Source: an uncultured Thermoproteales archaeon (GTDB lineage: Archaea; Thermoproteota; Thermoprotei; Thermofilales; CAYSTQ01). Taken from it: a stretch of DNA of 64,000 nucleotides. Shown here piece by piece: positions 1 to 64,000 of the stretch; position 1 is the stretch's first letter, and each line of letters starts with the position of its first letter. The notes under the pieces were generated by a model. The model did no database searches and had not been told where the DNA came from. It worked only from the letters and a program-made list of their open reading frames with translations. The position numbers and the translations under genes were made by a program. The stretch spans positions 14,279-78,278 of the forward strand of contig CAZCFI010000001.1 of NCBI GenBank assembly GCA_964497915.1, given 5' to 3'.

Positions 1-162
1 TTATTCATCAGGGAGCTGTCGGGGGTCAGGGTCTACGACTCGCTGGACGTCCTCAACATGCTCTACTCCGGCAGCAGGCTCAGGGAGAAGGTCGGTGAGT
101 TTATGCGCGAGGTTGGGGTTAGGTTCTCTAGGAGGAGGCTCAGGGAGCTTGGGCTCGCCTGA
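1..162 (+). CDS. 3' end of an unidentified CDS (partial at window edge)
   Basis: Frame 1 is open from base 1 to TGA at 160-162 (...VGEFMREVGVRFSRRRLRELGLA*). No recognisable motif. Confidence 0.35.
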   Translation, partial: LFIRELSGVRVYDSLDVLNMLYSGSRLREKVGEFMREVGVRFSRRRLRELGLA

Positions 163-175
163 GGGCGGCGCGGGG

Positions 176-445
176 ATGTACGAGGAGGCGGGCCTAACCG
201 TGGACTGGGAGGCATACTACAAGTGCGTAGCGAGGCTCAGGCGCGAGCTCGAGGAGGCCAGGGAGCTGAGGCGCAGGATGGCGGACTGGGACTACATAGA
301 GTCCAGGCCGGAGCCCATCAGGACCGCGCTCAAGGTCCTGGTGGAGACAGGGGACTTAGTGGGCGTCGCCCGAGCCTACTCCATCCCCCTAGATGAGCTA
401 GACGAGGAGAGGGTGAGGGCTAAAATACCCCTGACTGTGCCTTAG
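176..445 (+). CDS. small hypothetical protein, possible C-terminal helix-turn-helix
   Basis: ATG at 176 inside track ORF 95..445. The upstream part overlaps the previous CDS and is G/S low-complexity. C-terminal 'TGDLVGVARAYSIPLDEL' looks HTH-like. Confidence 0.45.
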   Translation: MYEEAGLTVDWEAYYKCVARLRRELEEARELRRRMADWDYIESRPEPIRTALKVLVETGDLVGVARAYSIPLDELDEERVRAKIPLTVP

Positions 446-507
446 TAGCGACAGCGGCCCGGCTAGCGCACTCCTAGCTACGCGCCCTGGCCTCAGCGCT
501 CTGCCCG

Positions 508-1389
508 CTAAGGCCCCTCCACGGACCACGGCATCCTCCAGTCGAGCCCGACAGTGTTGGACGTGACCTTCGGCACGGGCGGCGGCAGCCTCTTATGCTC
601 GTTCGAGTGAACCCTCCTCACAATAGCCACCACCTTGGCCCTGTCTAGCCCGGTCCTCGCGACCACCTCGTCGACGGGCAGCCTGAGGTCCACGTAGTGG
701 TACAGTACGGCGTCGATCTCCTCGTAGCTCATCCCCAGCTCAGACTCCGCCATCTGGCCGGGCCACAGCCTGGGGCTGCTGGGCTTGGTGACTATGCGGC
801 TCGGGACGCCGAGGATCCTGCCCAGCACCCTCACCTGCGTCTTGTAGACGTCCCCTATCGGCAGTATGTCGACGCCCCCATCGCCGTACTTGGTGTAGTA
901 GCCTAGGAGGATCTCGCTCTTGTCGCTAGTGCCGCACACCATCAGCCCGAGCCTGTTGGCGAAGTAGTAGAGGATGGCCATCCTGATCCTGGCCCTCAGG
1001 TTGCCGTTTGCGACCCTGGCCTCGCGGTCGAATATAGGGATGCTGGCTGTGAGGCTGTCGTACACGCTGTCTATGGGCACGAGGTAGCGCCTCACGCCGA
1101 GCCTCCTCGTCACCTCGAGCGCGTCGTCCACGTCCTCCTTGGGCGTAGTCCTGCTGTCTGGCATTATGAGGGCCGTCACCCTCTCCGGCCCTAGCGCCCT
1201 GACGGCTAAGTAGGCCGTGACTGAGGAGTCGACGCCGCCGCTGAGCCCGAGGACCAGCCCCCTGACTCCAGCCTCGCTGACCTTCTCCCTTATGAAGGAC
1301 GTGATCCTCTTGATGGCGTAGTCGTAGTCGAGGGGAGGGGCGTACTTTGGCCCCGCAGTCTCGGCGCGCGACGCCACGTGCGACCCCAA
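508..1389 (-). CDS. nadE: NAD+ synthetase (single-domain NadE, PP-loop ATP pyrophosphatase)
   Basis: PP-loop 'GLSGGVDSSVTAYLAV' and overall NadE-like sequence. Start uncertain (TTG at 1389 or GTG at 1377). Confidence 0.9.
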   Translation of the reverse strand: MGSHVASRAETAGPKYAPPLDYDYAIKRITSFIREKVSEAGVRGLVLGLSGGVDSSVTAYLAVRALGPERVTALIMPDSRTTPKEDVDDALEVTRRLGVRRYLVPIDSVYDSLTASIPIFDREARVANGNLRARIRMAILYYFANRLGLMVCGTSDKSEILLGYYTKYGDGGVDILPIGDVYKTQVRVLGRILGVPSRIVTKPSSPRLWPGQMAESELGMSYEEIDAVLYHYVDLRLPVDEVVARTGLDRAKVVAIVRRVHSNEHKRLPPPVPKVTSNTVGLDWRMPWSVEGP

Positions 1390-1399
1390 TAAAGTCCTT

Positions 1400-2326
1400 A
1401 TGTCAGGACTTAGTTATGGCTTCCCGGGGTCTCCCTTGAGGTCGCTGAGAGTCGCGCTGGCTCAGCTGAGACCCCATCAGGCCTCCCCCGACAGGAACGT
1501 CGAGAAGGCGGTCAGGGCGCTAGAGGAGGCGAGGAGGGGGGACGCAGACCTCGTGGTGTTTCCGGAGCTCTTCCTCACCGGGTACTGGGCGAGGGACATG
1601 CTGTACAGGCTGGCCGAGCCCATCACGGGCCCTCACGTGTCTGAGCTCTTGAGGGCCTGCTCCGAACACGGGCTCTCAGCTGTCGTGGGCTTCGTCGAGC
1701 TAGATGAGGCGTACCTCCACGTCTACAACTCAGCCCTCCTGCTGAGCCCAGACGGCGAGGTCGCTGCGTACAGGAAGAGGCACCTGCCGACGTTCCTCGT
1801 ATTCGACGAGGCCAGGTGGTTCAAGGCGGGCCACGGCCCCTACAGCCTGTGGAGGGTCGCTGGCGTGCCCGTGGGCGTGGAGATCTGCTACGACTTGTTC
1901 TTCCCTGAGGTGACTAGGGCCTACGCGCTGCTCGGAGCGTGGCTCGTCATAGCGATATCGGCGTCGCCAGACCTATCGCTCAGGTTCTTCAAGCTGCTCA
2001 CTAGGGCCAGGGCCCTCGAGAACACCGTGTTCCTCACCTGGGTCAACTTGGTGGGGGTCTTCGATGGCCTGGGGTTCCCGGGAGGCTCCCAGGTCGTCAG
2101 CCCCCTGGGGGACGTGGTGCTCGAGTGCAAGGCGTTCCAGGAGGAGCTCAGAGTCGTCGAGCTGGACATGGGGCTCGTGAGGCGCGCCCGCGAGGTCAGG
2201 CCGGTCATCAGGGATCTGACGGCGTGGGACGTAGCTGGTCTCTACGACTCTTACCTCAGGTATGTGGGGCTAGCCCCTCCAGTGAGCCAGCCGCGCTCAG
2301 AGCGCGAGAGGGGCGCCGTCACTTAG
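1400..2326 (+). CDS. carbon-nitrogen hydrolase (nitrilase superfamily amidase)
   Basis: Glu-Lys-Cys triad contexts 'VVFPELFLTGYW', 'AAYRKRHLPTF' and 'GVEICYDLFFPE'. Start may be the in-frame TTG at 1436. Confidence 0.85.
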   Translation: MSGLSYGFPGSPLRSLRVALAQLRPHQASPDRNVEKAVRALEEARRGDADLVVFPELFLTGYWARDMLYRLAEPITGPHVSELLRACSEHGLSAVVGFVELDEAYLHVYNSALLLSPDGEVAAYRKRHLPTFLVFDEARWFKAGHGPYSLWRVAGVPVGVEICYDLFFPEVTRAYALLGAWLVIAISASPDLSLRFFKLLTRARALENTVFLTWVNLVGVFDGLGFPGGSQVVSPLGDVVLECKAFQEELRVVELDMGLVRRAREVRPVIRDLTAWDVAGLYDSYLRYVGLAPPVSQPRSERERGAVT

Positions 2327-2353
2327 CGGCGCACTAAGCCGCTAAGCCCTCGG

Positions 2354-2367
2354 AAAGGTTTTTAAGG
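2354..2367 (+). promoter_or_regulatory. TATA-like box upstream of tRNA-Ser
   Basis: AAAGGTTTTTAAGG lies about 30 nt upstream of the tRNA 5' end, in an AT island within GC-rich DNA. Confidence 0.4.
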
Positions 2368-2396
2368 GCTGGGATGGGGACAAGTATTGGCCAGGA

Positions 2397-2514
2397 GCCG
2401 GGGTGCCCGAGTGGTCCAAGGGGCCGGGCTCGAGATCAGGCCGCGCGTCTAGGGCTAGACGCGTGACCCGGTGTCCCCTCGGGGGGCGCGTGGGTTCGAA
2501 TCCCACCCCCGGCG
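2397..2514 (+). tRNA. tRNA-Ser (anticodon CGA) with a ~31-nt intron at the canonical 37/38 position
   Basis: Acceptor GCCGGGG (2397-2403) pairs with CCCCGGC (2507-2513). Anticodon stem CCGGG (2424-2428) pairs with CCCGG (2467-2471), and the loop is CTCGAG(A). Intron ~2435-2465 has an internal hairpin CGCGTCTA/TAGACGCG. Long variable arm (CCCC-TC-GGGG). T-arm GTGGG-TTCGAAT-CCCAC. No encoded CCA. Confidence 0.85.
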
Positions 2515-2545
2515 CCTCGGCCCCAACGCTCTCGCGCCAGCGCGC

Positions 2546-3625
2546 TCATGCCCGCTCTGGATACCTCCTCAGCTTCCTGAGCAACCGCCTGTAGTATAGC
2601 ACCCTGCTCTTGGACATCTCGGGGGGGACGCCACCTGCTGACATGAGCACGTACCCGCCGCCCGGCGCGCCCACCCTTAGCCGGTCTAGGACGTGCTCGC
2701 GCAGCTCTTCCTCGCTCATTAGCCCTATGTGGCTGCTGATACCGCCCCTCAGGGCCATCCGGTCACCGTAGCGCTCCTTCACCAGCCGCAGGTCTATTCC
2801 GTCATGCGGGTCGAGGGGGTCCAGGCAGTCGAAGCCCTCCCTAACTATGTCGCCCAGTATTGGGTTGATGTTGCCGTGGCAGTGGCGCAGCACGAAGGCA
2901 CCCTTCCTCCTGTAGGCCGCCACGAGCCTGCTCAGCCACGGGCTGAACAGCTCCCTGTACGCCTCCGGCGACATGAACATCGTGTTCTTGGTTCCCAGGT
3001 CTCCCCCTATGCGCACGGCGTCCACCTCAGCCTCGTCCAGGAGGGCCTCGGTGAACTCAAGCTGCACCCCCATCGCTAGCCCCACCAGCCTGCGCACCAG
3101 CCACGGCCTGCGGACCACGTCGACGAGTAGGCCCTCCATCCCCCTCAGGTAGTACCACGTCGTGACGAAGGGCCCATTGTGGAAGACCTCGACGAAGTAG
3201 CCTCGCGACTTGAAGAACTCAACCTCCCTAGCCACCGCCTCGACGTGGGGCTCCAGGTCGTCCAGGGTGGGGAGCTCGAGCGACTCCACGTCCTCCGGCC
3301 TCCTCACAGGCACGCTGATGACCTTGGAGAAGCTCGGCCTGACGCGTATCAGCTCCAGCGACCCGTAGGCCCTTCTCACCACCACGTAGCCGTCGCCGCG
3401 CTCCACGACCTCGCTCACGAGGTCGGGGACGTTCCCCCCGACCGTCACCAAGTCGTTGCCCCACCACTCTGCCAGCGCTAGCCTCCTGCGGAGCTCGTCG
3501 CAGCTCCTCACCCACTCCCCCACGGAGGCCGCTGCCGTGTCGGCGTTCACGAACTCTTCAGCGAGCGGGACGGCGTCTGGCTCCTCGAGGAGGAGGGCCG
3601 CTGCTACCCTCTCAGCTCGCTCCAA
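2546..3625 (-). CDS. uroporphyrinogen decarboxylase (URO-D) family protein, MtaA/CmuA-type methyltransferase-like
   Basis: C-terminal half 'GGDLGTKNTMFMSPEAYRELF...RHCHGNINPILGDIVREGFDCLDPLDP' matches the URO-D/MT2 TIM-barrel pattern. Confidence 0.7.
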   Translation of the reverse strand: MERAERVAAALLLEEPDAVPLAEEFVNADTAAASVGEWVRSCDELRRRLALAEWWGNDLVTVGGNVPDLVSEVVERGDGYVVVRRAYGSLELIRVRPSFSKVISVPVRRPEDVESLELPTLDDLEPHVEAVAREVEFFKSRGYFVEVFHNGPFVTTWYYLRGMEGLLVDVVRRPWLVRRLVGLAMGVQLEFTEALLDEAEVDAVRIGGDLGTKNTMFMSPEAYRELFSPWLSRLVAAYRRKGAFVLRHCHGNINPILGDIVREGFDCLDPLDPHDGIDLRLVKERYGDRMALRGGISSHIGLMSEEELREHVLDRLRVGAPGGGYVLMSAGGVPPEMSKSRVLYYRRLLRKLRRYPERA

Positions 3626-3728
3626 CTCCCACCAGCCCCGCAGCGCTGCAGCTAGCCTGAGGGCGGCGAGGCACGAGTGTACGAATCGTTCACAACTTAT
3701 TTATCAGCTGGCGCCGACCTGCGCACCG

Positions 3729-4433
3729 ATGAAGGCTGCAGTGGCCTGGCTGGTGGTGGTCGCAGTAGCCGTGGGGGCCTTGGCTCACGGCGGGGTGCTG
3801 GTAGCCTGGCAGGACAGTCGCGACAGGGTCAGAGTGCTAGAGGTCACGGTCAGCTCGGTGACCAATAGCTCCGTGGTGGCCGAGGAGGTGGGCGAGCTCT
3901 TCGCCAGGGGCAAGTGGCTCGTGGTCTCGGAGGCGTACACGGGGCTGTGCCCGTGGCTGAAGGCTAAGGAGTTCGTCAAGCCCGGCAAGGCGACTGCCGT
4001 CGTGGCCGTAGTCGCCAGGGGCAACAGGACAGCTGCCGTGCTGCTCGGGCTGAGGCAGGGCAATTGCTCCCTAGTAAGGCCCATCCTGCTCAGGCGCTCG
4101 GCGGCTAAGCACAGGCACGGGACGATGGAGGGCGCCTGCAAGCTGGTGGCTAAGCTGGGGGCCTCGCTGCTGGTCGAGAGGGGCAAGCTCAGGGCGCTGG
4201 TGCTCATGAACCCTGAGGGCAAGTGGCGTAGGGCTGGGAGTGGTGACGTCCGCTGGAAGGACATCGTCGGCGAGCTTAACGTCGGCGACACGCTGTGGAT
4301 CTGCTTCCACAACATAGTGGTCCTCAGGCCGAAGTTCGCTGAGGTGTTCGGGTTCAACGCCGTGATCTGGGGCTTCAGCGGAGCCATAATTGACCTGGAC
4401 ACCGGGCTGGCGTTAGCGAAGCACCCGCTCTAA
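3729..4433 (+). CDS. secreted or membrane-anchored hypothetical protein
   Basis: ATG at 3729 gives 'MKAAVAWLVVVAVAVGALAHG', a signal/anchor sequence. The track ORF extension (3456-3728) is antisense to the URO-D gene and was trimmed. Confidence 0.5.
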   Translation: MKAAVAWLVVVAVAVGALAHGGVLVAWQDSRDRVRVLEVTVSSVTNSSVVAEEVGELFARGKWLVVSEAYTGLCPWLKAKEFVKPGKATAVVAVVARGNRTAAVLLGLRQGNCSLVRPILLRRSAAKHRHGTMEGACKLVAKLGASLLVERGKLRALVLMNPEGKWRRAGSGDVRWKDIVGELNVGDTLWICFHNIVVLRPKFAEVFGFNAVIWGFSGAIIDLDTGLALAKHPL

Positions 4434-4466
4434 AGGAAAAATCCATCTATTTTTTATTTTCTCTCG

Positions 4467-4856
4467 CTAAGGCGCTCTCTCTACCCTGACTAGGTCCCCG
4501 GGCCTCACCCTGCTAAACACCGTGGGGTCTCCGACCACCCTGCCCACGACGTTCACGGGGCTCGCTGGCCTTATCTCGCCAGGCTCCCTGCTCGCTGGCG
4601 TGGGGCCCCAGAATATGCACAGGCACCTGCCAGGCGGCCAGTAGGCCACAGCTCCCTTCTCGACGACGTCGACTGCGTTTTCCTCGGGGACGTCCACGGG
4701 GACCTTGAAGTAGAGCTCGTCCCCCCACCTCATGGCCCTGGACTCTATCGGGAGGGCCTCGAGCAGCGCCCTGAAGGTGCGCGGGCTGCGCTCGTCAGTC
4801 AGCTCCACCTCGACCCTCCCAGCGGCCTCCGACACCACGTAGACCTTCACCCTCAA
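4467..4856 (-). CDS. cyclophilin-like fold protein (TM1367/Cyclophil_like type)
   Basis: 129 aa. 'RTFRALLEALPIESRAMRWGDELYFKVPVD...GAVAYWPPGRCLCIFWG' matches my recollection of the cyclophilin-like small-protein family. Confidence 0.55.
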   Translation of the reverse strand: MRVKVYVVSEAAGRVEVELTDERSPRTFRALLEALPIESRAMRWGDELYFKVPVDVPEENAVDVVEKGAVAYWPPGRCLCIFWGPTPASREPGEIRPASPVNVVGRVVGDPTVFSRVRPGDLVRVERAP

Positions 4857-4984
4857 GCCCCCACCCCACTAGCACAAGGTAAAGGGCTCTTTGCCTACCG
4901 GTCTGGCCGCCCCATGACACCTTGGGCTGCCATTTTAAACAGGCGCGAACGATTAATATGCTTAGGGGGGCGTACCCAACAGTA

Positions 4985-5556
4985 ATGCGTCGGGGAGTCG
5001 CACAGCAGCTCTAGCGCTCCTCAGCGCTGCCCTCCTCGCCGCCCGCGCAGCGCTAGTGGTGGCTCAGCCTGGGGGTTCTACGAGGACTCCCCTGACATCA
5101 GCGACTGGAAGAAGTACGGAGGGGGGGGTGGGGGGCAGCGTCGGCGTGGTGGAGGTCTCACCGCGGCTTACGTTGCCCCTGCCTCACTCGCACCAAGAGC
5201 TCGCCGTCGGAGGCGACTTACCTATTCGGGCACGTGCCCCAGATCGGCTTCGGGGGCCCCGTACTCAGTCATCTTGCAGGTGTACCTCAGGGGCGACTGC
5301 GACCACGGTCGCCATCTACCAGGACTGCGGCGTCAAGGTGTCGATCTGCAACAACACCTTGGCGACCCTGAGGGAGGGGCCGGACAGCTTCGTGGAGGCT
5401 CTCAGACTCGATAGGGGCAAGTGGTACAGGGCAACCATCACGATCCACCCCGAGAAGAAGGTGGCCATGGCCAGTGTGGCTGGCGTCACCATCATCGCCG
5501 CCGAGGCCTCGCCCGAGGGCTCCCGACGGAGCTGCCAGCAGGGACGTGGGACGTAA
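4985..5556 (+). pseudogene. frameshift-decayed gene for a secreted LamG/ConA-like protein (tentative)
   Basis: ATG at 4985 gives MRRG, then a stop. The neighbouring frame continues with a classic signal peptide 'RTAALALLSAALLAARAALVVAQPGG' that has no start codon of its own. Protein-like text hops between frames around G-runs (4993-4996, 5118-5135). The last intact stretch is '...VAIYQDCGVKVSICNNTLATLREGPDSFVEALRLDRGKWYRATITIHPEKKVAMASVAGVTI'. Confidence 0.3.
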
Positions 5557-5668
5557 TCACAGGCGACCTGTCGCACTTGCTGCTGTAGTGCGAGATTTTC
5601 ATTGACGACCTCATAGTACAGCAGCTGGGCGGTGGGAGCGCCCGCTGAGCCCAGAGCTGGCCTCCTCC

Positions 5669-5956
5669 GTGGCTAAGGCAGTGGCGTCCATGCTCATAGG
5701 CGCCTGCCACCTGGGCCTGCCGGTCTACCTAGCCACTAGGGGGCAGGCGGCGCGGCTCGAGCTAGCGCATAAGATCCTAGCGGCGGCGCTGGCCTCGGCC
5801 GCAGCATCAGCTGCCGCTGAGCTGGCGAGAGCCGACCTCCTGCTCGCGGCCTCGACGTGCTCCTACGCCCTGTCGCTGATGGGGATCAGCGCTGCCAGCG
5901 TGGGTGGCGAGGGGGCTCAGGCGCTGAGCGCAGGAACTCCCGACTTCTTTACCTAG
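5669..5956 (+). CDS. Ala-rich hypothetical ORF (weak)
   Basis: 95-aa ORF with no motif. It may belong to the decayed region upstream. Confidence 0.2.
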   Translation: MAKAVASMLIGACHLGLPVYLATRGQAARLELAHKILAAALASAAASAAAELARADLLLAASTCSYALSLMGISAASVGGEGAQALSAGTPDFFT

Positions 5957-5959
5957 CAA

Positions 5960-7171
5960 TCACAGCACCACCATCGGCACCAGCATCTCCATGTCGGTCA
6001 GGCCACCGTGCATGGCCCTCAGCCTCTCGACCTTGTCCTCGCCCTCTGGCCTCAGCCTGTAGACGAAGGCCGCGTCACGCTTGCAGGCCACCACGACGTC
6101 GCCTAAGCGCCTAGAGAACCTGCCGCCCCGCCCGAAGAGGCCCATGGACAGGGCCTCGCCCCTGCTCATGACCAGCACCTCGTCGCCCAGCGCCTCCTCG
6201 AGCGCCCTCGACAGGCCCTCGGCGTCCCAGGAGAACATGCTGAAGAGCCTGGGCTCGCCCGTCGGCGGGAGTATCAGCCTCTCGACGACCTCCTCCATCG
6301 CGTCTAGGCGGACGACCATCCCCACGTCCACCTGCCCGTGGTCTGACGTGACCACGAGCCTGCACTTGCCCCTGTCCAGCCTCTCCAGCGCGAGCTCTCT
6401 GAGCCCCCTGGCGACTAAGCGCAGCTCGGCTAGCGCCTCCTCGCTCCTCGTCCCGCAGGAGTGCTGCACGGCGTCGAGCCCCCACCAGTAGGCCACGACG
6501 AGCTTGGGGCCGCCCTGCGACAGCTCGCGCCCGAGCTTGACTAGCATGTCGGCCAGCGTGGCGTAGCCGACGGTCCTCGCGCCCTTGGACGTGAGGGCCG
6601 TGAACGAGGACTCGAGCAAGCCCTCTGGCAGGAGCTTGACGACCTCGACGCCAGCCTCACTCAGCACCTGAAACACCGTCTTGTAGGGCACCAGGGTCTC
6701 GTGAGTCACGCCGTAGTCCCTCAAGCTGTCCCTCGATGGGTTCACTATGGGCGTGAACCTGAGGACGTTGACGACGCAGCCCAGCCTCTCGAGGTAGAGG
6801 TGGTAGCCCAGCACGCCGTGCTCAATGGGGGTCATGCCGTAGAACATGGAGACCAAAGCCGTCGAGGTGGTCGACGGCGCGGTCGATGTGAGCACCGCCA
6901 CGGCCCTAGCATCCCTAAGGAGGCCCTTGGCGTACTGGAGGAGGTAGAGCCCGAGGGAGTCGATGAGCGCTAGCCCCACGCGCTCAGCGCCGTCGAGCGC
7001 TCCGTAGTCGAGCACGTCCTCGTCTATCGCCCTGAAGTCGCCCCTAACGTCAAACGCCCTCAGCAGGGTGCCCGCTAGCTCGCACACGGAGGCCCTGCCG
7101 TAGAGCGGCCTCACCAGCCTGTAGCCGCCGCCTTCCCAGAGGGCCTCGACGTGGTCGCAGGCGAGCTTCAT
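5960..7171 (-). CDS. alkaline-phosphatase superfamily protein (type I phosphodiesterase / nucleotide pyrophosphatase or PglZ-like)
   Basis: 'GLALIDSLGLY' (metal Asp plus nucleophile Ser/Thr context) and 'LVVTSDHGQVDVG' (the SDHG motif typical of the superfamily). No signal peptide. Confidence 0.65.
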   Translation of the reverse strand: MKLACDHVEALWEGGGYRLVRPLYGRASVCELAGTLLRAFDVRGDFRAIDEDVLDYGALDGAERVGLALIDSLGLYLLQYAKGLLRDARAVAVLTSTAPSTTSTALVSMFYGMTPIEHGVLGYHLYLERLGCVVNVLRFTPIVNPSRDSLRDYGVTHETLVPYKTVFQVLSEAGVEVVKLLPEGLLESSFTALTSKGARTVGYATLADMLVKLGRELSQGGPKLVVAYWWGLDAVQHSCGTRSEEALAELRLVARGLRELALERLDRGKCRLVVTSDHGQVDVGMVVRLDAMEEVVERLILPPTGEPRLFSMFSWDAEGLSRALEEALGDEVLVMSRGEALSMGLFGRGGRFSRRLGDVVVACKRDAAFVYRLRPEGEDKVERLRAMHGGLTDMEMLVPMVVL

Positions 7172-7179
7172 CCCGGCAC

Positions 7180-8493
7180 CTAGGCCCGAGCCCTCCTCAG
7201 CCTCCTCATCCTTATCGAGAACTGCATCGTCAGTATCCTCTCGGACGACAGCAGCTTAGCTGAGACCCCCACCATCGCGGCGGTGAAGGCTAGGGCCCAC
7301 GCTATCGAAGCGTACGGGATCCACCAGACTCCCTCCACCGCCGCCTTCAGCACGAGCACTGGGGATATGAAGGGGGAGGCCGCGACCAGGGCCGCCTGGC
7401 TCGCCAGCGGCAGGCTGGAGATGTCGACGAACATCAGCACCATGCCGGGCACGAACACCACGAGCGATAGCGAGCCGATGTAGGACTGGGCCGTCCTCAC
7501 GTCGGGGAACAGCGAGCCCAGCAGCAGCCCCAGGGCGCTGGTGGCCACCAGGGAGAGGAATGTCGAGAGGCCGAGCAGCACCAGGTTGTGGGTACCCACT
7601 AAGTCAGTCAGCGACTCCACGCTCACGGCAGCTGGCCTGAGCTCAGCCGCCTCCTCCTCCACGAACTTCAGGGGGGCGCTTATGTAGTACGTGAAGCCAG
7701 CCATGTAGCTGACCGTGGCGAGCATGACGAGTACGAGCACGCCGAGCAGCTTGGCGGCCAGTATCTTGTACCTGGGTATAGGCAGGGTCAGCAGCACCTC
7801 GAGCGTCCTCTCCTCGTTCTCCGAGGCTATGAGCGCGGCTGAGACCCCTATGGCGGTGGTTATCACGACCAGCGGGGCTATCATGAGCCCCGAGGTGAGG
7901 AAGCTCATTACCCCCAGCAGGGCGGATGGGACCCTGCGGCCAGCCACGTACAGAGCAGTCTCGCTCCTGACCGGGTTGAGGACGAATCCTGGCTCGGTGA
8001 CCCCAGCCTCCTTCATAAGTGCGACGCTTAGCGCCTTATTGACTGACTCAGTCACGCTTCTGGCGAGGCCGTAGACCGAGTACCCAGCCATGCTCAGGCC
8101 CCGCACGTTCATGTGGACGACTAGCGTCGCAGGCCTCAGGCTGCTCATGTTCTCACTGAAGCCCTCCGGCACCTCGATGACAAGCGTCACGTTAGTGCCA
8201 GACGCTATCAGCGAGGAGACGTCCTCCACCTCTAGCGGCTTAACGCTGTAGCCCATGGACCTGATCGTGTCTAGCACCAAGGCTGAGTAGGGGCCCCTGT
8301 CCCTGTTGACCACCGCTATCGCCTGCCCGAGCCCCTTGGCCGCCTTGATGCTAGCCTCAGCGGCGAAGCTCATCACAGCACCCATCACCACGAACACCAT
8401 CAGCGGCATGATTATTACTGAGATGAGCATCCTGAGGTCCTTGAGGGTCACCTTCAGCTCCTTCACGACTAGGTGCCTGAGCACGCCGCTCAC
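7180..8493 (-). CDS. ABC-2 type exporter permease
   Basis: 437 aa with an N-terminal TM, a large external loop and then 5 TM segments (NatB/ABC-2 layout). 4-nt overlap with the upstream ATPase gene. Confidence 0.8.
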   Translation of the reverse strand: MSGVLRHLVVKELKVTLKDLRMLISVIIMPLMVFVVMGAVMSFAAEASIKAAKGLGQAIAVVNRDRGPYSALVLDTIRSMGYSVKPLEVEDVSSLIASGTNVTLVIEVPEGFSENMSSLRPATLVVHMNVRGLSMAGYSVYGLARSVTESVNKALSVALMKEAGVTEPGFVLNPVRSETALYVAGRRVPSALLGVMSFLTSGLMIAPLVVITTAIGVSAALIASENEERTLEVLLTLPIPRYKILAAKLLGVLVLVMLATVSYMAGFTYYISAPLKFVEEEAAELRPAAVSVESLTDLVGTHNLVLLGLSTFLSLVATSALGLLLGSLFPDVRTAQSYIGSLSLVVFVPGMVLMFVDISSLPLASQAALVAASPFISPVLVLKAAVEGVWWIPYASIAWALAFTAAMVGVSAKLLSSERILTMQFSIRMRRLRRARA

Positions 8494-9209
8494 CTCCCCA
8501 CGACCTTCAGGAAGACCTCCTCGAGGTTCTCAGCGCCGTACCTCTCTATGAGCTCGCGGGGGACGCCCACCTCAACTATGCGCCCCCTGTCTATTAGGGC
8601 CACTCTGTCGCACAGGTACTCTATCTCGAGCATGTTGTGGCTGGAGAGGAGCACGGTGACGCCGTGCTCCCTCGAGTACTCCTTTATCACGTTTCTCACG
8701 TACATGGCGTGGGCCACGTCAAGGCCGCTGGTTGGCTCGTCCAGGATCGCAAGCCTCGGCCTCACCATCAGGGCTCTGGCGACCAGCAGCCTGCGCTTCA
8801 TGCCCCTGCTATACGTCCTCACCTGCTTGTATATAGCGTCGCCCAGCCCAGAGATTCTGATGCCCTCCTCCACCACGGACGGCGGCGCCCCGTAGACCCT
8901 GGCCATAAACTCCAGGTACTCACGCCCGGTCAGCAGCCTGTAGGCCCCGGCCTCCTCGGGCAGGTAGCTTATCAGCTTCCTCACCTCGTCCGCCTCACTC
9001 ACGACGTCGTGCCCGAAGACCCTAACGACGCCAGAGGTGGGCTTGATTAGCGTCGCCACTATCCTGAGGGTCGTCGTCTTGCCAGCGCCGTTGGGCCCCA
9101 CGAGGCCGAAGATCTCGCCCCTCTCGACCTCGAAGCTGACGCCGTCGAGGGCCCTGACGGGGCCGTAGAGCTTCACCAGGTCCCTGACCTCCACCGCGAG
9201 CTCAGCCAT
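8490..9209 (-). CDS. ABC transporter ATP-binding protein
   Basis: Walker A 'GLVGPNGAGKTT', signature 'YSRGMKRRLLVARAL', Walker B 'LAILDEPTSGLD'. Confidence 0.92.
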   Translation of the reverse strand: MAELAVEVRDLVKLYGPVRALDGVSFEVERGEIFGLVGPNGAGKTTTLRIVATLIKPTSGVVRVFGHDVVSEADEVRKLISYLPEEAGAYRLLTGREYLEFMARVYGAPPSVVEEGIRISGLGDAIYKQVRTYSRGMKRRLLVARALMVRPRLAILDEPTSGLDVAHAMYVRNVIKEYSREHGVTVLLSSHNMLEIEYLCDRVALIDRGRIVEVGVPRELIERYGAENLEEVFLKVVGR

Positions 9210-9329
9210 AGGTCAAGTCCCCAGAGTACGAAGGCCGCAGCGCTTAAAAAGGCTTAGTGGCGGCCGTGAGCGCCAGCGGCTCTCAGCCGATGCAGGCCAC
9301 GTCACCGAGTCCGGTAAGCCCGCTCCTCA

Positions 9330-10862
9330 TCACCCTCGGGACCTAAGCGAGCCCCACCTCCTCACTCCGCCAGCCCTGAATATAGGCGTTTCGCCGTAGA
9401 GCCTGCCGGACACCTTCCACGCGCTGACCTGCGGCACGTACGTGACGGCCCCCGCCTCGGCCCTCGGCAGCCTTAGCGGCTCGTGGGAGAACTGAGCTAG
9501 CCTCTCGACCACCCTCCTCTCCTCTATGAACTTGGTGGTGTACGTGGCGTCTAGGAAGCGCTCGTCGCTCAGTATCAGCTTGTGGAGAGGTATGTTCGTC
9601 CTTATCCCCTCTATGACGAACTCGTCGAGCGCCCTGCTAAGCCGCGCGATGGCCCTCTCCCTGCTCTCGCCCCAGGCTATCAGCTTGACTATCAGCGGGT
9701 CGTAGTAGGGCGGCACCTCGCACCCCTCGTAGATGCCGCTCTCCACCCTTACGCCGAAGCCCCCAGGGGGGAGGTACCTGGTGACCAAGCCGGGGGACGG
9801 GCTGAAGTTGTTGTACGGGTCCTCGGCGTTTATCCTGACCTCTATCGAGTGCCCCCTCAGCTCGACCTCGCCCTGCGAGACCCTCAGCTCCTCCCCAGCC
9901 GCGATCCAGAACTGCTCCTCCACTATGTCGACGCCCGTGACCATCTCCGTCACTGGGTGCTCCACCTGGATCCTCGAGTTGACCTCGAGGAAGTAGAAGT
10001 CGCCCGTGTCCGGGACGTAGAGGAACTCGACAGTCCCCGCGTTCACGTACTTGACAGCTCTGGCGACCTTGATGGCCAGCTCAGTCACCCTCTCCCTCTC
10101 CTCCTCGCTTATCGAGGGCGAGGGGGCCTCCTCGAGCAGCTTCTGGAACCTCCTCTGAATCGAGCACTCCCTCTCGAAGAGGTGCACGACGTTGCCGTGC
10201 TTGTCGGCCAGTATCTGGACCTCTATGTGCTTGGCCTTTGGGAAGTACCTCTCCACGTACAGCTCAGCCCTGCCGAACGCTGACGAGGCCAGGCTCATGG
10301 CCGACTCGACGGCCTCGACCAGCTCCTCCTCGCTCCAGCAGATCCTCATCCCTATCCCGCCGCCGCCCAGCACTGGCTTGAGCATGACGGGGTAGCCCAC
10401 TTTGTCGGCAGCCTCCACGGCCTCGTCGACGCTCGACACCGGGTCCAGGGTGCCAGGTATCACGGGCACGCCAGCCGAGCTGAGCAGCCTCTTGGCCCCC
10501 AGCTTGTCGCCCGTCACCCTCTGGACGGGCTCAGGTGGGCCCACGAACTCGATGCCCTCCTCGGAGACCATCTTGGCGAACTCCGGGACCTGCGACAGGA
10601 AGCCGTAGCCCGGGTGGACGGCCTCCGCCCCGCACTTCTTGGCTATGGACACTATCCTCTCCATGTTGAGGTAGCTGTCCCTGGGCTCAGGGCCGCCCAC
10701 CACGTACGCCTCGTCGGCCATGAGGACGTGGAGCGACTTCGAGTCGGCTGACGAGTATATGGTGGCGACCCTCATCCCCAGCTCCTTGGCTGCCCTTATG
10801 ACCCTGACCGCTATCTCGCCCCTGTTGGCGACCAGTACCTTGCTGAACGGCCTGTCGCGCAT
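9330..10862 (-). CDS. accC: biotin carboxylase subunit of acetyl/propionyl-CoA carboxylase
   Basis: 'KVLVANRGEIAVRVIRA', ATP-grasp 'LKPVLGGGGIGMRICW', 'EVNSRIQVEHPVTE'. 510 aa. Confidence 0.93.
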   Translation of the reverse strand: MRDRPFSKVLVANRGEIAVRVIRAAKELGMRVATIYSSADSKSLHVLMADEAYVVGGPEPRDSYLNMERIVSIAKKCGAEAVHPGYGFLSQVPEFAKMVSEEGIEFVGPPEPVQRVTGDKLGAKRLLSSAGVPVIPGTLDPVSSVDEAVEAADKVGYPVMLKPVLGGGGIGMRICWSEEELVEAVESAMSLASSAFGRAELYVERYFPKAKHIEVQILADKHGNVVHLFERECSIQRRFQKLLEEAPSPSISEEERERVTELAIKVARAVKYVNAGTVEFLYVPDTGDFYFLEVNSRIQVEHPVTEMVTGVDIVEEQFWIAAGEELRVSQGEVELRGHSIEVRINAEDPYNNFSPSPGLVTRYLPPGGFGVRVESGIYEGCEVPPYYDPLIVKLIAWGESRERAIARLSRALDEFVIEGIRTNIPLHKLILSDERFLDATYTTKFIEERRVVERLAQFSHEPLRLPRAEAGAVTYVPQVSAWKVSGRLYGETPIFRAGGVRRWGSLRSRG

Positions 10863-10958
10863 GCCGAAGTAAGGATAGCCCTCAGGTATTTAACGGCTCT
10901 CAGCGCCCTCGGGCCGCGCCAGCCTTAGGCTAGGCCCTCTGGGATCTGAGGGATTAGG

Positions 10959-10970
10959 TTAAAATATAAT
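10959..10970. promoter_or_regulatory. TATA-like AT island between divergent accC and birA
   Basis: TTAAAATATAAT lies about 38 nt upstream of the birA ATG (11008). Confidence 0.4.
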
Positions 10971-11007
10971 TGCGGAGTCTTAGGTCATAAAAACGGTCGG
11001 GGGGCCC

Positions 11008-11754
11008 ATGCCGGAGTACAACATACTGAAGTTCAACGTCGTCCCGTCGACCATGGACCTGGCTAAGAGCTACGCCGCCCAGGGCTACCCCGAGTGGACC
11101 GTCATCGTGGCGCAGGAGCAGACTGGGGGGCGCGGCAGGTACGGCCGCTCCTGGTTCTCGCCGAGGGGCGGCCTGTGGTTCTCCGTGATACTCAGGCCTA
11201 GCTTCGACGTGCGCTACCTCTCGCTCGTGGGCTTCGCGGCGGCCGTCGCAGTGGTCGAGTCGATAAGGGAGGTGTCCGGCGTGGAGGCGGCGCTGAAGTG
11301 GCCGAACGACGTCCTAATAGGGGACAGGAAGGTCGCTGGCATCCTCGTGGAGGCGACGCTCGCCGCTGAGAAGGCTGAGTTCGTCGTGCTTGGAGTGGGC
11401 GTCAACACGAACGTTAAGCTAGACGAGGCCCCAGAGGACCTGCGAGGTAGGATGTGCTCGCTCATGGAGGTCACTGGGAGGGAGGTTGACAATGACAAGC
11501 TCCTCGAGGCCTTCTTGAGCAGGTTCTCAGAGCTCTACGCGTGCATCCCGGAGAGGTCGCACGTGGTGGTCGCGAGGTGGAAGGAGCACTCTTCTACCAT
11601 AGGCTCGCTCGTCAAGGCCAAGGTCAGGGGGACTGAGATTTACGGGCGCGCGATAGACGTGGACCCGCTGGGCAGGCTGCTCGTGAGGAGGGGCGACGGC
11701 TCGGTCGTGAGGGTCGACGCCGGAGAGGTGATACACCTCCGCGAGGTCGGCTAG
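11008..11754 (+). CDS. birA: biotin-[acetyl-CoA-carboxylase] ligase, class I (no N-terminal HTH)
   Basis: 'AQEQTGGRGRYGRSWFSPRGGLWFS' (GRGRxGRxW biotin-binding loop) and 'KWPNDVLIGDRKVAGILVE'. Confidence 0.88.
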   Translation: MPEYNILKFNVVPSTMDLAKSYAAQGYPEWTVIVAQEQTGGRGRYGRSWFSPRGGLWFSVILRPSFDVRYLSLVGFAAAVAVVESIREVSGVEAALKWPNDVLIGDRKVAGILVEATLAAEKAEFVVLGVGVNTNVKLDEAPEDLRGRMCSLMEVTGREVDNDKLLEAFLSRFSELYACIPERSHVVVARWKEHSSTIGSLVKAKVRGTEIYGRAIDVDPLGRLLVRRGDGSVVRVDAGEVIHLREVG

Positions 11755-11782
11755 GAGGTAGGCTCACGTGGTCATCTGACGA

Positions 11783-12163
11783 TCAGCCCTCCCCCTTGCC
11801 GAGCACTACGATCTCTTGGTTAGTCCTAACGAAGTCGCCCTCCCTAACGAGCACCCTCCTAACTACGCCGTCCCCGTCGGACGTGACCTCGATGTGGGTC
11901 TTCATCGACTCTATCACGGCTAGCGCTTGGCCGCCCTCCACCTTGTCGCCCTCCCTCACGAGGACCTTGACGACCCTGCCGCTTATGGGCGCCCTGACGA
12001 CGTTCCCGGCGGTCGCGGGCCTCGGGGCTCTCCGCTCGACGACCCTGGCCCTGGGCACTAGCCTCAGCAGGCCCTCGCGCAGGTCCCTCGGGTCCTTGAC
12101 GTCCACCTCGACCTCGTAGACCTTGTCCCCTATGGTCACCCTGTACCTCCTCTTGGGGCTCAT
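11783..12163 (-). CDS. accB: biotin carboxyl carrier protein
   Basis: Biotinyl-lysine motif 'LAVIESMKTHIEV' (Lys88, codon 11900-11902) within a lipoyl/biotinyl beta-fold pattern. Confidence 0.88.
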   Translation of the reverse strand: MSPKRRYRVTIGDKVYEVEVDVKDPRDLREGLLRLVPRARVVERRAPRPATAGNVVRAPISGRVVKVLVREGDKVEGGQALAVIESMKTHIEVTSDGDGVVRRVLVREGDFVRTNQEIVVLGKGEG

Positions 12164-12336
12164 GGCAAGCGCCTCAGGGCGATGTCTAGCCTCGATCCTA
12201 TCCTCCAGAGGCTCGCCCCAGCTGGGCCCCTGGGGGTGGCCCGCGCGGCCTCAGCCCTAGCGCGCCCCCTCTCAGCCTCGCTCGAGATATAGGCGCAGAC
12301 CGCTAGGAGCGCCACCAGGCGCTCATCGACGGCCAT
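12160..12336 (-). CDS. 58-aa mini-protein between pccB and accB (possible carboxylase accessory, epsilon-like subunit)
   Basis: The ATG at 12336 lies 2 nt after the pccB stop (TGAGGATG), and its stop overlaps the accB ATG (ATGA). Sequence: 'MAVDERLVALLAVCAYISSEAERGRARAEAARATPRGPAGASLWRIGSRLDIALRRLP'. Confidence 0.4.
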   Translation of the reverse strand: MAVDERLVALLAVCAYISSEAERGRARAEAARATPRGPAGASLWRIGSRLDIALRRLP

Positions 12337-12338
12337 CC

Positions 12339-13901
12339 TCACACCGGCATGAGGCCGTGCTTCTTCGGCACCCTGTCCCTGACCTCCCTCTTTGACAGGC
12401 ACACCTCCAGGGCCTTGACGAGCATGGGCCTGGTCTCGTGGGGCACTATCACGGCGTCGACGTAGCCCCTCGACGCGGCCACGTAGGGGTTCGCCAGCCT
12501 ATCCCTGTACTCCCCCACGAACTTCCTGAGGAGCTCCTGCGGGTCCTCGGCGGCCTCGAGCTCCCTCCTGTAAATTATCTCCACTGCCCCCTCTGGCCCC
12601 ATCACCGCTATCTCGGCGGTGGGCCACGCGAACACGAAGTCGGCCCCGAGGTGCCTGCTCCCGAGCGCTATGTAGGCGCCGCCGTACGCCTTCCTGACTA
12701 TGACGGTGAGCTTGGGGACCGTGGCCTCGGCGTACGCGTAGATTATCTTGGCGCCGTGCCTTATCACGCCGCCGTGCTCCTGCTCCGTCCCCGGCAGGAA
12801 GCCCGGGACGTCGACGAACGTCACCACGGGGATGTTGAAGGCGTCGCAGAACCTCACGAACCTGGAGATCTTGTCAGACGAGTCTATGTCCAGGCAGCCG
12901 GCGTAGACCTGGGGCTGGTTGGCCACCACGCCCACAACGTTGCCAGCTAGCCTGGCGAAGCCGACTATGGCGTTGGGGGCGAAATCAGCCTGGACCTCGA
13001 GGAACGTGCCCCTGTCGACGACCCTCTCGATCACCTCCCTCATGTCGTACACCTCGCTCGGGTCCTCTGGCACTACCTGGTCGAGCTCGTAGTCCATGCG
13101 GTCGGGGTCGTCGCCGGTGTCCTCGTAGGGCGGGTCCTCCATGTTGTTCGACGGCAGGTAGCTCAGCAGCCTCTTGATCAGCTCCACGCACTCCCTGTCG
13201 TCCTTGGCCACGAAGTGAGCGACGCCGCTGACCCTGGAGTGGACGTGGGGGCCGCCCAGCTCCTGGTGCGTCACCTCCTCGCCTATGGCCGCCTTGACCA
13301 CCCTGGGGCCCGTTATGTACATGAAGCTCGTGCCCTCGACCATGACTATGAAGTCCGCCAGCGCTGGCGAGTAGACGGCACCGCCAGCGCACGGCCCCAT
13401 TATGGCGACTATCTGGGGTATGACGCCTGACGCCAGCACGTTCCTGTAGAATATCTCGCCGTACCCCCTGAGCGAGTCGACGCCCTCCTGTATCCTGGCG
13501 CCCCCGGAGTCGTTGAGGCCTATCACCGGCACGCCCATCCTGAGCGCGGCGTCCAGGAGCTTGGCTATCTTGAGGGCGTGCATCTCGCCCACGCTGCCTC
13601 CCATGAACGTGAAGTCCTGCGCGTAGACGGCGACGAGCCTTCCACCGACCTTGCCGAAGCCGGTCACCACGCCGTCCCCGAGGCACTTCCTCTTCTCCAT
13701 CCCGAACTCGTGGCTCCTGTGGAGGACGAACGCGTCCACCTCGATGAACGTGCCCTCGTCCAGCAGCAGGTCTAATCTCTCCCTAGCCGTGAGCTTGCCC
13801 GCCTTGTGCTGCCTCTCTACCCTCTCGGGCCCGCCGCCCAGCTTGGCCTGCTCCCTGAGCTTAAGCAGCTCGGCTATCTTTCTGCTCACCATCCCCACCA
13901 C
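12339..13901 (-). CDS. pccB: acyl-CoA carboxylase carboxyltransferase subunit (propionyl-CoA carboxylase beta / methylmalonyl-CoA decarboxylase alpha family)
   Basis: 'QHKAGKLTARERLDLLLDEGTFIE', 'NDSGGARIQEGVDSL', 'IMGPCAGGAVYSPAL'. 520 aa. Confidence 0.93.
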   Translation of the reverse strand: MVGMVSRKIAELLKLREQAKLGGGPERVERQHKAGKLTARERLDLLLDEGTFIEVDAFVLHRSHEFGMEKRKCLGDGVVTGFGKVGGRLVAVYAQDFTFMGGSVGEMHALKIAKLLDAALRMGVPVIGLNDSGGARIQEGVDSLRGYGEIFYRNVLASGVIPQIVAIMGPCAGGAVYSPALADFIVMVEGTSFMYITGPRVVKAAIGEEVTHQELGGPHVHSRVSGVAHFVAKDDRECVELIKRLLSYLPSNNMEDPPYEDTGDDPDRMDYELDQVVPEDPSEVYDMREVIERVVDRGTFLEVQADFAPNAIVGFARLAGNVVGVVANQPQVYAGCLDIDSSDKISRFVRFCDAFNIPVVTFVDVPGFLPGTEQEHGGVIRHGAKIIYAYAEATVPKLTVIVRKAYGGAYIALGSRHLGADFVFAWPTAEIAVMGPEGAVEIIYRRELEAAEDPQELLRKFVGEYRDRLANPYVAASRGYVDAVIVPHETRPMLVKALEVCLSKREVRDRVPKKHGLMPV

Positions 13902-13923
13902 CAGAAGCGCCGGGCAAGCGCCC

Positions 13924-14901
13924 CTACTTTACCTCCTCAACCCAGGCCTCGTATGTGAGGTCCCCGACCCTTACCTCCACGAGCTTGGCCCCGCGCCTCA
14001 GGGCCTCGACCGCCCTGCTGACGCTGCTCCTCACCCTCTCGATGAGAGCCAGGTAGCTCTTGAGCGCCCTAGCGTAGCCAGCGTGGCTCACCCCCACGAC
14101 GCTCACGGTCTCGCCCGGCGATACCCACGCGACCTTATCCAAGTCGCACGGGTGGACGCGGCCTATTACGGGGCCCGAGAACCTGCCGTGGTCGAGCGCC
14201 ACGGCGAGCCTGCTCCCATCGAGCTTGACGAGGGAGCCGAGCGATGGGCTCGCCGACTCAGCCGCGCCGTCCCCCTTGAGGCCGAGGCTGTCCCCCGAGC
14301 CCTCCAGCACCAGGCCAGCGCTCAGGTCCTTCTCTACCACCGTGAAGTCGAATGGCTTGGTCTCGCGCCCCTCCTCCAGCACGGCCCTGAGAGTCCTGTC
14401 CCTCATCTCAGCGAGTATCTGGGACGGCACCCTCCTGGCTGGCAGCTCTTCGACCAGCTCCCTGAGGTCGCTGGGGCTGACCTCGACCCCCACCGTGGCC
14501 CCGCTGCTCAGTGGCTTCTTTACAGCGCTCGCCGCCCAGGCCATCCCAGCGGCGGCGATGTAGGCCACGCCCCCGCTGGGGCACTTGACCTCTATGGTGG
14601 CGCCCTCCGGCACCAGCAGGGCCTGCCACAGCGGGGCCTCCCTGCCCGCCAGCGCCAGCGACGCGCTCCCCGTGACGGCCACCACCACGTCCCTCTCGGC
14701 CCTGGCCATGAGGCTGCCGCCCAGGACCTCGATGGCCTGGGGGAGGTCGGCGTTGCCCACCAGGACGTTGGCGGTGTAGTACGAGAAGAAGTCGACGATG
14801 AAGCTCCTGTCCACGGGCGAGGCCTCCGACACCAGGTAGGCGCTGCTGGCGTTGACGAGCCTCAGGGTCATTGCGGCACCTTCGTCGATTGTTGATTGCA
14901 C
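13924..14901 (-). CDS. allophanate hydrolase subunit 2 / 5-oxoprolinase subunit C-like (AHS2, biotin-dependent carboxyltransferase family)
   Basis: 'ANVLVGNADLPQAIEVLGGSLMARAERDVVVAVTG...APLWQALLVPEGATIEV...GGVAYIAAAG' follows the AHS2/KipA pattern. Start at 14901 or 14871. Confidence 0.65.
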   Translation of the reverse strand: MQSTIDEGAAMTLRLVNASSAYLVSEASPVDRSFIVDFFSYYTANVLVGNADLPQAIEVLGGSLMARAERDVVVAVTGSASLALAGREAPLWQALLVPEGATIEVKCPSGGVAYIAAAGMAWAASAVKKPLSSGATVGVEVSPSDLRELVEELPARRVPSQILAEMRDRTLRAVLEEGRETKPFDFTVVEKDLSAGLVLEGSGDSLGLKGDGAAESASPSLGSLVKLDGSRLAVALDHGRFSGPVIGRVHPCDLDKVAWVSPGETVSVVGVSHAGYARALKSYLALIERVRSSVSRAVEALRRGAKLVEVRVGDLTYEAWVEEVK

Positions 14902-14951
14902 TATAACCTTCTGTCGATATATAAGTATTAGTTTTATACGCGTAAAACCGG

Positions 14952-15770
14952 CTACACCCTCAGCCTCTGGACGACCGGAAGCCTGCGCTCCACCGCCTCA
15001 GCCGCCCTCACGAGGGCGTGGGCATAGACCCTGCCGAACTCCGTCAGGTAGACCGGCCTCTCCCTGCCCCTGTATGCCTTGTAGACGAAGCCCTTCCTGG
15101 CCAGGCTGTCGACTAGGCGGCTGTACCTGTTCTTCACGGCTGGCACTGACGGGTCGTCGCCGCACCACTCGATGAGGTCCCTTATGGAGCCAGCCTCCCC
15201 GCCCCTCCTGTACAGCGCCAGGAGGATCCGCTCGCACAGCTCCCTCTCGTCGTCGCTCAGCAGCTTGAGCCTGACGCTCGGGAGCTGCAGCTCCATGGGC
15301 TCCAGCCCCCTCTTGTCGTCCTTCTGCTCCAGCCACTCCTCGAACCTGGGCGAGTCGGGGGGCGGTATGAAGTCGCCCCTCTTCTCAGGGGTCGTCGCGA
15401 CGACGTACATGTGGACGCCCCTGAACATCAGAGCCAGCGTCGTGACGGCCGCCACGGCCTCAGGGGGCAGGTCGGTGACGTCGATGTAGACCTCGCGCCT
15501 CCTGATGGCGCACTCCCTGTACAGTATGGCGAACAGCTTGGAGAAGACGTTCTCGAAGGACTGGGGGTTTATCGGCACCCTCTCGGGCCTGAAGTACTCG
15601 AGCCACTTGGCGAGCTTGCTCGCGTTCCTCCTCGACGCGAAGCCGTAGCGGTCGCTCTTGCTGTCGTGCAGTATGTAGACCCTCTCGATGCCCTTGGCTG
15701 CCCTCAGCCTCTCGAACCCGTCGCGCTGCAGCGTGGGGTGGAAGGCAGTGTAGATGACAACTACGACCAT
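14952..15770 (-). CDS. putative ligand-sensing transcriptional regulator: N-terminal Rossmann-like (Csa3/CARF-like, HFX_2341-type) domain plus C-terminal winged helix
   Basis: The N-terminus alternates strands and helices ('MVVVVIYTAF', 'RVYILHD', 'VYIDVTDLPPEAVAAV', 'VHMYVVAT'). The C-terminus 'ERELCERILLALYRRGGEAGSIRDLIEW...YSRLVDSLARKGFVYKAYRGRERPVYLTEFG' is wHTH-like. Confidence 0.55.
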   Translation of the reverse strand: MVVVVIYTAFHPTLQRDGFERLRAAKGIERVYILHDSKSDRYGFASRRNASKLAKWLEYFRPERVPINPQSFENVFSKLFAILYRECAIRRREVYIDVTDLPPEAVAAVTTLALMFRGVHMYVVATTPEKRGDFIPPPDSPRFEEWLEQKDDKRGLEPMELQLPSVRLKLLSDDERELCERILLALYRRGGEAGSIRDLIEWCGDDPSVPAVKNRYSRLVDSLARKGFVYKAYRGRERPVYLTEFGRVYAHALVRAAEAVERRLPVVQRLRV

Positions 15771-15776
15771 GAACTA

Positions 15777-15804
15777 CCACGGTATCTGAGTGCTGCCACG
15801 GTAA
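15777..15804. promoter_or_regulatory. direct repeat CCACGGTA(T/A) x2 between the TATA box and the start of the regulator gene (operator-like)
   Basis: CCACGGTAT at 15777-15785 and CCACGGTAA at 15796-15804, 19 nt apart. They lie between the putative TATA (15823-15832, GATATATATC) and the start codon at 15770. Confidence 0.4.
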
Positions 15805-15857
15805 TACTCTAAGGGTTCCGGGATATATATCTTTCTAACCGTCACAATGCTCATCTA

Positions 15858-15927
15858 ATGGTATCTATTTCGCGTTACCATCCATGCCTGAGCTCGGCAT
15901 CAGTCAGTAACACAAAATAGATACCAT
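15858..15927. repeat. nested inverted repeat (13-bp outer arms, inner ATGCC/GGCAT hairpin around GAGCTC)
   Basis: ATGGTATCTATTT (15858-15870) is the exact reverse complement of AAATAGATACCAT (15915-15927). Inside the loop, CATGCCTGAGCTCGGCATC forms a second hairpin. Confidence 0.7.
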
Positions 15928-15990
15928 AACGGCTGAGCGTGAACTTACGCTGGGTGCGTTCAGGTAGGCCGCGCTCGTTACTATCATAAT

Positions 15991-16005
15991 GGATATATAA
16001 TATCC
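15991..16005 (+). promoter_or_regulatory. palindromic TATA-like element upstream of the NurA-like gene
   Basis: GGATATATAATATCC lies about 30 nt upstream of ATG 16035, which would give a leaderless or near-leaderless transcript. Confidence 0.45.
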
Positions 16006-16034
16006 GCGCGTGACTCTCACAGTGAACGGGCTTG

Positions 16035-17006
16035 ATGAGGACCATCAGCGCCATATCCAGGGCCGACGCTGAGGCACTGGTGTCCAAGCTCAGGGCGCTG
16101 TACCTCAGCGCTAGGGCGACCCCCCTCGGCCGCCCGCGGCTGAGGCTGGGCGGCACCGTGCTCGAGGGCCCCCCGATCGACCGGTGCAGGGTCAGGTACC
16201 TGGAGCCCCTGCCGAGCAGGGCCACCTTCGCCGCCGTCGACGCCTCGATAAGGGCCCTCCTAGACTTAGGCTCGTGCATCGTGGTCGCCGCCAAGGTCGC
16301 CGCCGCTGCCTGGAGGAGGGGGGCCAGGGTCTACTCGCCCGACCCGCGAGTGAGGGTCACGGCCGTCGGGGGGAGGAGGGAAGCGGGGGACTGGCTGGCT
16401 AGGGTCGAGCTCGAGGAGGCCCTGCGCCTGCTCCGCAGGCTGAGGGGGGGCGACTACCTGCTCCTAGACAGGGGGCTGGTGGCGCACCCGCGGGTGAGCG
16501 AGGCGACCAGGTCCCTAGCACTGAGGGTGGTCGGCGAGGCGCTGGAGGCTGGCGTCAGAGTCGTCGGCGTGCCGAAGAGGTGCAGCGCCAAGCTGAGCGG
16601 TGGCGCTAGCGCAGTAGGGGTCATCGCTAGGCTCGCCAGCGAGAGGTTCCCCGAGATGCCTTGGTACTACTACCCGCTGTTCAGCAGGGGCGGCCCGCTC
16701 CTCGGTGACGTAGCCGTAGCTAAGTTCAGCGAGGAGTGCGACGCCGCCTTCAGGGTCGACCTGGCCATCGGGGACGACTGCGACGTTGGCGTCGCACTCG
16801 GCGAGGTGGCCTACGTGCAGGACTCCTGCCTGCCGGGCTACCCCCACCCCCTCAAGGCCGTCCACGAGGAGGCCAGGATGAGCGAGCACGAGGTTGAGTG
16901 CCTCAGGGGGGCCGTCCTAGAGCTCCTAGAGGCCGAGGGGGTCCTCGATGAGTTGGCAGGGGGCCTGAGCCTGCTGAGCTTCAAGGAGAGGTACCTGTGG
17001 GGGTGA
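16035..17006 (+). CDS. NurA-like nuclease
   Basis: Motif series resembling the NurA catalytic residues: 'FAAVDASIRAL', 'RVELEEAL', 'YLLLDRGL', 'VVGVPKRCSAKL', 'GYPHPLKAVHEEAR'. Immediately upstream of a HerA-like ATPase. TTG at 16032 is an alternative start. Confidence 0.6.
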   Translation: MRTISAISRADAEALVSKLRALYLSARATPLGRPRLRLGGTVLEGPPIDRCRVRYLEPLPSRATFAAVDASIRALLDLGSCIVVAAKVAAAAWRRGARVYSPDPRVRVTAVGGRREAGDWLARVELEEALRLLRRLRGGDYLLLDRGLVAHPRVSEATRSLALRVVGEALEAGVRVVGVPKRCSAKLSGGASAVGVIARLASERFPEMPWYYYPLFSRGGPLLGDVAVAKFSEECDAAFRVDLAIGDDCDVGVALGEVAYVQDSCLPGYPHPLKAVHEEARMSEHEVECLRGAVLELLEAEGVLDELAGGLSLLSFKERYLWG

Positions 17007-17009
17007 GCC

Positions 17010-18650
17010 TTGGAGGTAGGCACCGTCGTCTGGGTCAAGGGCCTCAAGCTGAGGTTCAGGCTCAGGAGGGGCGCCAGGGTGAGCAGGGGGCAGCTCCTGA
17101 AGGTGCGAGTCGGCGACGTGAGGCTCGTGCTCAGGGTCGTCGACTTCGAGCCCGTGGTCCTCCTCAGCCCCTCGGAGGTCGCCAGGCTGAGCAAGAGGGT
17201 AGAGGAGGGGCGCGAGGTCGTCGTGCTCGACAGGGACGTCAGGCTCTACGACACAGCGGTGGGCGTCGTGGTCGTCGAGGTGGGCGAGGACGGAGTCCCC
17301 AGGGGGCCCAGCTGCGCCCCGCCCCTGTTCTCGGCCGTCGAGACGCTTGACGAGGGCGACCTGCGCGACCTGAATCTGGACAGCGGCGACCTGAGGATTG
17401 GGTACCTGAGGGTCGGGCACGCCGCGACGGACGCCGTGGTGAGCCTCAGGGGCGACAGGGTCATACCGCACCACGTGCTGGTGAGCGGCGTGACAGGCTC
17501 GGGGAAGAGCAACTTCGGTAAGGTGCTGGCCTACGCGGTGATGAGCGTCGAGGAGCCCAGGTACAGCTTAGTCCTCTTCGACTGCGAGAGCGAGTACTTC
17601 CTCGGGGGCTCGCCGGGCAGCCTCGGGCTGGCCCACCTGCCCCAAGCTGAGGAGAGGCTCTTCTACGTGAGCAGCTCAGTCGACGAGGCGTCTAGGGTGA
17701 GGGTTACCTTCGAGTTCGACGGGGCGACCGTCGCCAGGTCGATCCTGGCGCACCCCCTAGAGGTCGACGTCAGGAGGCTGCACCCGCTAGACTTCATCAT
17801 GACTGGGGAGTTCAGCGCCCCGCAGGAGGAGCTGCTCTGGCTGGCGTGGAGGGCCTTCGGCGACGACTGGCTGCCGACGCTCCTCGACATGCCCTCCTCG
17901 GCCCTCTACTCCAGGCTTAGGAAGATGGTCCACAGGAACACAATCAACACAGTCAAGAGGAAGCTCAGGCACATGCTCGGCGACGGCCACGTATTCAAGG
18001 AGGGCTGCGAGACCGACCTGCTGAGGGCCGTGGTCAGCGCCGTGGCCAGGGGCAAGGTGGTCCTCTTCGACATACCCCACGCCAGCGAGGGCGAGGAGAA
18101 GCTGCTGAGCGTCGCCGTCGCCAGGAGGATATTCAGGGCGTACGAGAGGCTCAAGAAGAGAGCCCCAGAGGAGTGGGAGAGGTTGCCGTACGTCCTGATA
18201 GCTGTGGAGGAGGCCCACAGGTACCTCTCGAGGGACGCCCTCACGCAGCACGGAGAGGTGCGCGAGAACATATTCTCGGTAATAAGCAAGAGGGGCAGGA
18301 AGTACAAGGTCGGCGCCATGTACATAACTCAGATGCCCGGCGACCTCATGGAGCCGGTCATAAGGCAGGCCCTCACGAAGGTCATCCTCCCGCTCCCGAC
18401 GAGGCCAGACTACCTCAAGGTCATCCAGTACAGCCCGTACCTGGAGGACGCTGAGGACGAAATAAAGACGCTGGACAGGGGCGAGGCCCTAATAGTCTCC
18501 CCAGCCTCTGGGCTTCGCTTCGCCGTGCCAGTCAAGGTATTCCTCTTCGAGGACCTAGCGAGGGCTGAGCTCGCCAGAGAGCTAAGGCTGAGGGCTAGCG
18601 CTAGGGCTGGGGCCAGGAGGAGGGTCAGGGACGAGGTCTGGGCTGTGTAG
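17010..18650 (+). CDS. HerA/FtsK-superfamily ATPase (DUF87-type, HAS-barrel N-terminus)
   Basis: Walker A 'SGVTGSGKSNFGKV' (17487-17510), Walker B 'VLIAVEEAHRYL', 'KRGRKYKVGAMYITQMP'. N-terminal barrel-like 'GTVVWVKGLKLRFRL...LLKVRVGDVRLVLRVVD'. TTG start 3 nt after the NurA-like stop. Confidence 0.85.
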   Translation: MEVGTVVWVKGLKLRFRLRRGARVSRGQLLKVRVGDVRLVLRVVDFEPVVLLSPSEVARLSKRVEEGREVVVLDRDVRLYDTAVGVVVVEVGEDGVPRGPSCAPPLFSAVETLDEGDLRDLNLDSGDLRIGYLRVGHAATDAVVSLRGDRVIPHHVLVSGVTGSGKSNFGKVLAYAVMSVEEPRYSLVLFDCESEYFLGGSPGSLGLAHLPQAEERLFYVSSSVDEASRVRVTFEFDGATVARSILAHPLEVDVRRLHPLDFIMTGEFSAPQEELLWLAWRAFGDDWLPTLLDMPSSALYSRLRKMVHRNTINTVKRKLRHMLGDGHVFKEGCETDLLRAVVSAVARGKVVLFDIPHASEGEEKLLSVAVARRIFRAYERLKKRAPEEWERLPYVLIAVEEAHRYLSRDALTQHGEVRENIFSVISKRGRKYKVGAMYITQMPGDLMEPVIRQALTKVILPLPTRPDYLKVIQYSPYLEDAEDEIKTLDRGEALIVSPASGLRFAVPVKVFLFEDLARAELARELRLRASARAGARRRVRDEVWAV

Positions 18651-18744
18651 GCCTCTGCATCGATCGCGCCCACTCACGACTCGAGGCCAAGCGCCTCCGC
18701 TAGGGGTAACTGGGGCCGTGAGCTCTCACACTCGTAACCGAGCA

Positions 18745-19044
18745 TCAAGGCACCGAGGGCTCCCTGTGGTTGTATATCAAGAAGAAGCCTATGGTGCCGT
18801 TCAGCCGCCTGCCGAGGACGCGCCTGTAACGCCTCACCTCGCCCTTAGTGAGGCTGACGACGATTGTGAACTCGACTGAGTCGAGGTCTGGGCGCTCGTC
18901 GAAGATCCTCCTAACGGCCCTCTCCACGGACACCGCTCTCCGCTCGAGCTCGCTCACGACCGGGGCGACCCTTGAAAAGTCCCTAGCTGGCACGACTACC
19001 CTAACGACCCTGAGCCTCCTCTCGCCCAAGAGCCCACCGCACAC
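18745..19044 (-). CDS. hypothetical small protein
   Basis: 99-aa ORF convergent with the HerA-like gene. No recognised motif. Start uncertain (GTG 19044 or TTG 19029). Confidence 0.35.
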   Translation of the reverse strand: MCGGLLGERRLRVVRVVVPARDFSRVAPVVSELERRAVSVERAVRRIFDERPDLDSVEFTIVVSLTKGEVRRYRRVLGRRLNGTIGFFLIYNHREPSVP

Positions 19045-19192
19045 AAGTTCGCCCTAAGGCATTAAAAAGCTTAGCCGGACCCACATGTGTTCGCACCACC
19101 CCGCTCATGGCACGCCATGGCCCCTACATGACCTACGACCCCATTTAAGCTTTTTGGCAGCGCTTAAATCCTCTATGAGGAATTGTTCAAAC

Positions 19193-21250
19193 ATGGCTAC
19201 TGAGGTCAAGCCCGAGAAGGAGGTTGTGGCCAAGGGCATAACCGTCAAGTCGCTCACCGTGTCAGCCATAATATGCATCATCACCTACGCCATCTTCCTA
19301 TACAGCTTCCACCCGAGGGTGGCCGGCGTAGACTGGGCCTGGTTCACCCACTACATGGTCTACCTGGGGTGGAGGTGGTACTTCGGCTGGGAGACGCTGC
19401 TGTTCCCGCTGATCGTCATAGTGTCGCTACTTTCACTGCTCTCGAGGAAGATAGCCCTCAGCAAGCAGGAGTGGACCATCGTCTACTCGATAGCCACCAT
19501 AGTCGTCCCGAGCACCTTCTGGTGGGGCATCTGGGCCTGGTGCATGAACGGCATGCTCGGCACTGAGAGGTTCAAGCACCTCATCGAGTACATACCCAGC
19601 GCCTGGGTGCCCAAGGACTACGACATCTTGGCCGCCTACTATGAGAGCAGGAAGCCCTGGGAGTGGACCATACCGCACGCCGGAGCCTGGACGACCCCGA
19701 TAGTGATGTGGGTCCTGTTCTATGTCATAGTCAACTTGATGCTCTACGGCCTAGTGCTCATATTCGTCAGGAGGATGATCATCGTCGAGAAGCTGCCTTA
19801 CCCAGTGACGACCACCACCCTCACTGTAATAAATTACGCCACTGAGCCAGTCGGCGGCGGCGTGAGGACCCTGCTGTGGAGCAAGAAGGGGCTACTCTTC
19901 TGGATAGGGTTCCTGGTAGGCGTGTTCTTCGAGGTCTTCAGCCTCTTCCCTGGCTTAATATGGAAGAAGCCGCCCTTCACCATACCCGACGAGATACCCC
20001 TGCAGGGCAAGTACCCGCCGTTCCAGAGGTCGGTGCTGTCGCACTTCATTCACCCGTCGCACGTCGGCCTCTACTTCCTGTTCTCACTCGACATACTGTT
20101 TACCGCCGTGCTGTTCCACGTCATCTTCCTGATACTGCTGCCAGCGGTGTTCGTCTCCACCGGCGTCTTCCCGTCCAAGGCCGAGAGCGAGTGGGGCGCG
20201 ATGTGGGGCATATACTTCAGGCACCAGTGGGGCTTCGCTGGCACCTACGCCTACGCCCTCAACGCCATGACCATAGGCATCGCCCTCTACCTGCTCTGGT
20301 ACACGAGGAGCGACTGGATATCGTCCTTCAAGAGGTTCCTCAAGGGAGCTGAGGCCGAGGAGGGAGAGCCCGTCTCGCCGAGGGTCGCCTGGTCCCTGCT
20401 GCTGGGCGGCGCCGTCCTCTTCCTGATCTGGATGGCCGCCAGCGAGATTCACATCGTCGGCTCCATAGTCGCGCTGCTGTACATACTCGTCGTCTGGTTC
20501 GCCGTCCTGAGGTTCGCTGGCGAGGCCTGGAGCTGCCCGCAGCTTCCGTGGGGCTTCAGGCTGCAGCAGTACGACAGGCAGCTGGCCTACGGCCTGGCCA
20601 CCCTCCTCACCGGGAGCGGCGCCAACCCGACCGGCTACGGCCTGGCCTATGTAATATCTAACCTGACCTGCTACCAGCCGCACTCCTCCGTCGTTCCGGG
20701 CATATTCAGCTACAAGATGGCCTACGAGACCAAGACCGACTTCAAGGAGGTCTTCAAGGCCCAGATAGTCACCATAGTGCTGGCCTCCATACTGTCAGTG
20801 GTCATCGGCTGGTACACCATAGGCGTCCAGGGCCTGAGCAACTGGAGGCACGGCTGGACCACCTCGTGGGACGGCGCGCTCAACAACGGCCTAGGGGCCG
20901 CCAACGACGTGACCAGGAGGAAGGAGCCGTACCCGGTCATGTTCACCATATCAGCCCTCGTCGGCATAGTGGTGGGCGCCGTCCTGATGTTCCTGCGCAC
21001 GACGTTCCCGTGGTTCATCATCAACCCGATAGGCGTCCCGCTGCTCTCGCTGCTAAACTTCTACACCTCCTGGTCCGCCATCATCGCCTTCATAATCAAG
21101 CTGCTGGTCGTCAAGATCGGAGGGCTCAAGGCCTACGAGTACGCCGTGCCCATAGCCGTCGGATGCTTCCTGGGCTCCCTGCTAATGTGGGAGATTGGCT
21201 ACCCGATGGTGCTGTGGCTGCGCTACGGCCTCGGGTGGTTACCCATTTAG
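19193..21250 (+). CDS. polytopic membrane protein, OPT (oligopeptide transporter)-superfamily-like
   Basis: ATG at 19193, preceded by the AT island TTTAAGCTTTTT...CTTAAAT. At least 14 hydrophobic segments. Motif 'VEKLPYPVTTTTLTVINYA' resembles the OPT 'LPFPSGxAxA' signature. Paralogous to 25840..27762. Confidence 0.6.
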   Translation: MATEVKPEKEVVAKGITVKSLTVSAIICIITYAIFLYSFHPRVAGVDWAWFTHYMVYLGWRWYFGWETLLFPLIVIVSLLSLLSRKIALSKQEWTIVYSIATIVVPSTFWWGIWAWCMNGMLGTERFKHLIEYIPSAWVPKDYDILAAYYESRKPWEWTIPHAGAWTTPIVMWVLFYVIVNLMLYGLVLIFVRRMIIVEKLPYPVTTTTLTVINYATEPVGGGVRTLLWSKKGLLFWIGFLVGVFFEVFSLFPGLIWKKPPFTIPDEIPLQGKYPPFQRSVLSHFIHPSHVGLYFLFSLDILFTAVLFHVIFLILLPAVFVSTGVFPSKAESEWGAMWGIYFRHQWGFAGTYAYALNAMTIGIALYLLWYTRSDWISSFKRFLKGAEAEEGEPVSPRVAWSLLLGGAVLFLIWMAASEIHIVGSIVALLYILVVWFAVLRFAGEAWSCPQLPWGFRLQQYDRQLAYGLATLLTGSGANPTGYGLAYVISNLTCYQPHSSVVPGIFSYKMAYETKTDFKEVFKAQIVTIVLASILSVVIGWYTIGVQGLSNWRHGWTTSWDGALNNGLGAANDVTRRKEPYPVMFTISALVGIVVGAVLMFLRTTFPWFIINPIGVPLLSLLNFYTSWSAIIAFIIKLLVVKIGGLKAYEYAVPIAVGCFLGSLLMWEIGYPMVLWLRYGLGWLPI

Positions 21251-21292
21251 GGGGCAAGCGAAACTACACAAGTTTTTTATCCCCGACCCATC

Positions 21293-24200
21293 GTGAGTGT
21301 TCATAAGGGGTGGAGGCGCGTGCGAGCTAGTAGGTTGGTGGCAATACTGGTGCTAGCGTCACTCGCGATCGCCCTCCTCTCGGTTCCGACCTCTAGCTCT
21401 CCAGGTGGGGGCGCTGGCTGGGATCCTCAGTCAGTCGCGAGGGAGGCGCTCAGCCTGCTCAGTCTCGAGAACGTAGCCGCGCACGTCAAGGCCATATCCT
21501 CGCTGGGCAGCAGGTTCACCGGGTACGAAGGCTGCGAGGCGGCCGCCGAGTACATATACAACTACCTAGCCAATGAGCTTGGGCTCATGACCTGGTACTG
21601 GGAGTACAAGGTACTCGTCCCCTACGACTACAACTCGACGCTCACAATCCTCCGCCCGGTCAGGAGGACCTACAGGGTCTATGCCTTGCTCCCCAACATG
21701 GTCCAGACCTGCAGGGGGACGTACGTCGGCAGGCTGGTCTTCGTCGGCGAGGGCAACGTGAGGGACTTCGAGGGCAAGAACGTGACTGGCAGCATCGTCC
21801 TGATGAAGTACAACACCAAGTCGAACTGGATGTACGCCCTCAACTTGGGTGCTAAGGGCGTCGTGTTCATAGAGCCCCTCAGGACCGTGAGGGGCGAGGG
21901 CGACTACAAGATCCTCGAGATACCCCTGAAGTTCCCGCGCGTCCTACTCAGCTACAACGACTCTAGGGACCTACTGCAAGTGATCAAGGAGGCCGAGAGC
22001 AGGGGCGAGGAGGTGGTGGCAGAGCTCAGGGTCAACATGTTCTGGAAGGAGGTCACCGCCAAGAACGTCTTCGCGCTGATACCCGGGGCCCGCGGGTTGG
22101 AGGAGGAGAGCGACATAGTCATCTTGGCCACGTACTACGACGCCTACGGCGTGGCTCCCGCTAGGACGCCAGCCGCTGACGAGGCTTGCAGCCCAGCCGC
22201 GCTGCTGGAGCTGGCCAGGATCCTCAAGGAGATCAAGCCAGAGAGGAACGTGCTGATAGCGTTCTTCTCGGGGCAGGGCGTCGGCATGGCTGGCGCTAGG
22301 TACTTCGCTGAGGAGCTGTTCTTCCGCCACTGGGACAGACCGATGCTGTTCAACACCAGCCGGGGCGTTATCTCGATGACGGGCGACCAGGTAGCTTGCG
22401 CCTTCGTGCTGGACTTCTCAACGGACTCGCCCGCAGTAGCGCTCGTGACCATAGGGACGTTCTACGGAGGCTTCGACTGGACGAGGGCTGGGCGGGTTGA
22501 GGACATGGAGGCCTACCTCAAGAACAAGATGGGCGGGCGCTACGACCCGGCCACGAAGACCTACTTCATAGGCGGGCGGGGCTACAAGGTGTACTTCGCC
22601 CTTAGGTTCGAGCGCGAGGCCCTGCCCTCCCAGGTGAACCACCTGGGGGAGGTCTTCAACCACGTCAACATATTCGCCATGACGTTCTTCACCGCCCACG
22701 CAGCCAGGGTCTTCTGGGAGACGCCAGCCGACACGGTGGACATCGTCAACTTCAGGAACCTAAGACCTCAGGTGGAGTTCTCGACTGCCGTGCTGTCCGT
22801 CATCCTCAAGGACCCGAGGGAGAGCACCAGGAACCTGCTCAGGGGCATAATGCACGGGCACTCTAGGACCGCACCGCTCGGCTTCGCGTTCATGAGGGGC
22901 AAGGTGAGGTACTACAACTTCTCCAAGGCGTGGTACGACTACAACTGGGACAGGGTGCTCGACGAGGGCGACCTGATACTCGTGTACCTCAAGCTCTACA
23001 GGGTCAGGGTGCACAAGCACTGCTTCGTAGTCCTGGCGAACGAGACTGGCGACTTCGAGATACCCGGCGTCAAGCCGTCTGGCTGGGCGCTGGGGGCGTT
23101 TGAGTACCAGATCTTCGCGTTCGTGGTGAGCAACGAGACCGGCGACATTAAGTGGGCGCCAGACCACGGCTACTACGGCAGGAAGCTGTGGCCCTACGAG
23201 AACGTGTTCACGTTGAGGTCGGGCGAGGAGGCGTCCGGCGAGGTGCCGGTGAACGTGGTGCTCTTCAAGTGCGGGACGATAGTGCTGCACGACGCCATAG
23301 ACCCGACGACGCTCTCCACGCCGCTGGTCATGACGCTCACGCCGTATACGTTCATGGTCTACGACACCAGGAGCAACGCCGAGCTGCTGCAGTTCGGCTA
23401 CTTCATATCGACGCCGCCGAGCCCGGTCCTCACGCAGCAGATAATCGCGCTGGGCATAGGCGACCCTGCGGTGGGCTACGACGCCATGGTCTTCGTACCG
23501 CCCGACACGCCGGTCGACATAGTGTTCAGGAGCCTGGCCGAGGACGCGCCGCTCGGCATACTCAGGGGCATCACGGTGCGCGAGGGCGAGTACCTCGACG
23601 TGAAGATCACCGCCCTCAGGTTCGCAGAGGAGATGCTCAGGCTGGCTGGGGAGAAGCTCGAGGTCATGAGGAACGAGCCCACGCTGGCTGGCTCCGTCGG
23701 CAGGGCGGTGAAGTACTACGAGGAGGCCCTCAGGTGCTACGAGAGGGCCAAGGAGCTGCTGGCTCAGGGCAGGTTCTCGGAGGCCTACGCCCTGATCTAC
23801 AGGTCGTGGTACCTCGGAAGGAGGTCGTACATGATCACGCGCGAGGTATACACGAACATCGTCTACACCAACGTCATGCTGGTGCTGCTGATAATACCGA
23901 CAGCGCTCGTGCTAGAGAGGTTCTTCTTCGAGAAGATGGGGCTGCAGAGGGTGATCTGCATAATCGGCATACTTGTGGCCCTCGGCGCCCTGGCGTACGT
24001 GCTCCACCCAGGGCTGAGGCTGGCCCGGAACACTCTGATGGCCTCGCTCAGCATCTTCTCCTGCATCCTGACGCTCCCTGTGCTCGGCTTCATAGTCTCG
24101 GGTGTGGTGAGGCTAGCCAAGGAGATCAGGAGGAGGCTGATAGGCGTCCACTTCATAGACGTCTCGAGGCTGTCGATATTCTCAGCGGCCCTCTCGATGG

Positions 24201-25843
24201 GCGTCGCCAACCTCAAGAAGAGGCCCCTGAGAACCGCGCTGACGCTCACGTCCGTCGTATGCCTCATACTCTCGCTGGTGCTCTTCACGTCGTGGGTGTT
24301 CGGCGACGTCTACCTGTACAGGGAGCTGCCCCAGGAGCCCAGGTACGTCGGCCTGCTGATAGAGGCTGGCACTGAGGAGATGTCGATATCTCCGTCGCTC
24401 CTCGAGTACGCCATCGGCTACTTCAGCGGCAGGGGCACCGTCTGCCCCAGGGCCTGGCTGCAGCTCCCGACGCCAGGCGCGTGGGTCATGAACGAGACCG
24501 GGGGCATAACGTTCGCTAAGGCGATAGTGGGCGTCACCAAGGACGAGCCGCTCCTGAGGGAGCTGCTGAGGGGCGTTGAGTGGCACGGCCCGATGTTTGC
24601 TGCCGTGATAACGGAGGACATCGCCAGCGATCTGAGGGTCAGGGAGGGCGACGCCATATACGTGGCCGGCATGAGGCTCACCGTCGTGAGGGTGATTGAC
24701 GCTGAGCTCCTCAAAGCTCACCTGGTAGACCTCAGCGGGACGCTGATAACGCCAAGGGATCCCGACGCGCCGCCCGGCTCCCCGGTGAGGACCAAGGAGA
24801 GGATAATCCTAATACCGTTCGGCCTGGCCATAAGAGTCGGTGGCATCGTGACCTCGATAGCCGTCTCAGTTGACGACGTGGAGCTGGCTAAGCAGGCCGC
24901 CAAGGACTTCTCGGAGCACCTGTCGTACCTAGCCGTGTACTTCTCAGATGGCGAGAAGGCCTACCTCGCTAGGTGGGTCAGGGGCTACGAGCTGAGGGGC
25001 ATCGGCCAGATAAGCATCCCGCTGATACTGGCGATCCTCTCCCTCCTCAACGTCATGGTAGCCGCGGTCTACGAGAGGACTCGCGAGATACAGATCTACA
25101 GCGTGCTGGGGCTGTCGCCGATGCACGTGGCCGTCATGGTGTTCACCGAGGGCTTCGTCTACGCCATAATTGGCGCGACGGCTGGCTACATGATATCGCT
25201 GGCCACGGGCTACGTCCTGTCAAGCCTCATGGGAGCGGCCTACATGGTGGACTTCTCCTCGCCCTACCCAGCGCTGGCCATACTCTTCTCCATGCTGGCC
25301 GTCGTGGTCGCTGGCGTGTACCCGTCAGTTAAGGCGTCGGGCTACGTGACACCGTCGCTTGAGAGGAAGTGGCGCGTGCCGACGAAGCCCATAGGGAACA
25401 CTTGGTACATACCACTGCCCATGAGCGTCTCGGACGTGAGGGTGGCGCGCGGCGTGCTGGCCTACGTGATGGAGTACCTGACGTCGGCGATGTTGGAGGA
25501 GAAGTTTAGGGTTGACGAGAGACCGCGCCCGGTGGAGCGCGAGGTGGCTGGCAGGAGGGCCATAGGCATATCACTCAAGCTGAGGCTGCCGCCGTACGAC
25601 GCGGCCATACTTGAGGACGTGCAGATACTCGCGATGGAGACGGCTGACGGCAGGATATCGTTCGGCGTACACGCCACCCTCCTCACCGGCAAGAGGTACG
25701 TCTGGGTCTCCAGCCACAAGAACTTCGTCGACGAGGTGAGGAAGCAGCTCCTGATGTGGAAGAGCCTGAGGGAGGAGGACGCCAAGAGGTACCTGAGGCT
25801 GGGGAGGGAGCTATTCAAGGGGCTGAGCGAGGGGGGTGAGTGA
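21293..25843 (+). CDS. 1516-aa envelope protein: signal/anchor, PA plus M28-peptidase-like (degenerate active site) ectodomain, 3 TM, MacB/FtsX-type permease module and a cytoplasmic tail
   Basis: GTG start. N-terminal 'LVAILVLASLAIALLSV'. M28/PA-like 'IVILATYYDAYG...PAADEACSPAALLELARIL...LIAFFSGQGVGMAGARYF'. FtsX module 'NLKKRPLRTALTLTSVVCL' ... 'LNVMVAAVYERTREIQIYSVLGLSPMHV'. Confidence 0.8.
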   Translation: MSVHKGWRRVRASRLVAILVLASLAIALLSVPTSSSPGGGAGWDPQSVAREALSLLSLENVAAHVKAISSLGSRFTGYEGCEAAAEYIYNYLANELGLMTWYWEYKVLVPYDYNSTLTILRPVRRTYRVYALLPNMVQTCRGTYVGRLVFVGEGNVRDFEGKNVTGSIVLMKYNTKSNWMYALNLGAKGVVFIEPLRTVRGEGDYKILEIPLKFPRVLLSYNDSRDLLQVIKEAESRGEEVVAELRVNMFWKEVTAKNVFALIPGARGLEEESDIVILATYYDAYGVAPARTPAADEACSPAALLELARILKEIKPERNVLIAFFSGQGVGMAGARYFAEELFFRHWDRPMLFNTSRGVISMTGDQVACAFVLDFSTDSPAVALVTIGTFYGGFDWTRAGRVEDMEAYLKNKMGGRYDPATKTYFIGGRGYKVYFALRFEREALPSQVNHLGEVFNHVNIFAMTFFTAHAARVFWETPADTVDIVNFRNLRPQVEFSTAVLSVILKDPRESTRNLLRGIMHGHSRTAPLGFAFMRGKVRYYNFSKAWYDYNWDRVLDEGDLILVYLKLYRVRVHKHCFVVLANETGDFEIPGVKPSGWALGAFEYQIFAFVVSNETGDIKWAPDHGYYGRKLWPYENVFTLRSGEEASGEVPVNVVLFKCGTIVLHDAIDPTTLSTPLVMTLTPYTFMVYDTRSNAELLQFGYFISTPPSPVLTQQIIALGIGDPAVGYDAMVFVPPDTPVDIVFRSLAEDAPLGILRGITVREGEYLDVKITALRFAEEMLRLAGEKLEVMRNEPTLAGSVGRAVKYYEEALRCYERAKELLAQGRFSEAYALIYRSWYLGRRSYMITREVYTNIVYTNVMLVLLIIPTALVLERFFFEKMGLQRVICIIGILVALGALAYVLHPGLRLARNTLMASLSIFSCILTLPVLGFIVSGVVRLAKEIRRRLIGVHFIDVSRLSIFSAALSMGVANLKKRPLRTALTLTSVVCLILSLVLFTSWVFGDVYLYRELPQEPRYVGLLIEAGTEEMSISPSLLEYAIGYFSGRGTVCPRAWLQLPTPGAWVMNETGGITFAKAIVGVTKDEPLLRELLRGVEWHGPMFAAVITEDIASDLRVREGDAIYVAGMRLTVVRVIDAELLKAHLVDLSGTLITPRDPDAPPGSPVRTKERIILIPFGLAIRVGGIVTSIAVSVDDVELAKQAAKDFSEHLSYLAVYFSDGEKAYLARWVRGYELRGIGQISIPLILAILSLLNVMVAAVYERTREIQIYSVLGLSPMHVAVMVFTEGFVYAIIGATAGYMISLATGYVLSSLMGAAYMVDFSSPYPALAILFSMLAVVVAGVYPSVKASGYVTPSLERKWRVPTKPIGNTWYIPLPMSVSDVRVARGVLAYVMEYLTSAMLEEKFRVDERPRPVEREVAGRRAIGISLKLRLPPYDAAILEDVQILAMETADGRISFGVHATLLTGKRYVWVSSHKNFVDEVRKQLLMWKSLREEDAKRYLRLGRELFKGLSEGGE

Positions 25844-27762
25844 GCGTGGGCGAGGTCGAGTGGAGGAGCGGGCTGACGTGGAGGGTCGTCCTAGCCATAC
25901 TGTACGGCGCCGTGGTGCTGATGCCAGTGGCCATATGGGGCGAGCTGATGATAGGGACCGTCGGCAACCTGACGTGGGCCGTCGTCATCCTGTTCTACTG
26001 GCTCTCCCTGCTCTACGGCTCCCCGCTGACTAGGCAGGAGATCTTGGTCATGCTAGCAGCCGTTAGCACCGCCATCTACGCTGGCACTGGGCTCAGCTTC
26101 CACCACATGTTCTTCAGAGTCTGGTTCTCCAACAGCCCGGTGGTCAAGCTGTACCACCTCGACAAGCTACTGCCCTACTGGTGGGTCCCCGAGTGCGAGC
26201 TCATAAGGACTCAGGCCCTGAGGACGTTCCTGCACCCGTCGTGGCTGCCAGTCATATTCACATCGCTAGTGTTCTGGGGCCTCAACTTAGTTATAGGGCT
26301 GACGCTGGGCTTCTTCTACTACCACCTGTTCGCTGAGGTCGAGAAGCTCCCCTTCCCGATGGCTAGGGTGAGCGTCGAGGTCATAGTGGGCCTCGAGGAG
26401 AGGGAGCCCATGAGGATGAGGGTCTTCGTGCTCTTCGCCCTGCTCGGCTTCGTTTACTCGTTCATAGCTTACGGCATACCAGTGCTCTCCCAGGCCGCGA
26501 TAGGCTACGCCGTGACCCTGATACCCTACCCGTGGCACGACATGACCGAGACCTTCCGGGACGTGCTGCCCGGGGCCATGATAGGCATCGACACCAACCT
26601 TGGAACTTACCTCTTCGGCATGATACTGCCCTACGAGGTCGTCGTCTCGATGTTCGCTGGCTCGATAATATCCTCTGTCATAGGCAACCCCATCATCGTC
26701 TGGTACTACCCCGAGCTCATACCTGAGTGGGTCGGCTTCCCAAAGGGGCTGAAGCTCGAGGACATACTATTCTGGTCGAGACTCTACGTCTGGTACATCG
26801 TCAGCGTGGGGGTAGGCTTTGCAGTCTTCGCCGACCAGCTGATAAGGGGCAGGAAGGGGCTCAGCAGGGCCATAAAGAGCCTGGCCAGGCTCTCCAAAGA
26901 GGCTAGGAGGCTAGGGTACCTGCCGCTGCACGTGATACTCGGCGTCTACCTAGCCGCGACGGTCTCGTGGCTGCTACTCCTCGAGTTCGTCCTGATCCCG
27001 GGGTTCCCCGTGCTGCCGCTGTTCTTCCTGATAGTGGTGTGGCCCTTCGTCTTCGGCCTCATATCAGTGAGGACCTACGCTGAGACTGGGTTCCCGCTGG
27101 AGGTGCGCTTCCTCAACGAGAACGTGCTGACGGCCACGATGGAGCTCTATGGCATCCCCGTCTACAGCAGGCTCGGCATATGGCCCTGGTTCGCGCCCCT
27201 CAGCGTCGACTACGGCGGGGGCTGGGTCGGCACGCTTTACGTGTGCAGAGGGGTCGGCTGCACGTTCAGCAGCTACATAAAGGCCGTGTTCCTCGTGGCG
27301 GCGCCAGTCGCCATACTCCTCAACCTGATCTACTCGGAGTACCTCTGGAAGATGACTCCAGTCCCGTCGCCAATGTTCAGGCACGCCCAGATATACTGGC
27401 CCATCGACGCCGCCCAGAGGATATTGTGGTACACGAGGAAGCTGTACAGCATGAACCTGTCGCTGCTCGTCGGCAGCTTCGCCGCCACCCTGGCAGCGTC
27501 GACTGCACTTAGGCTCCTCCACGTCCCGTTCTCACCAGCTGGGCTCCTGTACGGCATATCGTCGCCGCTGCCGGGGCCGCTTGCGGTGTTCATAGGGGCC
27601 ACGGTGGCTAGGCTGGTGGAGAAGGTCAGCAGGGGCAGGATAAACGTCAGGAGGTACGCCTACATAATGACCGGCGGCTACGGCGTCGGCATGGCCGTCG
27701 CCATGGCCATCTCAGTGTCGCTGGCGATATTCATAAAGTCGCTGTGGCCGCTGCCGTACTAG
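25840..27762 (+). CDS. polytopic membrane protein, paralog of 19193..21250 (OPT-superfamily-like)
   Basis: GTG start overlapping the stop of the giant gene (GTGA). 'AEVEKLPFPMARVSVEVIVG' aligns with 'VEKLPYPVTTTTLTVINYA' of the first permease. About 16 hydrophobic segments. Confidence 0.6.
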   Translation: MSVGEVEWRSGLTWRVVLAILYGAVVLMPVAIWGELMIGTVGNLTWAVVILFYWLSLLYGSPLTRQEILVMLAAVSTAIYAGTGLSFHHMFFRVWFSNSPVVKLYHLDKLLPYWWVPECELIRTQALRTFLHPSWLPVIFTSLVFWGLNLVIGLTLGFFYYHLFAEVEKLPFPMARVSVEVIVGLEEREPMRMRVFVLFALLGFVYSFIAYGIPVLSQAAIGYAVTLIPYPWHDMTETFRDVLPGAMIGIDTNLGTYLFGMILPYEVVVSMFAGSIISSVIGNPIIVWYYPELIPEWVGFPKGLKLEDILFWSRLYVWYIVSVGVGFAVFADQLIRGRKGLSRAIKSLARLSKEARRLGYLPLHVILGVYLAATVSWLLLLEFVLIPGFPVLPLFFLIVVWPFVFGLISVRTYAETGFPLEVRFLNENVLTATMELYGIPVYSRLGIWPWFAPLSVDYGGGWVGTLYVCRGVGCTFSSYIKAVFLVAAPVAILLNLIYSEYLWKMTPVPSPMFRHAQIYWPIDAAQRILWYTRKLYSMNLSLLVGSFAATLAASTALRLLHVPFSPAGLLYGISSPLPGPLAVFIGATVARLVEKVSRGRINVRRYAYIMTGGYGVGMAVAMAISVSLAIFIKSLWPLPY

Positions 27763-27805
27763 CCTCAGGGCAAGCCAAATAAGCCGATGAGTTCTATTTC
27801 TCACC

Positions 27806-29326
27806 ATGCGGCGCGCCTGCCTTGTAGCCGCAGCCCTGTTGCTCGTGTGCGCCCTCTCGCGCCCCGCCTCCCCTGAGCTGGTGGGCGGCGGCAAGGTGTA
27901 CGCGATCGTCGCCAGCCGAGAGACGCTCAAGCACCCTGGCTGGAAGGCGGTCGTCGACGAGCTGGCGAGGAAGTACGGAGCTCGGGTGCTCACGTACGAT
28001 AGCGACGTGTACGAGGTCAGGCTCGAGCTCGCCAGGCTAGCGCCAGACTACCTGTGCTTCGTCGCTAGGCCCGAGGAGGCCAGGCCCGACTTCGTGAAGA
28101 GGGTCAACAGGCTGGTGAGGGAGCTTGACCGCGACCCCTACCCGGACGCCGTGTGGGCGATACTGACGGGCTACACGCACGAGGACGCCCTGAGGATAGT
28201 CAGGTGCAGCGGCTTCAGGGTCAGGAGCGTGCTCTCGGGGTGCTCAGCTGGCTGGCTCGAGTACGTCCGGAGCGGCATAGCGACGTCCGAGGTGAGGTAC
28301 GGGGTCATGTGGGTCAAGTACCCCAACGGCACCATAAGGAGGGAGGGGGGGCCTGAGGACAGGACGCTGTTCCTCGCCGCGCTCCTCGCCACCAACAGGT
28401 TCGACATGTTCATAACGAGCGGGCACGGGAACCACGACCGCTGGCAGCTCCACTACCCAGACCCCGGCAGGGAGGGCTTCTTCATATCGAGGAGCGGGCG
28501 GGTCTACGCGGTGGCCAGGAACGGGACGGCGGTCGCCATAAGCACGACCAACCCGAAGATCTACTTTGGCCTGGGGAACTGCTACATAGGCTCGATAGTC
28601 AGCAGGGACAGCATGCCCCTCGCCTGGATCCACAGCTGCGGGGCCTGCTTCTACGCTGGCTACGTGATAGAGGAGGGCCCGGGGAGCTACATGATGGGCG
28701 GCATACCGGCCTACTTCTTCGTCCAGGACAACTACACGTGGGCTGAGGCCTTCTTCGCCAACGCCGTGTCACTGGTGTTCGACATGCTGCACGGGACGCC
28801 GGGCCCGGATCACTCATGGCTCAGGGTGGACGTGGACGGGGCGGCCCTCTATGGGGAGCCAGCCCTCGACGTCAGGGCTGACTCGGCCAAGGAGCCCCTC
28901 TACTCCAAGTCCGTCGAGGTCAGGCGGCTCGGTGGGGGCCTCGTGGAGGTGACCGTGAGGATCAGGATGAACAGGGACGGCACGCCTGGGTGGAACGGCA
29001 AGTGGGGCAACAGGCACCCCGTCGTCATACTGCCCGTGAGGGTCGAGGACGCCACCGTGCTCTCGACCAACGCGTACAAGGCCGTGGTAGCCGACAACTT
29101 CGTCCTCCTCTACGTGTGGAAGAAGGGCGACCCCCCTCTGAGGGCGGGCGAGGAGAGGTTCGTGGTGTTTAAGGCCAAGCTCATGGAGAGGCCCAGGGAG
29201 GTCAGCTTCGAGGAGGAGCGGGGGCTGCGCCTCTGGTGGCTAGCCGCTGCTGCCGTCGCAGCCGGGCTAGTCGCCCTCGCCTACGCGCGCCTCAGGAGGC
29301 GCGGGACCTCACCCGCCGGTGAATGA
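27806..29326 (+). CDS. secreted, C-terminally membrane-anchored clan-CD cysteine peptidase-like protein (gingipain/C25-like)
   Basis: Signal 'MRRACLVAAALLLVCALS'. 'FDMFITSGHGNHDRW' (His207) and 'KIYFGLGNCYIGS' (Cys259) each follow a hydrophobic strand, as in clan CD peptidases. C-terminal TM 'LWWLAAAAVAAGLVALAYARLRRRG'. Confidence 0.55.
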   Translation: MRRACLVAAALLLVCALSRPASPELVGGGKVYAIVASRETLKHPGWKAVVDELARKYGARVLTYDSDVYEVRLELARLAPDYLCFVARPEEARPDFVKRVNRLVRELDRDPYPDAVWAILTGYTHEDALRIVRCSGFRVRSVLSGCSAGWLEYVRSGIATSEVRYGVMWVKYPNGTIRREGGPEDRTLFLAALLATNRFDMFITSGHGNHDRWQLHYPDPGREGFFISRSGRVYAVARNGTAVAISTTNPKIYFGLGNCYIGSIVSRDSMPLAWIHSCGACFYAGYVIEEGPGSYMMGGIPAYFFVQDNYTWAEAFFANAVSLVFDMLHGTPGPDHSWLRVDVDGAALYGEPALDVRADSAKEPLYSKSVEVRRLGGGLVEVTVRIRMNRDGTPGWNGKWGNRHPVVILPVRVEDATVLSTNAYKAVVADNFVLLYVWKKGDPPLRAGEERFVVFKAKLMERPREVSFEEERGLRLWWLAAAAVAAGLVALAYARLRRRGTSPAGE

Positions 29327-29329
29327 ATG

Positions 29330-30240
29330 CCTCACGTCGACGGCCATGCCGGCTTCTCCAGCCTCCCGACCCTGAACGCCTTCTAGCCTGTGGGCCCAGC
29401 CGCGCCCTCCCCCGCGACCCGGCTCGCGACGATGCGCCGCTCGCTCTTCCTGGCGAACCTCGCGCTCGTGTCCCAGAGGCGCAGTCCGTCCGCGCCGGCC
29501 CCATAATGCTCGAGGGCCTTGAGCCTGCAGGCCCCAGCTGGCATCCTCGTAGGGTACGCGTCGACATGGAGCTCGCACCCGCCCTTGACTAACTCGGCGT
29601 ACTCCCTCACAGACTCGGGCCTCAGCTCCAGCCCGTGGGCACGCACTCGTCAATCGTGAGGCAGGAGTGCACCATTAGGTAGTTGACCAGCCCCCCTCCG
29701 CCGACGTAGGTTAGAGTTTGGCCCCACGCCCCGGAGCGCTACACGAGGCCCTCGCCCGCGAGACCAGCGCGCTTCAGAGGGTCTCGAGCACGTCGAGGGG
29801 CCCAAAGACCATCTCCTCGGGGAGGCGGCTGTCCTTGGGCAGGCACTCCTCCTCATAGACGATGTCGAAGTGCTCCTAGCTCGGCAACTTGACCCTCGCC
29901 GGAGCGCTGGGGGTGGGCTCGTAGTGCATCCTCAGATAGGCAAGTGCCGTCCCCCCAGACCCGGCGGCACGCCACCTCAGGTGGGTCGGAGTATCTGTCA
30001 GGCTCACCATGCGTCCCCCAGCTGACCTCGCGCGGCCAGTCCAAGCTGCCGAAGTAGAGCACGAGGCCGCTCTTGAGCCCGTAGTCTATGAGGATCGCTT
30101 GCCCCCTCCCACCTGCGTGAGGGGGGCTAGCTCAGCCTGCACCGGCTCATGTCCGTCACGTACGCCTCTCTCCCGCCCACGACACCCCAGTTCCTGGGCG
30201 CGCTCAGCGGAGAAGTAGTTGGGATCAGCCCGGGTTCGTG
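29330..30240 (-). pseudogene. multiply frameshifted gene remnant (unknown family)
   Basis: Only short, mutually overlapping minus-strand ORFs. Protein-like text jumps frames: 'MSRTRADPNYFSAERAQELG', 'LKSGLVLYFGSLDWPREVSWGTHGEPDRYSDPPEV', 'EHFDIVYEEECLPKDSRLPEEMVFGPLDVLETL' and 'GLELRPESVREYAELVKGGCELHVDAYPTRMPAGACRLKALEHYGAGADGLRLWDT'. Confidence 0.35.
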
Positions 30241-30453
30241 ACATCACTCGTCAGAGCTCAGCTAGCCCTCCTCATCTCCAGGGGGCGTCTGAGATCACCT
30301 CCTTCACATCACGCGGTCAGAGCGGTGGAGCTCTTCATCCGCCAGGAGAAACCTTGAGGCAGCTCCTTTATAACCCTAGCGAGGGGTGCAGCGGGCGTCG
30401 CAAGCCTATTCGGCGTTGAACGTTAATAAATGTGTTCGTCCATACTAGAGGAC

Positions 30454-31278
30454 ATGGGTAGCGAGTTCGCCGTCCCGCGCAGCCTCCGCGTGCTCGCCTG
30501 CGGGATCGCCATGTCACTCGCTCTCGCGTGCGGCGTCCTCCTGGTGGTCGCCGTCAGGACGAGGGAGGAGCTGCTCCTGGTCAAGCTCAGTATCGCCACG
30601 CTCCTCAGCTACCTAGTCCTGTTCATGGCCTACCTGACGGTGAGCGCGGCGTTCATGAGGTACTCCGTTGAGCCCGAGGGTATAGTGGTGAGGTGGCTCC
30701 TGATGAGGGAGCTGATACCACATGAGTGGGTGTCCAGCGTCGAGGTCGCCGACCTCAGGGGCGAGGGGCTCAGGGGGGTGCTGGGCTCAGGCCTCCTGTA
30801 CGGGGTCTCGACGCTGAGCGAGCACGGCACCGTGTTCTTCTACGGCGTCAAGGGGGCTGAGAGGGGCGTGATCCTGACGCTGACTGACGACACCAAAGTA
30901 GTGCTCACGCCCCGGGACGCCGAGGGCTTCGCCGCCGAGCTCAACAAGTACAAGGCCAGGTTCGGCAAGGAGCTGCCCAGGGTCGAGGTAAGGCCCCTCT
31001 TCGCCGTGCTCGCCGTAGCCCTGTCATTCGTGGCCGCGCTGTCCGCCCCCCTACTTAGGGGGCTCATCGCCGGCAGGGCGGCGCTGACCCCCAACGCGGC
31101 TGCGTGCGCCATACTCAGCTCGCCCCTGGCGGTGGCGACGCCAGCCATGTCGATCCCCGTCGTGCTGCTCTCGCTCACCAAGTACCTCTACAGGAACAAG
31201 CTCGTGGCCTACTTCATGATGCTACTCGCGCCCTTCGCGACCCTAGTGCTCTCGTGCCTCATTGAGGCCCTCACTTAG
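30454..31278 (+). CDS. membrane protein with a bacterial-PH-like domain between TM pairs
   Basis: 2 N-terminal TMs, a soluble segment 'YSVEPEGIVVRWLLMRELIPHEWVSSVEVADLRG...VILTLTDDTKVVLTPRD' (bPH-like), then 3 C-terminal TMs. TTAATAAA at 30423-30430 suggests a leaderless start at ATG 30454 (alternative ATG 30430). Confidence 0.5.
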   Translation: MGSEFAVPRSLRVLACGIAMSLALACGVLLVVAVRTREELLLVKLSIATLLSYLVLFMAYLTVSAAFMRYSVEPEGIVVRWLLMRELIPHEWVSSVEVADLRGEGLRGVLGSGLLYGVSTLSEHGTVFFYGVKGAERGVILTLTDDTKVVLTPRDAEGFAAELNKYKARFGKELPRVEVRPLFAVLAVALSFVAALSAPLLRGLIAGRAALTPNAAACAILSSPLAVATPAMSIPVVLLSLTKYLYRNKLVAYFMMLLAPFATLVLSCLIEALT

Positions 31279-31849
31279 GCCCAGCCTCCCACAGCTGGTA
31301 CCTCCTCCGCCTCAGCCGCTTGCACTCGCTCCGCAGGAAGTTGTAGACAGTCCTATGTTGCCTCCCCTGGATCAGCATGAGGACGGCCTCGCGCGCAACC
31401 CTGACCTGCTCGTAGTCCCCTATTATGGCGACGTACCTGTCGTAGACGGACAAGTAGGCTCCGGTGAGGTCCTCTATCATCGCGCGAGCCTTGCCCTCCC
31501 TACCTATTATCCTGCCCTTGATCCGGACCATGTCCTCCCTGCTCCTGCAGACCTCCTTCAGGTCTATCACGTCCAGCACCTGAGACTCGTCGAGCAGCCT
31601 TAGGGCCCTCTCAGGGCTGAAGCCATACGAGATGGCCCTCACGACGTCCCTAGCCCTGAGCACATTGACGACGGTGGCCCCCTCCCTAGGGCTTATCCTG
31701 ACCTCGGAGTTCGCGCTGTCGACCCTGACCCTCACGTTGAGGGCCTCCTCTATCCTCCTCTTGACCTCGCCCTTGGCGCCTATGAGGGCCCCCAGCCTCT
31801 CTGGCTCGACGGGGACCCTGAGCTCGCCGCGCAGCGGACCCGCATACAT
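31271..31849 (-). CDS. KH-domain RNA-binding protein (archaeal Dim2/Pno1-like)
   Basis: Two KH GxxG loops, 'GALIGAKGEVKRRIEE' and 'IIGREGKARAMIEDLTG'. Conserved neighbourhood with a RIO kinase. Start trimmed to ATG 31849. Confidence 0.85.
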   Translation of the reverse strand: MYAGPLRGELRVPVEPERLGALIGAKGEVKRRIEEALNVRVRVDSANSEVRISPREGATVVNVLRARDVVRAISYGFSPERALRLLDESQVLDVIDLKEVCRSREDMVRIKGRIIGREGKARAMIEDLTGAYLSVYDRYVAIIGDYEQVRVAREAVLMLIQGRQHRTVYNFLRSECKRLRRRRYQLWEAGPK

Positions 31850-31884
31850 ATAAGCCACCGGCTCGTGTAAGCAGTGTCTGGGGA

Positions 31885-31894
31885 GCTTATATAG
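31885..31894. promoter_or_regulatory. shared bidirectional TATA element (Dim2-like / Rio1)
   Basis: GCTTATATAG lies between the two divergent genes. Confidence 0.4.
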
Positions 31895-32731
31895 GTGTTG
31901 GGCGGTGGTGGCGTGGCGCACGGCGAGGAGCTGGAGGATGAGGTACTGAGGCTCATCAGGGAGAGGGTAGAGACCCAGAGAGTGAGGAGGAGGGGGGAGG
32001 AGCACTACGAGGTAGTCGAGGAGGTCTTCGACAAGGCCACGCTCCTAGCGCTCTACGACCTCATAAACAGGGGCTACATAGAGAGGGTCTACGGCGTCGT
32101 CGCCACGGGCAAGGAGGCCAGGATATACTGGGGCGAGGGGCCCTCCAGCAGGGACGTGGCGGTGAAGATATTCTTGGTGGCCACGGCTGAGTTCTGGAGG
32201 AGCAGGAAGCGCTACATAGACGGCGACCCGAGGTTCGCCAGGGTGAGGAGGGGCAGGAGGCACCTGATAAGGGCGTGGTGCAGCAAGGAGTTCAAGAACC
32301 TGAAGCTGGCCCACGCAGCTGGCGTCAGGGTCCCCGAGCCGATAGCCTTCAAGGAGAACGTGCTGGTCATGGAGTTCATAAACGCGCCGGGGGAGAGGGG
32401 GGTGCCGGCGCCCCTGCTCAAGGACGCCCCGCCCGAGGACCCCGAGTCGGCGTTCGAGCTGATAGTCGAGTACGTGCGCAGGCTCTACCGGAGGGCCAGG
32501 CTCGTGCACGCAGACCTATCGGAGTACAACATCCTGAACAGAGAGCCAGAGCTCGTCATAATAGACTGGGGGTCAGCTGTCCTGACCTCGCACCCAAACG
32601 CCGAGGAGTTCCTGCTGAGGGACCTGTCGAACGTGGTTGGGTACTTCAGGAGGCTCGGGGTCGACGCGCCGAGCCCCCTGGAGCTCATGCAGGAGGTTGT
32701 CGGGGCGGAGTGGGCGCGAAACGCATATTAA
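31895..32731 (+). CDS. rio1: RIO-type serine/threonine protein kinase (Rio1-like)
   Basis: 'VATGKEARIYWG', 'LVHADLSEYNIL', 'VIIDWGSAV'. Start uncertain (GTG 31895 or GTG 31913). Confidence 0.9.
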   Translation: MLGGGGVAHGEELEDEVLRLIRERVETQRVRRRGEEHYEVVEEVFDKATLLALYDLINRGYIERVYGVVATGKEARIYWGEGPSSRDVAVKIFLVATAEFWRSRKRYIDGDPRFARVRRGRRHLIRAWCSKEFKNLKLAHAAGVRVPEPIAFKENVLVMEFINAPGERGVPAPLLKDAPPEDPESAFELIVEYVRRLYRRARLVHADLSEYNILNREPELVIIDWGSAVLTSHPNAEEFLLRDLSNVVGYFRRLGVDAPSPLELMQEVVGAEWARNAY

Positions 32732-32758
32732 TGCATCTAGCACGGTAAGGCTGAGGGG

Positions 32759-33427
32759 TTGGGCATGGCCAGCAAGGAGGAGATTCTCGAGCGCATCAAG
32801 AACCTACTCATCGACATCAAGATAGACGAGGTCGAGGAGGCCGTCAAGGAGGCCTTGGACGCTGGGCTGTCGCCCCTCGAGATCATAGAGGGCGGGCTGG
32901 CGCCAGCGATGAGGGTGATAGGGGACAAGTTCGAGAGGGGCGAGTACTTCCTCGCCGAGCTCGTCGCGGCCGGCGAGACGTTCAAGGAGATCCTGAACAA
33001 CTTGCTGAGGCCGAGGATGATGGAGAGGGGCGAGACCGCCAAGAAGCTCGGCAGGGTCGTGATAGGCACGGTGCGCGGAGACCTCCACGACATAGGCAAG
33101 AACATAGTGGCCACGATGCTCGAGAGCGCTGGCTTCGAGGTCTACGACTTAGGAGTCGACGTACCCCCCGAGGAGTTCGTGAGGAAGGCTAAGGAGGTGG
33201 GGGCCGACATAGTCGCCATGTCCGCGCTCCTGACCACGACCATGATGGAGATGAAGAACGTCATCGAGGAGCTCAAGAGGGCCGGGATTCGCGACAAGGT
33301 CAAGGTCATCATCGGCGGGGCTCCGATAACGGAGGAGTTCGCTAAAGAGATAGGGGCTGACGCCTACGGGGAGGACGCGGTTAAAGCCGTAAAGGTATGC
33401 AAGCAGCTGCTGGGCATAGAGGACTGA
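32759..33427 (+). CDS. corrinoid (cobalamin-binding) protein of the methyltransferase type (B12-binding cap plus Rossmann domain)
   Basis: DxHxxG motif 'RGDLHDIGKNIV', 'ALLTTTM' and 'GGAPIT', plus an N-terminal helical cap 'LSPLEIIEGGLAPAMRVIGDKFERGEYFLAELV'. Confidence 0.85.
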   Translation: MGMASKEEILERIKNLLIDIKIDEVEEAVKEALDAGLSPLEIIEGGLAPAMRVIGDKFERGEYFLAELVAAGETFKEILNNLLRPRMMERGETAKKLGRVVIGTVRGDLHDIGKNIVATMLESAGFEVYDLGVDVPPEEFVRKAKEVGADIVAMSALLTTTMMEMKNVIEELKRAGIRDKVKVIIGGAPITEEFAKEIGADAYGEDAVKAVKVCKQLLGIED

Positions 33428-33428
33428 G

Positions 33429-34187
33429 TCACCATATCCTCTCCTTCACCACTATGCCCACCCTCGGGACTATCTCGAACCTGTAGACGGACGGGTGCAC
33501 TGGCAGCCACCTCATCTTTCTTATGAACATCGTCCTCACGTACCTGTTGATCTCCCTCCTTATCCCCAGCACTATTATGCCTGAGGCGAGGAACTCCTCC
33601 ACCCCGAACCTGCTCAGGGCCGCCGTGCCAGTCGGCACCTCGGATGTCACGACGGTCGTGGTGCCCACCTCCTGCTCTATCCTGAACATCAGCTCCCTCA
33701 CGTACTCCCTGACCCTGACCATGTCCTTCTCACCTGACACGAGGGGGGCTATGGGGTCTATCACCAACCTCTTGGCCCCGATCCTCCTGACCTCAGCGCC
33801 TATGTCCCTCGCTATGGACCTGGCCGTCGCCTCTATGGTCTTCTCCTTGAACTTCTCGGAGAACTCTGGGAGCAGCGTCATTACGCTTAGCATGTCCTGG
33901 TCTATCAGCCTCTCCAGGTCCCAGCCGAAGGCCTTGGCCCCAGCCAGCAGGTCCTCGACCCTCTCGTCTATCAGCACGTAGACTCCTGGCTCGCCCCTCC
34001 GCACGCCGCCGATGAGGAAGTTGAGGGAGAATATCGTCTTGCCAGTGCCGGTCTCGCCAGCGACTAGGTAAGTCCTGCCCTTTATGAAACCCCTTATCAC
34101 CTTGTCCAGGCCCGTGATGCCGGTGGGCACTACCTCGAGCGCCCCCGCCTTGACCTCGATTGCCGCCCTCTCGCCCACCGCGATCAC
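33429..34187 (-). CDS. KaiC/RadA-like single-domain RecA-superfamily ATPase
   Basis: Walker A 'LVAGETGTGKTIFSLNF', Walker B-like 'KRLVIDPIAPL'. GTG start overlaps the upstream RHH gene stop. Confidence 0.8.
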   Translation of the reverse strand: MIAVGERAAIEVKAGALEVVPTGITGLDKVIRGFIKGRTYLVAGETGTGKTIFSLNFLIGGVRRGEPGVYVLIDERVEDLLAGAKAFGWDLERLIDQDMLSVMTLLPEFSEKFKEKTIEATARSIARDIGAEVRRIGAKRLVIDPIAPLVSGEKDMVRVREYVRELMFRIEQEVGTTTVVTSEVPTGTAALSRFGVEEFLASGIIVLGIRREINRYVRTMFIRKMRWLPVHPSVYRFEIVPRVGIVVKERIW

Positions 34188-34339
34188 CTCACCGCCGAGT
34201 ACCTAGAGCGCATCCTCCTCAGCAGCAGCTCTATCGCCAGCCTCACCACCTGCGACTTCGACGAGAACTCGCCAGCCTCGACGAGGGCCTCCATCGCCCT
34301 GACGTAGGACGCAGGAACCCTCACGCTCACCTTGCGCAA
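34184..34339 (-). CDS. ribbon-helix-helix (CopG-like) small DNA-binding protein, not in the ORF track (<60 aa)
   Basis: Minus-strand translation gives 'LRKVSVRVPASYVRAMEALVEAGEFSSKSQVVRLAIELLLRRMRSRYSAVR*'. The beta-strand plus two-helix pattern is typical of RHH. TTG at 34339 or GTG at 34330 as start. An AT island (ATTAATATAG, ~34373-34382) lies upstream. Confidence 0.5.
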   Translation of the reverse strand: MRKVSVRVPASYVRAMEALVEAGEFSSKSQVVRLAIELLLRRMRSRYSAVR

Positions 34340-34463
34340 TGGCAGCACCCCAGGGAGTTTAGCCCAGCCGCTATATTAATCTGTGGGTAGTGGGCGGCTG
34401 AGGTATTACGCCCCCGGGGCCGCGGGCTGAGGCTTATAACCTGGCAGCGCTACCATAGCTCTG

Positions 34464-34811
34464 ATGATAGAGGGCTACAGCTTCGGCAGGATAGTCATAG
34501 GCGGCAGGGAGTACAGGAGCGACGTCATCGTGACCCCCGACGGCGTACTGCCCAACTGGCGGAGGAGGGAGGGGCACAGGCTACGCGTCGAGGACCTGGA
34601 GGGAGTCCTCGACCTCAGCAGCCTCGACGCCCTGGTGATAGGCACTGGGTACTACGGCGTCATGAGAGTGCCTGAGGAGGTCGTCGAGGAGCTTAGGAGG
34701 AGGGGCGTCAAGGAGGTGATAGTGAGGCCCACGAGAGAGGCCTGCGAGACCTTCAACGAGCTGCTGAGGAGGGGGCTGAGGGTAGCGGCTGCGCTGCACC
34801 TGACATGCTAG
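34464..34811 (+). CDS. Mth938-domain (DUF498) protein
   Basis: 'FGRIVIGGREYRSDVIVTPDGV...WRRREGHRLRVEDLEGVL...LDALVIGTGYYGVMRV' fits the MTH938-like family pattern. Confidence 0.65.
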   Translation: MIEGYSFGRIVIGGREYRSDVIVTPDGVLPNWRRREGHRLRVEDLEGVLDLSSLDALVIGTGYYGVMRVPEEVVEELRRRGVKEVIVRPTREACETFNELLRRGLRVAAALHLTC

Positions 34812-35767
34812 CGGTCATCGAGGCCGGCGTCAACCTAGAGGCGACGCTGCGCCCGTCATTCACCTTAGCCTTATTCGAGAGAGCTGGCCCCAGCGAGTGG
34901 AGGAAGGTGGCCGGGGCCCACAGGGGGTGCGTCCTGGGGCAGAGGGGCTCGCAGGTCTACTCGGACGCGGGCGAGGAGCCGCTAGCCCACTGGTCCGGCG
35001 CCTGGTTCAGCCCTGAGAGCGAATTCGAGACCGTCAGAGGCGGCCTGTCGCCGAGGGAGAGGAGCATCGTCGAAGCCCTGCTCTCAGCGCACGCGGGTCT
35101 CAGCCTCTCAGTCAACCCGCACGACATGGAGCTCATGCTGATCCCTGTGGCCCTCTCGAGGAGGACCGACTACGAGAGGAACGTCCTGGGGTGGTGCAGG
35201 GCCATGTGGCGCAGGGCCTCGACCCTCAGCGAGGTCCTCAGGCTCGACTTCAGGCTCGTGGGCACTAGCTACCAACTTGAGCAGCTGAGGGCCACGCTCC
35301 AAGACTTCACTGCCAAGGTGGCCCCCAGGCTCCCCGACCTCAAGGACCCCTGGGAGCTGAGGATGGCCCTCATGGAGTGCAGGTACGTGGGGCCTAAGGT
35401 CGCAGACGCTTACATCCTCTTCACCAAGGTGGACGTGAGCGCCGCCCCGGTGGACGTGCACATGGTCAGGATGGCCTTGAGGCTCGGGCTGGCGGACTTC
35501 GATGCACTGCCCAGCAAGGCGCTTTGCAGCAGGTTCGCGTGCCACGAGTGCCCGGCGTCCGACGGCTGCCTCAGAGCTGCGCTCAGCCGCAAGTATGACA
35601 GGCTGGCGGGCTGGCTCCAGACGGCCCTCTACGCACACGACAAGCTGTACTGCCAGGCTCGGAGGTGCTCCTCGTGCCCCCTCAGGAGCTACTGCTCTGC
35701 CGCGAGCTCACTCAGCCGCAAGTCTGTGCATGGAGCTCCGCCTCACGAGCGGCGCGCCGACCCTTAG
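34805..35767 (+). CDS. HhH-GPD superfamily DNA glycosylase with a Cys-rich C-terminus
   Basis: Helix-hairpin-helix 'CRYVGPKVADAYILFTKVDVSAAPVDVHMVRMALRLGL'. Two C-x4-C-x2-C-x5-C motifs at 35525-35569 and 35651-35695. Confidence 0.6.
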   Translation: MLAVIEAGVNLEATLRPSFTLALFERAGPSEWRKVAGAHRGCVLGQRGSQVYSDAGEEPLAHWSGAWFSPESEFETVRGGLSPRERSIVEALLSAHAGLSLSVNPHDMELMLIPVALSRRTDYERNVLGWCRAMWRRASTLSEVLRLDFRLVGTSYQLEQLRATLQDFTAKVAPRLPDLKDPWELRMALMECRYVGPKVADAYILFTKVDVSAAPVDVHMVRMALRLGLADFDALPSKALCSRFACHECPASDGCLRAALSRKYDRLAGWLQTALYAHDKLYCQARRCSSCPLRSYCSAASSLSRKSVHGAPPHERRADP

Positions 35768-35803
35768 GCTTTTAAGCTCCCGCGCGCCCTAGTCCACGAG
35801 GAG

Positions 35804-36568
35804 GTGGGCTTGGCCTACGACCCCCTCAAGCTCTCCGAGGCCATTGAACGGGTCGTCGTCAGAGGGCTGGAGAGGAAGTACTACAGGGTCGCTAGGGGCG
35901 GCAGGTGGTACGGCGGCATAGCCACCTGCGACTGCGTTGGTTGCAATCTGAGGTGCGTGTTCTGCTGGAGCAACTACCCGCGCGACAACCCGAGCAGGTG
36001 CGGCAGGTTTTACTCGCCTGAGAGGATCTTCTCGGCGCTGGACAGGGTCGCTAGGCGGAGGGGCTACAGGCTGCTGAGGATAAGCGGGAACGAGCCGACG
36101 ATCGGCAGGGATCACCTCCTCAAGGTTCTAGAGCTGGTCGAGGGGACAAGTTATACGTTCATCCTGGAGACGAACGGCATACTCATAGGCGCCGACAGGA
36201 GCTACGCGAGGGACCTCTCTAAGTTCTCCAGGGTCCACGTCAGGGTGTCGCTCAAGGGGACCGCGCCGGAGGAGTTCTCCAGGCTGACCGGCGCCGTCCC
36301 GGAGGCCTTCGAGCTCCAACTGAGGTCGCTCGCGAACCTCCTCGACTACGGGGTGAGCTGCCACCCCGCCGTCATGCTCTCGTTCAGCACTGAGGATGGC
36401 TTACGCTCGCTCGAATCGAGGCTGGCCGAGATAGACCCCAGGCTGCCAGACGAGTTGGAGGAGGAGTACGTCTTCCTCTACCCCCACGTCGTCGAGAGGC
36501 TGAGGAGGGCCGGGCTCAGGCCGAGGGTCGCCTACAGCCCCGGCAGGATACCTGAGGAGCTGATTTAA
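35804..36568 (+). CDS. radical SAM protein
   Basis: CX3CX2C cluster in 'CDCVGCNLRCVFCWS'. 'ISGNEPT' and 'ILETNG' are typical radical SAM core elements. Confidence 0.8.
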   Translation: MGLAYDPLKLSEAIERVVVRGLERKYYRVARGGRWYGGIATCDCVGCNLRCVFCWSNYPRDNPSRCGRFYSPERIFSALDRVARRRGYRLLRISGNEPTIGRDHLLKVLELVEGTSYTFILETNGILIGADRSYARDLSKFSRVHVRVSLKGTAPEEFSRLTGAVPEAFELQLRSLANLLDYGVSCHPAVMLSFSTEDGLRSLESRLAEIDPRLPDELEEEYVFLYPHVVERLRRAGLRPRVAYSPGRIPEELI

Positions 36569-36994
36569 GGGGCGGCCATGCGCCGCTCACAGCGCAGGCG
36601 CCCTCAGCCCGCGAGTGGGGAGCGCGTCCTCGCGGCGATGGAGGAAGGCCTGGACTCGGCTCCCCAGTAGCGCTGCCCTACCTTAACACACTGCTCAGAG
36701 ACCGCTGGGGCGAGCTGACCGACCAGCCCTGGTGGGCCCTAGGCTAGGCGGCCCGGAGGGGGGCAGCGCGGAGACCATCGAGCGCAGCTTAGGAGGCAGG
36801 TCGAGGTCAGGAGGAGCGGTAAGTTCATGGTGTCGGTGGGGAGCCCGTGCGCCCGGCACGAGCGTCGTCAAGCTGAGGCTGTTCGTCGAGCTCGCCAGGA
36901 AGGTGACTAGCGTCAATAGTTCTTATATTTGGAAATACGCTATTTTCCGAAAAGCTTATTAGTGAATTTTAGAATAAACTTTGTAGGTGAGGGG

Positions 36995-37609
36995 ATGTCG
37001 AGCCCTGTGGGGAGGTACGCGCGTAGGGTGTACTCGCTATGGGGCTCCGGCGAGTTTCGCCCTGACAAGCCTAACCCGAGCGCAGTGCTTAGCAGCCGCC
37101 AACCCGAGGCCCCGACCAGGCTCGCCATAGTGGCCCTGCTGGCGCTCAAGGGCCCCATGACCGTTAAGCAGATCTCAGAGGAGCTTGACCTCTCGCCCAG
37201 CACCGTGCTGGGTCACGTCAGGAGGCTGGTGGAGGCTGGCGTGCTAAGGGAGGTGGAGGTGCCTGAGAAGAGGTACAAGCGCGAGAGGTACTACGACGTA
37301 GCCGTCGTGGTGTACACCGACGAGGACGAGAAGCTCATCTGGGGCGTCGTCAGGAAGTACGCTGACATCCTCGGCGAGACCGCTGGGGCGGTGCTGGAGA
37401 AGTGCCTAGAGGAACTGAAGGGCAGGTTCGGTGAGACCTTGATGGCCAGGCACGGGCTGACTCTTGAAGATCACGAGGTGAGGCACTACGTCTGGGTGAG
37501 ACTTTACGAGGGCGCCTGTGAGGTTTTAGAGGCTAAGGGCGTCCTGAAGAGCCCCCTGAGCACGCCGAGGCGGTGGTACTACTACATTGGACTCAGGGGC
37601 AAGGGCTGA
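36995..37609 (+). CDS. ArsR-type winged-helix transcriptional regulator
   Basis: 'RLAIVALLALKGPMTVKQISEELDLSPSTVLGHVRRLVEAGVLRE'. ATG at 36995 preceded by GAGGGG. An AT-rich promoter tract lies at 36920-36990. Confidence 0.7.
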   Translation: MSSPVGRYARRVYSLWGSGEFRPDKPNPSAVLSSRQPEAPTRLAIVALLALKGPMTVKQISEELDLSPSTVLGHVRRLVEAGVLREVEVPEKRYKRERYYDVAVVVYTDEDEKLIWGVVRKYADILGETAGAVLEKCLEELKGRFGETLMARHGLTLEDHEVRHYVWVRLYEGACEVLEAKGVLKSPLSTPRRWYYYIGLRGKG

Positions 37610-37620
37610 GGGCTCGGCGC

Positions 37621-38184
37621 TCACCGCAGCGGCCGCTTGAGCTTGAACGGCTTCCAGCCCATCTCCCCTCTAAACTTATTTATCATCTCGATGGACTTCA
37701 GCTTGTCCTCCCTCGACATCTTGCTGGTCCTAAGCACCGCTAAGAACAGGATGTACGTCCTCCTGTGTATGGTCGCCCTTGATATGCCGTGCTCTAGGTC
37801 CTCCCTAAGCTGCTCCAGTATGCCAGCCACCTCCTCGGGGCTGCTCAGGCCCCTCTCGCCTATGTCTCTAACCTGGGTCCCCAGGTATAGCGGGTGCCCC
37901 TTCGGCACGGTGAAGTACCTACCCCTCTCGTACGTCACCCTGCCCTTGACCAGGAGGTCGTAGAGCTCGTAGTTGGCGCTCCACTCTGGGTTCCTCTTCT
38001 CCAATTCCTCCAGCACCATCTTGGCTATCTCCTCAGTCGTCGTCCCCTCCTTGACTCTCGAGCTTATTGAGTCCGCTATCTCCCTGGCGACCTCGATAGG
38101 CGCGCCAGCCTTGAAGCAGCTCACGACTATCTTCTCCTTGACGAACTCCTCCTCCCTCCCGTCCCTCTTGACGACCTTGACCAT
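37621..38184 (-). CDS. ATP-cone domain protein
   Basis: N-terminus 'MVKVVKRDGREEEFVKEKIVVSCFKAGAP' is the ATP-cone signature. The C-terminal 90 aa are unassigned. Confidence 0.7.
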   Translation of the reverse strand: MVKVVKRDGREEEFVKEKIVVSCFKAGAPIEVAREIADSISSRVKEGTTTEEIAKMVLEELEKRNPEWSANYELYDLLVKGRVTYERGRYFTVPKGHPLYLGTQVRDIGERGLSSPEEVAGILEQLREDLEHGISRATIHRRTYILFLAVLRTSKMSREDKLKSIEMINKFRGEMGWKPFKLKRPLR

Positions 38185-38431
38185 GGTAGCTTGCTTGGAC
38201 GGCGGCCTTTTATGCTTTTGGGCGGCCAGCTCCCAGGACTACGGCGTCAGTAAGCTCACCCTGACATCACAGGTCAGCCAGCCATCAGCACATCATCCTT
38301 AGCTTGCTTAAGTCAAGCTGATATTTAAGGGGTCTCGCGTGCCGGCAACCTGGAGCAGCCTAGGTGCCCGCTGCTAGGTGGTTAGTGTTAATAGTCACAA
38401 GACCCCGCACTCTGTCGTGAAGATAAGGAAG

Positions 38432-39484
38432 ATGGCCTGGGTGTCAACCGTCAGCGCGCACAGGGTAGGCTGCGAGAAGGCGATCAGCGAGCTGCGCCGG
38501 ATGGGCGTTGAGGAGCTGGTTCTGCTCACCGTGGACGGCGGCGGTCCGCTGTACCCGAGCGACATCAGGCCCCAGCCCGCCAAGCTGAGGGGGAAGGACC
38601 TAGTGAGCCCCCTCATTAAGCTAGCCCGCAGGGAGGGGATGAGGACACACGCGTGGATCGTCACGCTGAACTTCCACAACGTGGAGTTCGCCAGGGAGCA
38701 CAAGGACCTGTACGTCGTGAACAAGCTCGGCGTCTCGTGCGTCGACGACCCGCCCTACGTCAGCCACTACCTGTGGCTGTGCCCCTCGAGCGAGGAGGTC
38801 GTGAGCAACGTAGTCGAGCTGTTCCTGGAGGTGGCCTCGCGCTTCGACGTGGACGGGCTCCACTTCGACTACATAAGGTACCCCGACGTCGTCCTGCCGG
38901 AGGGCATTAGGGGCAGGTACGAGGGCGTGCCACGCGAGGAGGTGTTACTGCCGCGCTTCGACTACTGCTACTGCGAGCGGTGCAGGGAGCTCTTCGAGAG
39001 TGAGCACGGCGTCGACCCAGTCGAGCTGAGGTACATCGAGCCCGACTACGGCGTCTGGTTTAGGTGGAGGGCCCAGAGGGTCACGGAGCTCGTCAGGCGG
39101 GTGTACTCAGCGGTCAAGAGGTACGACAGCAGCTTGGAGGTCAGCGCCGCCGTGTTCGCGACGCCCGAGCTCGCGTACAGGTACGTCCTGCAGGACTGGC
39201 CCTCGTGGGGCCTGGACTTCTACAACCCCATGATATACCACGAGTACTACGCCCGCCCCTCCGGCTGGATAGGGCAGGCCGTCCGGGAGGGGGTGCTTAG
39301 GGGAGCTAGGACATGCGCTGGCATCCTCGTGGGCTTCATGAGGAGCGAGGAGGAGCTGGCGAGGAGCTTCGCCGACGCCGTCAGCAACGGTGCCTCTGGG
39401 ATATGCGTGTTCGCCTACCCCCCGCCCCGCCCCGAGCTAGTTGAGTGGGTCGGCAAGGCATTCAGGGGGCTGAGCGGCGGCTGA
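38432..39484 (+). CDS. glycoside-hydrolase-like TIM-barrel protein (GHL10 / family-10-like)
   Basis: 'THAWIVTLNF' and 'DVDGLHFDYIRYPD' are typical of the GHL10 family. Start trimmed to ATG 38432. Confidence 0.55.
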   Translation: MAWVSTVSAHRVGCEKAISELRRMGVEELVLLTVDGGGPLYPSDIRPQPAKLRGKDLVSPLIKLARREGMRTHAWIVTLNFHNVEFAREHKDLYVVNKLGVSCVDDPPYVSHYLWLCPSSEEVVSNVVELFLEVASRFDVDGLHFDYIRYPDVVLPEGIRGRYEGVPREEVLLPRFDYCYCERCRELFESEHGVDPVELRYIEPDYGVWFRWRAQRVTELVRRVYSAVKRYDSSLEVSAAVFATPELAYRYVLQDWPSWGLDFYNPMIYHEYYARPSGWIGQAVREGVLRGARTCAGILVGFMRSEEELARSFADAVSNGASGICVFAYPPPRPELVEWVGKAFRGLSGG

Positions 39485-39559
39485 CAGCAGCCAGACGTTA
39501 GACGTTAAGCCTGCCGAGTTTATTAAGTGGGGCGCTGAGTAACCACCTAAGGTACCTGA

Positions 39560-40070
39560 ATGAGACGCATTGGTAGGGCGTTCAGGGTGTCGCGCAGGCG
39601 CGTCGGCAGGGCGTTCAGGGCGACCGCCAGAGGCGTCGATCGTGACCGTGAGAGTGAGGGTGAAGAGGCTCGAGGGCCCGAGGCAGGGCTCAGCAGTTGA
39701 GGGCGCTGTCCTGCTGAACGGGGCTGCACTGGGCTCTCGCTGGAGGTCATGCTCCCGATAGGCTGGCGGAGAGGCTGGGCCTGTGGCCCTCCGAGGAGGT
39801 GGCTAGCGCGGTTTACGAGACCGTCGGTGGCCCAGTCAGGCTGTGCTACATGAGGGAGGGGGCGCTGCTGTCCATAGTGGCTGAGGGAGCCCCCACAGAG
39901 GAGATCGTAGTCGACGTCGTCTCGCCGATGAGCGCGAGATCCTGATTAGCGACTGCGTGATAAGCGAGCTCGAGATGGTGATTCTCACGCCTACAGGGGG
40001 AGTGGAGTTCAGGCGCGACTCAGTCGATGTGGCGAGGAGCAGCTGCAGGCCTGAGCCGTGGTGAGGACGG
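39560..40070 (+). pseudogene. possible frameshifted gene remnant, including a 46-aa basic mini-ORF with an internal repeat
   Basis: Mini-ORF 39560..39700: 'MRRIGRAFRVSRRRVGRAFRATARG...'. Downstream protein-like text lies in three different frames ('VTVRVRVKRLEG...', 'DRLAERLGLWPSEEVASAVYETVGGPVRLCYMREGALLSIVAEG', 'DEREILISDCVISELEMVILTPTGGVEFRRDSVDV') without proper starts. Confidence 0.25.
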
Positions 40071-41552
40071 CTAGGCTCCAGTCAGGCTGCTGGCCCACGC
40101 CCCGAGGACGTCTAATATTGGCGATGGCCAGAGGCCGAGGGCGAAGCTAACGGCGGCTAGGAAGCCCATCGGCACCAGCATCGTGAGCGGAGCTTCCTTG
40201 ACGCCCTCCAGGCCCTCCCTCAGGGGGCCGAAGAAGATCCTCTTCAGGGCCCACAGGCCGTAGGCCGTGGTCAGGGCCGCGCACATGACTGCCAGCACGA
40301 CCACCGCCACCTCAGCACCCCTCGCCACGGTGAAGCCGCCTAGGAATATCATGAACTCGCTCACGAAGCCGGCGAGCGTGGGCACTCCGGCCAGCGAGAA
40401 CACGCCCACCGTGAAGAGCACGGCGGTGCACGGCATCCTCTTGGCCAGGCCGCCGAGCTCCCTCATGTCTCTCCTGCCGCCCGTCTGGTGCATGATGGCG
40501 CCAGCGCAGGCGAAGAGGAGGCCCTTGGCGCACGCATGGGAGAGTATGTGGTAGACGGAGCCAACGACCCCGTAGTAGCTGCCAGTGGACATGCCGAAGA
40601 GCATGTAGCCAATCTGGCTGATGCTGGAGTACGCTAGCAACCTCTTGATGTCGAGCTGGGCGAGGGCCATCATGCCGCCGTAGAACATCGTGACGACCGC
40701 TAGGGCCATGAGCCACGTGTGTAGGGGCCATATGGCGCTCCAGAAGATCGAGACGATTATCCTGTTGAAGGCGTACACGCCGCACTCTATCATGACGCCG
40801 CTCAGCAGGACGCTTATCGGAGTCGGCGCCTCGGCGTGAGCGTCGGGGAGCCACGTGTGGAGGGGCACGACCGCCATCTTGACGAAGAAGCCTATGGCCA
40901 TCGCCGCCGCTATCCAGGGCACGGCCCCGCCCACTGAGGGGTTGGCAGCGAGCCTGCTGGGCAGCTCGTAGATGTCGAAGGTGCCGAAGAGCACGTACGC
41001 CGCCAGGATTCCGGTTAGGAGCGACAGGGCCCCGACGTGCGTGTAGATGAAGTACTTGAAGCTGACCCTCTCCCTGTCCCCATAGCCCCACTCGGCTATG
41101 AGGAAGTACGAGGGGACGAGCATCAGCTCCCAGAACAGGTAGAACTGGATGAGGTTCGTGGCCAGCACCGTCCCGACCATGCCGCTGGCGTACAGCAGGT
41201 ACAGGGCAAAGTAGGCCCCCAAGCCGCCCCTGTGCTCCATGTAGGCCACCGAGTATACCGACGTCGCGGCAGACAGCGCCAGTATCATCAGGGCTACCGG
41301 GATGCTCAAGCCATCAGCTCTAAAGCCGAAGCTAAGGCCCGCTGAGGGGGCCCACGCGTACTCCTCCACTATGGGGCAGTGGGAGGCAGAGTACTCAGCT
41401 AGAACTATCAACGCCAGCAGGGTCGAGTAGAGCAAGGCGGCAAACGTCGCAGCGCCCCCGAGCTGCCTGCTCCTCTTGCCAGCTAGGTACGCCAGGGGGG
41501 AGCACGCCAGTGGCACCGCGACCATCTGAGTTAGCGGTAGCGGGACCGTCAT
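40071..41552 (-). CDS. nuoM: NuoM-like antiporter-type membrane subunit (complex I subunit 4 family)
   Basis: 'HTWLPDAHAEAPTPISVLLSGVM', 'KRLLAYSSISQIGYM'. 493 aa. 4-nt overlap with the nuoL-like gene. Confidence 0.9.
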   Translation of the reverse strand: MTVPLPLTQMVAVPLACSPLAYLAGKRSRQLGGAATFAALLYSTLLALIVLAEYSASHCPIVEEYAWAPSAGLSFGFRADGLSIPVALMILALSAATSVYSVAYMEHRGGLGAYFALYLLYASGMVGTVLATNLIQFYLFWELMLVPSYFLIAEWGYGDRERVSFKYFIYTHVGALSLLTGILAAYVLFGTFDIYELPSRLAANPSVGGAVPWIAAAMAIGFFVKMAVVPLHTWLPDAHAEAPTPISVLLSGVMIECGVYAFNRIIVSIFWSAIWPLHTWLMALAVVTMFYGGMMALAQLDIKRLLAYSSISQIGYMLFGMSTGSYYGVVGSVYHILSHACAKGLLFACAGAIMHQTGGRRDMRELGGLAKRMPCTAVLFTVGVFSLAGVPTLAGFVSEFMIFLGGFTVARGAEVAVVVLAVMCAALTTAYGLWALKRIFFGPLREGLEGVKEAPLTMLVPMGFLAAVSFALGLWPSPILDVLGAWASSLTGA

Positions 41553-43612
41553 GATCCCACGCCTGCGCCGATCATTAGCGAGACTACAATCAGCAGGAGC
41601 AGACCTATAATTATTTCCAGGACGTTGTAGTTCAGGTACCCCGTCTGGACCCTCCTCGCAGCGCTGAAGGCCGCCTTGAAGAGCCTCGAGACTAGCAGGT
41701 TCCAGCCCTCAAAGACGAAGATCTCAGCGAACTTAAACAGGCCCAGGGCCACTGAGCAGGCCCCCCTCGCCAGTAGCCTGTTCGCGGCCTCTAGCGAGCC
41801 CTCGATCGCGCTGCTCATCAACGCTGAGGCCCTCAGCGTCCCGCCGACGACGACCTTGTAGTAGAGCGGGTTCACGTACCACCGGTTCACGAGGAATGAG
41901 TAAAGCGCTGAGAGGAGGCGGTGCCCCTCAATTAGGCGCCCAGCGTCGAGCCTCCTGGACACGTATATCGGGTAGGAGGTGGCGATGCCGAGGGCCACCA
42001 TGGCCAGCGACAGCGCTGTCACGAGGACTCGCGCTAGCCCCTCGGCTCCACCGTCACTTACGCTCAGGTGGGCTGGCGCTAAGGCGTGGTGGGCCACCCC
42101 CTCGAGCCAGGGCGCTAGCGCGCTGAAGGCTATCGTTAGGGCCGTTAGCGCCAGGTACGGCGCGTAAAGGCAGAAGCTGACCTCCCGCACCTCGTGACCC
42201 TCCTCCTCGAGCCTCCTCAAGTGCTCGCTCTTCGGGCCCAGGAAGACGAGGCCCACCATCCTCACCGAGTAGAAGGCGGTGAGGGCAGACGCAGCGACCG
42301 CCATCGCGAAGGGCGCCACCTGGCCCGAGGCGAGCGACGCGGAGAGGACTGCCTCCTTCGTCCAGAACCCGCTCAGGGGCGGGACGCCAGCCAGGGAGAG
42401 GGCGCTGATGAGCATGCAGGCAAACGTCACCCTCATGCTCCTCCCCACGCCGCCCATCTGGAAGACGTCCTTGGTCTCGCACGCGTGAATCACTGCGCCC
42501 GACGCCAGGAAGAGCGTCGCCTTGAAGAGGGCGTGGCTGATCAGGTGGAGGACGGACGCGACCAGCCCGAGCACGTAGTCCCTAAGCAGGCCCGCCGCGC
42601 CGAGCCCCAGCATCATGTACCCTATCTGGGAGATCGTGGAGTACGCGAGTATGCGCTTGAGCTCCCTGGCGACCATGGCCTGGCTGGCAGCCATCAGGGC
42701 GGTGAAGGCCCCCACCGTGGCCAGGACCTGGAAGAAGACCACGGCGTCTTGGCAGCCCAGCCCCCAGGCAGCCCAGTGTATCACTGGGAGCATCCTGGCC
42801 ATTAGGTACACGCCAGCCTTAACCATCGTTGCGGCGTGTATCAGAGCGCTGACGGGAGTGGGGCCAGCCATAGCCTCGGGGAGCCACTCGTGCAGCGGGA
42901 ACTGGGCCGACTTGCCGAGCGGCCCCATCATGACCAGCAGCAGGGCTGGCAGTAGGAGACCCCTGCTCGACATCTCAGAGATCCAAGAGGGGTCCTCCAT
43001 GAGCTCGACGAAGCTGAAGGTCCCCGAGTGAATGTATATCAGCATGAAGCCAACTAGCATCAGCAGGTCGCCGACCTTCGTCATCACGAAGGCCTTCATC
43101 GAGCAGTGGCTGGGGGGGTAGTTGAGGACCCAGTACTCCCTCTCGTCGGTGTAGTAGTGGCCTATGAGCGCGTAAGACGTCACGCCGACCATCTCCCAGC
43201 CCACGAACATCTGAACGAAGTTGTCTGACAGAACCAGCAGCATCATGCCTCCGACGAACAGGTTCATCATGGCCCAGAAGCGCGCCAGCCCGGGCTCGCG
43301 CTCCATGTACTTGACGCTGTAGACCATTATGAGGAAGGCCACCCAGGAGACCACGTTCATCATCACGGCCGCGAGGGCGTCGACGTAGAAGCCCAGGCTA
43401 ACCCCCAGCTGAGGCACCCAGGGGTAGGTCAGGTGGAGGGGGCCGCGCTGGAGCACGTGGTGGAGCACGGCGACTGAGCACAGGGCAGACACCAACGTGT
43501 AGGCTGGCTGAACGATTACCCCAGCCCTGCGCCCCCCACCGACGAGAGCCGGAGCCGCTACGAAGCCCAGAACTGGAGCCGCCCAGCTCAGCCAGACCAT
43601 GAGCTCAAGCAA
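41549..43612 (-). CDS. nuoL: NuoL-like antiporter-type membrane subunit with a long C-terminal extension (complex I subunit 5 family)
   Basis: 'FVGWEMVGVTSYALIGHYY', 'HEWLPEAMAGPTPVSALIHAATMV', 'KRILAYSTISQIGYM'. 687 aa. Confidence 0.9.
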   Translation of the reverse strand: MLELMVWLSWAAPVLGFVAAPALVGGGRRAGVIVQPAYTLVSALCSVAVLHHVLQRGPLHLTYPWVPQLGVSLGFYVDALAAVMMNVVSWVAFLIMVYSVKYMEREPGLARFWAMMNLFVGGMMLLVLSDNFVQMFVGWEMVGVTSYALIGHYYTDEREYWVLNYPPSHCSMKAFVMTKVGDLLMLVGFMLIYIHSGTFSFVELMEDPSWISEMSSRGLLLPALLLVMMGPLGKSAQFPLHEWLPEAMAGPTPVSALIHAATMVKAGVYLMARMLPVIHWAAWGLGCQDAVVFFQVLATVGAFTALMAASQAMVARELKRILAYSTISQIGYMMLGLGAAGLLRDYVLGLVASVLHLISHALFKATLFLASGAVIHACETKDVFQMGGVGRSMRVTFACMLISALSLAGVPPLSGFWTKEAVLSASLASGQVAPFAMAVAASALTAFYSVRMVGLVFLGPKSEHLRRLEEEGHEVREVSFCLYAPYLALTALTIAFSALAPWLEGVAHHALAPAHLSVSDGGAEGLARVLVTALSLAMVALGIATSYPIYVSRRLDAGRLIEGHRLLSALYSFLVNRWYVNPLYYKVVVGGTLRASALMSSAIEGSLEAANRLLARGACSVALGLFKFAEIFVFEGWNLLVSRLFKAAFSAARRVQTGYLNYNVLEIIIGLLLLIVVSLMIGAGVGS

Positions 43613-43837
43613 GGCAGTGCACCTCTATTCAAGGGTGGGGCCGCAGAGATATAAGGTTTTACAATTGTCAAATAATCACCCCACTGTTACGTATGCGCAC
43701 ACTACAGGGTGAGGGCGCCCTCTGCTAGCCAAGGCCCATCACGACAATGTAGAGCCACAGCCTTGTCGCGCATAAACTGAACGCCGTCAGCAACGCTTTT
43801 CTCTCTGCTCGCTAGAATCTCTCCGAGGCTGAGCGCC

Positions 43838-44161
43838 TTGCGGGAGCTGCTAGTCGTGGTGATGCCCCTAGTGCTCGTGATCGTACTGTACGCGCTGGGC
43901 AAGCGAGCGGCACCCAGGCCTAGGAGGTCGAGCGAGAGGGACGCCCCCTACGCCTGCGGTGAGGACTTCCCGCCCGTGAGGCCCCACATGGTGGTCAACT
44001 TCTTCTGGTACATCGCCATATTCTTGATATTCGACATGGTCGACTTCATAGTCGCGCTGTCCTACGGCGTCGACCCCCTGTGGCCGCTCGTCTACACGTG
44101 CATCGCCATGCTGGCGCTGCTGGTGGCGCTCACATACAGAACACGGGAAGGATCGCCGTGA
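43838..44161 (+). CDS. nuoA: NuoA-like subunit
   Basis: 'PYACGEDFPP' (compare PYECG) and 3 TM segments. Start TTG 43838 or ATG 43862. Confidence 0.8.
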   Translation: MRELLVVVMPLVLVIVLYALGKRAAPRPRRSSERDAPYACGEDFPPVRPHMVVNFFWYIAIFLIFDMVDFIVALSYGVDPLWPLVYTCIAMLALLVALTYRTREGSP

Positions 44162-44307
44162 ACCAGTGTGTACGCCTTCATGGCGTTAGTGGTCCGTGGA
44201 CCTTGAGCCCACGACAGGCTAGCTCGCCGTTATCAACGCCTTCAGTGACAGAGGGCCAGAGAAAGGCTTTTCTTAAAAGCTAGGCCTTAATCGGGTAGGC
44301 GAGGTGC

Positions 44308-44775
44308 ATGGGCATAGCCTCGTGGGCGCTGAGGTCGTCGCCCTGGATACTGCACTTCAACTCGGGGGGCTGCAACGGGTGCGACATAGAGGTCGTCGCC
44401 GCCCTCATGCCTCACTACGACCTCGAGCGCTTTGGCATACTCCTCAAGGGGAGCCCCAGGCACGCTGATATACTGGTGGTCACGGGCCCCATAACTAGGC
44501 AGGTCGCTAAGAGGCTCATCAGGATCTACGAGCAGATGCCTGAGCCCAGGTTCGTCATGGCCGTTGGCACCTGCGCCATATCCGGCGGGGTGTTTCGGGG
44601 GGCGTACAACGTGTACGAGGGGGTGGACAAGGTCATTCCAGTCGACGTGTACGTCCCCGGCTGCCCCCCAAGACCTGAGGCCATAATAGACGGTGTGATT
44701 AAGCTCCTCGAGAGGCTGAGGGAGGCGAGGGGGCGTGGCGAGGCGAGAGCTGGAGGCCCTGCGCGAGAGGCTTAA
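44308..44775 (+). CDS. nuoB: NuoB-like / group-4 hydrogenase small-subunit-like Fe-S protein
   Basis: Cys ligands in 'NSGGCNGCDIEV', 'GTCAISGG' and 'VPGCPPRPEAI'. The first motif is the hydrogenase-type CxxC, not the complex I tandem CC. Confidence 0.9.
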   Translation: MGIASWALRSSPWILHFNSGGCNGCDIEVVAALMPHYDLERFGILLKGSPRHADILVVTGPITRQVAKRLIRIYEQMPEPRFVMAVGTCAISGGVFRGAYNVYEGVDKVIPVDVYVPGCPPRPEAIIDGVIKLLERLREARGRGEARAGGPAREA

Positions 44776-45229
44776 GGGGACCATAGGCGACAGGTTAATC
44801 AGCGCCAGGGCCGAGGGGGATAGGAGGGTCACCATCGAGCTGGCCCGGGACGGCTTCAAGGATAGCTTCGCGAGGGTCCTCGAGGCTATAGGCGAGCACT
44901 ACGTATCGGCCATCACTGGCGTCGACTGTGGGGACTCCATAGAGGTGATATACCACTTGTGGAGCTTCGACCTCCGCGCGGAGGTGTCAGTGAAGGTGAG
45001 GGTGCCCATGGACGAGCCTAGGCTGCCGACGGTCTGCGACGTGCTGCCAGGCGCCGTCCTCTACGAGAGGGAGGTGCACGACCTACTGGGTGTAACATTC
45101 GAGGGCCACCCTAATCTCAAGCGCCTCGTGCTCCCCGAGGACTGGCCCGAGGGCGTGTATCCCCTTAGGAAGAACGTTTCACTGAGCAAGGTTAGGAAGC
45201 TCATGCTGGGCGAAGGGCGCTCCGCCTGA
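44735..45229 (+). CDS. nuoC: NuoC-like (30-kDa) subunit
   Basis: 'YHLWSF' and 'YEREVHDLLGVTFEGHPNLKRLVLPEDWPEGVYPLRK'. GTG start overlaps the nuoB-like 3' end by 41 nt, so the start is uncertain. Confidence 0.85.
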   Translation: MARRELEALRERLKGTIGDRLISARAEGDRRVTIELARDGFKDSFARVLEAIGEHYVSAITGVDCGDSIEVIYHLWSFDLRAEVSVKVRVPMDEPRLPTVCDVLPGAVLYEREVHDLLGVTFEGHPNLKRLVLPEDWPEGVYPLRKNVSLSKVRKLMLGEGRSA

Positions 45230-45371
45230 GGCTTGCCGCGACTCTGAAGCGCAGCCCCCCGAACGCAGTCTCAGCGTGCCCTTGGCATCCCCCCTAGCAA
45301 CTCACATCAACTGACCGGTCAGCGTTGGAAAGATGCGATCGCGCTGCTACTCTAACTCAACCCCACCCAAC

Positions 45372-46019
45372 TCAATGCTTTGACAGATACTCACAGATAG
45401 CCTTGGCAAAGTCGCCTGCGGTCTCAGGGCCCACAGACGTTATGACGTTCCCGTCCCTGACGACGCGCTCGCTCACGTACTCGGCCCCGCCCTCCTTCAA
45501 CAGAGATATGAGCCTGCTGTCGGGGTAGCAAGTCGCCCTGCGGCCCTCCAACACGCCAGCCCTAGCCAGCACGCCGGGGGCTGCGCATATCGCAGCAACC
45601 AACTTCCCCCTCTTGTCGAACTCCCTGCACAGCTGCTCCAGCACGTCGAGGCCGGGGTCCCGCACCTCCCCGACGACCCTCACGTAGACGCCCGGCCCCC
45701 CTATGATGACTATGCCGTCGTAGGACTCAGCCAGCTCTCCCAGCCTGCCCTTTACGTCGAGTATATAGTAGTCGTACCCTATCCCGACAGTCCTGTTCAC
45801 GGCCAGTATGCTAACCTTGGCCTTGCACTTAGTCAGCGCATTCCTAACTGGCCCCAGCTCCATCGGCTGGTAGTTCTCGAAGACCACTACGAGTACTCTC
45901 TTGCCGCTCAAGTCGTACTGAACCTCCCCGCCTCCAGGGCTGATCAGCATGATGGCCGCGCCCGCTAGCGCTAGCGCTACCGCCACGCCTATAATCGCCA
46001 GCAGCAAGCGCCTCGTCAA
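45372..46019 (-). CDS. DJ-1/PfpI family protein with an N-terminal membrane anchor
   Basis: Nucleophile elbow 'KLVAAICAAPGVLARAG'. N-terminal 'LLLAIIGVAVALALAGAAIMLI'. Encoded antisense between the nuoC-like and nuoD-like genes. Confidence 0.85.
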   Translation of the reverse strand: MTRRLLLAIIGVAVALALAGAAIMLISPGGGEVQYDLSGKRVLVVVFENYQPMELGPVRNALTKCKAKVSILAVNRTVGIGYDYYILDVKGRLGELAESYDGIVIIGGPGVYVRVVGEVRDPGLDVLEQLCREFDKRGKLVAAICAAPGVLARAGVLEGRRATCYPDSRLISLLKEGGAEYVSERVVRDGNVITSVGPETAGDFAKAICEYLSKH

Positions 46020-46247
46020 GCTTGGCCCCCTGACCTCTTACGGCCCGTAGCCATATATCTCTTTGGATGCTGCTGGGCTAGCGCGACAATGGTAGCGCGC
46101 CTGTTAGAGGTGGGACAGCTCAGCTTTACTTACGTACATGCTGACGATCCCCACTTGGCCAGGTCTCGCCCCAGACATGGACAATACATAAGGATATAGC
46201 GGGGGGTCGCTTAATTGAAGTGAGGCCGTGGAGAGGCGCGTGGCGCC

Positions 46248-47438
46248 ATGTGTAGCGAGTACATCGAGATACCAGTCGGTCCGCAGCACCCAGCCCTCAA
46301 GGAGCCGATAAGGTTCGTGTTCCGGATCGACGGCGAGATCGTCGTCGGGGTCGAGCCGAGGCTGGGGTACGCCCACAGGGGGATAGAGAAGCTCGCCGAG
46401 AGCAGGAACTACGTCCAGAATATATACTTGTTCGAGAGGGTGTGCGGCATCTGTAGCGCCGCCCACACGACGTGCTACGTCGAGGCCGTCGAGAGGCTGC
46501 TGGGCCTCGATGCGCCCCCCAGGGCCCGCTACCTCAGGACGATAGTGCACGAGCTGAACAGGATACACAGCCACCTCCTCTGGTTCGGGATACTCGCCCA
46601 CGAGATAGGGTTCGACACGCTCTTCATGTACGCCTGGCGGGACAGGGAGCTCCTGCTGGACGTCGTGGAGGCGCTCACTGGGAACAGGGTGCTCTACGCC
46701 TACAACCTGATCGGCGGGGTGAGACACGACCTAACCCCTCATGTCGAGGAGTCGCTCAGGAAGGTTCTGAGGTACCTGCGTGAGAGGGCGGAGTACTACA
46801 AGAGGGTCGTTGAGGAGGACAAGCTAATCAGGGCCAGGACGGTCGGAGTCGGCGTGCTGAGCAAGAGGGACGCAATCGCGCTGGGGGCCGTCGGCCCTAC
46901 AGCCAGGGGCTCCGGCGTCGACACCGACGTGAGGAGGGACGATCCCTACGCGGCATTCGACGAGGTAGACTTCAACGTCGTCGTGCGCGATGAGGGGGAC
47001 GCCTACGCTAAGACCATGGTCAGGATCTGCGAGATCGTAGAGAGCATAAACGCGATCGAGGACGCTCTCAGCAAGATGCCCGGCGGCGAGATCCGCGTGA
47101 AAGCGCCGCTCAGGGTGCCAGAGGGGGAGGTCGTGGCTCGGGTCGAGGCTCCCAGGGGCGAGTTGCTCTACTACGTCAAGTCTAACGGCACGGACAGGCC
47201 CGAGAGGGTCAAGGTCAGGACGCCGACTCTTGCAAACATACCAGCCGTCTGCAAGATGCTGAGCCAGGCGTACGTGGCCGACATCCCAGTTATAGTGGCT
47301 AGCATAGACCCCTGCATAGCCTGCATGGACAGGGTCGTGCTGGTCGACGTGAGGAGCGGGGAGACTCACGTGGTCTCGGGCAGGGAGCTCCGCAGGTACG
47401 CCATTGAGTGGTACGAGAGGCGGGGGGTCGGGAGCTGA
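46248..47438 (+). CDS. nuoD: NuoD-like 49-kDa subunit retaining both [NiFe]-hydrogenase large-subunit cysteine motifs (group-4 hydrogenase large-subunit-like)
   Basis: L1 'ERVCGICSAAH' (46437-46466). L2 'DPCIACMDR' (47307-47333), followed by a 34-aa tail 'VVLVDVRSGETHVVSGRELRRYAIEWYERRGVGS'. Confidence 0.9.
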   Translation: MCSEYIEIPVGPQHPALKEPIRFVFRIDGEIVVGVEPRLGYAHRGIEKLAESRNYVQNIYLFERVCGICSAAHTTCYVEAVERLLGLDAPPRARYLRTIVHELNRIHSHLLWFGILAHEIGFDTLFMYAWRDRELLLDVVEALTGNRVLYAYNLIGGVRHDLTPHVEESLRKVLRYLRERAEYYKRVVEEDKLIRARTVGVGVLSKRDAIALGAVGPTARGSGVDTDVRRDDPYAAFDEVDFNVVVRDEGDAYAKTMVRICEIVESINAIEDALSKMPGGEIRVKAPLRVPEGEVVARVEAPRGELLYYVKSNGTDRPERVKVRTPTLANIPAVCKMLSQAYVADIPVIVASIDPCIACMDRVVLVDVRSGETHVVSGRELRRYAIEWYERRGVGS

Positions 47439-48427
47439 TGAGCGCAGAGATAGTCAAGCCCCTGGTCGAGGTGCTGGTGTACCCCGGCCTCGCATTCACC
47501 ATCGTCATATCCCTCCTGCTCGAGTGGGTGGACAGAAAGGTGTACGCCAGGGCCCAGAACAGGATAGGGCCGTACCACGTGGGCCCCCACGGCATACTGC
47601 AGCCCTTTGCTGACCTCATAAAGCTGCTCTCGAAGGAGGACATAACTCCAGGGCACGTCGAGAGGTTGGAGTACGTCGTCTCCCCCCTCCTGGTACTGTA
47701 CTTCAGCCTCGTGGGAATCTTCATGGTACCCACCGGCGCCTGGGGCGATGGGCGCTCCGTGGTGCACTTCGAGGGCGACTACCTCCTTGTGCTTACGCTA
47801 GCCACGCTCACCACCGTGTTCACGTTCTTAGCTGGCTGGAGCTCGCTGAACAGGTTCGGCGCCCTCGGCTCCATGAGGGCCCTGCTCCTGATAGCTGGCT
47901 ACGAGATACCCCTCTTCATATGCGCCGCGGCCGTCGTGCTAGACGCTGGGTCCATGTCGCTGACGAGGATAGCGGAGGCCCAGGCTGGCGGCGTGTGGCT
48001 CATCCTAAGACAGCCCATCGGCTTCGTCGCCTCCATAATCGCGATACAGGCTGAGCTCGAGAGGATACCCTTCGACATACCGGAGGCAGAGACCGAGATA
48101 GTGGCTGGCTGGCTCACCGAGATCAGCGGGCGCAAGCTGGCCCTCCTCAGGCTGGCCAGAGACGTCAAGCTCTTCCTGTTCTCCTCCCTGATCGCCACGC
48201 TGTACCTGGGTGGCCCTTGGGCGCTGGGCCAGGCCAACATCGCGGCCTTCCTAGCCAAGGTACTGCTGGTCGTCGTCATAACCTCGATTGTGAGGGCGCT
48301 CTTCGCGAGGTTCAGGATAGACCAGGCGCTCTCCGCCTTCTGGAGGTTCGTGATACCGCTCTCCCTGGCTCAGCTGGTGCTCACACTGGCTCTCAGGTGG
48401 TGGCTGCCATGTCCCTCTCGATGGTGA
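47438..48427 (+). CDS. nuoH: NuoH-like membrane subunit
   Basis: 'RAQNRIGPYHVGPHGILQPFADLIKLLSKED'. ATG overlaps the nuoD-like stop (TGATG). Confidence 0.9.
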   Translation: MSAEIVKPLVEVLVYPGLAFTIVISLLLEWVDRKVYARAQNRIGPYHVGPHGILQPFADLIKLLSKEDITPGHVERLEYVVSPLLVLYFSLVGIFMVPTGAWGDGRSVVHFEGDYLLVLTLATLTTVFTFLAGWSSLNRFGALGSMRALLLIAGYEIPLFICAAAVVLDAGSMSLTRIAEAQAGGVWLILRQPIGFVASIIAIQAELERIPFDIPEAETEIVAGWLTEISGRKLALLRLARDVKLFLFSSLIATLYLGGPWALGQANIAAFLAKVLLVVVITSIVRALFARFRIDQALSAFWRFVIPLSLAQLVLTLALRWWLPCPSRW

Positions 48428-48777
48428 GGGAGCTCCTGAGAACCCTGGTCAGGCGCCCAGTCACTAGGAAGTACCCCTACGAGGTGAGGGAGCCCCCCGA
48501 GAGGTTCAGGGGCAGGATAGCCATCGACTACAGCAAGTGCGTCGGCTGCGGCCTCTGCGCCAGGTTCTGCCCAGCCGCGGCGATAAGGATGGTCATGGTG
48601 GATGTCGGGGGCAGGAAGGTCAGGAGGCCAGAGGTGCACATATACAGGTGCGTGTTCTGCGGGCAGTGCGAGCTGGCGTGCCCCAGGGGCGCCATAAGCT
48701 ACAGCCGCGAGTTCAGGCTGGCAACGTATAATAAAGGCGAGCTTGTACTAAGACCGGAGCCGCCCGGGGGTGGCTGA
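48409..48777 (+). CDS. nuoI: NuoI-like 2x[4Fe-4S] ferredoxin subunit
   Basis: 'CVGCGLCARFCP' and 'CVFCGQCELACP'. ATG 48409 overlaps the nuoH-like 3' end by 19 nt. Confidence 0.9.
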   Translation: MSLSMVRELLRTLVRRPVTRKYPYEVREPPERFRGRIAIDYSKCVGCGLCARFCPAAAIRMVMVDVGGRKVRRPEVHIYRCVFCGQCELACPRGAISYSREFRLATYNKGELVLRPEPPGGG

Positions 48778-49009
48778 GGTGCTCATCATCGAGGCAGTCT
48801 TGTGCGCCTCCTCAGTGGTCCTCGCCATACTGGCGATAGAGCTCAGAAACACGATACACGCCATCCTAGCCCTGCTATTCTTCACGGTAGCCCTAGGGCT
48901 GCTGTACCTGGTCCTGGGCGCGACGTACGTCGCGGTGTTCCAAATCTCGATATACTCAGCCGCCATGACGGCGCTCTTCCTGGTGGCTGAGTACGTCACG
49001 AGGAGGTGA
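48770..49009 (+). CDS. nuoJ: NuoJ-like subunit, N-terminal part (split gene)
   Basis: 'NTIHAILALLFFTVALGLLYLVLGATYVAVFQISIYSAAMTALFLV' matches the conserved NuoJ N-terminal core. GTG start. Confidence 0.7.
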   Translation: MAEVLIIEAVLCASSVVLAILAIELRNTIHAILALLFFTVALGLLYLVLGATYVAVFQISIYSAAMTALFLVAEYVTRR

Positions 49010-49230
49010 GGTGGGTGAGGGCCTGTGGCGCCGCGCTGGGCGTGGCCGTCGCCGCCCTAGTGTGGCTGGCCGTCGCGTGGTCTGAGCCCCCAGTGCTCGA
49101 GGGCCTGAGGGCCCCGCTGCCAGTCACCCTGTGGAGGGAGCTACGCTGGCCCGTGCTGATCCAGGGCCTGGTCATATTCGCGACGGTCACCGCCATAGTG
49201 GCTCTGGTCCGAGAGAGAATAATGAGGTGA
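49006..49230 (+). CDS. NuoJ-like subunit, C-terminal part (separate ORF)
   Basis: The 74-aa two-TM ORF starts with a GTGA overlap. '...WPVLIQGLVIFATVTAIVALV' resembles the last NuoJ helix. Confidence 0.5.
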   Translation: MRWVRACGAALGVAVAALVWLAVAWSEPPVLEGLRAPLPVTLWRELRWPVLIQGLVIFATVTAIVALVRERIMR

Positions 49231-49547
49231 TGGGCGTGGGCGCGCCCTTCGAGCTGCTGTTCGGCACCTCGCTGGCGCTCCTGGCCGTGGGCCTCTACGG
49301 CATAGTGAGCAGGAGGAGCCTGTTCAGGATGATAATATCGCTCGAGGTGGCGTTCAACGCGGGGAACCTGAGCATAATGTCCTTCGTGGCCAGGTCTAGG
49401 AGCCTCGACCCCCTAGGCAGATCCGCCGTGCTAGTGCTGATAGCCACTGAGGCCTGCGCGCTCGCCGTGATGCTGGCTTACCTCATCAACGCCTACAGGA
49501 CGTTCAAGACCATAGACCCCTCTAAGCTGAGGAGGCTGAGGTGGTAG
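49230..49547 (+). CDS. nuoK: NuoK-like subunit
   Basis: 'LFRMIISLEVAFNAGNL' and 3 TM segments. ATG overlaps the preceding stop by 1 nt. Confidence 0.8.
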   Translation: MGVGAPFELLFGTSLALLAVGLYGIVSRRSLFRMIISLEVAFNAGNLSIMSFVARSRSLDPLGRSAVLVLIATEACALAVMLAYLINAYRTFKTIDPSKLRRLRW

Positions 49548-50992
49548 CTGTGCCCAGCGTGCTAGCCCCCCTCGCCCCGCTGCTAGCCTCCGCCATCCTG
49601 TCGCCGTTCCTGAGCAGAGTCGACGGCTTCAGCAGGAGGCTCAGGGCTGGGTGCCTGGCCTCTGCGCTCGCGTGCGCGGCATCCCTAGCGCTCATGCTAG
49701 CGCCCGGTGGGCTGCTGTGGCTAGCCGTCGACGGCCAACCCGCTAGGGAGGGGCCCTGGTTCTACGTAGACGGCCTGTCCGCCTTCTTCGCCACATTGGC
49801 GCTCACTGTGCTACTGGCTGTGGACCTGTACTCCTACAGAGTGCTGCGGGCCGAGGACCTCCCGAGCGCCTACTTCTCGCTCCTGCACCTCATGGCCTGC
49901 GGCCTCTACCTCATATTCGTGGCCGGCGACCTAGTGACGCTGTTCGTCGCCTGGGAGCTCATGAGCGTATCAACCTACGCCCTTATCTGCATAAGGAGGT
50001 CGAACGACCTAGCGCTAGAGGCTGGCGTGAAGTACCTAGTGATGAGCGCAGTGGCGAGCTCCCTAATACTTTACTCGATATCGCTCCTCTACGGGTACAC
50101 GGGGACCTTCTCGTACACCGCCATTAGGGAGGCGGTCGCGAGGATGTGCGACCCGAGGGCCGTGTGGGTGGCCGTCGCCCTCATGACGGCCGGCTTTGGC
50201 TTCAAGTCGGGCCTCGTCCCGTTCCACACGTGGGTCCCGGACGTGTACCAGGAGTCCCTCGACCCCGTGACGGCGATGTTGTCCGGCGCTGCCAGCAAGG
50301 CTGGCATCTACGTCCTAATCAGGGTGTACTACACCCTAGTGCCCGACCCGAGGCTCAGGGTCGCGCTGGCCCTCCTCTCAGCGGCGACGATGACGCTCGG
50401 AAACGTAGCCGCCCTGCTCCAGTCGGACATCAAGAGGCTGCTCTCCTACTCCAGCATAGCCCACATGGGCTACACGCTCATGGGCGTCGCCTCAGGCACC
50501 GCGCTGGGTATAGTGGCCGCGCTATTCCACGCGCTGAGCCACGCACTGGCCAAGCCCCTCGTCTTCATCTGCGCTGGCTGCTACGCCCAGGCCGCCGGCT
50601 CCAGGCGCCTCGAGTCCCTGAGGGGCGTGGGGAGGGGGGGCGGCCCGCTAACGCTCAGCATGGTCCTCGGGCTGCTGTCGCTGGCGAGCATACCTGGGCT
50701 GAGCGGGTTCATGAGCAAGTACATGCTGATAGCGTCCGCCTTCCAAGCTGGCCTCATGTGGCTAGCCCTGCTGGGGATCGCTAATAGCGCGGTGGGGGTG
50801 GCCTACTACGTGAGGGTCATACAGTGCCTCCTAAGCAGGCGCGGCTCGGCCGGGGCTGGCCCCGCCGTCAAGCTACCCCCGGACCTGGTGGCGCTGCCGC
50901 TCGCCCTCGCCAGCCTCTGCGTCCTCTTCGGCCTGAGCCCTGAGCCCTTGGTCAGGTACCTCGCCCTCGCCGCCGCCCAGCTCTCCGGCTGA
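49541..50992 (+). CDS. nuoN: NuoN-like antiporter-type membrane subunit
   Basis: 'FHTWVPDVYQESLDPVTAMLSGA', 'KRLLSYSSIAHMGY'. 483 aa. Confidence 0.9.
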   Translation: MVAVPSVLAPLAPLLASAILSPFLSRVDGFSRRLRAGCLASALACAASLALMLAPGGLLWLAVDGQPAREGPWFYVDGLSAFFATLALTVLLAVDLYSYRVLRAEDLPSAYFSLLHLMACGLYLIFVAGDLVTLFVAWELMSVSTYALICIRRSNDLALEAGVKYLVMSAVASSLILYSISLLYGYTGTFSYTAIREAVARMCDPRAVWVAVALMTAGFGFKSGLVPFHTWVPDVYQESLDPVTAMLSGAASKAGIYVLIRVYYTLVPDPRLRVALALLSAATMTLGNVAALLQSDIKRLLSYSSIAHMGYTLMGVASGTALGIVAALFHALSHALAKPLVFICAGCYAQAAGSRRLESLRGVGRGGGPLTLSMVLGLLSLASIPGLSGFMSKYMLIASAFQAGLMWLALLGIANSAVGVAYYVRVIQCLLSRRGSAGAGPAVKLPPDLVALPLALASLCVLFGLSPEPLVRYLALAAAQLSG

Positions 50993-51472
50993 ACGCCCAG
51001 CTAGCGCCAGTATAGCTGCTGCTAGCTCCCGCCCAGCCCTAGCCACCTCCTCACTGATTTCCGAGCCGACCTCAGTCGACCTGACCTGAATCCCCGCGAG
51101 GTAGGCCTTGAGTGAGGGCGCTAGCGCGCGCAGGTAGGCGACGACCAGGCTTAGAGGGACGTTGTGCGTAGTGACGAGCGCCGGGGGCTCCTCGAGCTCC
51201 TCGACCTCCCCCACTATCAGCGAGCCGGGGCTCAAGCCAGCCTCCACCGCGTCGACGAAGAGCAGCCTGTCGTAGCCGCCCCTCTCCACGAGCCGAGCCA
51301 CGTCCTCAGGCCTGGTCCCTAGGTACACCACCCTGCCCCCTAGGCCGCCGTCGCGGAGCGCGTCGGCGACTAGCTTCCCCACCGCGTCATCCCCCCTTAG
51401 CTCGTTGCCGAGGCAGACGACTAGGAAGTTGCCGCTCAGGGCCTCCCTCAGCTCCCTCAGGGCCTCCCTCAT
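50873..51472 (-). CDS. hydrogenase maturation endopeptidase (HycI/HyaD family)
   Basis: 'LVVCLGNELRGDDAVGKLVA', 'LLFVDAVEAGLSPG', 'VTTHNVPLSL'. The 3' end overlaps the nuoN-like 3' end (convergent, ~120 nt). TTG 51484 is an alternative start. Confidence 0.85.
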   Translation of the reverse strand: MREALRELREALSGNFLVVCLGNELRGDDAVGKLVADALRDGGLGGRVVYLGTRPEDVARLVERGGYDRLLFVDAVEAGLSPGSLIVGEVEELEEPPALVTTHNVPLSLVVAYLRALAPSLKAYLAGIQVRSTEVGSEISEEVARAGRELAAAILALAGRSAGELGGGEGEVPDQGLRAQAEEDAEAGEGERQRHQVRG

Positions 51473-51520
51473 CTCGACCCACAACCGAAATATGTGCGAG
51501 TTGGATAAAGTTTAGCTAGC

Positions 51521-51751
51521 ATGTGCCTGGGCGTGCCAGCGAGGGTCGTCGAGGTGAGGGGCGAGACCGCCCTAGTGGACTGCGGGGGGTACGTGAGGGA
51601 GGTGGACGCCATCCTCCTGCCCGACGTGAGGGTCGGAGACTACGTGATAATCCACGCGGGGGCGATTATAGCCAGGATTGATGAGAAAGAGGCCGTAGAG
51701 CTAATCAAGCTGTGGAGCGAGGTCGCGAGGGCTGCCAGCTCTCCTGATTAG
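51521..51751 (+). CDS. hypC: hydrogenase assembly chaperone HypC
   Basis: N-terminal 'MCLGVPARVVEV' with the essential Cys2. 76 aa. Confidence 0.9.
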   Translation: MCLGVPARVVEVRGETALVDCGGYVREVDAILLPDVRVGDYVIIHAGAIIARIDEKEAVELIKLWSEVARAASSPD

Positions 51752-52219
51752 CTCGTAAGCCCTCTTGTACAGCTCCGTCGGGCTAGTGGCCCGCCTAGCC
51801 TCCTCTAGCACCCTGAGCGCCTCGCGGGCCTCTCCGCAGACCGCCCGGCTCTTGCGGAGGGCGCTTATGGCGTTGTGGACGTGGTGGTGGGCGTCGTCTA
51901 GCAGGAGCGGCAGGCTCACCAGCCCGGAGCTAATGGCCTCAGCCACCGCAGGGTCTGCTGACTCCCCGTAGGCCACCTCCCGAAGCAGCCTGCACGCCAC
52001 GTTGAGCTCGCTGACCGCCCTCGCCACGTGCTCGTCGCCCTCGAGCCGCTCTAGCGCGTTCCTGGCCCCCAGCACTCTGGGCAGCACCTCCCTGGCTATG
52101 AGGATCGCAGCCGCCCTATTCTCCTCGACCGCCCTGTCGTGGAGGCCTATGACTAGGCACGTCACCACCAGCTCCCTGACAGCCCTTGCGACCTTGGCCT
52201 TCAGGGCCTCGCTCAGCAT
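51701..52219 (-). CDS. all-helical hypothetical protein with a His cluster, embedded in the hyp cluster
   Basis: 172 aa. 'LLLDDAHHHVHNAISAL' (HHHVH encoded at 51875-51889). The start overlaps the hypE stop region by 7 nt and the 3' end overlaps hypC by 51 nt. Confidence 0.45.
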   Translation of the reverse strand: MLSEALKAKVARAVRELVVTCLVIGLHDRAVEENRAAAILIAREVLPRVLGARNALERLEGDEHVARAVSELNVACRLLREVAYGESADPAVAEAISSGLVSLPLLLDDAHHHVHNAISALRKSRAVCGEAREALRVLEEARRATSPTELYKRAYELIRRAGSPRDLAPQLD

Positions 52220-53229
52220 ATCCTGGGCACGGCCTCCCCCACGGGCGGCTCGAGAATCCTAAGGCCGCCGACTGCTGACTTGACGAGGACGAGGCCTGGC
52301 TCCACGTCCCTGACCTCCCCTATCACTGCGGCGTCGGGGCACCCCGCCTCGCGCAGGGCTGACACCACCTCGTCGGCCATGCTGCCCTCGACGCCCAGCA
52401 CCACCCTGCCCTCGCAGGCCAGGGAGAGCGGGTCGACGCCCAGCATCTCGCAGCAGGCCCTGACCTCCTCGCGCACGGGAACCTCAGTCTCGTCGATCAC
52501 CACCGTGACGCCAGACTTCTCCGCCATCTCGTGGAGGGCCATGGAGAGACCGCCCCTCGTCGGGTCCTTGGCCGCGTGGACTCCACCGACCCTCAGCGCG
52601 CTCTCAACGGCCCTCGTGACCGTGGAGCAGTCCGACCTCAGGTCGCCGACGTCGATCCCCAGCTGGAGCGCCAGTATGACAGCCCCGTGGTCGCCGACGG
52701 TCCCAGAGACGACTATCCTGTCCCCCGGCCTCAGGCTAGAGTCCGTCAGGAGCCTGTCCTTAGTCACGACGCCGATCCCCACGGTGGATATGACTATGCC
52801 GTCGAGCGAGCCCTTGGGCATCACCTTGAAGTCGCCCCCTATCAGGGCCACGCCCTCCTCGTCCAAGACGGCCTTGAACGAGGCCATCACCCTATCCAGG
52901 TCCGACCTCGGGAAGCCCTCCTCGACCACTACTGCGTCGAGGGCGGCGATGGGCTTAGCCCCCATCACGGCCACGTCGTTTATCGTGCCCGACGCAGCCA
53001 GCTTCCCTATGTCGCCCCCCGGGAAGAATATGGGGCTCACGGTGTAGCTGTCCACGGTGACGGCCAGGAAGCGGCCGCCGCCTATCGGTATCAGGGCTGA
53101 GTCGTCAAGCTCGTCCAGCCCCGTGCCGCCGCTCACCCTCCTCAGCCTGACGTCCCTCACTAGCTCCCTTACGAGGGCTAGGGTCTCGAGCCCCCCGGAC
53201 CCGTGAGCCAGCTTGACGAGGTCCTGCAT
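52213..53229 (-). CDS. hypE: hydrogenase maturation protein HypE (AIR-synthase-related)
   Basis: Ends with the HypE-specific C-terminus '...GEAVPRIC'. PurM-like 'DDSALI' and 'GDFKV' elements. Confidence 0.92.
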   Translation of the reverse strand: MQDLVKLAHGSGGLETLALVRELVRDVRLRRVSGGTGLDELDDSALIPIGGGRFLAVTVDSYTVSPIFFPGGDIGKLAASGTINDVAVMGAKPIAALDAVVVEEGFPRSDLDRVMASFKAVLDEEGVALIGGDFKVMPKGSLDGIVISTVGIGVVTKDRLLTDSSLRPGDRIVVSGTVGDHGAVILALQLGIDVGDLRSDCSTVTRAVESALRVGGVHAAKDPTRGGLSMALHEMAEKSGVTVVIDETEVPVREEVRACCEMLGVDPLSLACEGRVVLGVEGSMADEVVSALREAGCPDAAVIGEVRDVEPGLVLVKSAVGGLRILEPPVGEAVPRIC

Positions 53230-53247
53230 AGGGTCACCGCGCCTCTC

Positions 53248-53259
53248 AAATTATATTAT
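53248..53259. promoter_or_regulatory. AT island between divergent hypE and hypD
   Basis: AAATTATATTAT lies ~26 nt upstream of the hypD ATG (53285) and ~20 nt upstream of the hypE start (53229). Confidence 0.35.
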
Positions 53260-53284
53260 CGAGCGCGCGGATATAGCTACTCGC

Positions 53285-54403
53285 ATGGCCAACCTCGTCT
53301 CGTTCATCGCCAAGGCCTACAGGGACAGGGGCGTTGCAGCTAGAATAGTTAGGAGGATACATGAGCTGGCCCTAGGGCTCGGGGACGTCAGGATCATGGG
53401 GTTCTGCGGCACGCACGAGTACACGATCACCTACTACGGGATAAGGAGCCTGATGCCGGAGAACGTGGAGCTGGTGGCTGGCCCGGGGTGCCCCGTGTGC
53501 ATCGTGCCAGCTGGCTACATAGACGCGGCCGTGAGGCTTGCCCTCGACGGCATCGAGGTGTACACGTACGGGGACATGTACAGGGTTCCTGGCTCCGAGA
53601 TGAGCTTAGCCGACGCCAGGGCTAAGGGCGGGAGGGTCAGCGTGGTGTACGGATTCGCGGACGCCGTGGAGAGGGCTAGGCGGAGCGGTCGCGAGTCGGT
53701 GTTCTTCGCCGTCGGGTTCGAGACCACGCAGCCCACTGTAGCCTCTAGGCTGGCACGCGGGGACGTGCCCCCAAACCTATCACTGCTAGTGGCGTACCGG
53801 CTGACCCCGCCAGTCATGAGGCACGCGCTCGAGGGGGGAGGCGTGGAGCTTAGCGGCGTCATAGCGCCAGGCCACGTGTCAGCCGTCATCGGCTCGCGAG
53901 CCTGGAGCTTCCTCCCCATGGCCTACGGCGTCCCAGCCGTCGTCGCTGGGTTCGAGCCCGTCGACGTCCTCCTAGCCGTGATGGAGATCGTGAGGCAGGT
54001 CAGGGAGGGCAGGGCTGAGCTCGTGAATGAGTACTCGAGGGTCGTGAGGCCTGAGGGGAACGTGCTGGCCAAGAGGCTCACCCATGCCTGCTTCGAGGTC
54101 GTCGACTCGCACTGGAGGGGGCTGGGCGCGATCGAGAGGAGCGGGCTCTCGCTCAGACGCAAGTTTAGGCGGTATGATGCCATAGAGGAGTACGGGCTCG
54201 ACGTCACGAGGGGCCTGGACGTGAGGCCCGGGTGTAGGTGCCACGAGGTGATAGTCGGCAAGCTGAAGCCAACCGACTGCCCCCTGTTCCTCAGGGCGTG
54301 CACCCCCAGCAAGCCCCAGGGCCCCTGCATGGTGTCGAGCGAGGGGACGTGCTCCATCTGGGCTAGGTTCGGCGGCTACAGGCGGCTCAGGGGGCTGGCG
54401 TGA
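53285..54403 (+). CDS. hypD: hydrogenase maturation protein HypD
   Basis: 'FCGTHEY', 'GPGCPVCIVP', 'AVGFETTQP', C-terminal 'PGCRCHEV...CPLF...GPCMVSSEGTC'. Start trimmed to ATG 53285. Confidence 0.92.
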   Translation: MANLVSFIAKAYRDRGVAARIVRRIHELALGLGDVRIMGFCGTHEYTITYYGIRSLMPENVELVAGPGCPVCIVPAGYIDAAVRLALDGIEVYTYGDMYRVPGSEMSLADARAKGGRVSVVYGFADAVERARRSGRESVFFAVGFETTQPTVASRLARGDVPPNLSLLVAYRLTPPVMRHALEGGGVELSGVIAPGHVSAVIGSRAWSFLPMAYGVPAVVAGFEPVDVLLAVMEIVRQVREGRAELVNEYSRVVRPEGNVLAKRLTHACFEVVDSHWRGLGAIERSGLSLRRKFRRYDAIEEYGLDVTRGLDVRPGCRCHEVIVGKLKPTDCPLFLRACTPSKPQGPCMVSSEGTCSIWARFGGYRRLRGLA

Positions 54404-54406
54404 GGC

Positions 54407-54619
54407 CTAGAGCCCGAGGAAGTCCACCAGCCGATACACGACCAGCTCGTCACCGTCCCTCAGCCTCTCGCTCTCAACGAGGGGCCTCCCGCCTCGAGTC
54501 ACGAGCGCTCCGGTCGGGGGGAGGCCTAGCTCTCGCAGGGCGTCCTCCACCGTCACGTCGCGCCTCTCGAAGGCCAGCGTCACGACGTTGCCGCCGTAGA
54601 TCTTAACCCTCACCCTCAC
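54407..54619 (-). CDS. small beta-grasp (ThiS/MoaD/TtuB-like) protein lacking a C-terminal Gly-Gly
   Basis: 70 aa. 'VTVEDALRELGLPPTGALVTRGGRPLVESERLRDGDELVVYRLVDFLGL*'. 17-nt overlap with the upstream PP-loop gene. Confidence 0.45.
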   Translation of the reverse strand: MRVRVKIYGGNVVTLAFERRDVTVEDALRELGLPPTGALVTRGGRPLVESERLRDGDELVVYRLVDFLGL

Positions 54620-55544
54620 GGCTCAGCGCCCTCCTTATCCTGCAGAACGAGCACAGCCTGGACGTCGTGGGCATGCCGCAGGCCTCGCACCTCCTCAGGC
54701 GCGGGCCCCCAGACAGGTAGCGCTCAGCGAGGATTGGCTGGAGCCTCTTGAAGAAGTTCCTCACCATGCTCACCTTTATCCCGGGGTGCCTAGCGTCTAG
54801 CTCGGCTATGAGCCTCTTCAGCTCGAGGCCGCTGGCCTCGGCTGAGTAGGGGCACCTGGACCTGAGGAAGTCTATGCTGTTGAGCTCAGCGTACGCCAGC
54901 ACGTCCTCCTCCGGGGTCTCTGCCAGCGGCTTGACCCTCGTCACGAGCCCCTCGACCTCAGACGTCGACACCGGGTAGATCCGTGCCAGCTGCTCGTAGT
55001 CGCCTGAGAGGACGCCAGTCAGCACGTACTGGGCCACGTCGTCGAGGTTGTGGCCGGTGGCCACCTTGGAGGCCCCGAGCTTGAGGGCCACGTCGTTGAG
55101 CACGTACCTCTTGACCACGCCGCACACCGAGCACACGCTCCTCCTCAGCCTCCTCTCCGCCCTGCGAGCGTCGTCGAGGCTGAAGCCGTACTCGCGCTTT
55201 AGGTCAACGACGACGTACTCGACCCCCCTCTCCTCAAACCCCCTGACGGCGCGCCTCACCGCGTCGCTGGAGTAGCCGCGTATCCCGAGGTCTATCACCG
55301 CGCCAACTAGGGACACCTCCGCGTCGCTGGCCAGCTTAGATAGCACGTCCAGCAGCACCATGCTGTCCTTGCCCCCCGACACGGCCACCAGCACCCTGTC
55401 GCCGCGCCTAAGCATCCGGTACCTCTTGATGGTCCTCGCGACTCGCCTCACGAAGAACTCGCTGAAGTGAGCTGGGCACAGCCTCAGGTTGGCGTACCTC
55501 AGCTCAACGGCGGCTGGGGAGCCGCACTTCGAGCAGCGCGCCAT
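54603..55544 (-). CDS. PP-loop tRNA 2-thiolation ATPase (TtuA/Ncs6 family)
   Basis: PP-loop 'LVAVSGGKDSMVLL'. N-terminal 'CSKCGSPA...LCPAH' and C-terminal 'CEACGMPTTSRLCSFC' zinc ribbons. Central 'CSVCG' Cys residues. Confidence 0.85.
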   Translation of the reverse strand: MARCSKCGSPAAVELRYANLRLCPAHFSEFFVRRVARTIKRYRMLRRGDRVLVAVSGGKDSMVLLDVLSKLASDAEVSLVGAVIDLGIRGYSSDAVRRAVRGFEERGVEYVVVDLKREYGFSLDDARRAERRLRRSVCSVCGVVKRYVLNDVALKLGASKVATGHNLDDVAQYVLTGVLSGDYEQLARIYPVSTSEVEGLVTRVKPLAETPEEDVLAYAELNSIDFLRSRCPYSAEASGLELKRLIAELDARHPGIKVSMVRNFFKRLQPILAERYLSGGPRLRRCEACGMPTTSRLCSFCRIRRALSREGEG

Positions 55545-55715
55545 CCCACTACCCTTGACTTACACGGCTCCAGTGGTTGCTGAGGTGGATATTAGCGTTG
55601 CGCTTGGTGGCGGTGAGCGGGCCCCCTTTAAAAATGGCACACTTGAAGAACCTAAGGGGCTAAATTTTATTAGCTCCGTCTCTTTTAAGTGAGAGCCGTG
55701 CAAAGGTCGAAGGCC

Positions 55716-57440
55716 ATGGAGCTGTCGTTTTTAATAGGCGGAGAGGCCGGCATGGGCGTCATGGTCTCCGGCAGGACGCTCTCGCGCGCCTTCGTTAGGG
55801 GCGGCTACCACGTCTTCGCGACTAACGAGTACCCCTCGCTGATAAGGGGCGGGCACAACTTCTACCTCGCTAGGGTCAGCGACAGGAGGGTGTGGTCGCA
55901 GGTCTGGAGGGTGGACCTGCTCATAGCCCTCGACAGGCTCACGGTGGAGAGGCACAAGTGCCGGCTGCACGAGGGCAGCGCCACGATACTCGACTCAGGC
56001 TACGCGGACGTGAGCGTGAGGGGCATCAAGGTCATCGTCCCCATGACTGAGATGGTGGAGGAGGCTGGGGCCCCGAGGGTCCTCAGGAACGCAGCCGCCC
56101 TGGGCGCTGCTGTCGCATTGGTGGGCTACGACCTCGACCTGCTAGCCGCGGTCATGAGGGACACGCTCCGGGGGCGGTTAGTCGAGGAGAACGTTAAGGT
56201 CGCCAGGGCTGGCTACGAGTACGTGGTCAGCAACTACGACGTCGAGTCCTTCGGGGTCAAGCTGAAGGTCGCGTCGAGGGGGCGGGAGGCTCTGTTCCTC
56301 TCAGGGAATGACGCAGTTGCCCTCGGCGCGATAAGAGCCGGCATGAAGGTCTTCGCCGCTTACCCCATGACGCCAGCCTCGCCCATCCTCCACCTGCTGG
56401 CCGAGCTGCAGAGGGACTTCGACATAGTGGTCCTCCAGCCGGAGAGCGAGCTCGCCGCCATAAATATAGTGATCGGCGCGTGGTTCGCTGGGGCTAGGGC
56501 GATGACCGCCACCTCTGGCGGTGGCTTCGCCCTGATGTCTGAGGCGCTGGGCCAGGCGGGCATGATGGAGGTGCCGGTGGTCATCGTCCTGGCCCAGAGG
56601 CAGGGGCCCAGCACGGGGCTGCCGACCTACACGTCCCAGGCCGACCTCAGGTTCGCGCTCCACGCCTCTCAGGGCGAGTTCCCTAGGGCCGTGATAGCGC
56701 CGGGCGACGTTGAGGAGGCGTTCTACCTGACCGTAGAGGCGTTCAACATAGCCGAGAGGTACCAGATGCCCGTCATAGTCCTCACGGACAAGTACCTAGC
56801 CGAGAGCCACTCCAGCGTCGAGCCCTTCGACCTCAGCAGGGCCAGGGTCGTGAGGGGCGAGCTGATAGCGGGCACCTACGAGGGGCCTGAGTACAGGAGG
56901 TACGCCATCACCGACACTGGGGTGTCCCCCATGGCCATCCCAGGCACCAAGAACGCGCTCGTCAAGCTGAACTCGTCTGAGCACGACGAGTACGGGTTCA
57001 CCTGCGAGGACCCGCAGGTCGTCACCGCGATGAACGACAAGAGGTTCAGGAAGCTCGAGCTCCTAGCCAAGGAGGTGGACAGGGAGGGCGTCGGCGTGAA
57101 GACGTACGGGGAGGGCGGCGTGGCCGTCGTCGTGTGGGGCTCCACCAAGGGTCCGGTCCTCGAGGGGCTCGCCGAGCTAGCTGAGGAGGGCGTAGAGGCC
57201 AAGTGCGTCCAGGTGGTCTTCCTGAGCCCATTCCCAGCAAGGTCCCTCAGGGCCGCCCTTGAAGGCTCCGAGAGGGTGGTGGTAGTGGAGAGCAACAGGA
57301 CCGGGCAGCTCGCTGGCCTTATGGCCGAGGTGGCCGGCGTCAGGCCGGACCACGTGATCGTCAAGTACGACGGCAGGCCGTTCTACCCAGAGGAGGTGCG
57401 TGAGAGGCTGGCGGGGGTGATCGCCCGTGGTCACGCTTGA
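55716..57440 (+). CDS. 2-oxoacid:ferredoxin oxidoreductase, fused gamma-alpha subunit
   Basis: N-terminus 'FLIGGEAGMGVM...YPSLIRGGHNFY' (gamma-like), followed by an alpha domain 'AAYPMTPASPIL'. Start trimmed to ATG 55716. Confidence 0.9.
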   Translation: MELSFLIGGEAGMGVMVSGRTLSRAFVRGGYHVFATNEYPSLIRGGHNFYLARVSDRRVWSQVWRVDLLIALDRLTVERHKCRLHEGSATILDSGYADVSVRGIKVIVPMTEMVEEAGAPRVLRNAAALGAAVALVGYDLDLLAAVMRDTLRGRLVEENVKVARAGYEYVVSNYDVESFGVKLKVASRGREALFLSGNDAVALGAIRAGMKVFAAYPMTPASPILHLLAELQRDFDIVVLQPESELAAINIVIGAWFAGARAMTATSGGGFALMSEALGQAGMMEVPVVIVLAQRQGPSTGLPTYTSQADLRFALHASQGEFPRAVIAPGDVEEAFYLTVEAFNIAERYQMPVIVLTDKYLAESHSSVEPFDLSRARVVRGELIAGTYEGPEYRRYAITDTGVSPMAIPGTKNALVKLNSSEHDEYGFTCEDPQVVTAMNDKRFRKLELLAKEVDREGVGVKTYGEGGVAVVVWGSTKGPVLEGLAELAEEGVEAKCVQVVFLSPFPARSLRAALEGSERVVVVESNRTGQLAGLMAEVAGVRPDHVIVKYDGRPFYPEEVRERLAGVIARGHA

Positions 57441-58278
57441 GGACCTAGCCACGAAGGCCAAGTTCAGGTGGTGCCCGGGCTGCGGCAACTTCGCCATCCT
57501 CACGGCCTTCAAACAGGCCCTAGTCGAGCTGCAGGTAGAGCCGGAGAAGGTCGTCGTCATAGCTGGCATAGGGTGCCACGGCAGGATAGTCGACTACATC
57601 AACGTCAACACAATACACACGATTCACGGCAGGGTGCTCCCGATCGCCACTGGGGTGAAGCTGGCCAACAAGGACTTAGTGGTCGTCGGGTTCGCTGGAG
57701 ATGGAGACGCCTACGCCATAGGGCTCGGGCACCTGCCGCACGCCGCCCGTAGGAACCTCGACATAAAGTACATAGTCCACGACAACATGGTGTTCGCTCT
57801 GACCACTGGCCAGGCTGCCCCGACGACGCCCAAGGGCATGAAGACAAGGTCGACGCCCTACGGAACCGTGGAGGAGCCCATAAACCCGGTGGCCTTCGCC
57901 CTGATGTGCGGCTGCAGCTTCGTGGCCAGGGGCTTCAGCGGCGACGTGGCGCACCTCAAGGAGCTGTTCAAGAGGGCGCTGACCCACAGGGGCTTCGCGT
58001 TCATCGACGTCCTGCAGCCATGCGTGACCTTCTACAACACCTACGGGTACTTCCGCCGCAGGGTGTACAAGTTGGAGGAGGCGGGCCACGACCCGACGGA
58101 CATCAAGCTGGCGCTCGAGAGAGCGCTTGAGTGGGGGGACAGGATACCGATAGGGGTCTTCTACTCCGTCGAGAGACCCACGCTCGAGGAGCAGCTACCC
58201 CAGCTGCGGGGCCCTCCCTTAGCCCACAGAGATATAAGCGACATAGACGTGAGCCGCGCTTACCCCAGGTTTAGGTGA
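57427..58278 (+). CDS. 2-oxoacid:ferredoxin oxidoreductase, beta (TPP-binding) subunit
   Basis: 'WCPGCGNF', 'GIGCHG', 'GFAGDGDAYAIG'. 14-nt overlap with the alpha gene. Confidence 0.9.
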   Translation: MVTLEDLATKAKFRWCPGCGNFAILTAFKQALVELQVEPEKVVVIAGIGCHGRIVDYINVNTIHTIHGRVLPIATGVKLANKDLVVVGFAGDGDAYAIGLGHLPHAARRNLDIKYIVHDNMVFALTTGQAAPTTPKGMKTRSTPYGTVEEPINPVAFALMCGCSFVARGFSGDVAHLKELFKRALTHRGFAFIDVLQPCVTFYNTYGYFRRRVYKLEEAGHDPTDIKLALERALEWGDRIPIGVFYSVERPTLEEQLPQLRGPPLAHRDISDIDVSRAYPRFR

Positions 58279-58319
58279 CGGGGCATTAAGGTGGGCGCTC
58301 TAAGCAGCTAGCGGCGCCC

Positions 58320-58460
58320 GTTTACTAAGTTAAATGTTAACTAGCCAAACTCTAGAGATGTTCGGCTAGCCTCCTCAAAGAATTTTGAGCCGTTACGTTG
58401 TTCTTGGATAAAAATTCTAAATTGATCAAAGTTTACTAATAAAAAATTTTTAATACTGGC
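58320..58460. promoter_or_regulatory. unusually AT-rich intergenic island with short repeats, upstream of the amino-acid ABC operon
   Basis: GTTTACTAA occurs twice (58320-58328 and 58431-58439). Palindrome AGTTAAatgTTAACT (58328-58342). A6T5 tract plus TAATAC about 25-40 nt upstream of the start. Confidence 0.4.
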
Positions 58461-58480
58461 AGCCCCCTTGCTAGCTGGGG

Positions 58481-59278
58481 GTGGCGATGCCCAAGAAGGT
58501 GCTGGCGCTGGTGATAGTGGCCGTGGCCGCCATTGCCGGACTAGCGCTATACTACTTCGTCCTAAGGGAGAAGGGCATCGTTGAAAAGATAAAAGAGAGA
58601 GGATACATCGTGGTGGGAACCTCCGCCGACTTCCCGCCGTTCGAGATGGTGAATGAGAAGGGGGAGATCGTCGGGCTAGACATAGACATTGCCAAGAAGA
58701 TAGCGGAGAAGCTGGGCGTGAAGCTAGTCATCAAGGACATGGCCTTCGAGGGCCTAATCCCAGCCCTGCTGTCAGGCGACGTCGACATGGTGATAGCTGG
58801 GATGACCATAACCGAGGAGAGGGCTAAGGCCGTCGACTTCTCGATGCCCTACTTCGAGGCCGACCAGGCCGTCCTAGTGCTGAAGGGCAGGGAGGACATC
58901 AAGTCGGTCGACGACCTGGCGGGGAAGAAGGTAGGGGTGCAGGAGGGCACCACTGGCGACCTCTGGGTCACCGACAACCTGGTGAAGAAGGGCAAGGTGA
59001 GGGAGGAGGACGTCAAGAGGTACCCCAAGCTGACCGTCGCCCTGCTGGAGCTGAAGAGCGGGGGCATCGACGCGGTGGTCATCGACAAGCCAGCGGCCGA
59101 GATGTACGCCAAGCTGGACGAGTCGCTGAAGGTCGCCTTCGTGATAAAGACGGGCGAGAAGTACGGGATAGCCGTCAAGAAGGGCAACAAGGACCTACTG
59201 CAGGTGATAAACCAGGTCATCAAGGAGCTGATCGAGAGCGGGGAGCTGGAGAAGCTGGTCAAGAAGTGGTTCGGGTAG
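58481..59278 (+). CDS. polar amino-acid ABC transporter substrate-binding protein (membrane-anchored)
   Basis: N-terminal TM 'VLALVIVAVAAIAGLALYYFVL'. 'YIVVGTSADFPPFEMV', 'GLDIDIAKKIAEKLG' and 'DMVIAGMTITEERAK' are typical of the SBP_bac_3 family. Confidence 0.9.
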   Translation: MAMPKKVLALVIVAVAAIAGLALYYFVLREKGIVEKIKERGYIVVGTSADFPPFEMVNEKGEIVGLDIDIAKKIAEKLGVKLVIKDMAFEGLIPALLSGDVDMVIAGMTITEERAKAVDFSMPYFEADQAVLVLKGREDIKSVDDLAGKKVGVQEGTTGDLWVTDNLVKKGKVREEDVKRYPKLTVALLELKSGGIDAVVIDKPAAEMYAKLDESLKVAFVIKTGEKYGIAVKKGNKDLLQVINQVIKELIESGELEKLVKKWFG

Positions 59279-59281
59279 GGG

Positions 59282-59983
59282 GTGGCCACCGTGATTTTTT
59301 CAGACCTACTCCCCGAGGTAGTCAGGTTCATGATCTCGATAGCCCCCTTCCTCCTCAGGGGGCTCATCAACACCCTCAGGATAGGGCTTCTCTCGTTCGC
59401 CATGGGCCTCGGGCTCGGGGTGGTGACAGGCGTCTTAAGAGTCTCTAAGAGCAGGGCGGCCTCAGCCGTGGCCGCTACCTATGTGGAGGTGATTAGGGGG
59501 ACGCCGCTGCTAGTCCAGCTCCTATTCGCCTACTTCGGCCTCCCGTTCATAGGGATAAGGCTGCCGCCGTCCATCGTCAGCGTCCTAGTGATAGGGCTCA
59601 ACAGCGGGGCCTACCAGGCTGAGATAGTGAGGTCGGGCATCCAGTCGATACCCCAGGAGCAGCTCGACGTCGCCAGGTCCCTCGGCATGAGGGAGTCCCA
59701 GGTGATGAGGCACGTCGTCCTCCCCCAGGCCCTGAGGAACATAATACCGGCGCTAGTCAATGAGTTCGTCGCTCTGATCAAGGAGAGCTCGCTGGCCTCA
59801 GTGATCGGCGAGGTCGAGCTGACGCGATGCGGCGAGTACATAATAAGCAGGACCTTCAGGCCCTTCGAGGTCTTCTTCCTCGTAGCGCTGTTCTACTTCG
59901 CCGTGTGCTACGCCCTCTCCAGGCTGTCGGGCCTGCTTGAGAGGCGCGTTAGGATCCCCGGCTACTTCCGCGCCTACAGGTGA
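59282..59983 (+). CDS. polar amino-acid ABC transporter permease (HisM/GlnP family)
   Basis: 'VIRGTPLLVQLLFAYFGLP', 'GAYQAEIVRSGIQSIPQEQLDVARSLGM', 'KESSLASVIGEVELTR'. Confidence 0.9.
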   Translation: MATVIFSDLLPEVVRFMISIAPFLLRGLINTLRIGLLSFAMGLGLGVVTGVLRVSKSRAASAVAATYVEVIRGTPLLVQLLFAYFGLPFIGIRLPPSIVSVLVIGLNSGAYQAEIVRSGIQSIPQEQLDVARSLGMRESQVMRHVVLPQALRNIIPALVNEFVALIKESSLASVIGEVELTRCGEYIISRTFRPFEVFFLVALFYFAVCYALSRLSGLLERRVRIPGYFRAYR

Positions 59984-59989
59984 TGGGCC

Positions 59990-60763
59990 ATGAGCTCCGT
60001 GAGCGTCGTCGACCTGCACAAGAGCTACGGAGACCTGGAGGTGCTCAGGGGGCTGAGCCTCCACGTGAGGGGCGGCGAGAGGGTCGTGATCATAGGGCCC
60101 AGCGGCTCCGGCAAGAGCACGCTGCTGAAGTGCATCATCGGGCTCGTCAAGCCGGACCGAGGCGACATCTACATCGACGACGTCAGGGTCACGGACCCCA
60201 AGACGAACTTGATAGAGTTGAGGAAGAGGGTGGGCTTCGTGTTCCAGAGCAACAACCTCTTCTACCACCTCACGGTGCTCAGGAACATAACTCTCCCGCT
60301 GGTCAAGGTGCACGGCGTGCCCGAGGAGGAGGCCGTCGAGGTGGCGATGAAGGCCCTCAGGGAGGTCGGGCTAGAGGACAAGGCCGACTCGTACCCAGCT
60401 GAGCTCTCCGGGGGGCAGCAGCAGAGGGCAGCGATAGCTAGGGCGCTGGCCATAAATCCCAGGCTGCTGCTGATGGACGAGCCCACCTCGGCGCTAGACC
60501 CGGAGCTGATAGACGAGGTCCTGGAGGTCATGAGGAGGGTCTCCAGGAGGGGGATAACGATGATAATCGTGACCCACGAGATAGACTTCGCCGAGGACGT
60601 CGCCGACAGGGTAGTCTTCATCGACGGTGGCGTCGTGGTGGAGGAGGGGCCCCCTCACGAGGTGATCTCCAGCCCCAGGGAGAGGAGGACCAGGGAGTTC
60701 CTGAGGAGGATCCTGAGGAAGAGGGCCGCCGCGCCCCGCTGCTGGGCCGTGGCGCCCGACTAA
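59990..60763 (+). CDS. polar amino-acid ABC transporter ATP-binding protein
   Basis: Walker A 'IIGPSGSGKSTLL', signature 'LSGGQQQRAAIARAL', Walker B 'LLLMDEPTSALD'. Confidence 0.93.
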   Translation: MSSVSVVDLHKSYGDLEVLRGLSLHVRGGERVVIIGPSGSGKSTLLKCIIGLVKPDRGDIYIDDVRVTDPKTNLIELRKRVGFVFQSNNLFYHLTVLRNITLPLVKVHGVPEEEAVEVAMKALREVGLEDKADSYPAELSGGQQQRAAIARALAINPRLLLMDEPTSALDPELIDEVLEVMRRVSRRGITMIIVTHEIDFAEDVADRVVFIDGGVVVEEGPPHEVISSPRERRTREFLRRILRKRAAAPRCWAVAPD

Positions 60764-60803
60764 GCCTTTAATTCTGAGCCCCTCCTATGATTTCGGTGGT
60801 ACC

Positions 60804-61541
60804 TTGTCCCACGTGCTCAGGTGCCGCCCTAGCGACGTGGGAGGCTACGTGCTCCTCTGCGGCGACCCAGACAGGGTGCCCAGGATCGCGAGCAGGTTCG
60901 CTAACGCCCGCGTGGTGTCCCAGGTCAGGGAGTTCCGCGTGATGACGGGGCTCGTCGACGGCGTAGCCGTGTCGGCGGCGTCCACGGGGATAGGCTGCCC
61001 CTCGGCCGTCATGATAGTCGAGGCCCTGATGGAGGCTGGCGCCCACACGTTCGTAAGGGTGGGCACGTCCGGGGCGCTCCAGAGGCGCGTCAGGGTGGGG
61101 GACGTCGTCATCGCCACTGCGGCGGTGAGGGACGAGGGGACCACGAGGTTCTACGTGCCGCCCGAGTACCCGGCGGTGGCGAGCCACGAAGTCGTGTCAG
61201 CGCTCGTCGAGGCGGCCGAGCGCCTGGGCGTGCGCTACCACGTCGGCGTGGTGCACACGAAGGACGCCTTCTACGTCGAGGAGCCCGACAGGCTCCCGAG
61301 TCGCGCATCGGCTCAGGAGAGGATGGAGGTCTGGGAGAGGGCTGGGGTGCTGGCGACGGAGATGGAGTGCTCCGGCATCTTCGTGGTCTCAGCCCTCAGG
61401 GGGGCCAGGGCTGGCGCGGTGCTGGCGGTGGTTGGCAGCACCGTCGAGGGGCGCCCGATAGTGGACGAGTCAGCTGGCGTTGACGACGCCATAGACGTGG
61501 CGGTCGAGGCCGTGAGGATCCTAGCGAGGCGGGAGCGTTGA
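60804..61541 (+). CDS. nucleoside phosphorylase (PNP/UDP family 1)
   Basis: 'VLLCGDPDRVPRIA', 'TGIGCPSAVMIVEAL', 'VRVGTSGAL', 'LATEMECSG'. Confidence 0.8.
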   Translation: MSHVLRCRPSDVGGYVLLCGDPDRVPRIASRFANARVVSQVREFRVMTGLVDGVAVSAASTGIGCPSAVMIVEALMEAGAHTFVRVGTSGALQRRVRVGDVVIATAAVRDEGTTRFYVPPEYPAVASHEVVSALVEAAERLGVRYHVGVVHTKDAFYVEEPDRLPSRASAQERMEVWERAGVLATEMECSGIFVVSALRGARAGAVLAVVGSTVEGRPIVDESAGVDDAIDVAVEAVRILARRER

Positions 61542-62308
61542 GGCTGCTGGAGGCCCTCGAGCGGGTGAGGGGGAGAATAGTCGACGTGCACTCGCACGTG
61601 GGCTCCGACCAGAGGTTCCTGCTCGACGGCTCCCCGGGCCGCATAGTCCAGGTCATGGACAGGTACGGCATCAGGGTGTCCCTGGTGTCCAGCACCCACT
61701 CGCTGCTCGCCGACTTCAGGGAGGGGAACAGGCTGGCGCTGGAGGCCGTTAGAGAACACCCCGGGAGGCTCCTGGGGCTGGTGGCCGTCAACCCGCACTA
61801 CGGGGGGGAGGCGCTCGAGGAGCTCCGCAGGTACGTTGGCGCGGGCTTCGTCGGGGTCAAGCTGCACCCAAACTACTTCAGGATATCAATGCTGGACGAG
61901 CTCACGCTGAGGGTCCTCGAGGAGGCCGAGAGGGTCGGGATCCCAGCGATGATACACTCTTACGACGGCGGCGTGGAGGTCTCCAGGCTCGCAGAGCTCT
62001 TCCCAGACCTGACGATAGTGATGTACCACATGGGCGGGGCCAGGTGGAGGGAGGGCATCGAGAGGGTTAGGAGGTTCGACAATGTGTACGCTGAGGTGTC
62101 CTCGTCGGTGGCCGACGCTGGGATGGTGGAGGCCGCCGTGGAGGCGCTGGGCTACGAGAGGGTGCTCCTCGGAACGGACATGCCCTACCTAGACCCAGCT
62201 GTGTCCCTGGGCAAGGTGCTGGGAGCAGATATAAGCTGGGAGGCGAAGGAGGCCATCCTGTGCTACAACGCTGAGGAGGTGATCGGGCCACGGCTGAGGG
62301 GGCTGTAG
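61538..62308 (+). CDS. metal-dependent amidohydrolase (TIM-barrel, amidohydrolase_2-like)
   Basis: HxH 'RIVDVHSHVGSD', 'GVKLHPNY', 'IMYHMGG', 'LLGTDMPY'. 4-nt overlap with the phosphorylase gene. Confidence 0.8.
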   Translation: MRLLEALERVRGRIVDVHSHVGSDQRFLLDGSPGRIVQVMDRYGIRVSLVSSTHSLLADFREGNRLALEAVREHPGRLLGLVAVNPHYGGEALEELRRYVGAGFVGVKLHPNYFRISMLDELTLRVLEEAERVGIPAMIHSYDGGVEVSRLAELFPDLTIVMYHMGGARWREGIERVRRFDNVYAEVSSSVADAGMVEAAVEALGYERVLLGTDMPYLDPAVSLGKVLGADISWEAKEAILCYNAEEVIGPRLRGL

Positions 62309-62316
62309 ACATCACC

Positions 62317-63000
62317 GTGTTCCACGGCTCCGAGAAGCCCATCACGAGCGAGGACCTGCAGAGGCTCCGCTCGCTCGGTATAGCCACGGTGGCTCTCTCA
62401 CCGGTGCCGCCTCCCAGCTCTGAGTGGGGCCCCGTCAACGAGCTCGTGCTCAGGGCGTCGAGGTCCCTGGGCGCGGTGCCCGTGGCCGGCACCTCCCCTC
62501 AAGGCCTGCAGCGCGGGGGCCTCAAGCTAAGCGGCTTTGGGGCCCTCAGGCTCTACGCGAGCGGTGGCAAGGTGGCGAGGGAGGCGCTCAATTGCGCGCT
62601 ATCGCTGGCAGAGGAGGCAGGCCTCCCCCTGATAGTGCAGGTCAGGCTCAGGTGGGGCGACCCGATTGGCGTCGACCTCGGTGAGCTGTGCTCTGCCGCC
62701 AGCGAGTTCAGAGGGGTTACGGTGGTGCTCTCGGGGGTCAACTACTCAGAGAACGTGGAGCTGGCGACGGTGGTGAGGCGCACCCCCAACGTCTGCGTCG
62801 ACATCGCGTACCACCAGGGGCTCCTGGGCGTGGAGTTCCTAGTGAGGCGCTTGGGCTCCAAGAGGGTGCTCTTCGGCACTGCCTACCCGCTGATGTACCC
62901 TGAGTGCTCAGTGCTCAAGGCGCTGATGGCCAAGCTCTCAGATAGCGAGAGGTACGACGTGCTCCGCGGTAACGCTGAGCGCATGCTGGGACTCGGCTGA
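62317..63000 (+). CDS. amidohydrolase-like paralog lacking the N-terminal HxH motif
   Basis: 'VLFGTAYPLMYPE' parallels 'VLLGTDMPYLDP' of the upstream gene. The N-terminus starts at '(V)FHGSEKP', where HxH would be. GTG start. Confidence 0.55.
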   Translation: MFHGSEKPITSEDLQRLRSLGIATVALSPVPPPSSEWGPVNELVLRASRSLGAVPVAGTSPQGLQRGGLKLSGFGALRLYASGGKVAREALNCALSLAEEAGLPLIVQVRLRWGDPIGVDLGELCSAASEFRGVTVVLSGVNYSENVELATVVRRTPNVCVDIAYHQGLLGVEFLVRRLGSKRVLFGTAYPLMYPECSVLKALMAKLSDSERYDVLRGNAERMLGLG

Positions 63001-63287
63001 GGAACGCTTATTAGAGCGCCCCCGCCAATCAAGCCACGGTGATGAGGGGTACCAAAGTAGTCAGTTTGCCGTGGGGGGAACCCCCTCTGGATGCTAGCTC
63101 CCCCCACGCTGAGCCCCCTAGGCAGCGCCCAGTCACTGCCCCTGACTAGTCAATCACGCTGATGCACCACGGCCTAGCATTGCATTAGGGCTACTCAAAC
63201 CAACATTTTGATATGACCGCGGGTGCTCAAGCGCAGGCTAGCTAATTACTCAATATCTCGCAGCAGGAGGGTGCCGGATCTGAGTGC

Positions 63288-64000
63288 TCATCGGCGATCT
63301 CCTGACGCCCTTAGGTCTAGCCTGACAGGTTTGATGCTGCCGTCCCTACCCACCTCGAGTGCCGTTGGTGGTACTCCATAGTACCTGCACGTGAAGACCG
63401 TGTACAGCCTGCCGCCGAACATCGCCCGGAAGCCCTCTGGGACTGGCTCGTGCGCCCTCACCACTGCGCTGATCCCATTATCACGCAAGAACCTCTCCAG
63501 CACGCGGAACCCGAAGTAAAATATCCCCTCGCCCCTCATGCTCGGGGCGTAGTCAGCCAGCTCCTCCCTCGGGTCGTTCCACAGCAGCTGCGTGAGCGTC
63601 GGGTGCCCGACGACCTCCTCCCTCGGGAGCTCGCGCACGTCGTCTAGCGTGAGCCGGTCTATGGGGAGGCCGCCGTGGACAGCGAACAGCCTCAGCCCCC
63701 CAGCCTCTATCAGGGCCGCCACCGGGAGGCTCAGGTAGACTGGCCTCACGAAGTGCCGGTAGAAGAGCCTCCACCTCGCCCCGTACCTCTCCCTCAGCTC
63801 AGCTAGGAACCCGTAGTAGGCGTTAATCGATGGATCCTCGTGGTTGCCCCTGAGGAGGACGACCCTGTCCTTAAACTTGGCCTTGAAGGCTAGAGCTCCA
63901 ATCAGCGTGAGGAGCTGCCGCGGGCCCCGGTCGACGTAGTCGCCCAAGAAGACTGTAAGGCAGTCCTCGTCGCGCGCGCACCTCGAGATCACGCTGAGTA
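63288..64000 (-). CDS. PPP-family metallophosphoesterase (Ser/Thr phosphatase-like), N-terminus beyond the window end
   Basis: 'VFLGDYVDRGP', 'VLLRGNHED', 'FAVHGGLP'. The expected upstream GDxHG motif is missing, so the gene continues past 64000. Confidence 0.85.
   Translation of the reverse strand, partial: LSVISRCARDEDCLTVFLGDYVDRGPRQLLTLIGALAFKAKFKDRVVLLRGNHEDPSINAYYGFLAELRERYGARWRLFYRHFVRPVYLSLPVAALIEAGGLRLFAVHGGLPIDRLTLDDVRELPREEVVGHPTLTQLLWNDPREELADYAPSMRGEGIFYFGFRVLERFLRDNGISAVVRAHEPVPEGFRAMFGGRLYTVFTCRYYGVPPTALEVGRDGSIKPVRLDLRASGDRR

Follow-up and report, generated by a model that had tools for sequence, protein, structure and literature searches.

A nurA-herA pair with its own divergently encoded CARF regulator in Thermofilales and related archaea: a probably dedicated, paralogous operon

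In Sulfolobus islandicus, a stand-alone nurA-herA operon, SiRe_0094/0095, is found without mre11-rad50 and is activated by Csa3a, a CARF and winged-helix protein that binds two imperfect palindromic sites in the upstream promoter region and controls transcription (PMC5587795). The gene for Csa3a itself belongs to the CRISPR adaptation locus, and its product acts in trans on many promoters. Paralogous NurA-HerA pairs distinct from the recombination pair are also linked to a CARF-domain gene in the nurA-csm6-herA clusters of Thermoproteota: in these, the CARF partner is Csm6, a protein with CARF and effector domains encoded between nurA and herA, beside CRISPR arrays. In Haloferax mediterranei, HFX_2341 (Crr), which is Csa3a-like by HHpred, is a global regulator that acts as a transcriptional repressor and for which no link to nurA-herA is reported (PMC11434293). 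Furthermore, bacterial anti-phage systems such as Sir2-HerA (8WIV) and DUF4297-HerA (8XAU) are two-gene units of a HerA ATPase and a nuclease or other effector (PMC11291478).

The 64-kb stretch of archaeal DNA analysed here (the window) carries a three-gene unit in which a regulator gene on the minus strand is divergent from a nurA-herA pair on the plus strand (Table 1); the three reading frames are confirmed at the positions given in the original prediction. Like SiRe_0094/0095, the cassette combines a CARF and winged-helix regulator with nurA-herA lacking mre11-rad50, binding at the operators of the window being a prediction; the regulator differs from Sulfolobus Csa3a in belonging to the DUF6293/HFX_2341 family and in adjoining the operon in all genomes studied, and the strict operator motif is found nowhere else in the 64 kb. 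Unlike Csm6, the CARF protein of the cassette has a DNA-binding winged helix and is encoded divergently, without a CRISPR-cas neighbourhood, and its NurA has no match among the PADLOC models. HFX_2341 shares the superfamily and the two-domain architecture (hhalign probability 99.9% against HFX_2341_N-bearing proteins), whereas the cassette subfamily is tied to nurA-herA. With the canonical herA-mre11-rad50-nurA operon (4D2I, 2YGK), the cassette shares both enzyme families, the adjacency of their genes, the catalytic motifs and, presumably, a machine built of a HerA hexamer and a NurA dimer, but it lacks mre11 and rad50 and has a dedicated regulator, its HerA stays below the equivalog cutoffs, and the match of its NurA to 2YGK, through motifs, reaches only E 1e-4. 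The likeness of its HerA to the bacterial anti-phage HerAs (E 1e-12 to 1e-14) is comparable to that to canonical HerA; however, its effector is NurA rather than Sir2 or DUF4297, there is no defence-island context, and it scores 47–51 bits on NCBIfam anti-phage HerA models with cutoffs of 800–850. We consider the cassette, with a probability of roughly 0.6, to be a dedicated nurA-herA operon, paralogous to the canonical one, that has its own CARF regulator and is probably gated by a ligand and autoregulated.

The same divergent arrangement of the triad is present in eight annotated contigs (the window, L005, L006, L008, L011, L014 from Thermofilum pendens Hrk5, L016 and L018), and the genes flanking it vary among these loci and are unrelated. 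That the regulator is conserved together with the pair, a point on which the original prediction depended, holds without exception: five of five loci reached from the regulator and three of three reached from HerA show the linkage, as do all species-level GTDB loci with enough upstream DNA (37/37; seven further loci, truncated by contig ends, are outside this count). The cassette occurs in Thermofilales and Methanomethylicia-type archaea. Pairwise-identity matrices are correlated between regulator and HerA (r = 0.79), regulator and NurA (r = 0.66), and NurA and HerA (r = 0.86), with Mantel p of about 5e-4 for the two comparisons involving the regulator. Thus, the three genes are co-inherited as a fixed cassette.

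Table 1. Genes and predicted regulatory elements of the cassette (window coordinates)
Feature	Position	Strand	Remarks
Regulator, CARF-like Rossmann domain + C-terminal winged helix, DUF6293/HFX_2341 (Crr) family, 272 aa	14952..15770	-	Structure prediction, Foldseek, hhalign
O1, degenerate dyad GTATC-N8-GCCAC, predicted autorepression site	15782..15799	.	In regulator leader, between TATA box and start codon of the regulator
TATA-like box GATATATATC, regulator gene	15822..15831	-	Putative promoter element
Half-site AACCGTCAC, consensus wACnGTaAC	15837..15845	.	Directly upstream of regulator TATA box; conserved columns (33 spacers; 5 loci)
O2, 18-bp dyad GTATC-N8-GTTAC, predicted operator	15861..15878	.	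Strict match; 90-98 nt from regulator start in homologous spacers
O3, 18-bp dyad GTAAC-N8-GATAC, predicted operator	15907..15924	.	Strict match; 46 bp downstream of O2
Half-site GTTACTAT	15977..15984	.	Abuts nurA TATA/BRE region; 'gtTA.taT' block before TATA-like element conserved in 33 spacers
TATA-like box GGATATATAATAT, nurA-herA operon	15991..16003	+	About 35-40 nt upstream of start codon; T/A-rich block conserved in 33 spacers; putative promoter element
NurA-family nuclease, 323 aa	16035..17006	+	ATG 16035; in-frame alternative TTG 16032
HerA/FtsK-superfamily ATPase, 546 aa	17010..18650	+	Starts 3 nt past NurA stop; tight non-canonical clade

The regulator had been described from its sequence as a Rossmann-like domain followed by a winged helix of the CARF/Csa3 or DUF6293 type, and structure prediction bears this out. 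Its AF2 model has a mean pLDDT of 88.7, and all of the top Foldseek matches are CARF proteins, led by Csa3 2WTE (E 8e-8) and including Csa3 6WXQ/6W11 and the ring nucleases 3QYF/7PQ2; PADLOC CARF3 models match it as well (E 3.8e-6). The winged helix resembles MarR-type domains. The window regulator itself falls below the Pfam gathering thresholds for DUF6293 domains, with 19.7 bits for DUF6293_C (gathering score 27). Loop residues along the C-terminal edge of the Rossmann domain are invariant, and from the CARF fold and these loops the nurA-herA unit may be considered signal-regulated. Because [DN]x[ST]xxx[RK], the classical CARF motif, is retained in the regulator only as D-x-T, the ligand may differ from cyclic oligoadenylate, or the role of the domain may be another one. 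The subfamily is small, with 12 representatives at E < 1e-30, and is invariably tied to nurA-herA. In a more distant DUF6293 homologue, P0149, the neighbouring gene is unrelated.

The nuclease assignment of the original prediction survives profile searches: the protein matches Pfam NurA PF09376 with 37.2 bits (gathering score 21), and in an alignment by family profile its E, D and H motifs fall on those of S. solfataricus NurA 2YGK. Its structural model is of low confidence (mean pLDDT 52), with NurA structures 3TAI, 3TAZ and 2YGK as the best Foldseek matches. D69, E125, D145, K181, D263, PGYP 267–270 and H277 are invariant across 12 homologues, and the motif series picked out earlier coincides with such columns; at the level of sequence, the D-E-D-H active-site pattern (D69/E125/D145/H277) is intact. 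The proposal of a HerA/FtsK-type ATPase stands for the motor: the DUF87/HerA central domain, whose gathering score is 23.2, is matched with 50.2 bits, the match to S. solfataricus HerA (4D2I) has E 1.8e-15, and the residues of both Walker motifs (A, TGSGKS; B, VEEAH) as well as a KRGRKY motif are invariant in 27 homologues. The HAS-barrel proposed for its N-terminus, however, is supported by no HMM.

The spacer between the divergent genes (15771–16034, about 260 bp) was correctly recognized as an AT-rich, repeat-bearing island, since its GC content is 48% compared with about 63% for the window and its repeats are conserved across loci. The strict dyad GTAnC-N8-GnTAC has two matches only in the window, O2 and O3, and 42 strict dyads are found across 42 distinct spacers at fixed positions, where shuffled sequences predict 0.1. 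The flanking G, T, A and C positions of the O2 and O3 dyads are invariant, and the two sites are 44–48 bp apart from start to start (mostly 45–46) in nearly all loci having both, the exception being L057 with 35 bp. Counted from the regulator start, O1 lies at 10–13 nt, as a relaxed dyad in the window and L005 and as a strict one in L022, L040, L056 and L058, while in L016 a strict dyad is located at 2 nt. Its TACnGTA block is conserved across 33 aligned spacers, and the regulator-side ATATATA block is near-invariant in these spacers and in five loci.

It is highly improbable that the inverted repeat of the spacer acts instead at the RNA level, as a small structured RNA or an attenuator of transcription. 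In the window the repeat consists of 21-nt arms with 90% complementarity on either side of a 28-nt loop, both mismatches would become G-U pairs on the minus strand, and weak hairpin-type Rfam noise is obtained, but no Rfam family attains threshold, every arm is already a dyad by itself, and the repeat sits upstream of both TATA boxes. Because the central sites are direct repeats, unable to pair mutually, in several loci (L021, L027, L033 and L058), and because the mismatches are balanced without strand bias (28 G:T versus 32 A:C), the sequences argue for protein-binding DNA operators rather than an RNA hairpin.

As to the enzymes, the cassette might simply be the HerA-NurA pair for housekeeping end resection in these lineages, in which case mre11-rad50 would lie elsewhere and the local regulator would be incidental; strong purifying selection, vertical syntenic inheritance and intact catalytic residues in both proteins would suit such a role. 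This is nevertheless quite unlikely. The HerA reaches 62 bits on the Thermoproteota DSB-repair HerA equivalog (cutoff 800) and 58 bits on the general one (cutoff 970), and by profile score it falls outside the canonical equivalogs; identity inside its clade is 47–76%, after which the bit score drops from 398 to 51 for all other HerAs. The T. pendens orthologue, ABL78837.1 (CP000505 1391091-1392710), is named only “ATP-binding protein” by NCBI, whereas a different locus, Tpen_1571, is given in a figure as the T. pendens HerA homologue beside canonical APE_0107 (PMC5448004); judging from position, the cassette gene probably lies about 100 genes before it. The two equivalog scores, the drop in bit score and the listing of Tpen_1571 together favour a paralogue distinct from the canonical pair, and genomes of Thermoproteales and Sulfolobales normally contain several nurA-herA pairs (PMC3396285; PMC5587795). 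As noted in the original prediction, mre11 and rad50 are not nearby: a scan of 38 ORFs of at least 200 aa at 508–57440 gave nothing resembling Mre11 or Rad50 (ORFs from 57427 on, of 227–283 aa, are outside the scan). Somewhat less unlikely, but still doubtful, is a role as an antiviral effector module coupled in trans to type III CRISPR-Cas: on sensing cyclic oligoadenylate from Cas10, the regulator would induce NurA-HerA, which would then destroy the DNA of the invader or, as an abortive response, that of the host. Indeed, cA4-binding Csa3 and CARF ring nucleases are structurally nearest to the regulator, the HerA scores on PADLOC anti-phage models (84 bits; 68 bits for “Type III coevolved” HerA) are at least those on repair-HerA models, and nurA-csm6-herA paralogues co-evolved with type III systems in Thermoproteales (PMC3396285; PMC6546367). 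Against it, the surroundings give no backing to the defence option offered earlier: neither the 64-kb window nor the DNA within 7–8 kb of the cassette in the eight annotated loci showed cas genes or a CRISPR array, no cassette was found in viral contigs of IMG/VR or a phage database, and the neighbours are housekeeping genes in partial synteny with the T. pendens locus. Between T. pendens and the window organism, HerA identity (55%) exceeds that of the neighbouring NAD synthase (49%) and CN hydrolase (34%). The NurA is likewise missed by PADLOC, and the DUF6293 relative HFX_2341 operates in haloarchaea without type III systems (PMC11434293).

For the dedicated paralogous operon, the following scheme can be proposed. 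A dimeric CARF and winged-helix factor would bind the 18-bp GTAnC-N8-GnTAC dyads of the spacer, where the two central operators would act from upstream of both promoters and the half-sites would touch each TATA/BRE region. The regulator is thereby predicted to control nurA-herA and to repress its own gene via the leader dyad, and a small-molecule ligand in the conserved CARF pocket would set the switch. NurA and the hexameric HerA translocase probably form a complex that, by analogy with that of S. solfataricus, would thread linear double-stranded DNA and degrade it from the ends. The context favours a chromosomal, vertically inherited role in a stress response over a mobile defence island. 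The cassette thus points to a switchable DNA-cutting machine that these archaea may keep apart from the standard repair operon.

ORF calling in the window recovered the three reading frames of the original prediction at the coordinates it named: a regulator gene, and divergently from it a nurA-like gene followed by a herA-like gene. Together with putative operators in the spacer, they form a compact cassette (see the table).

Coordinates of the cassette genes and of the putative operators in the window
Feature	Position	Strand	Remarks
Regulator	14952-15770	minus	272 aa
Third dyad, putative operator	15782-15799		degenerate; between the TATA-like box and the ATG of the regulator
Central 18-bp dyad GTAnC-N8-GnTAC, putative operator	15861-15878		with the next, the sole strict matches in 64 kb
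Central 18-bp dyad GTAnC-N8-GnTAC, putative operator	15907-15924		with the preceding, the sole strict matches in 64 kb
NurA-like protein	16035-17006	plus	TTG alternative start at 16032
HerA-like protein	17010-18650	plus	starts 3 nt past the NurA stop

Proteins of the NurA family have 5′-3′ exo/endonuclease activity that is stimulated by HerA. The original assignment of the first gene of the pair to this family holds, as its product passes the threshold of Pfam NurA PF09376 (37.2 bits, gathering score 21, E 3e-9, residues 65-187). The motifs on which the assignment had been based are invariant columns in an alignment of 12 homologues: D69, E125, D145, K181, D263, PGYP, and H277. The acidic/His active-site pattern is present as D69, E125, D145, and H277, the His of a GYP..L..H motif, and the Glu/Asp/His blocks of the family profile align with S. 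solfataricus NurA 2YGK. An AF2 model built from a shallow alignment of 5 sequences is poor (mean pLDDT 52, core residues 61-180 about 60-85) and is taken as weak support only for an RNase H-like NurA fold; its best Foldseek matches in the PDB are the NurA structures 3TAI, 3TAZ, and 2YGK. RLE77278.1 from a “Thermoprotei archaeon” MAG has the same sequence, and PADLOC gives no match for the protein.

The second gene was expected to encode a HerA/FtsK-type ATPase. Indeed, its product matches the DUF87/HerA central domain PF01935 with 50.2 bits (gathering score 23.2), and Walker A (TGxGK), Walker B (EEAH), and a KRGRKY motif are invariant among 27 sequences. From residue 112 on, it can be aligned with S. 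solfataricus HerA 4D2I (E 1.8e-15); the N-terminus is conserved inside its own clade, and a Pfam search at E ≤1 gave no HAS-barrel match. The scores stay below the cutoffs of the Thermoproteota DSB-repair equivalog NF040937 HerA_Thermprot (62.1 bits, cutoff 800), the general equivalog NF040819 helicase_HerA (57.7 bits, cutoff 970), and the anti-phage HerA models NF042943 and NF042944 (47-51 bits, cutoffs 800-850). Homologues form a tight clade of 47-76% identity, after which the bit score drops from 398 to 51. As had been noticed from the sequence, mre11 and rad50 are not nearby: none was found among ORFs of ≥200 aa scanned across 508-57440 of the window, nor in eight annotated homologous loci, to a distance of 7-8 kb from the cassette. 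Judged from equivalog scores, clade isolation, and the neighborhood free of mre11 and rad50, the pair is probably not the canonical resection pair.

Thermophilic archaea commonly carry HerA-NurA paralogues. For example, several nurA-herA pairs per genome are described in Pyrobaculum, with three pairs, and in Sulfolobus (PMC3396285, PMC5587795). In Thermofilum pendens, Tpen_1571 is given as the HerA homologue beside the canonical APE_0107 in a figure legend (PMC5448004); when the literature was searched for locus tags of T. pendens and for a canonical Thermofilum operon, this mention was the only hit. The HerA of the T. pendens cassette is ABL78837.1 at 1.391 Mb, by position an estimated 100 genes or so before Tpen_1571. 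Two weak HerA matches (P0118 and P0126) were considered as nearest outgroups or canonical copies and were set aside as uninformative, because the genes around them, of the TRAP-transporter, LysR, and MerR types, bear no relation to the cassette.

The regulator had been described as a Rossmann-like domain with a winged helix, akin to Csa3/CARF-type proteins, and both halves of this description are borne out. CARF proteins account for all of the best 48 Foldseek PDB matches of its confident AF2 model (mean pLDDT 88.7), including Csa3 (2WTE at E 8e-8, 6WXQ, 6W11) and the CARF plus winged-helix ring nucleases Sso1393/Sis0811 (3QYF and 7PQ2), followed by Cdn1, Cad1, Card1, Cam1, and Can2. The protein also matches PADLOC CARF3 (E 3.8e-6), and a relative within its family matches Csa3_N and CARF_Card1 weakly. 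Loops at the C-terminal edge of the Rossmann domain are invariant, and the classical CARF motif is present as D-x-T alone. The winged helix is seen in a match to DUF6293_C (E 1.2e-3), in MarR-type winged-helix matches of the family profile, and in the helix-strand topology of the model. The regulator itself scores 19.7 bits against PF22665 (DUF6293_C; gathering score 27) and has no match to PF19810 (HFX_2341_N), but 17 and 10 of 21 close homologues match PF22665 and PF19810, respectively, at E ≤0.01. Furthermore, hhalign joins the regulator family to proteins passing the PF19810 threshold over its full length (99.9% probability, E 4.6e-35, 252 columns). By this full-length homology, the regulator is a member of the DUF6293/HFX_2341 family. 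Its own family is small: a word-indexed search gave 23 clusters, and an exhaustive one 12 representatives at E < 1e-30. The one studied member of the superfamily, HFX_2341/Crr of Haloferax mediterranei, is a repressor of transcription that HHpred finds similar to Csa3a (PMC11434293).

The three genes travel together. At all loci reached via regulator homologues (46-75% identity), the regulator is divergent from a NurA-like gene that is followed by a DUF87 gene, while the flanking genes differ and are unrelated between these loci. Searches from HerA homologues led to the same arrangement in T. pendens Hrk5 (CP000505, 1383091-1400710) and in two other lineages. When each GTDB species was represented by one genome, scanning gave 44 loci in Thermofilaceae, Infirmifilum, Thermofilales, Methanomethylicia, Culexmicrobium, and Nezhaarchaeales. 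Profile searches of six-frame ORFs placed the regulator upstream of NurA-HerA on the opposite strand in 37/37 loci with enough upstream DNA, the other seven being cut by contig ends and left out of the count; the regulator is thus co-conserved with the pair. Pairwise-identity matrices correlate with r = 0.79 for regulator-HerA, 0.66 for regulator-NurA, and 0.86 for NurA-HerA (Mantel p about 5e-4 for both regulator comparisons). A distant DUF6293 homologue (P0149) is no member of such a cassette: its divergent neighbor across 254 bp is a 341-aa protein that is not NurA-like, so the linkage is specific to this regulator subfamily. A 99-aa ORF (18745-19044, minus strand) convergent with herA was rejected as a fourth component, since it is conserved in the closest relative only, where the ORF at the same position (locus L005) is 59% identical; small ORFs of two other loci (L006 and L008) are unrelated, one of them being an HTH_45 protein. 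The cassette is a robust and apparently undescribed arrangement, built wholly of known parts and with a close functional precedent.

The divergent spacer is near-constant in length, being 228-308 bp in 36 distinct sequences and ≤281 bp in all but one of these; a Methanomethylicia/Culexmicrobium group of six has 352-368 bp. That of T. pendens measures 267 bp. Its central dyads are fixed in position, with 42 strict matches observed in 42 distinct spacers against about 0.1 expected, and their start-to-start spacing is 44-48 bp in all loci but one. In six lineages, 10-13 nt separate the third dyad from the start of the regulator, and in another locus (L016) the distance is 2 nt. Half-sites are located directly upstream of both TATA-like boxes. 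The central sites precede both promoters, and the leader of the regulator holds an additional one; this layout would fit co-regulation of nurA-herA together with negative autoregulation. A sigma-70-type promoter scan was disregarded, that promoter type being inapplicable to archaea.

In the six loci whose spacers are about 100 bp longer (L018, L042, L046, L047, L050, and L061), the GTAnC-N8-GnTAC dyad occurs in five, at shifted positions, and is missing from L047. The regulator has about 330 aa in L018 and L019, and the other long-spacer loci have similarly long stop-to-stop reading frames. In one lineage (L008, L010, and L053), the inner half-sites of both central dyads read GATAT instead of GTTAC, and its regulator (P0017) carries VKNKFSR in place of VKNRYSR in the putative recognition-helix motif. 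The two changes may reflect protein-operator co-variation in this single lineage. A 21-nt inverted repeat in the spacer was also considered as an RNA stem; this reading was rejected because the arms are dyads in themselves, the repeats are direct in several loci, mismatches have no strand bias (G:T versus A:C, 28 versus 32), and no Rfam family matches the repeat.

The window, archaeal in appearance and with about 63% GC, carries housekeeping genes such as those for NAD synthase, acyl-CoA carboxylase, a membrane-bound hydrogenase, Hyp proteins, POR, and a RIO kinase. The hydrogenase, an Mrp/Mbh-type or complex-I-like cluster at 40071-54403, comprises three Proton_antipo_M subunits, a 49-kDa/NiFe large subunit, and an NADHdh subunit, with maturation genes for HycI, a HypE-like AIRS protein, and HypD. 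At 21293-25843 on the plus strand, a 1516-aa fusion joins an M28 peptidase domain to an FtsX-type permease at the C-terminus. Ahead of it lies the gene for a DUF6785/DUF6784 membrane protein, and after it come 640- and 506-aa ORFs that match no Pfam family (surrounding ORFs 19085-21250, 25840-27762, and 27806-29326); together these genes could form a cluster for surface or transport functions. A 33-nt tandem repeat (39563-39638, 2.3 copies, 77% matches) lies just downstream of a GHL10 glycosyl-hydrolase-like gene. Elsewhere, a PIN-domain gene, two HEPN/nucleotidyltransferase toxin-antitoxin-like pairs, and a PaREP1 gene are found downstream of the T. pendens cassette (L014, 12268-14791), and a PIN/MazE pair near that of the closest relative; the cassette of the window has no such adjoining genes.

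A link of the cassette to immunity has to be weighed. The CARF fold of the regulator speaks for it, and PADLOC HerA models score the cassette HerA as well as repair-HerA models do, the “Type III coevolved” model giving 68 bits. There are also precedents: nurA-csm6-herA clusters are linked to type III systems (PMC6546367, PMC3396285), and in Sulfolobus islandicus Csa3a turns on the stand-alone nurA-herA operon SiRe_0094/0095 in the course of CRISPR adaptation (PMC5587795). However, the architecture is not that of these systems. In the CRISPR-coevolved clusters, a Csm6-type CARF gene is inserted between nurA and herA and arrays or type III genes adjoin, whereas in the cassette 3 nt separate nurA from herA, and the CARF protein has a winged helix and is encoded divergently. 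The window has no CRISPR array, and no cas proteins or domains are found in it or in the annotated homologous loci, which also separates the regulator from CRISPR-located Csa3-type regulators. Anti-phage Sir2-HerA and DUF4297-HerA systems have Sir2 or DUF4297 as the partner, while here it is NurA.

Nor does the cassette look like part of a typical defence island, as its neighbors vary by locus and are housekeeping genes. Association with mobile elements or viruses was rejected: neither HerA nor the regulator has a match in IMG/VR, and the phage database gave one irrelevant partial match. Both the window (508-9209) and T. pendens (L014, 1285-5234) have genes for NAD synthase, a CN hydrolase, and an ABC2-type transporter on the upstream side of the cassette, and this residual synteny points to a stable chromosomal position. 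Between the two organisms, HerA is 55% identical, above the adjacent NAD synthase (49%) and CN hydrolase (34%). A tentative reading, to which we give a rough probability of one in four, is that of a CRISPR-independent CARF circuit: a vertically inherited sensor under housekeeping-grade constraint would read an endogenous nucleotide-type messenger and switch on HerA-NurA end-processing in Thermofilales and Methanomethylicia, the trigger being DNA damage, replication stress, or foreign linear DNA.

Few roles of HerA-NurA paralogues outside the mre11-rad50 operon are known, and CARF domains are usually taken to sense the signals of type III CRISPR systems. The cassette ties a CARF-type regulator firmly to one probable NurA-HerA paralogue pair, with a well-defined putative operator code. 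It is shared by two or more major lineages and occurs in T. pendens Hrk5, a cultured organism with a fully sequenced genome, and its value is that it can be tested directly there. It offers a compact system for the ligand of a non-CRISPR CARF protein, for the co-regulation of archaeal divergent promoters, and for stand-alone NurA-HerA function. CARF signaling would have a wider scope than is assumed if the module answered to DNA damage, or if its ligand were something other than a cyclic oligoadenylate. The CRISPR-independent circuit, if true, would extend CARF signaling from CRISPR ancillary immunity to core archaeal genome maintenance.

What the first reader, a model, noticed from the sequence alone, without database searches (positions are those of the whole stretch)
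40071..51484. Complex-I-ordered 11-subunit gene set whose NuoD-like subunit still has both [NiFe] cysteine pairs and a cleavable tail: probably a complex-I-like membrane hydrogenase
Seen in sequence:
- Homologs of NuoL-NuoM lie on the minus strand. NuoA, B, C, D, H, I, J (two ORFs), K and N lie on the plus strand. No NuoE/F/G is present.
- The 49-kDa homolog carries 'ERVCGICSAAH' (46437-46466) and 'DPCIACMDR' (47307-47333), followed by 34 further residues.
- The NuoB homolog has 'GGCNGCDIE', not the tandem-Cys context I associate with complex I NuoB.
- Directly adjacent are a HycI/HyaD-type endopeptidase, hypC, hypE (ending PRIC) and hypD. A 2-oxoacid:ferredoxin oxidoreductase lies 4 kb downstream.

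Established knowledge:
- RxCGxCxxxH and DPCxxCxx(H/R) are the L1/L2 Ni-Fe ligand motifs of [NiFe] hydrogenase large subunits.
- Bona fide NuoD/Nqo4 has lost these cysteines and ends near the equivalent Arg.
- The endopeptidase removes the tail after the H/R of L2.

Inference: this is a ferredoxin-linked [NiFe] hydrogenase that carries the full complex I membrane arm (A, J, K plus three antiporter-like subunits) in nuo gene order. To my knowledge the characterised Ech, Mbh and Hyf enzymes do not have this architecture. Automatic annotation would mislabel it as NADH dehydrogenase.
Basis: partly seen in the sequence, partly recalled or inferred. Interest (0 to 1): 0.8.

Follow-up and report, generated by a model that had tools for sequence, protein, structure and literature searches.

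The report
Complex-I-shaped membrane [NiFe] hydrogenase (Hfo type)
An uncultured heat-loving archaeon encodes a hydrogen-making or hydrogen-using enzyme with the full 11-part body plan of respiratory complex I; the finding is real and evolutionarily interesting, but this enzyme type was already described from genomes in 2021 and has never been tested biochemically.

Summary
Window 40071-51484 encodes homologs of NuoL, M, A, B, C, D, H, I, J (split in two), K and N, with no NuoE/F/G. The NuoD homolog has all four [NiFe] cysteines in the same columns as P. furiosus MbhL and E. coli HycE. It also has a 34-residue tail that aligns with HycE's cleavable extension. A HycI-type protease and hypC, hypE and hypD lie next to it.

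The catalytic head (B, D) is closest to Mbh hydrogenase. The membrane arm (H, L) is closest to complex I/NDH-1, and M is only marginally so.

The kind is not new. Loh et al. 2021 (PMC7886697) named this "Hfo", an Fpo-like 11-subunit [NiFe] hydrogenase in HydDB group 4g. They found it in Bathyarchaeia, Ca. Methanomethylicus and Pyrodictium. Hua et al. 2018 noted the same in Aigarchaeota.

The window's large subunit groups with Bathyarchaeia and Methanomethylicus sequences (139/200 bootstraps). Two Thermoprotei MAGs share its gene layout.

Verdict: a new Thermoprotei member of a known, biochemically uncharacterised kind. The ferredoxin partner and the direction of catalysis are inferred, not shown. 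Interest 0.35.

The parts
40071..41552 (-). NuoM-like antiporter-like subunit (493 aa)
   Evidence: Pfam Proton_antipo_M 3.4e-80. NCBIfam NDH_I_M scores 347.5 bits, above its cutoff of 263.8. Best PDB match is P. denitrificans Nqo13 at 218 bits. The TM5 Glu, TM7 Lys and TM12 Glu are present. The TM8 Lys is replaced by Glu.
41549..43612 (-). NuoL-like antiporter-like subunit (687 aa) with a C-terminal extension
   Evidence: NCBIfam NDH_I_L scores 468.7 bits, above its cutoff of 407.5. PDB matches: NdhF 298, NuoL 274 and Nqo12 254 bits, against MbhH 143. The alignment runs to residue ~596-613 and includes the WY..LY motif at the start of the lateral helix. A final hydrophobic segment lies at the C-terminus (read from the sequence).
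43838..44161 (+). NuoA-like subunit (107 aa; an alternative start at 43871 gives 96 aa)
   Evidence: Pfam Oxidored_q4 2.4e-07. Profile hits in 47 related loci.
44308..44775 (+). Hydrogenase small subunit / NuoB homolog (155 aa) with one [4Fe-4S] site
   Evidence: Pfam Oxidored_q6 2.6e-35. Best PDB match is MbhJ at 179.7 bits, against about 141 for complex I PSST. GGCNGCDIE aligns with MbhJ GSCNGCDIE. It has exactly four Cys: C22, C25, C89 and C119.
44735..45229 (+). NuoC homolog (164 aa)
   Evidence: Pfam Complex1_30kDa 8.5e-32.
46248..47438 (+). [NiFe] hydrogenase large subunit / NuoD homolog (396 aa). L1 RVCGICSAAH lies at 46437-46466 and L2 DPCIACMDR at 47307-47333. The predicted cleaved tail lies at 47334-47435.
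   Evidence: PDB matches: MbhL 3.6e-90, HycE 7.9e-78 and Nqo4 2.2e-71. The four Cys align with the MbhL and HycE ligands. The tail aligns with the HycE extension. E19 corresponds to MbhL E21. Nqo4 His38 is Lys here, and Tyr87 falls on the Gly between the two Cys. Pfam finds Complex1_49kDa plus NiFeSe_Hases.
47438..48427 (+). NuoH homolog (329 aa)
   Evidence: Pfam NADHdh 1.1e-89, covering positions 8-297 of 298. PDB matches: NdhA 162, Nqo8 152 and NuoH 140 bits, against MbhM 90. The TM5-6 loop motif PFDIPEAETEIVAG is conserved.
48409..48777 (+). NuoI homolog (122 aa) with two [4Fe-4S] motifs; predicted ferredoxin entry point
   Evidence: Multiple Pfam Fer4 family hits. NCBIfam NuoI 1.6e-28. 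Motifs CVGCGLCARFC and CVFCGQCELAC.
48770..49009 (+). NuoJ N-terminal half (79 aa; MbhD-like)
   Evidence: Pfam Oxidored_q3 1.4e-09 and MbhD 2e-04. Weak PDB matches to MbsD, MbhD and Nqo10.
49006..49230 (+). NuoJ C-terminal half (74 aa)
   Evidence: No Pfam hit. An HMM built only from split copies matches residues ~90-165 of fused J ORFs of 160-190 aa in bacterial relatives. One of those fused ORFs is a full-length Pfam NuoJ.
49236..49547 (+). NuoK homolog (103 aa)
   Evidence: Pfam Oxidored_q2 1.2e-18. Two membrane glutamates sit in ISLEV and IATEA; I read these from the sequence and matched them to E. coli NuoK from memory.
49541..50992 (+). NuoN-like antiporter-like subunit (483 aa)
   Evidence: Pfam Proton_antipo_M 1.3e-69. 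NCBIfam NDH_I_N scores 290.9 bits, which is the best hit but below its cutoff of 332.6.
50873..51484 (-). HycI-type maturation endopeptidase (203 aa)
   Evidence: Pfam HycI 2.9e-13. Best PDB matches are T. kodakarensis HycI 5zby and E. coli HycI. The GDD, VDA and THN metal-site motifs are present.
51521..51751 (+). HypC
   Evidence: Pfam HupF_HypC 1.6e-25.
52213..53229 (-). HypE (ends PRIC)
   Evidence: Pfam AIRS plus AIRS_C. The C-terminus was read.
53285..54403 (+). HypD (the ORF opens at 53213; the called start is 53285)
   Evidence: Pfam HypD 4.1e-130. Gene call.
55689..58278 (+). 2-oxoacid:ferredoxin oxidoreductase (fused alpha/gamma subunit plus beta subunit); candidate source of reduced ferredoxin. 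This is context, not a subunit.
   Evidence: Pfam POR, POR_N, PFOR_II, TPP_enzyme_C and PFO_beta_C.

Best explanation
This is an Hfo-type (HydDB group 4g) energy-converting [NiFe] hydrogenase from an uncultured Thermoprotei archaeon. It has eleven subunit types encoded by twelve genes, because NuoJ is split.

Proposed mechanism:
1. Reduced ferredoxin, probably from the nearby 2-oxoacid:ferredoxin oxidoreductase, donates electrons to the two [4Fe-4S] clusters of the NuoI homolog.
2. The electrons pass to the single [4Fe-4S] cluster of the NuoB homolog, and then to the Ni-Fe centre held by four cysteines in the NuoD homolog.
3. Protons are reduced to H2 at that centre.
4. The redox chemistry sits where complex I binds quinone. 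It is coupled through NuoH/A/J/K to three antiporter-like subunits (N, M and L with its lateral helix), which move H+ or Na+ across the membrane.
5. The reaction is expected to be reversible.
6. The large subunit is matured by HypC/D/E. The HycI-type protease then trims it after Arg362, removing 34 residues.

What is shown: subunit identities, ligand and motif conservation, head-versus-arm affinities, and the presence of maturation genes.

What is inferred: ferredoxin as the partner, the direction of catalysis, the translocated ion and the stoichiometry.
For: Catalytic head:
- The four Cys lie in the ligand columns of MbhL and HycE, and E19 matches the conserved MbhL E21.
- The 34-residue tail is homologous to the HycE extension and is present in 70 of the 72 full-length relatives.
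- The small subunit is of MbhJ type with a CxxC motif.
- NuoI carries two 4Cys motifs.

Maturation genes:
- A HycI-subtype protease is adjacent.
- hypC, hypD and hypE are adjacent.

Membrane arm:
- The H and L scores favour complex I/NDH-1 over Mbh. M favours it only marginally, at 218 against 204 bits.
- The NCBIfam NDH_I_L and NDH_I_M models pass their cutoffs.
- The key Glu/Lys residues of L, M and N are mostly present.

Relatives:
- The same subunit set occurs in Thermoprotei L003/L004, Bathyarchaeia L006/L008/L010/L031, Methanomethylicus L011/L013 and Nitrososphaerota L075.
- On the large-subunit tree the window groups with them: the Thermoprotei trio in 200/200 bootstraps and the archaeal 11-subunit clade in 139/200.

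Literature and context:
- Loh et al. 2021 describe this kind and name Ca. Methanomethylicus mesodigestum as a carrier.
- A 2-oxoacid:ferredoxin oxidoreductase lies 4.2 kb downstream.
Against: - No biochemistry exists for any member with this architecture.
- hypA, hypB and hypF are not in the window.
- The plus-strand cluster is split by an opposite-strand DJ-1/PfpI gene, so co-transcription of all subunits is not assured.
- The NuoM-like subunit has Glu instead of the central TM8 Lys.
- Energetics (my own estimate, from standard potentials recalled from memory). Ferredoxin to H+ offers roughly 20-40 kJ per 2 e-. That would pay for only about 1-3 ions against a normal membrane potential, not the 4 that complex I pumps. 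Either the stoichiometry is lower, or the enzyme often runs backwards.
Confidence: 0.75

Rival explanations
1. The enzyme is the same, but its physiological direction is reversed. It oxidises H2 and uses the membrane potential, through the four-channel arm, to push electrons uphill onto ferredoxin for biosynthesis or CO2 fixation. This is the role of Eha/Ehb in methanogens, and the role Loh et al. proposed for Hfo in Bathyarchaeia.
For: - Loh et al. 2021 propose exactly this for Hfo.
- A complex-I-sized pumping arm is thermodynamically easier to reconcile with ion influx driving ferredoxin reduction (my own estimate).
- A close homolog of the contig comes from a MAG series whose accessions (RLE74927, RLE74928, RLE76243) I recall as belonging to the Guaymas Basin hydrothermal-sediment study; that link was not checked here. 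That study reports H2 metabolism and group 4g genes enriched in the hydrothermal sediments.
Against: - The local context is catabolic rather than autotrophic: a 2-oxoacid:ferredoxin oxidoreductase, an amino-acid-type ABC transporter and a glycosyl-hydrolase-like gene.
- No CO2-fixation genes were seen among the window ORFs that were scanned; about twenty ORFs in 1-19000 were not scanned.
- The closest characterised relative of the head, Mbh, evolves H2.
Confidence: 0.3
2. It is the hydrogenase module of a formate- or CO-dependent hydrogenlyase. The dehydrogenase partner (FdhF or CooS/CooF) would be encoded elsewhere in the genome.
For: - HycE is the second-best structural relative, and the tail is HycE-like.
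- A cluster member of the M subunit is named 'formate hydrogenlyase' in NCBI.
Against: - No FdhF, HycB/HyfA or CooS/CooF-like gene was found in the cluster, in the ORFs scanned on either side of it, or among the gene calls on the matching contig.
- None of the probe set (window subunit, HycI, Hyp and DJ-1 proteins) matched anything further in the close relatives L003/L004, but that probe set would not detect FdhF or CooS.
- The large subunit is not fused to NuoC as it is in HycE (HycE aligns from residue 194).
Confidence: 0.07
3. It is a true respiratory 11-subunit complex I or Fpo-like enzyme that reduces a quinone or phenazine, and the cysteines are vestigial.
For: - The NCBIfam NuoD equivalog model passes its cutoff.
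- The membrane arm is of complex I type.
Against: - All four Ni-Fe ligands are kept across 72 of 72 relatives extracted.
- The quinone-site His and Tyr are absent.
- NuoB lacks the tandem Cys.
- A dedicated protease and hyp genes are adjacent.
- On the large-subunit tree, complex I references separate in 200/200 bootstraps.
Confidence: 0.02
4. It is an Mbx/Mbs-like sulfane-sulfur reductase, or an Ehr-like complex, that has lost hydrogenase activity.
For: MbsL is a detectable relative at 215.6 bits.
Against: - From my own knowledge, MbsL and Ehr large subunits lack the complete set of four Cys and have no cleaved tail. Here both are intact.
- The MbhL score is much higher, at 306 bits.
Confidence: 0.03
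5. It is a decaying cluster, with the DJ-1/PfpI insertion having disrupted expression.
For: The insertion between nuoC and the large-subunit gene is unique to this lineage.
Against: - All twelve subunit ORFs and the maturation ORFs are intact, with tight or overlapping junctions.
- An identical arrangement recurs on independent assemblies.
- A variant large subunit with 97% identity exists.
- A 228-bp spacer upstream of the large-subunit gene could hold its own promoter.
Confidence: 0.03

Closest known systems
Hfo, the 'Fpo-like 11-subunit [NiFe] hydrogenase' of Bathy-6 Bathyarchaeia, and the Hfo-like clusters of Ca. Methanomethylicus mesodigestum and Pyrodictium delaneyi (Loh et al. 2021, PMC7886697; HydDB subgroup 4g, their 4g-6)
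   Same: - The same eleven subunit types (A, B, C, D, H, I, J, K, L, M, N).
- L1/L2 motifs conserved.
- No NuoEFG or FpoFO, and no Mbh Na+ module.
- The large subunit is 54-60% identical to the Bathyarchaeia and Methanomethylicus sequences and clusters with them.
   Different: - A separate, well-supported Thermoprotei branch (200/200 bootstraps).
- The gene order is ML<- ->ABC(DJ-1)DHIJKN. Bathyarchaeia L008/L010 instead have the colinear ABCDHIJKLMN, and Methanomethylicus has ABCDHI with a divergent JKNLM.
- hycI and hypCED are directly attached.
- The TM8 Lys of the M subunit is Glu.
- The P. delaneyi sequence itself was not compared here.
Mbh, the membrane-bound hydrogenase of Pyrococcus furiosus (group 4d; PDB 6CFW)
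   Same: - Closest solved relative of the catalytic head: MbhL 45% identity and 306 bits, MbhJ 180 bits.
- Same Cys ligands, proton-relay Glu and CxxC small subunit.
- Split NuoJ, as in MbhD/E.
   Different: - From my own knowledge of the 6CFW structure, Mbh has one antiporter-like subunit plus a Mrp-type Na+ module.
- Here there are three differentiated antiporter-like subunits (L, M, N), a NuoA and a full NuoH.
- H and L score far higher against complex I than against Mbh.
- MbhL in 6CFW ends at the L2 Arg, whereas this protein has a tail.
E. coli formate hydrogenlyase Hyc (PDB 7Z0S) and Hyf (hydrogenase 4), group 4a
   Same: - Homologous C-terminal extension and a HycI-type protease.
- From my own knowledge, Hyf also has three antiporter-like subunits.
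   Different: - HycE carries an extra N-terminal region of about 190 residues, seen in the alignment offset. I identify it as NuoC-like from memory.
- Hyc and Hyf need HycB/HyfA and FdhF, and from my own knowledge they lack NuoA.
- None of the partner genes is in or beside the cluster here.
Respiratory complex I and 'headless' 11-subunit Nuo/Fpo-like/NDH-1 complexes
   Same: - The same eleven core subunit families.
- NuoL with a long C-terminal extension.
- NuoH, A, J and K are all present.
   Different: - The large subunit keeps the Ni-Fe ligands and lacks the quinone His and Tyr.
- NuoB lacks the tandem Cys.
- Maturation protease and hyp genes are attached.
The hypothetical 11-subunit Ni-Fe ancestor of Moparthi & Hagerhall 2011 (PMC3144371)
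   Same: [quoted passage not shown]
   Different: - That paper found no living example; every 11-subunit enzyme examined then lacked the C-terminal Cys pair.
- Whether the present enzyme is ancestral or a later mosaic is not resolved here.
Ech-type hydrogenases and Ech2 of Thermoanaerobacter kivui (groups 4e/4g)
   Same: They are described as ferredoxin-coupled, ion-translocating group 4 enzymes. Part of the polyphyletic group 4g shares the Ech2 gene organisation.
   Different: Ech-type clusters are far smaller: a minimal six-subunit complex.

Membership tests
Group 4 membrane-bound [NiFe] hydrogenase | L1 (RxCGxCxxxH) and L2 (DPCxxCxxR/H) motifs in the large subunit, in the ligand columns | tested here: met
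   RVCGICSAAH and DPCIACMDR align column for column with MbhL and HycE.
Group 4 membrane-bound [NiFe] hydrogenase | Small subunit with a CxxC-type proximal [4Fe-4S] site, rather than the tandem Cys of complex I | tested here: met
   GGCNGCDIE aligns with MbhJ GSCNGCDIE. Complex I sequences need a 3-residue gap and show CC instead.
Group 4 membrane-bound [NiFe] hydrogenase | Cleavable C-terminal extension together with a cognate endopeptidase | tested here: met
   The 34-residue tail aligns with the HycE extension. A HycI-type protease is adjacent. Actual cleavage cannot be tested here.
Group 4 membrane-bound [NiFe] hydrogenase | Full Hyp maturation set (HypA-F) | tested here: inconclusive
   hypC, hypD and hypE are adjacent. 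hypA, hypB and hypF were not seen among the window ORFs scanned, and the rest of the genome was not available.
Group 4 membrane-bound [NiFe] hydrogenase | H2 evolution or uptake activity, and Ni content | not testable with these tools
   This needs biochemistry.
Hfo-type 11-subunit hydrogenase (Loh et al. 2021; HydDB 4g) | Homologs of all eleven Fpo/Nuo core subunits A, B, C, D, H, I, J, K, L, M, N, with no FpoFO or NuoEFG | tested here: met
   Pfam and NCBIfam assignments. The J C-terminal half was confirmed by profile search. No E/F/G-type family appears in or beside the cluster.
Hfo-type 11-subunit hydrogenase (Loh et al. 2021; HydDB 4g) | Absence of the Mbh-type Na+ module (MbhA-C, F) | tested here: met
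   Every ORF in 40071-51484 is accounted for, and none matches Mnh/Mrp E, F or G families.
Hfo-type 11-subunit hydrogenase (Loh et al. 2021; HydDB 4g) | The large subunit clusters phylogenetically with the Bathyarchaeia and Methanomethylicus sequences | tested here: met
   In the neighbour-joining tree, the window plus L003/L004 join the Bathyarchaeia and Methanomethylicus (L011, isolate V1) sequences in 139/200 bootstraps. Support is moderate. Neither the HydDB classifier nor a maximum-likelihood tree was run.
Hfo-type 11-subunit hydrogenase (Loh et al. 2021; HydDB 4g) | The same colinear gene organisation as fpo/nuo | tested here: not met
   L and M are divergent and upstream, and DJ-1/PfpI interrupts C and D. 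Loh et al. accept non-colinear 'Hfo-like' clusters, such as Methanomethylicus, as relatives.
Respiratory complex I (Nuo/Nqo) or Fpo | A NuoD without Ni-Fe cysteines, and with the quinone-site His38/Tyr87 (T. thermophilus numbering) | tested here: not met
   All four Cys are present. His38 is Lys here, and Tyr87 falls on the Gly between the Cys.
Respiratory complex I (Nuo/Nqo) or Fpo | Tandem-Cys ligation of cluster N2 in NuoB | tested here: not met
   A CxxC form is present instead.
Respiratory complex I (Nuo/Nqo) or Fpo | A membrane arm with NuoH, A, J, K and differentiated L (with its extension), M and N | tested here: met
Mbh (group 4d) | A single antiporter-like subunit plus a Mrp-derived Na+ module | tested here: not met
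   There are three antiporter-like subunits and no Mrp E/F/G-like ORFs.
Formate hydrogenlyase (group 4a) | A NuoC-NuoD fusion, a HycB/HyfA ferredoxin-like subunit and a linked FdhF | tested here: not met
   C and D are separate genes. No such partner genes appear in or beside the cluster or in the other window ORFs scanned.

The most novel reading that the evidence does not exclude
The Thermoprotei branch represented here may be functionally distinct from the Hfo complexes already described. It has fully differentiated NuoL, M and N subunits, a conserved Glu in place of the central TM8 Lys of the M subunit, and its own maturation set.

Under this reading, its four-channel arm forces a coupling ratio too high for ferredoxin-driven H2 evolution. 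The enzyme would then work mainly as an H2-driven, membrane-potential-consuming ferredoxin reductase, or with altered ion coupling.

It could also be a direct descendant of the 11-subunit Ni-Fe ancestor predicted in 2011. That would imply that the complete complex I membrane arm pre-dated the loss of the Ni-Fe site.
Probability: 0.15. Interest if true: 0.6.

Novelty: new member of a known kind. Interest (0 to 1): 0.35.

Why it matters
Enzymes of this type are the nearest living match to the proposed stepping stone between ancient proton-reducing hydrogenases and respiratory complex I. They have a hydrogenase active site on a complete complex I body.

A thermophilic, compact example with its maturation genes attached would be a good candidate for expression, structure determination and measurement of ions pumped per H2. 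Those experiments would bear directly on how redox chemistry at the quinone/Ni-Fe site drives distant antiporter modules.

There is also a practical point. Such clusters are readily annotated as NADH dehydrogenase, which distorts metabolic reconstructions of uncultured archaea.

The concept itself is already published, so this window adds a lineage and some details, not a new principle.

Tried and rejected
- ARAGORN found no tRNA, although Rfam found one intron-containing tRNA.
- Pfam gave nothing for the second NuoJ ORF or for the 172-aa ORF. A PDB sequence search with the joined J halves gave only weak hits, with E-values of 0.014-0.56. The J2 assignment therefore rests on a purpose-built profile.
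- First-pass tblastn missed A, J and K in the bacterial relatives. Iterated profiles recovered them.
- I tested whether all loci with A, J and K plus at least two antiporter-like subunits form one large-subunit clade. This was not supported (12/200 bootstraps). Bathyarchaeia plus Methanomethylicus as a clade was also weak (49/200).
- Literature searches for 'Hfo' beyond the original paper, and for cryo-EM work on such enzymes, returned nothing further. Two recent complex I surveys do not discuss this type in the passages retrieved.
- P. delaneyi proteomics mentions 'NADH dehydrogenase' subunits. I could not tie those loci to the Hfo-like cluster, so I did not use them.
- The bacterial promoter/terminator scan was not used, because the organism is archaeal. 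I looked at the spacers by eye only.
- Structure prediction was not run. The tool returns no coordinates for judging the metal site, and the sequence evidence was already decisive.

Full report
**What is in the sequence**

The region holds twelve genes for eleven complex I core subunit types.
- On the minus strand lie a NuoM-like gene (40071-41552) and a NuoL-like gene (41549-43612).
- Diverging from them on the plus strand are nuoA (43838-44161), nuoB (44308-44775) and nuoC (44735-45229).
- Next comes an unrelated minus-strand DJ-1/PfpI gene (45372-46019).
- After that come the large-subunit gene (46248-47438), nuoH (47438-48427) and nuoI (48409-48777).
- Two short ORFs follow that together make NuoJ (48770-49009 and 49006-49230).
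- nuoK (49236-49547) and nuoN (49541-50992) complete the cluster.

Pfam and NCBIfam confirm each assignment except the second J ORF. From D to N the junctions overlap or lie within 5 bases of each other. No NuoE/F/G-type family appears in the cluster ORFs scanned or in the gene calls on the matching contig. Directly downstream are a HycI-family protease, hypC, a 172-aa ORF of unknown function, hypE and hypD. A SAMP2-like/TtuA pair follows, and then a two-gene 2-oxoacid:ferredoxin oxidoreductase at 55689-58278. The exceptions are a one-codon offset for the L1 motif and the fact that the layout is not strict nuo order.

**The large subunit is a hydrogenase subunit, not NuoD**

Against all PDB sequences, the best matches are:
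- P. furiosus MbhL (3.6e-90);
- E. coli HycE (7.9e-78);
- T. thermophilus Nqo4 (2.2e-71).

In those alignments RVCGICSAAH and DPCIACMDR fall on the Ni-Fe ligand motifs of MbhL (RMCGICSFSH, DPCLSCTDR) and HycE (RVCGICGFAH, DPCYSCTDR). Nqo4 has RMDYLHSFAH and DPVMGDVDR at the same places.
- The position of the quinone-site His38 of Nqo4 is Lys18 here.
- Tyr87 of Nqo4 falls on the Gly between the two cysteines.
- The residue aligned with MbhL Glu21 is kept as Glu19.

The 34 residues after the L2 Arg (VVLVDVRSGETHVVSGRELRRYAIEWYERRGVGS) align with the HycE extension (MTVVDVRKKKSKVVPYKELERYSIE). From my own knowledge, HycI removes that extension. I extracted 72 full-length relatives. All 72 have both motifs, and 70 have a tail of 14-54 residues, usually with an ELRRY-like core. 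The tail is therefore real.

**The head looks like Mbh; the arm looks like complex I**
- The NuoB homolog matches MbhJ best (179.7 bits against about 141 for complex I PSST). It shares MbhJ's CNGCDIE motif, whereas complex I sequences carry the shorter tandem-Cys form. It has exactly four cysteines.
- NuoH scores 162, 152 and 140 bits against NdhA, Nqo8 and NuoH, but only 90 against MbhM.
- NuoL scores 298, 274 and 254 bits against NdhF, NuoL and Nqo12, but only 143 against MbhH. Its alignment runs into the C-terminal extension that forms the lateral helix.
- The NuoM-like subunit is less clear-cut: 218 bits against P. denitrificans Nqo13 and 204 against MbhH.
- The NCBIfam NDH_I_L and NDH_I_M models pass their curated cutoffs. 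NDH_I_N is the top hit for the third subunit. The three antiporter-like subunits are therefore differentiated as in complex I.
- Most of the charged membrane residues known from complex I are present. The exception is the central TM8 Lys of the M subunit, which is Glu here and in the two closest relatives.

**The second J ORF**

It has no Pfam hit. A profile built only from split copies matches the C-terminal halves (about residues 90-165) of fused J proteins of 160-190 aa in bacterial relatives. One of those fused proteins is a full-length Pfam NuoJ. The split mirrors MbhD/MbhE. The first half also hits the MbhD family weakly.

**Origin and relatives**
- The exact proteins occur on metagenome contigs.
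- Close cluster members carry NCBI accessions from a 'Thermoprotei archaeon' MAG. There they are named 'NADH-quinone oxidoreductase subunit H', 'formate hydrogenlyase' or 'hypothetical protein'.
- The large subunit has more than 8000 database relatives at E < 1e-20. They are labelled Thermoprotei, Bathyarchaeia, Nitrososphaeria/Caldarchaeales, Baldrarchaeia and Hodarchaeota. Their names alternate between 'NADH dehydrogenase subunit' and 'nickel-dependent hydrogenase large subunit'.

Eighty species-level genomes were retrieved and probed with the window's subunits.
- **Thermoprotei (L003, L004; 70% and 68% identity):** the same ML<- ->ABCDHIJKN layout without the DJ-1 gene, and with hypC, E and D upstream.
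- **Bathyarchaeia L008/L010:** the colinear ABCDHIJKLMN order followed by hycI.
- **Bathyarchaeia L006/L031, Methanomethylicus L011/L013 and Nitrososphaerota L075:** ABCDHI with a divergent J-K-N-L-M.
- **Bacillota and Chloroflexota MAGs:** J (fused), K, two or three antiporter-like subunits, then A, B, C, D, H, I and usually HycI.
- **Atribacterota:** only J, K, one antiporter-like subunit, and B, C, D, H, I.

On a neighbour-joining tree of large subunits:
- the window joins L003/L004 in 200/200 bootstraps;
- this trio joins the Bathyarchaeia and Methanomethylicus sequences in 139/200;
- complex I references separate in 200/200;
- in the full 77-sequence tree, MbhL, HycE and the Atribacterota sequences lie outside the archaeal clade.

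Identity to MbhL is 45%, to HycE 38% and to Nqo4 40%.

**What is already known**
- Moparthi and Hagerhall (2011) argued that the common ancestor of membrane hydrogenases and complex I was an 11-subunit enzyme with a Ni-Fe site on NuoD. They reported that every extant 11-subunit enzyme they examined lacked the C-terminal Cys pair.
- Hua et al. (2018) noted CXXC motifs in the nuoD of two anaerobic Aigarchaeota bins with near-complete nuo clusters.
- Loh et al. (2021) described the type explicitly as Hfo:
  - They place it in HydDB subgroup 4g and found it in Bathy-6 Bathyarchaeia.
  - They report Hfo-like clusters in Ca. Methanomethylicus mesodigestum and Pyrodictium delaneyi.
  - They note that no 4g enzyme had been characterised.
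- Group 4g is polyphyletic. Part of it shares the gene organisation of Ech2 of T. kivui.
- Group 4g genes are enriched in Guaymas Basin hydrothermal-sediment genomes.
- I found no later biochemical or structural work on the 11-subunit type.

**Mechanism**

By homology with Mbh and complex I, electrons should enter at the NuoI clusters, pass through the NuoB cluster, and reach the Ni-Fe site. There they reduce protons. Coupling would run through H, A, J and K to the N, M and L modules.

Ferredoxin is the likely partner for three reasons. There is no dedicated input module. The NuoI homolog is exposed as in Mbh. A ferredoxin-reducing 2-oxoacid oxidoreductase lies nearby. All three points are inference.

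Direction is open. My own estimate from textbook potentials is that ferredoxin-to-proton electron transfer yields about 20-40 kJ per pair of electrons. That is enough for roughly one to three ions, not the four that complex I moves. Three outcomes are possible:
- The coupling ratio is lower.
- The enzyme needs a very low H2 pressure.
- It frequently works in reverse, using the membrane potential to make reduced ferredoxin from H2, as Loh et al. propose for Bathyarchaeia.

I favour H2 evolution as the main mode here, because the neighbouring genes are catabolic. I put the reverse mode at about 0.3.

**Rivals**
- A true quinone-reducing complex I is excluded by the ligand set, the missing quinone residues, the NuoB form and the attached maturation genes.
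- An Mbx/Mbs-like sulfur reductase is unlikely because all four cysteines and the tail are intact.
- A formate- or CO-linked lyase cannot be excluded without the full genome, but no partner genes are in or beside the cluster or in the other window ORFs scanned.
- Decay after the DJ-1 insertion is unlikely. All ORFs are intact, and the same arrangement recurs in independent assemblies.

**Verdict**

The observation and the functional reading are right, and the annotation hazard is real. The kind is already described, though never characterised. This is a new Thermoprotei lineage of it, with its own gene layout and a few unexplained details. Interest is moderate (0.35). The novelty class is 'new member of a known kind'.

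Noticed in passing
window 45372-46019 (-): A DJ-1/PfpI family gene with a hydrophobic N-terminal segment sits on the opposite strand between nuoC and the large-subunit gene. It is absent from the closest relatives L003/L004, so it is a lineage-specific insertion that splits the plus-strand cluster.
   Followed up: partly
window 51701-52219 (-): A 172-aa ORF lies between hypC and hypE. From its sequence I would guess it is helical; that was not tested. It has no Pfam hit and no counterpart in L003/L004. It overlaps the hypC 3' end by 51 nt, and gene callers call it on the public contig.
   Followed up: partly
window 40071-41552 (-), motif VMIECGVY: The NuoM-like subunit has Glu where E. coli NuoM K265 and the MbhH Lys sit in TM8. 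The Glu is conserved in L003/L004. It also occurs in one antiporter-like subunit of Methanomethylicus L011/L013 and of L075. Bathyarchaeia L008/L010 keep Lys.
   Followed up: partly
L016 3081-12489 (Bacillota MAG); also L017, L020, L023, L073 and Chloroflexota loci such as L028: Bacterial relatives also carry NuoA, a fused full-length NuoJ, NuoK and two or three antiporter-like subunits beside B, C, a four-Cys tailed D, H and I, usually with HycI. The complex-I-shaped hydrogenase layout is therefore not confined to archaea.
   Followed up: partly
window 50873-51484 (-) versus 49541-50992 (+): The HycI ORF carries an acidic, low-complexity C-terminal extension of about 44 residues beyond the Pfam domain. 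It overlaps the 3' end of nuoN by 120 nt in convergent orientation.
   Followed up: no
window 2397-2514 (+): Rfam finds a tRNA spanning 118 nt, which is long enough to contain an intron. ARAGORN run in bacterial mode does not find it. This fits an archaeal origin.
   Followed up: no
window 19085-29326 (+): A run of large genes: a DUF6785/DUF6784 protein (721 aa), a 1516-aa protein with Peptidase_M28 and FtsX-like permease domains, and then ORFs of 640 aa and 506 aa with no Pfam match.
   Followed up: no
window 32759-34187: A corrinoid-type protein (B12-binding plus B12-binding_2 domains) lies next to a KaiC-like ATPase. No methyltransferase was recognised among the neighbours scanned.
   Followed up: no
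window 54407-55544 (-): A SAMP2-like small modifier protein and a TtuA-type tRNA thiolation enzyme sit between the hyp genes and the 2-oxoacid:ferredoxin oxidoreductase.
   Followed up: no
L042 and L076 (Anaerolineae/Thermoflexales MAGs): Two relatives have an L2 motif DLCIACADR and end exactly at the Arg with no tail, as MbhL does in 6CFW. No HycI match was found by tblastn in either locus.
   Followed up: no
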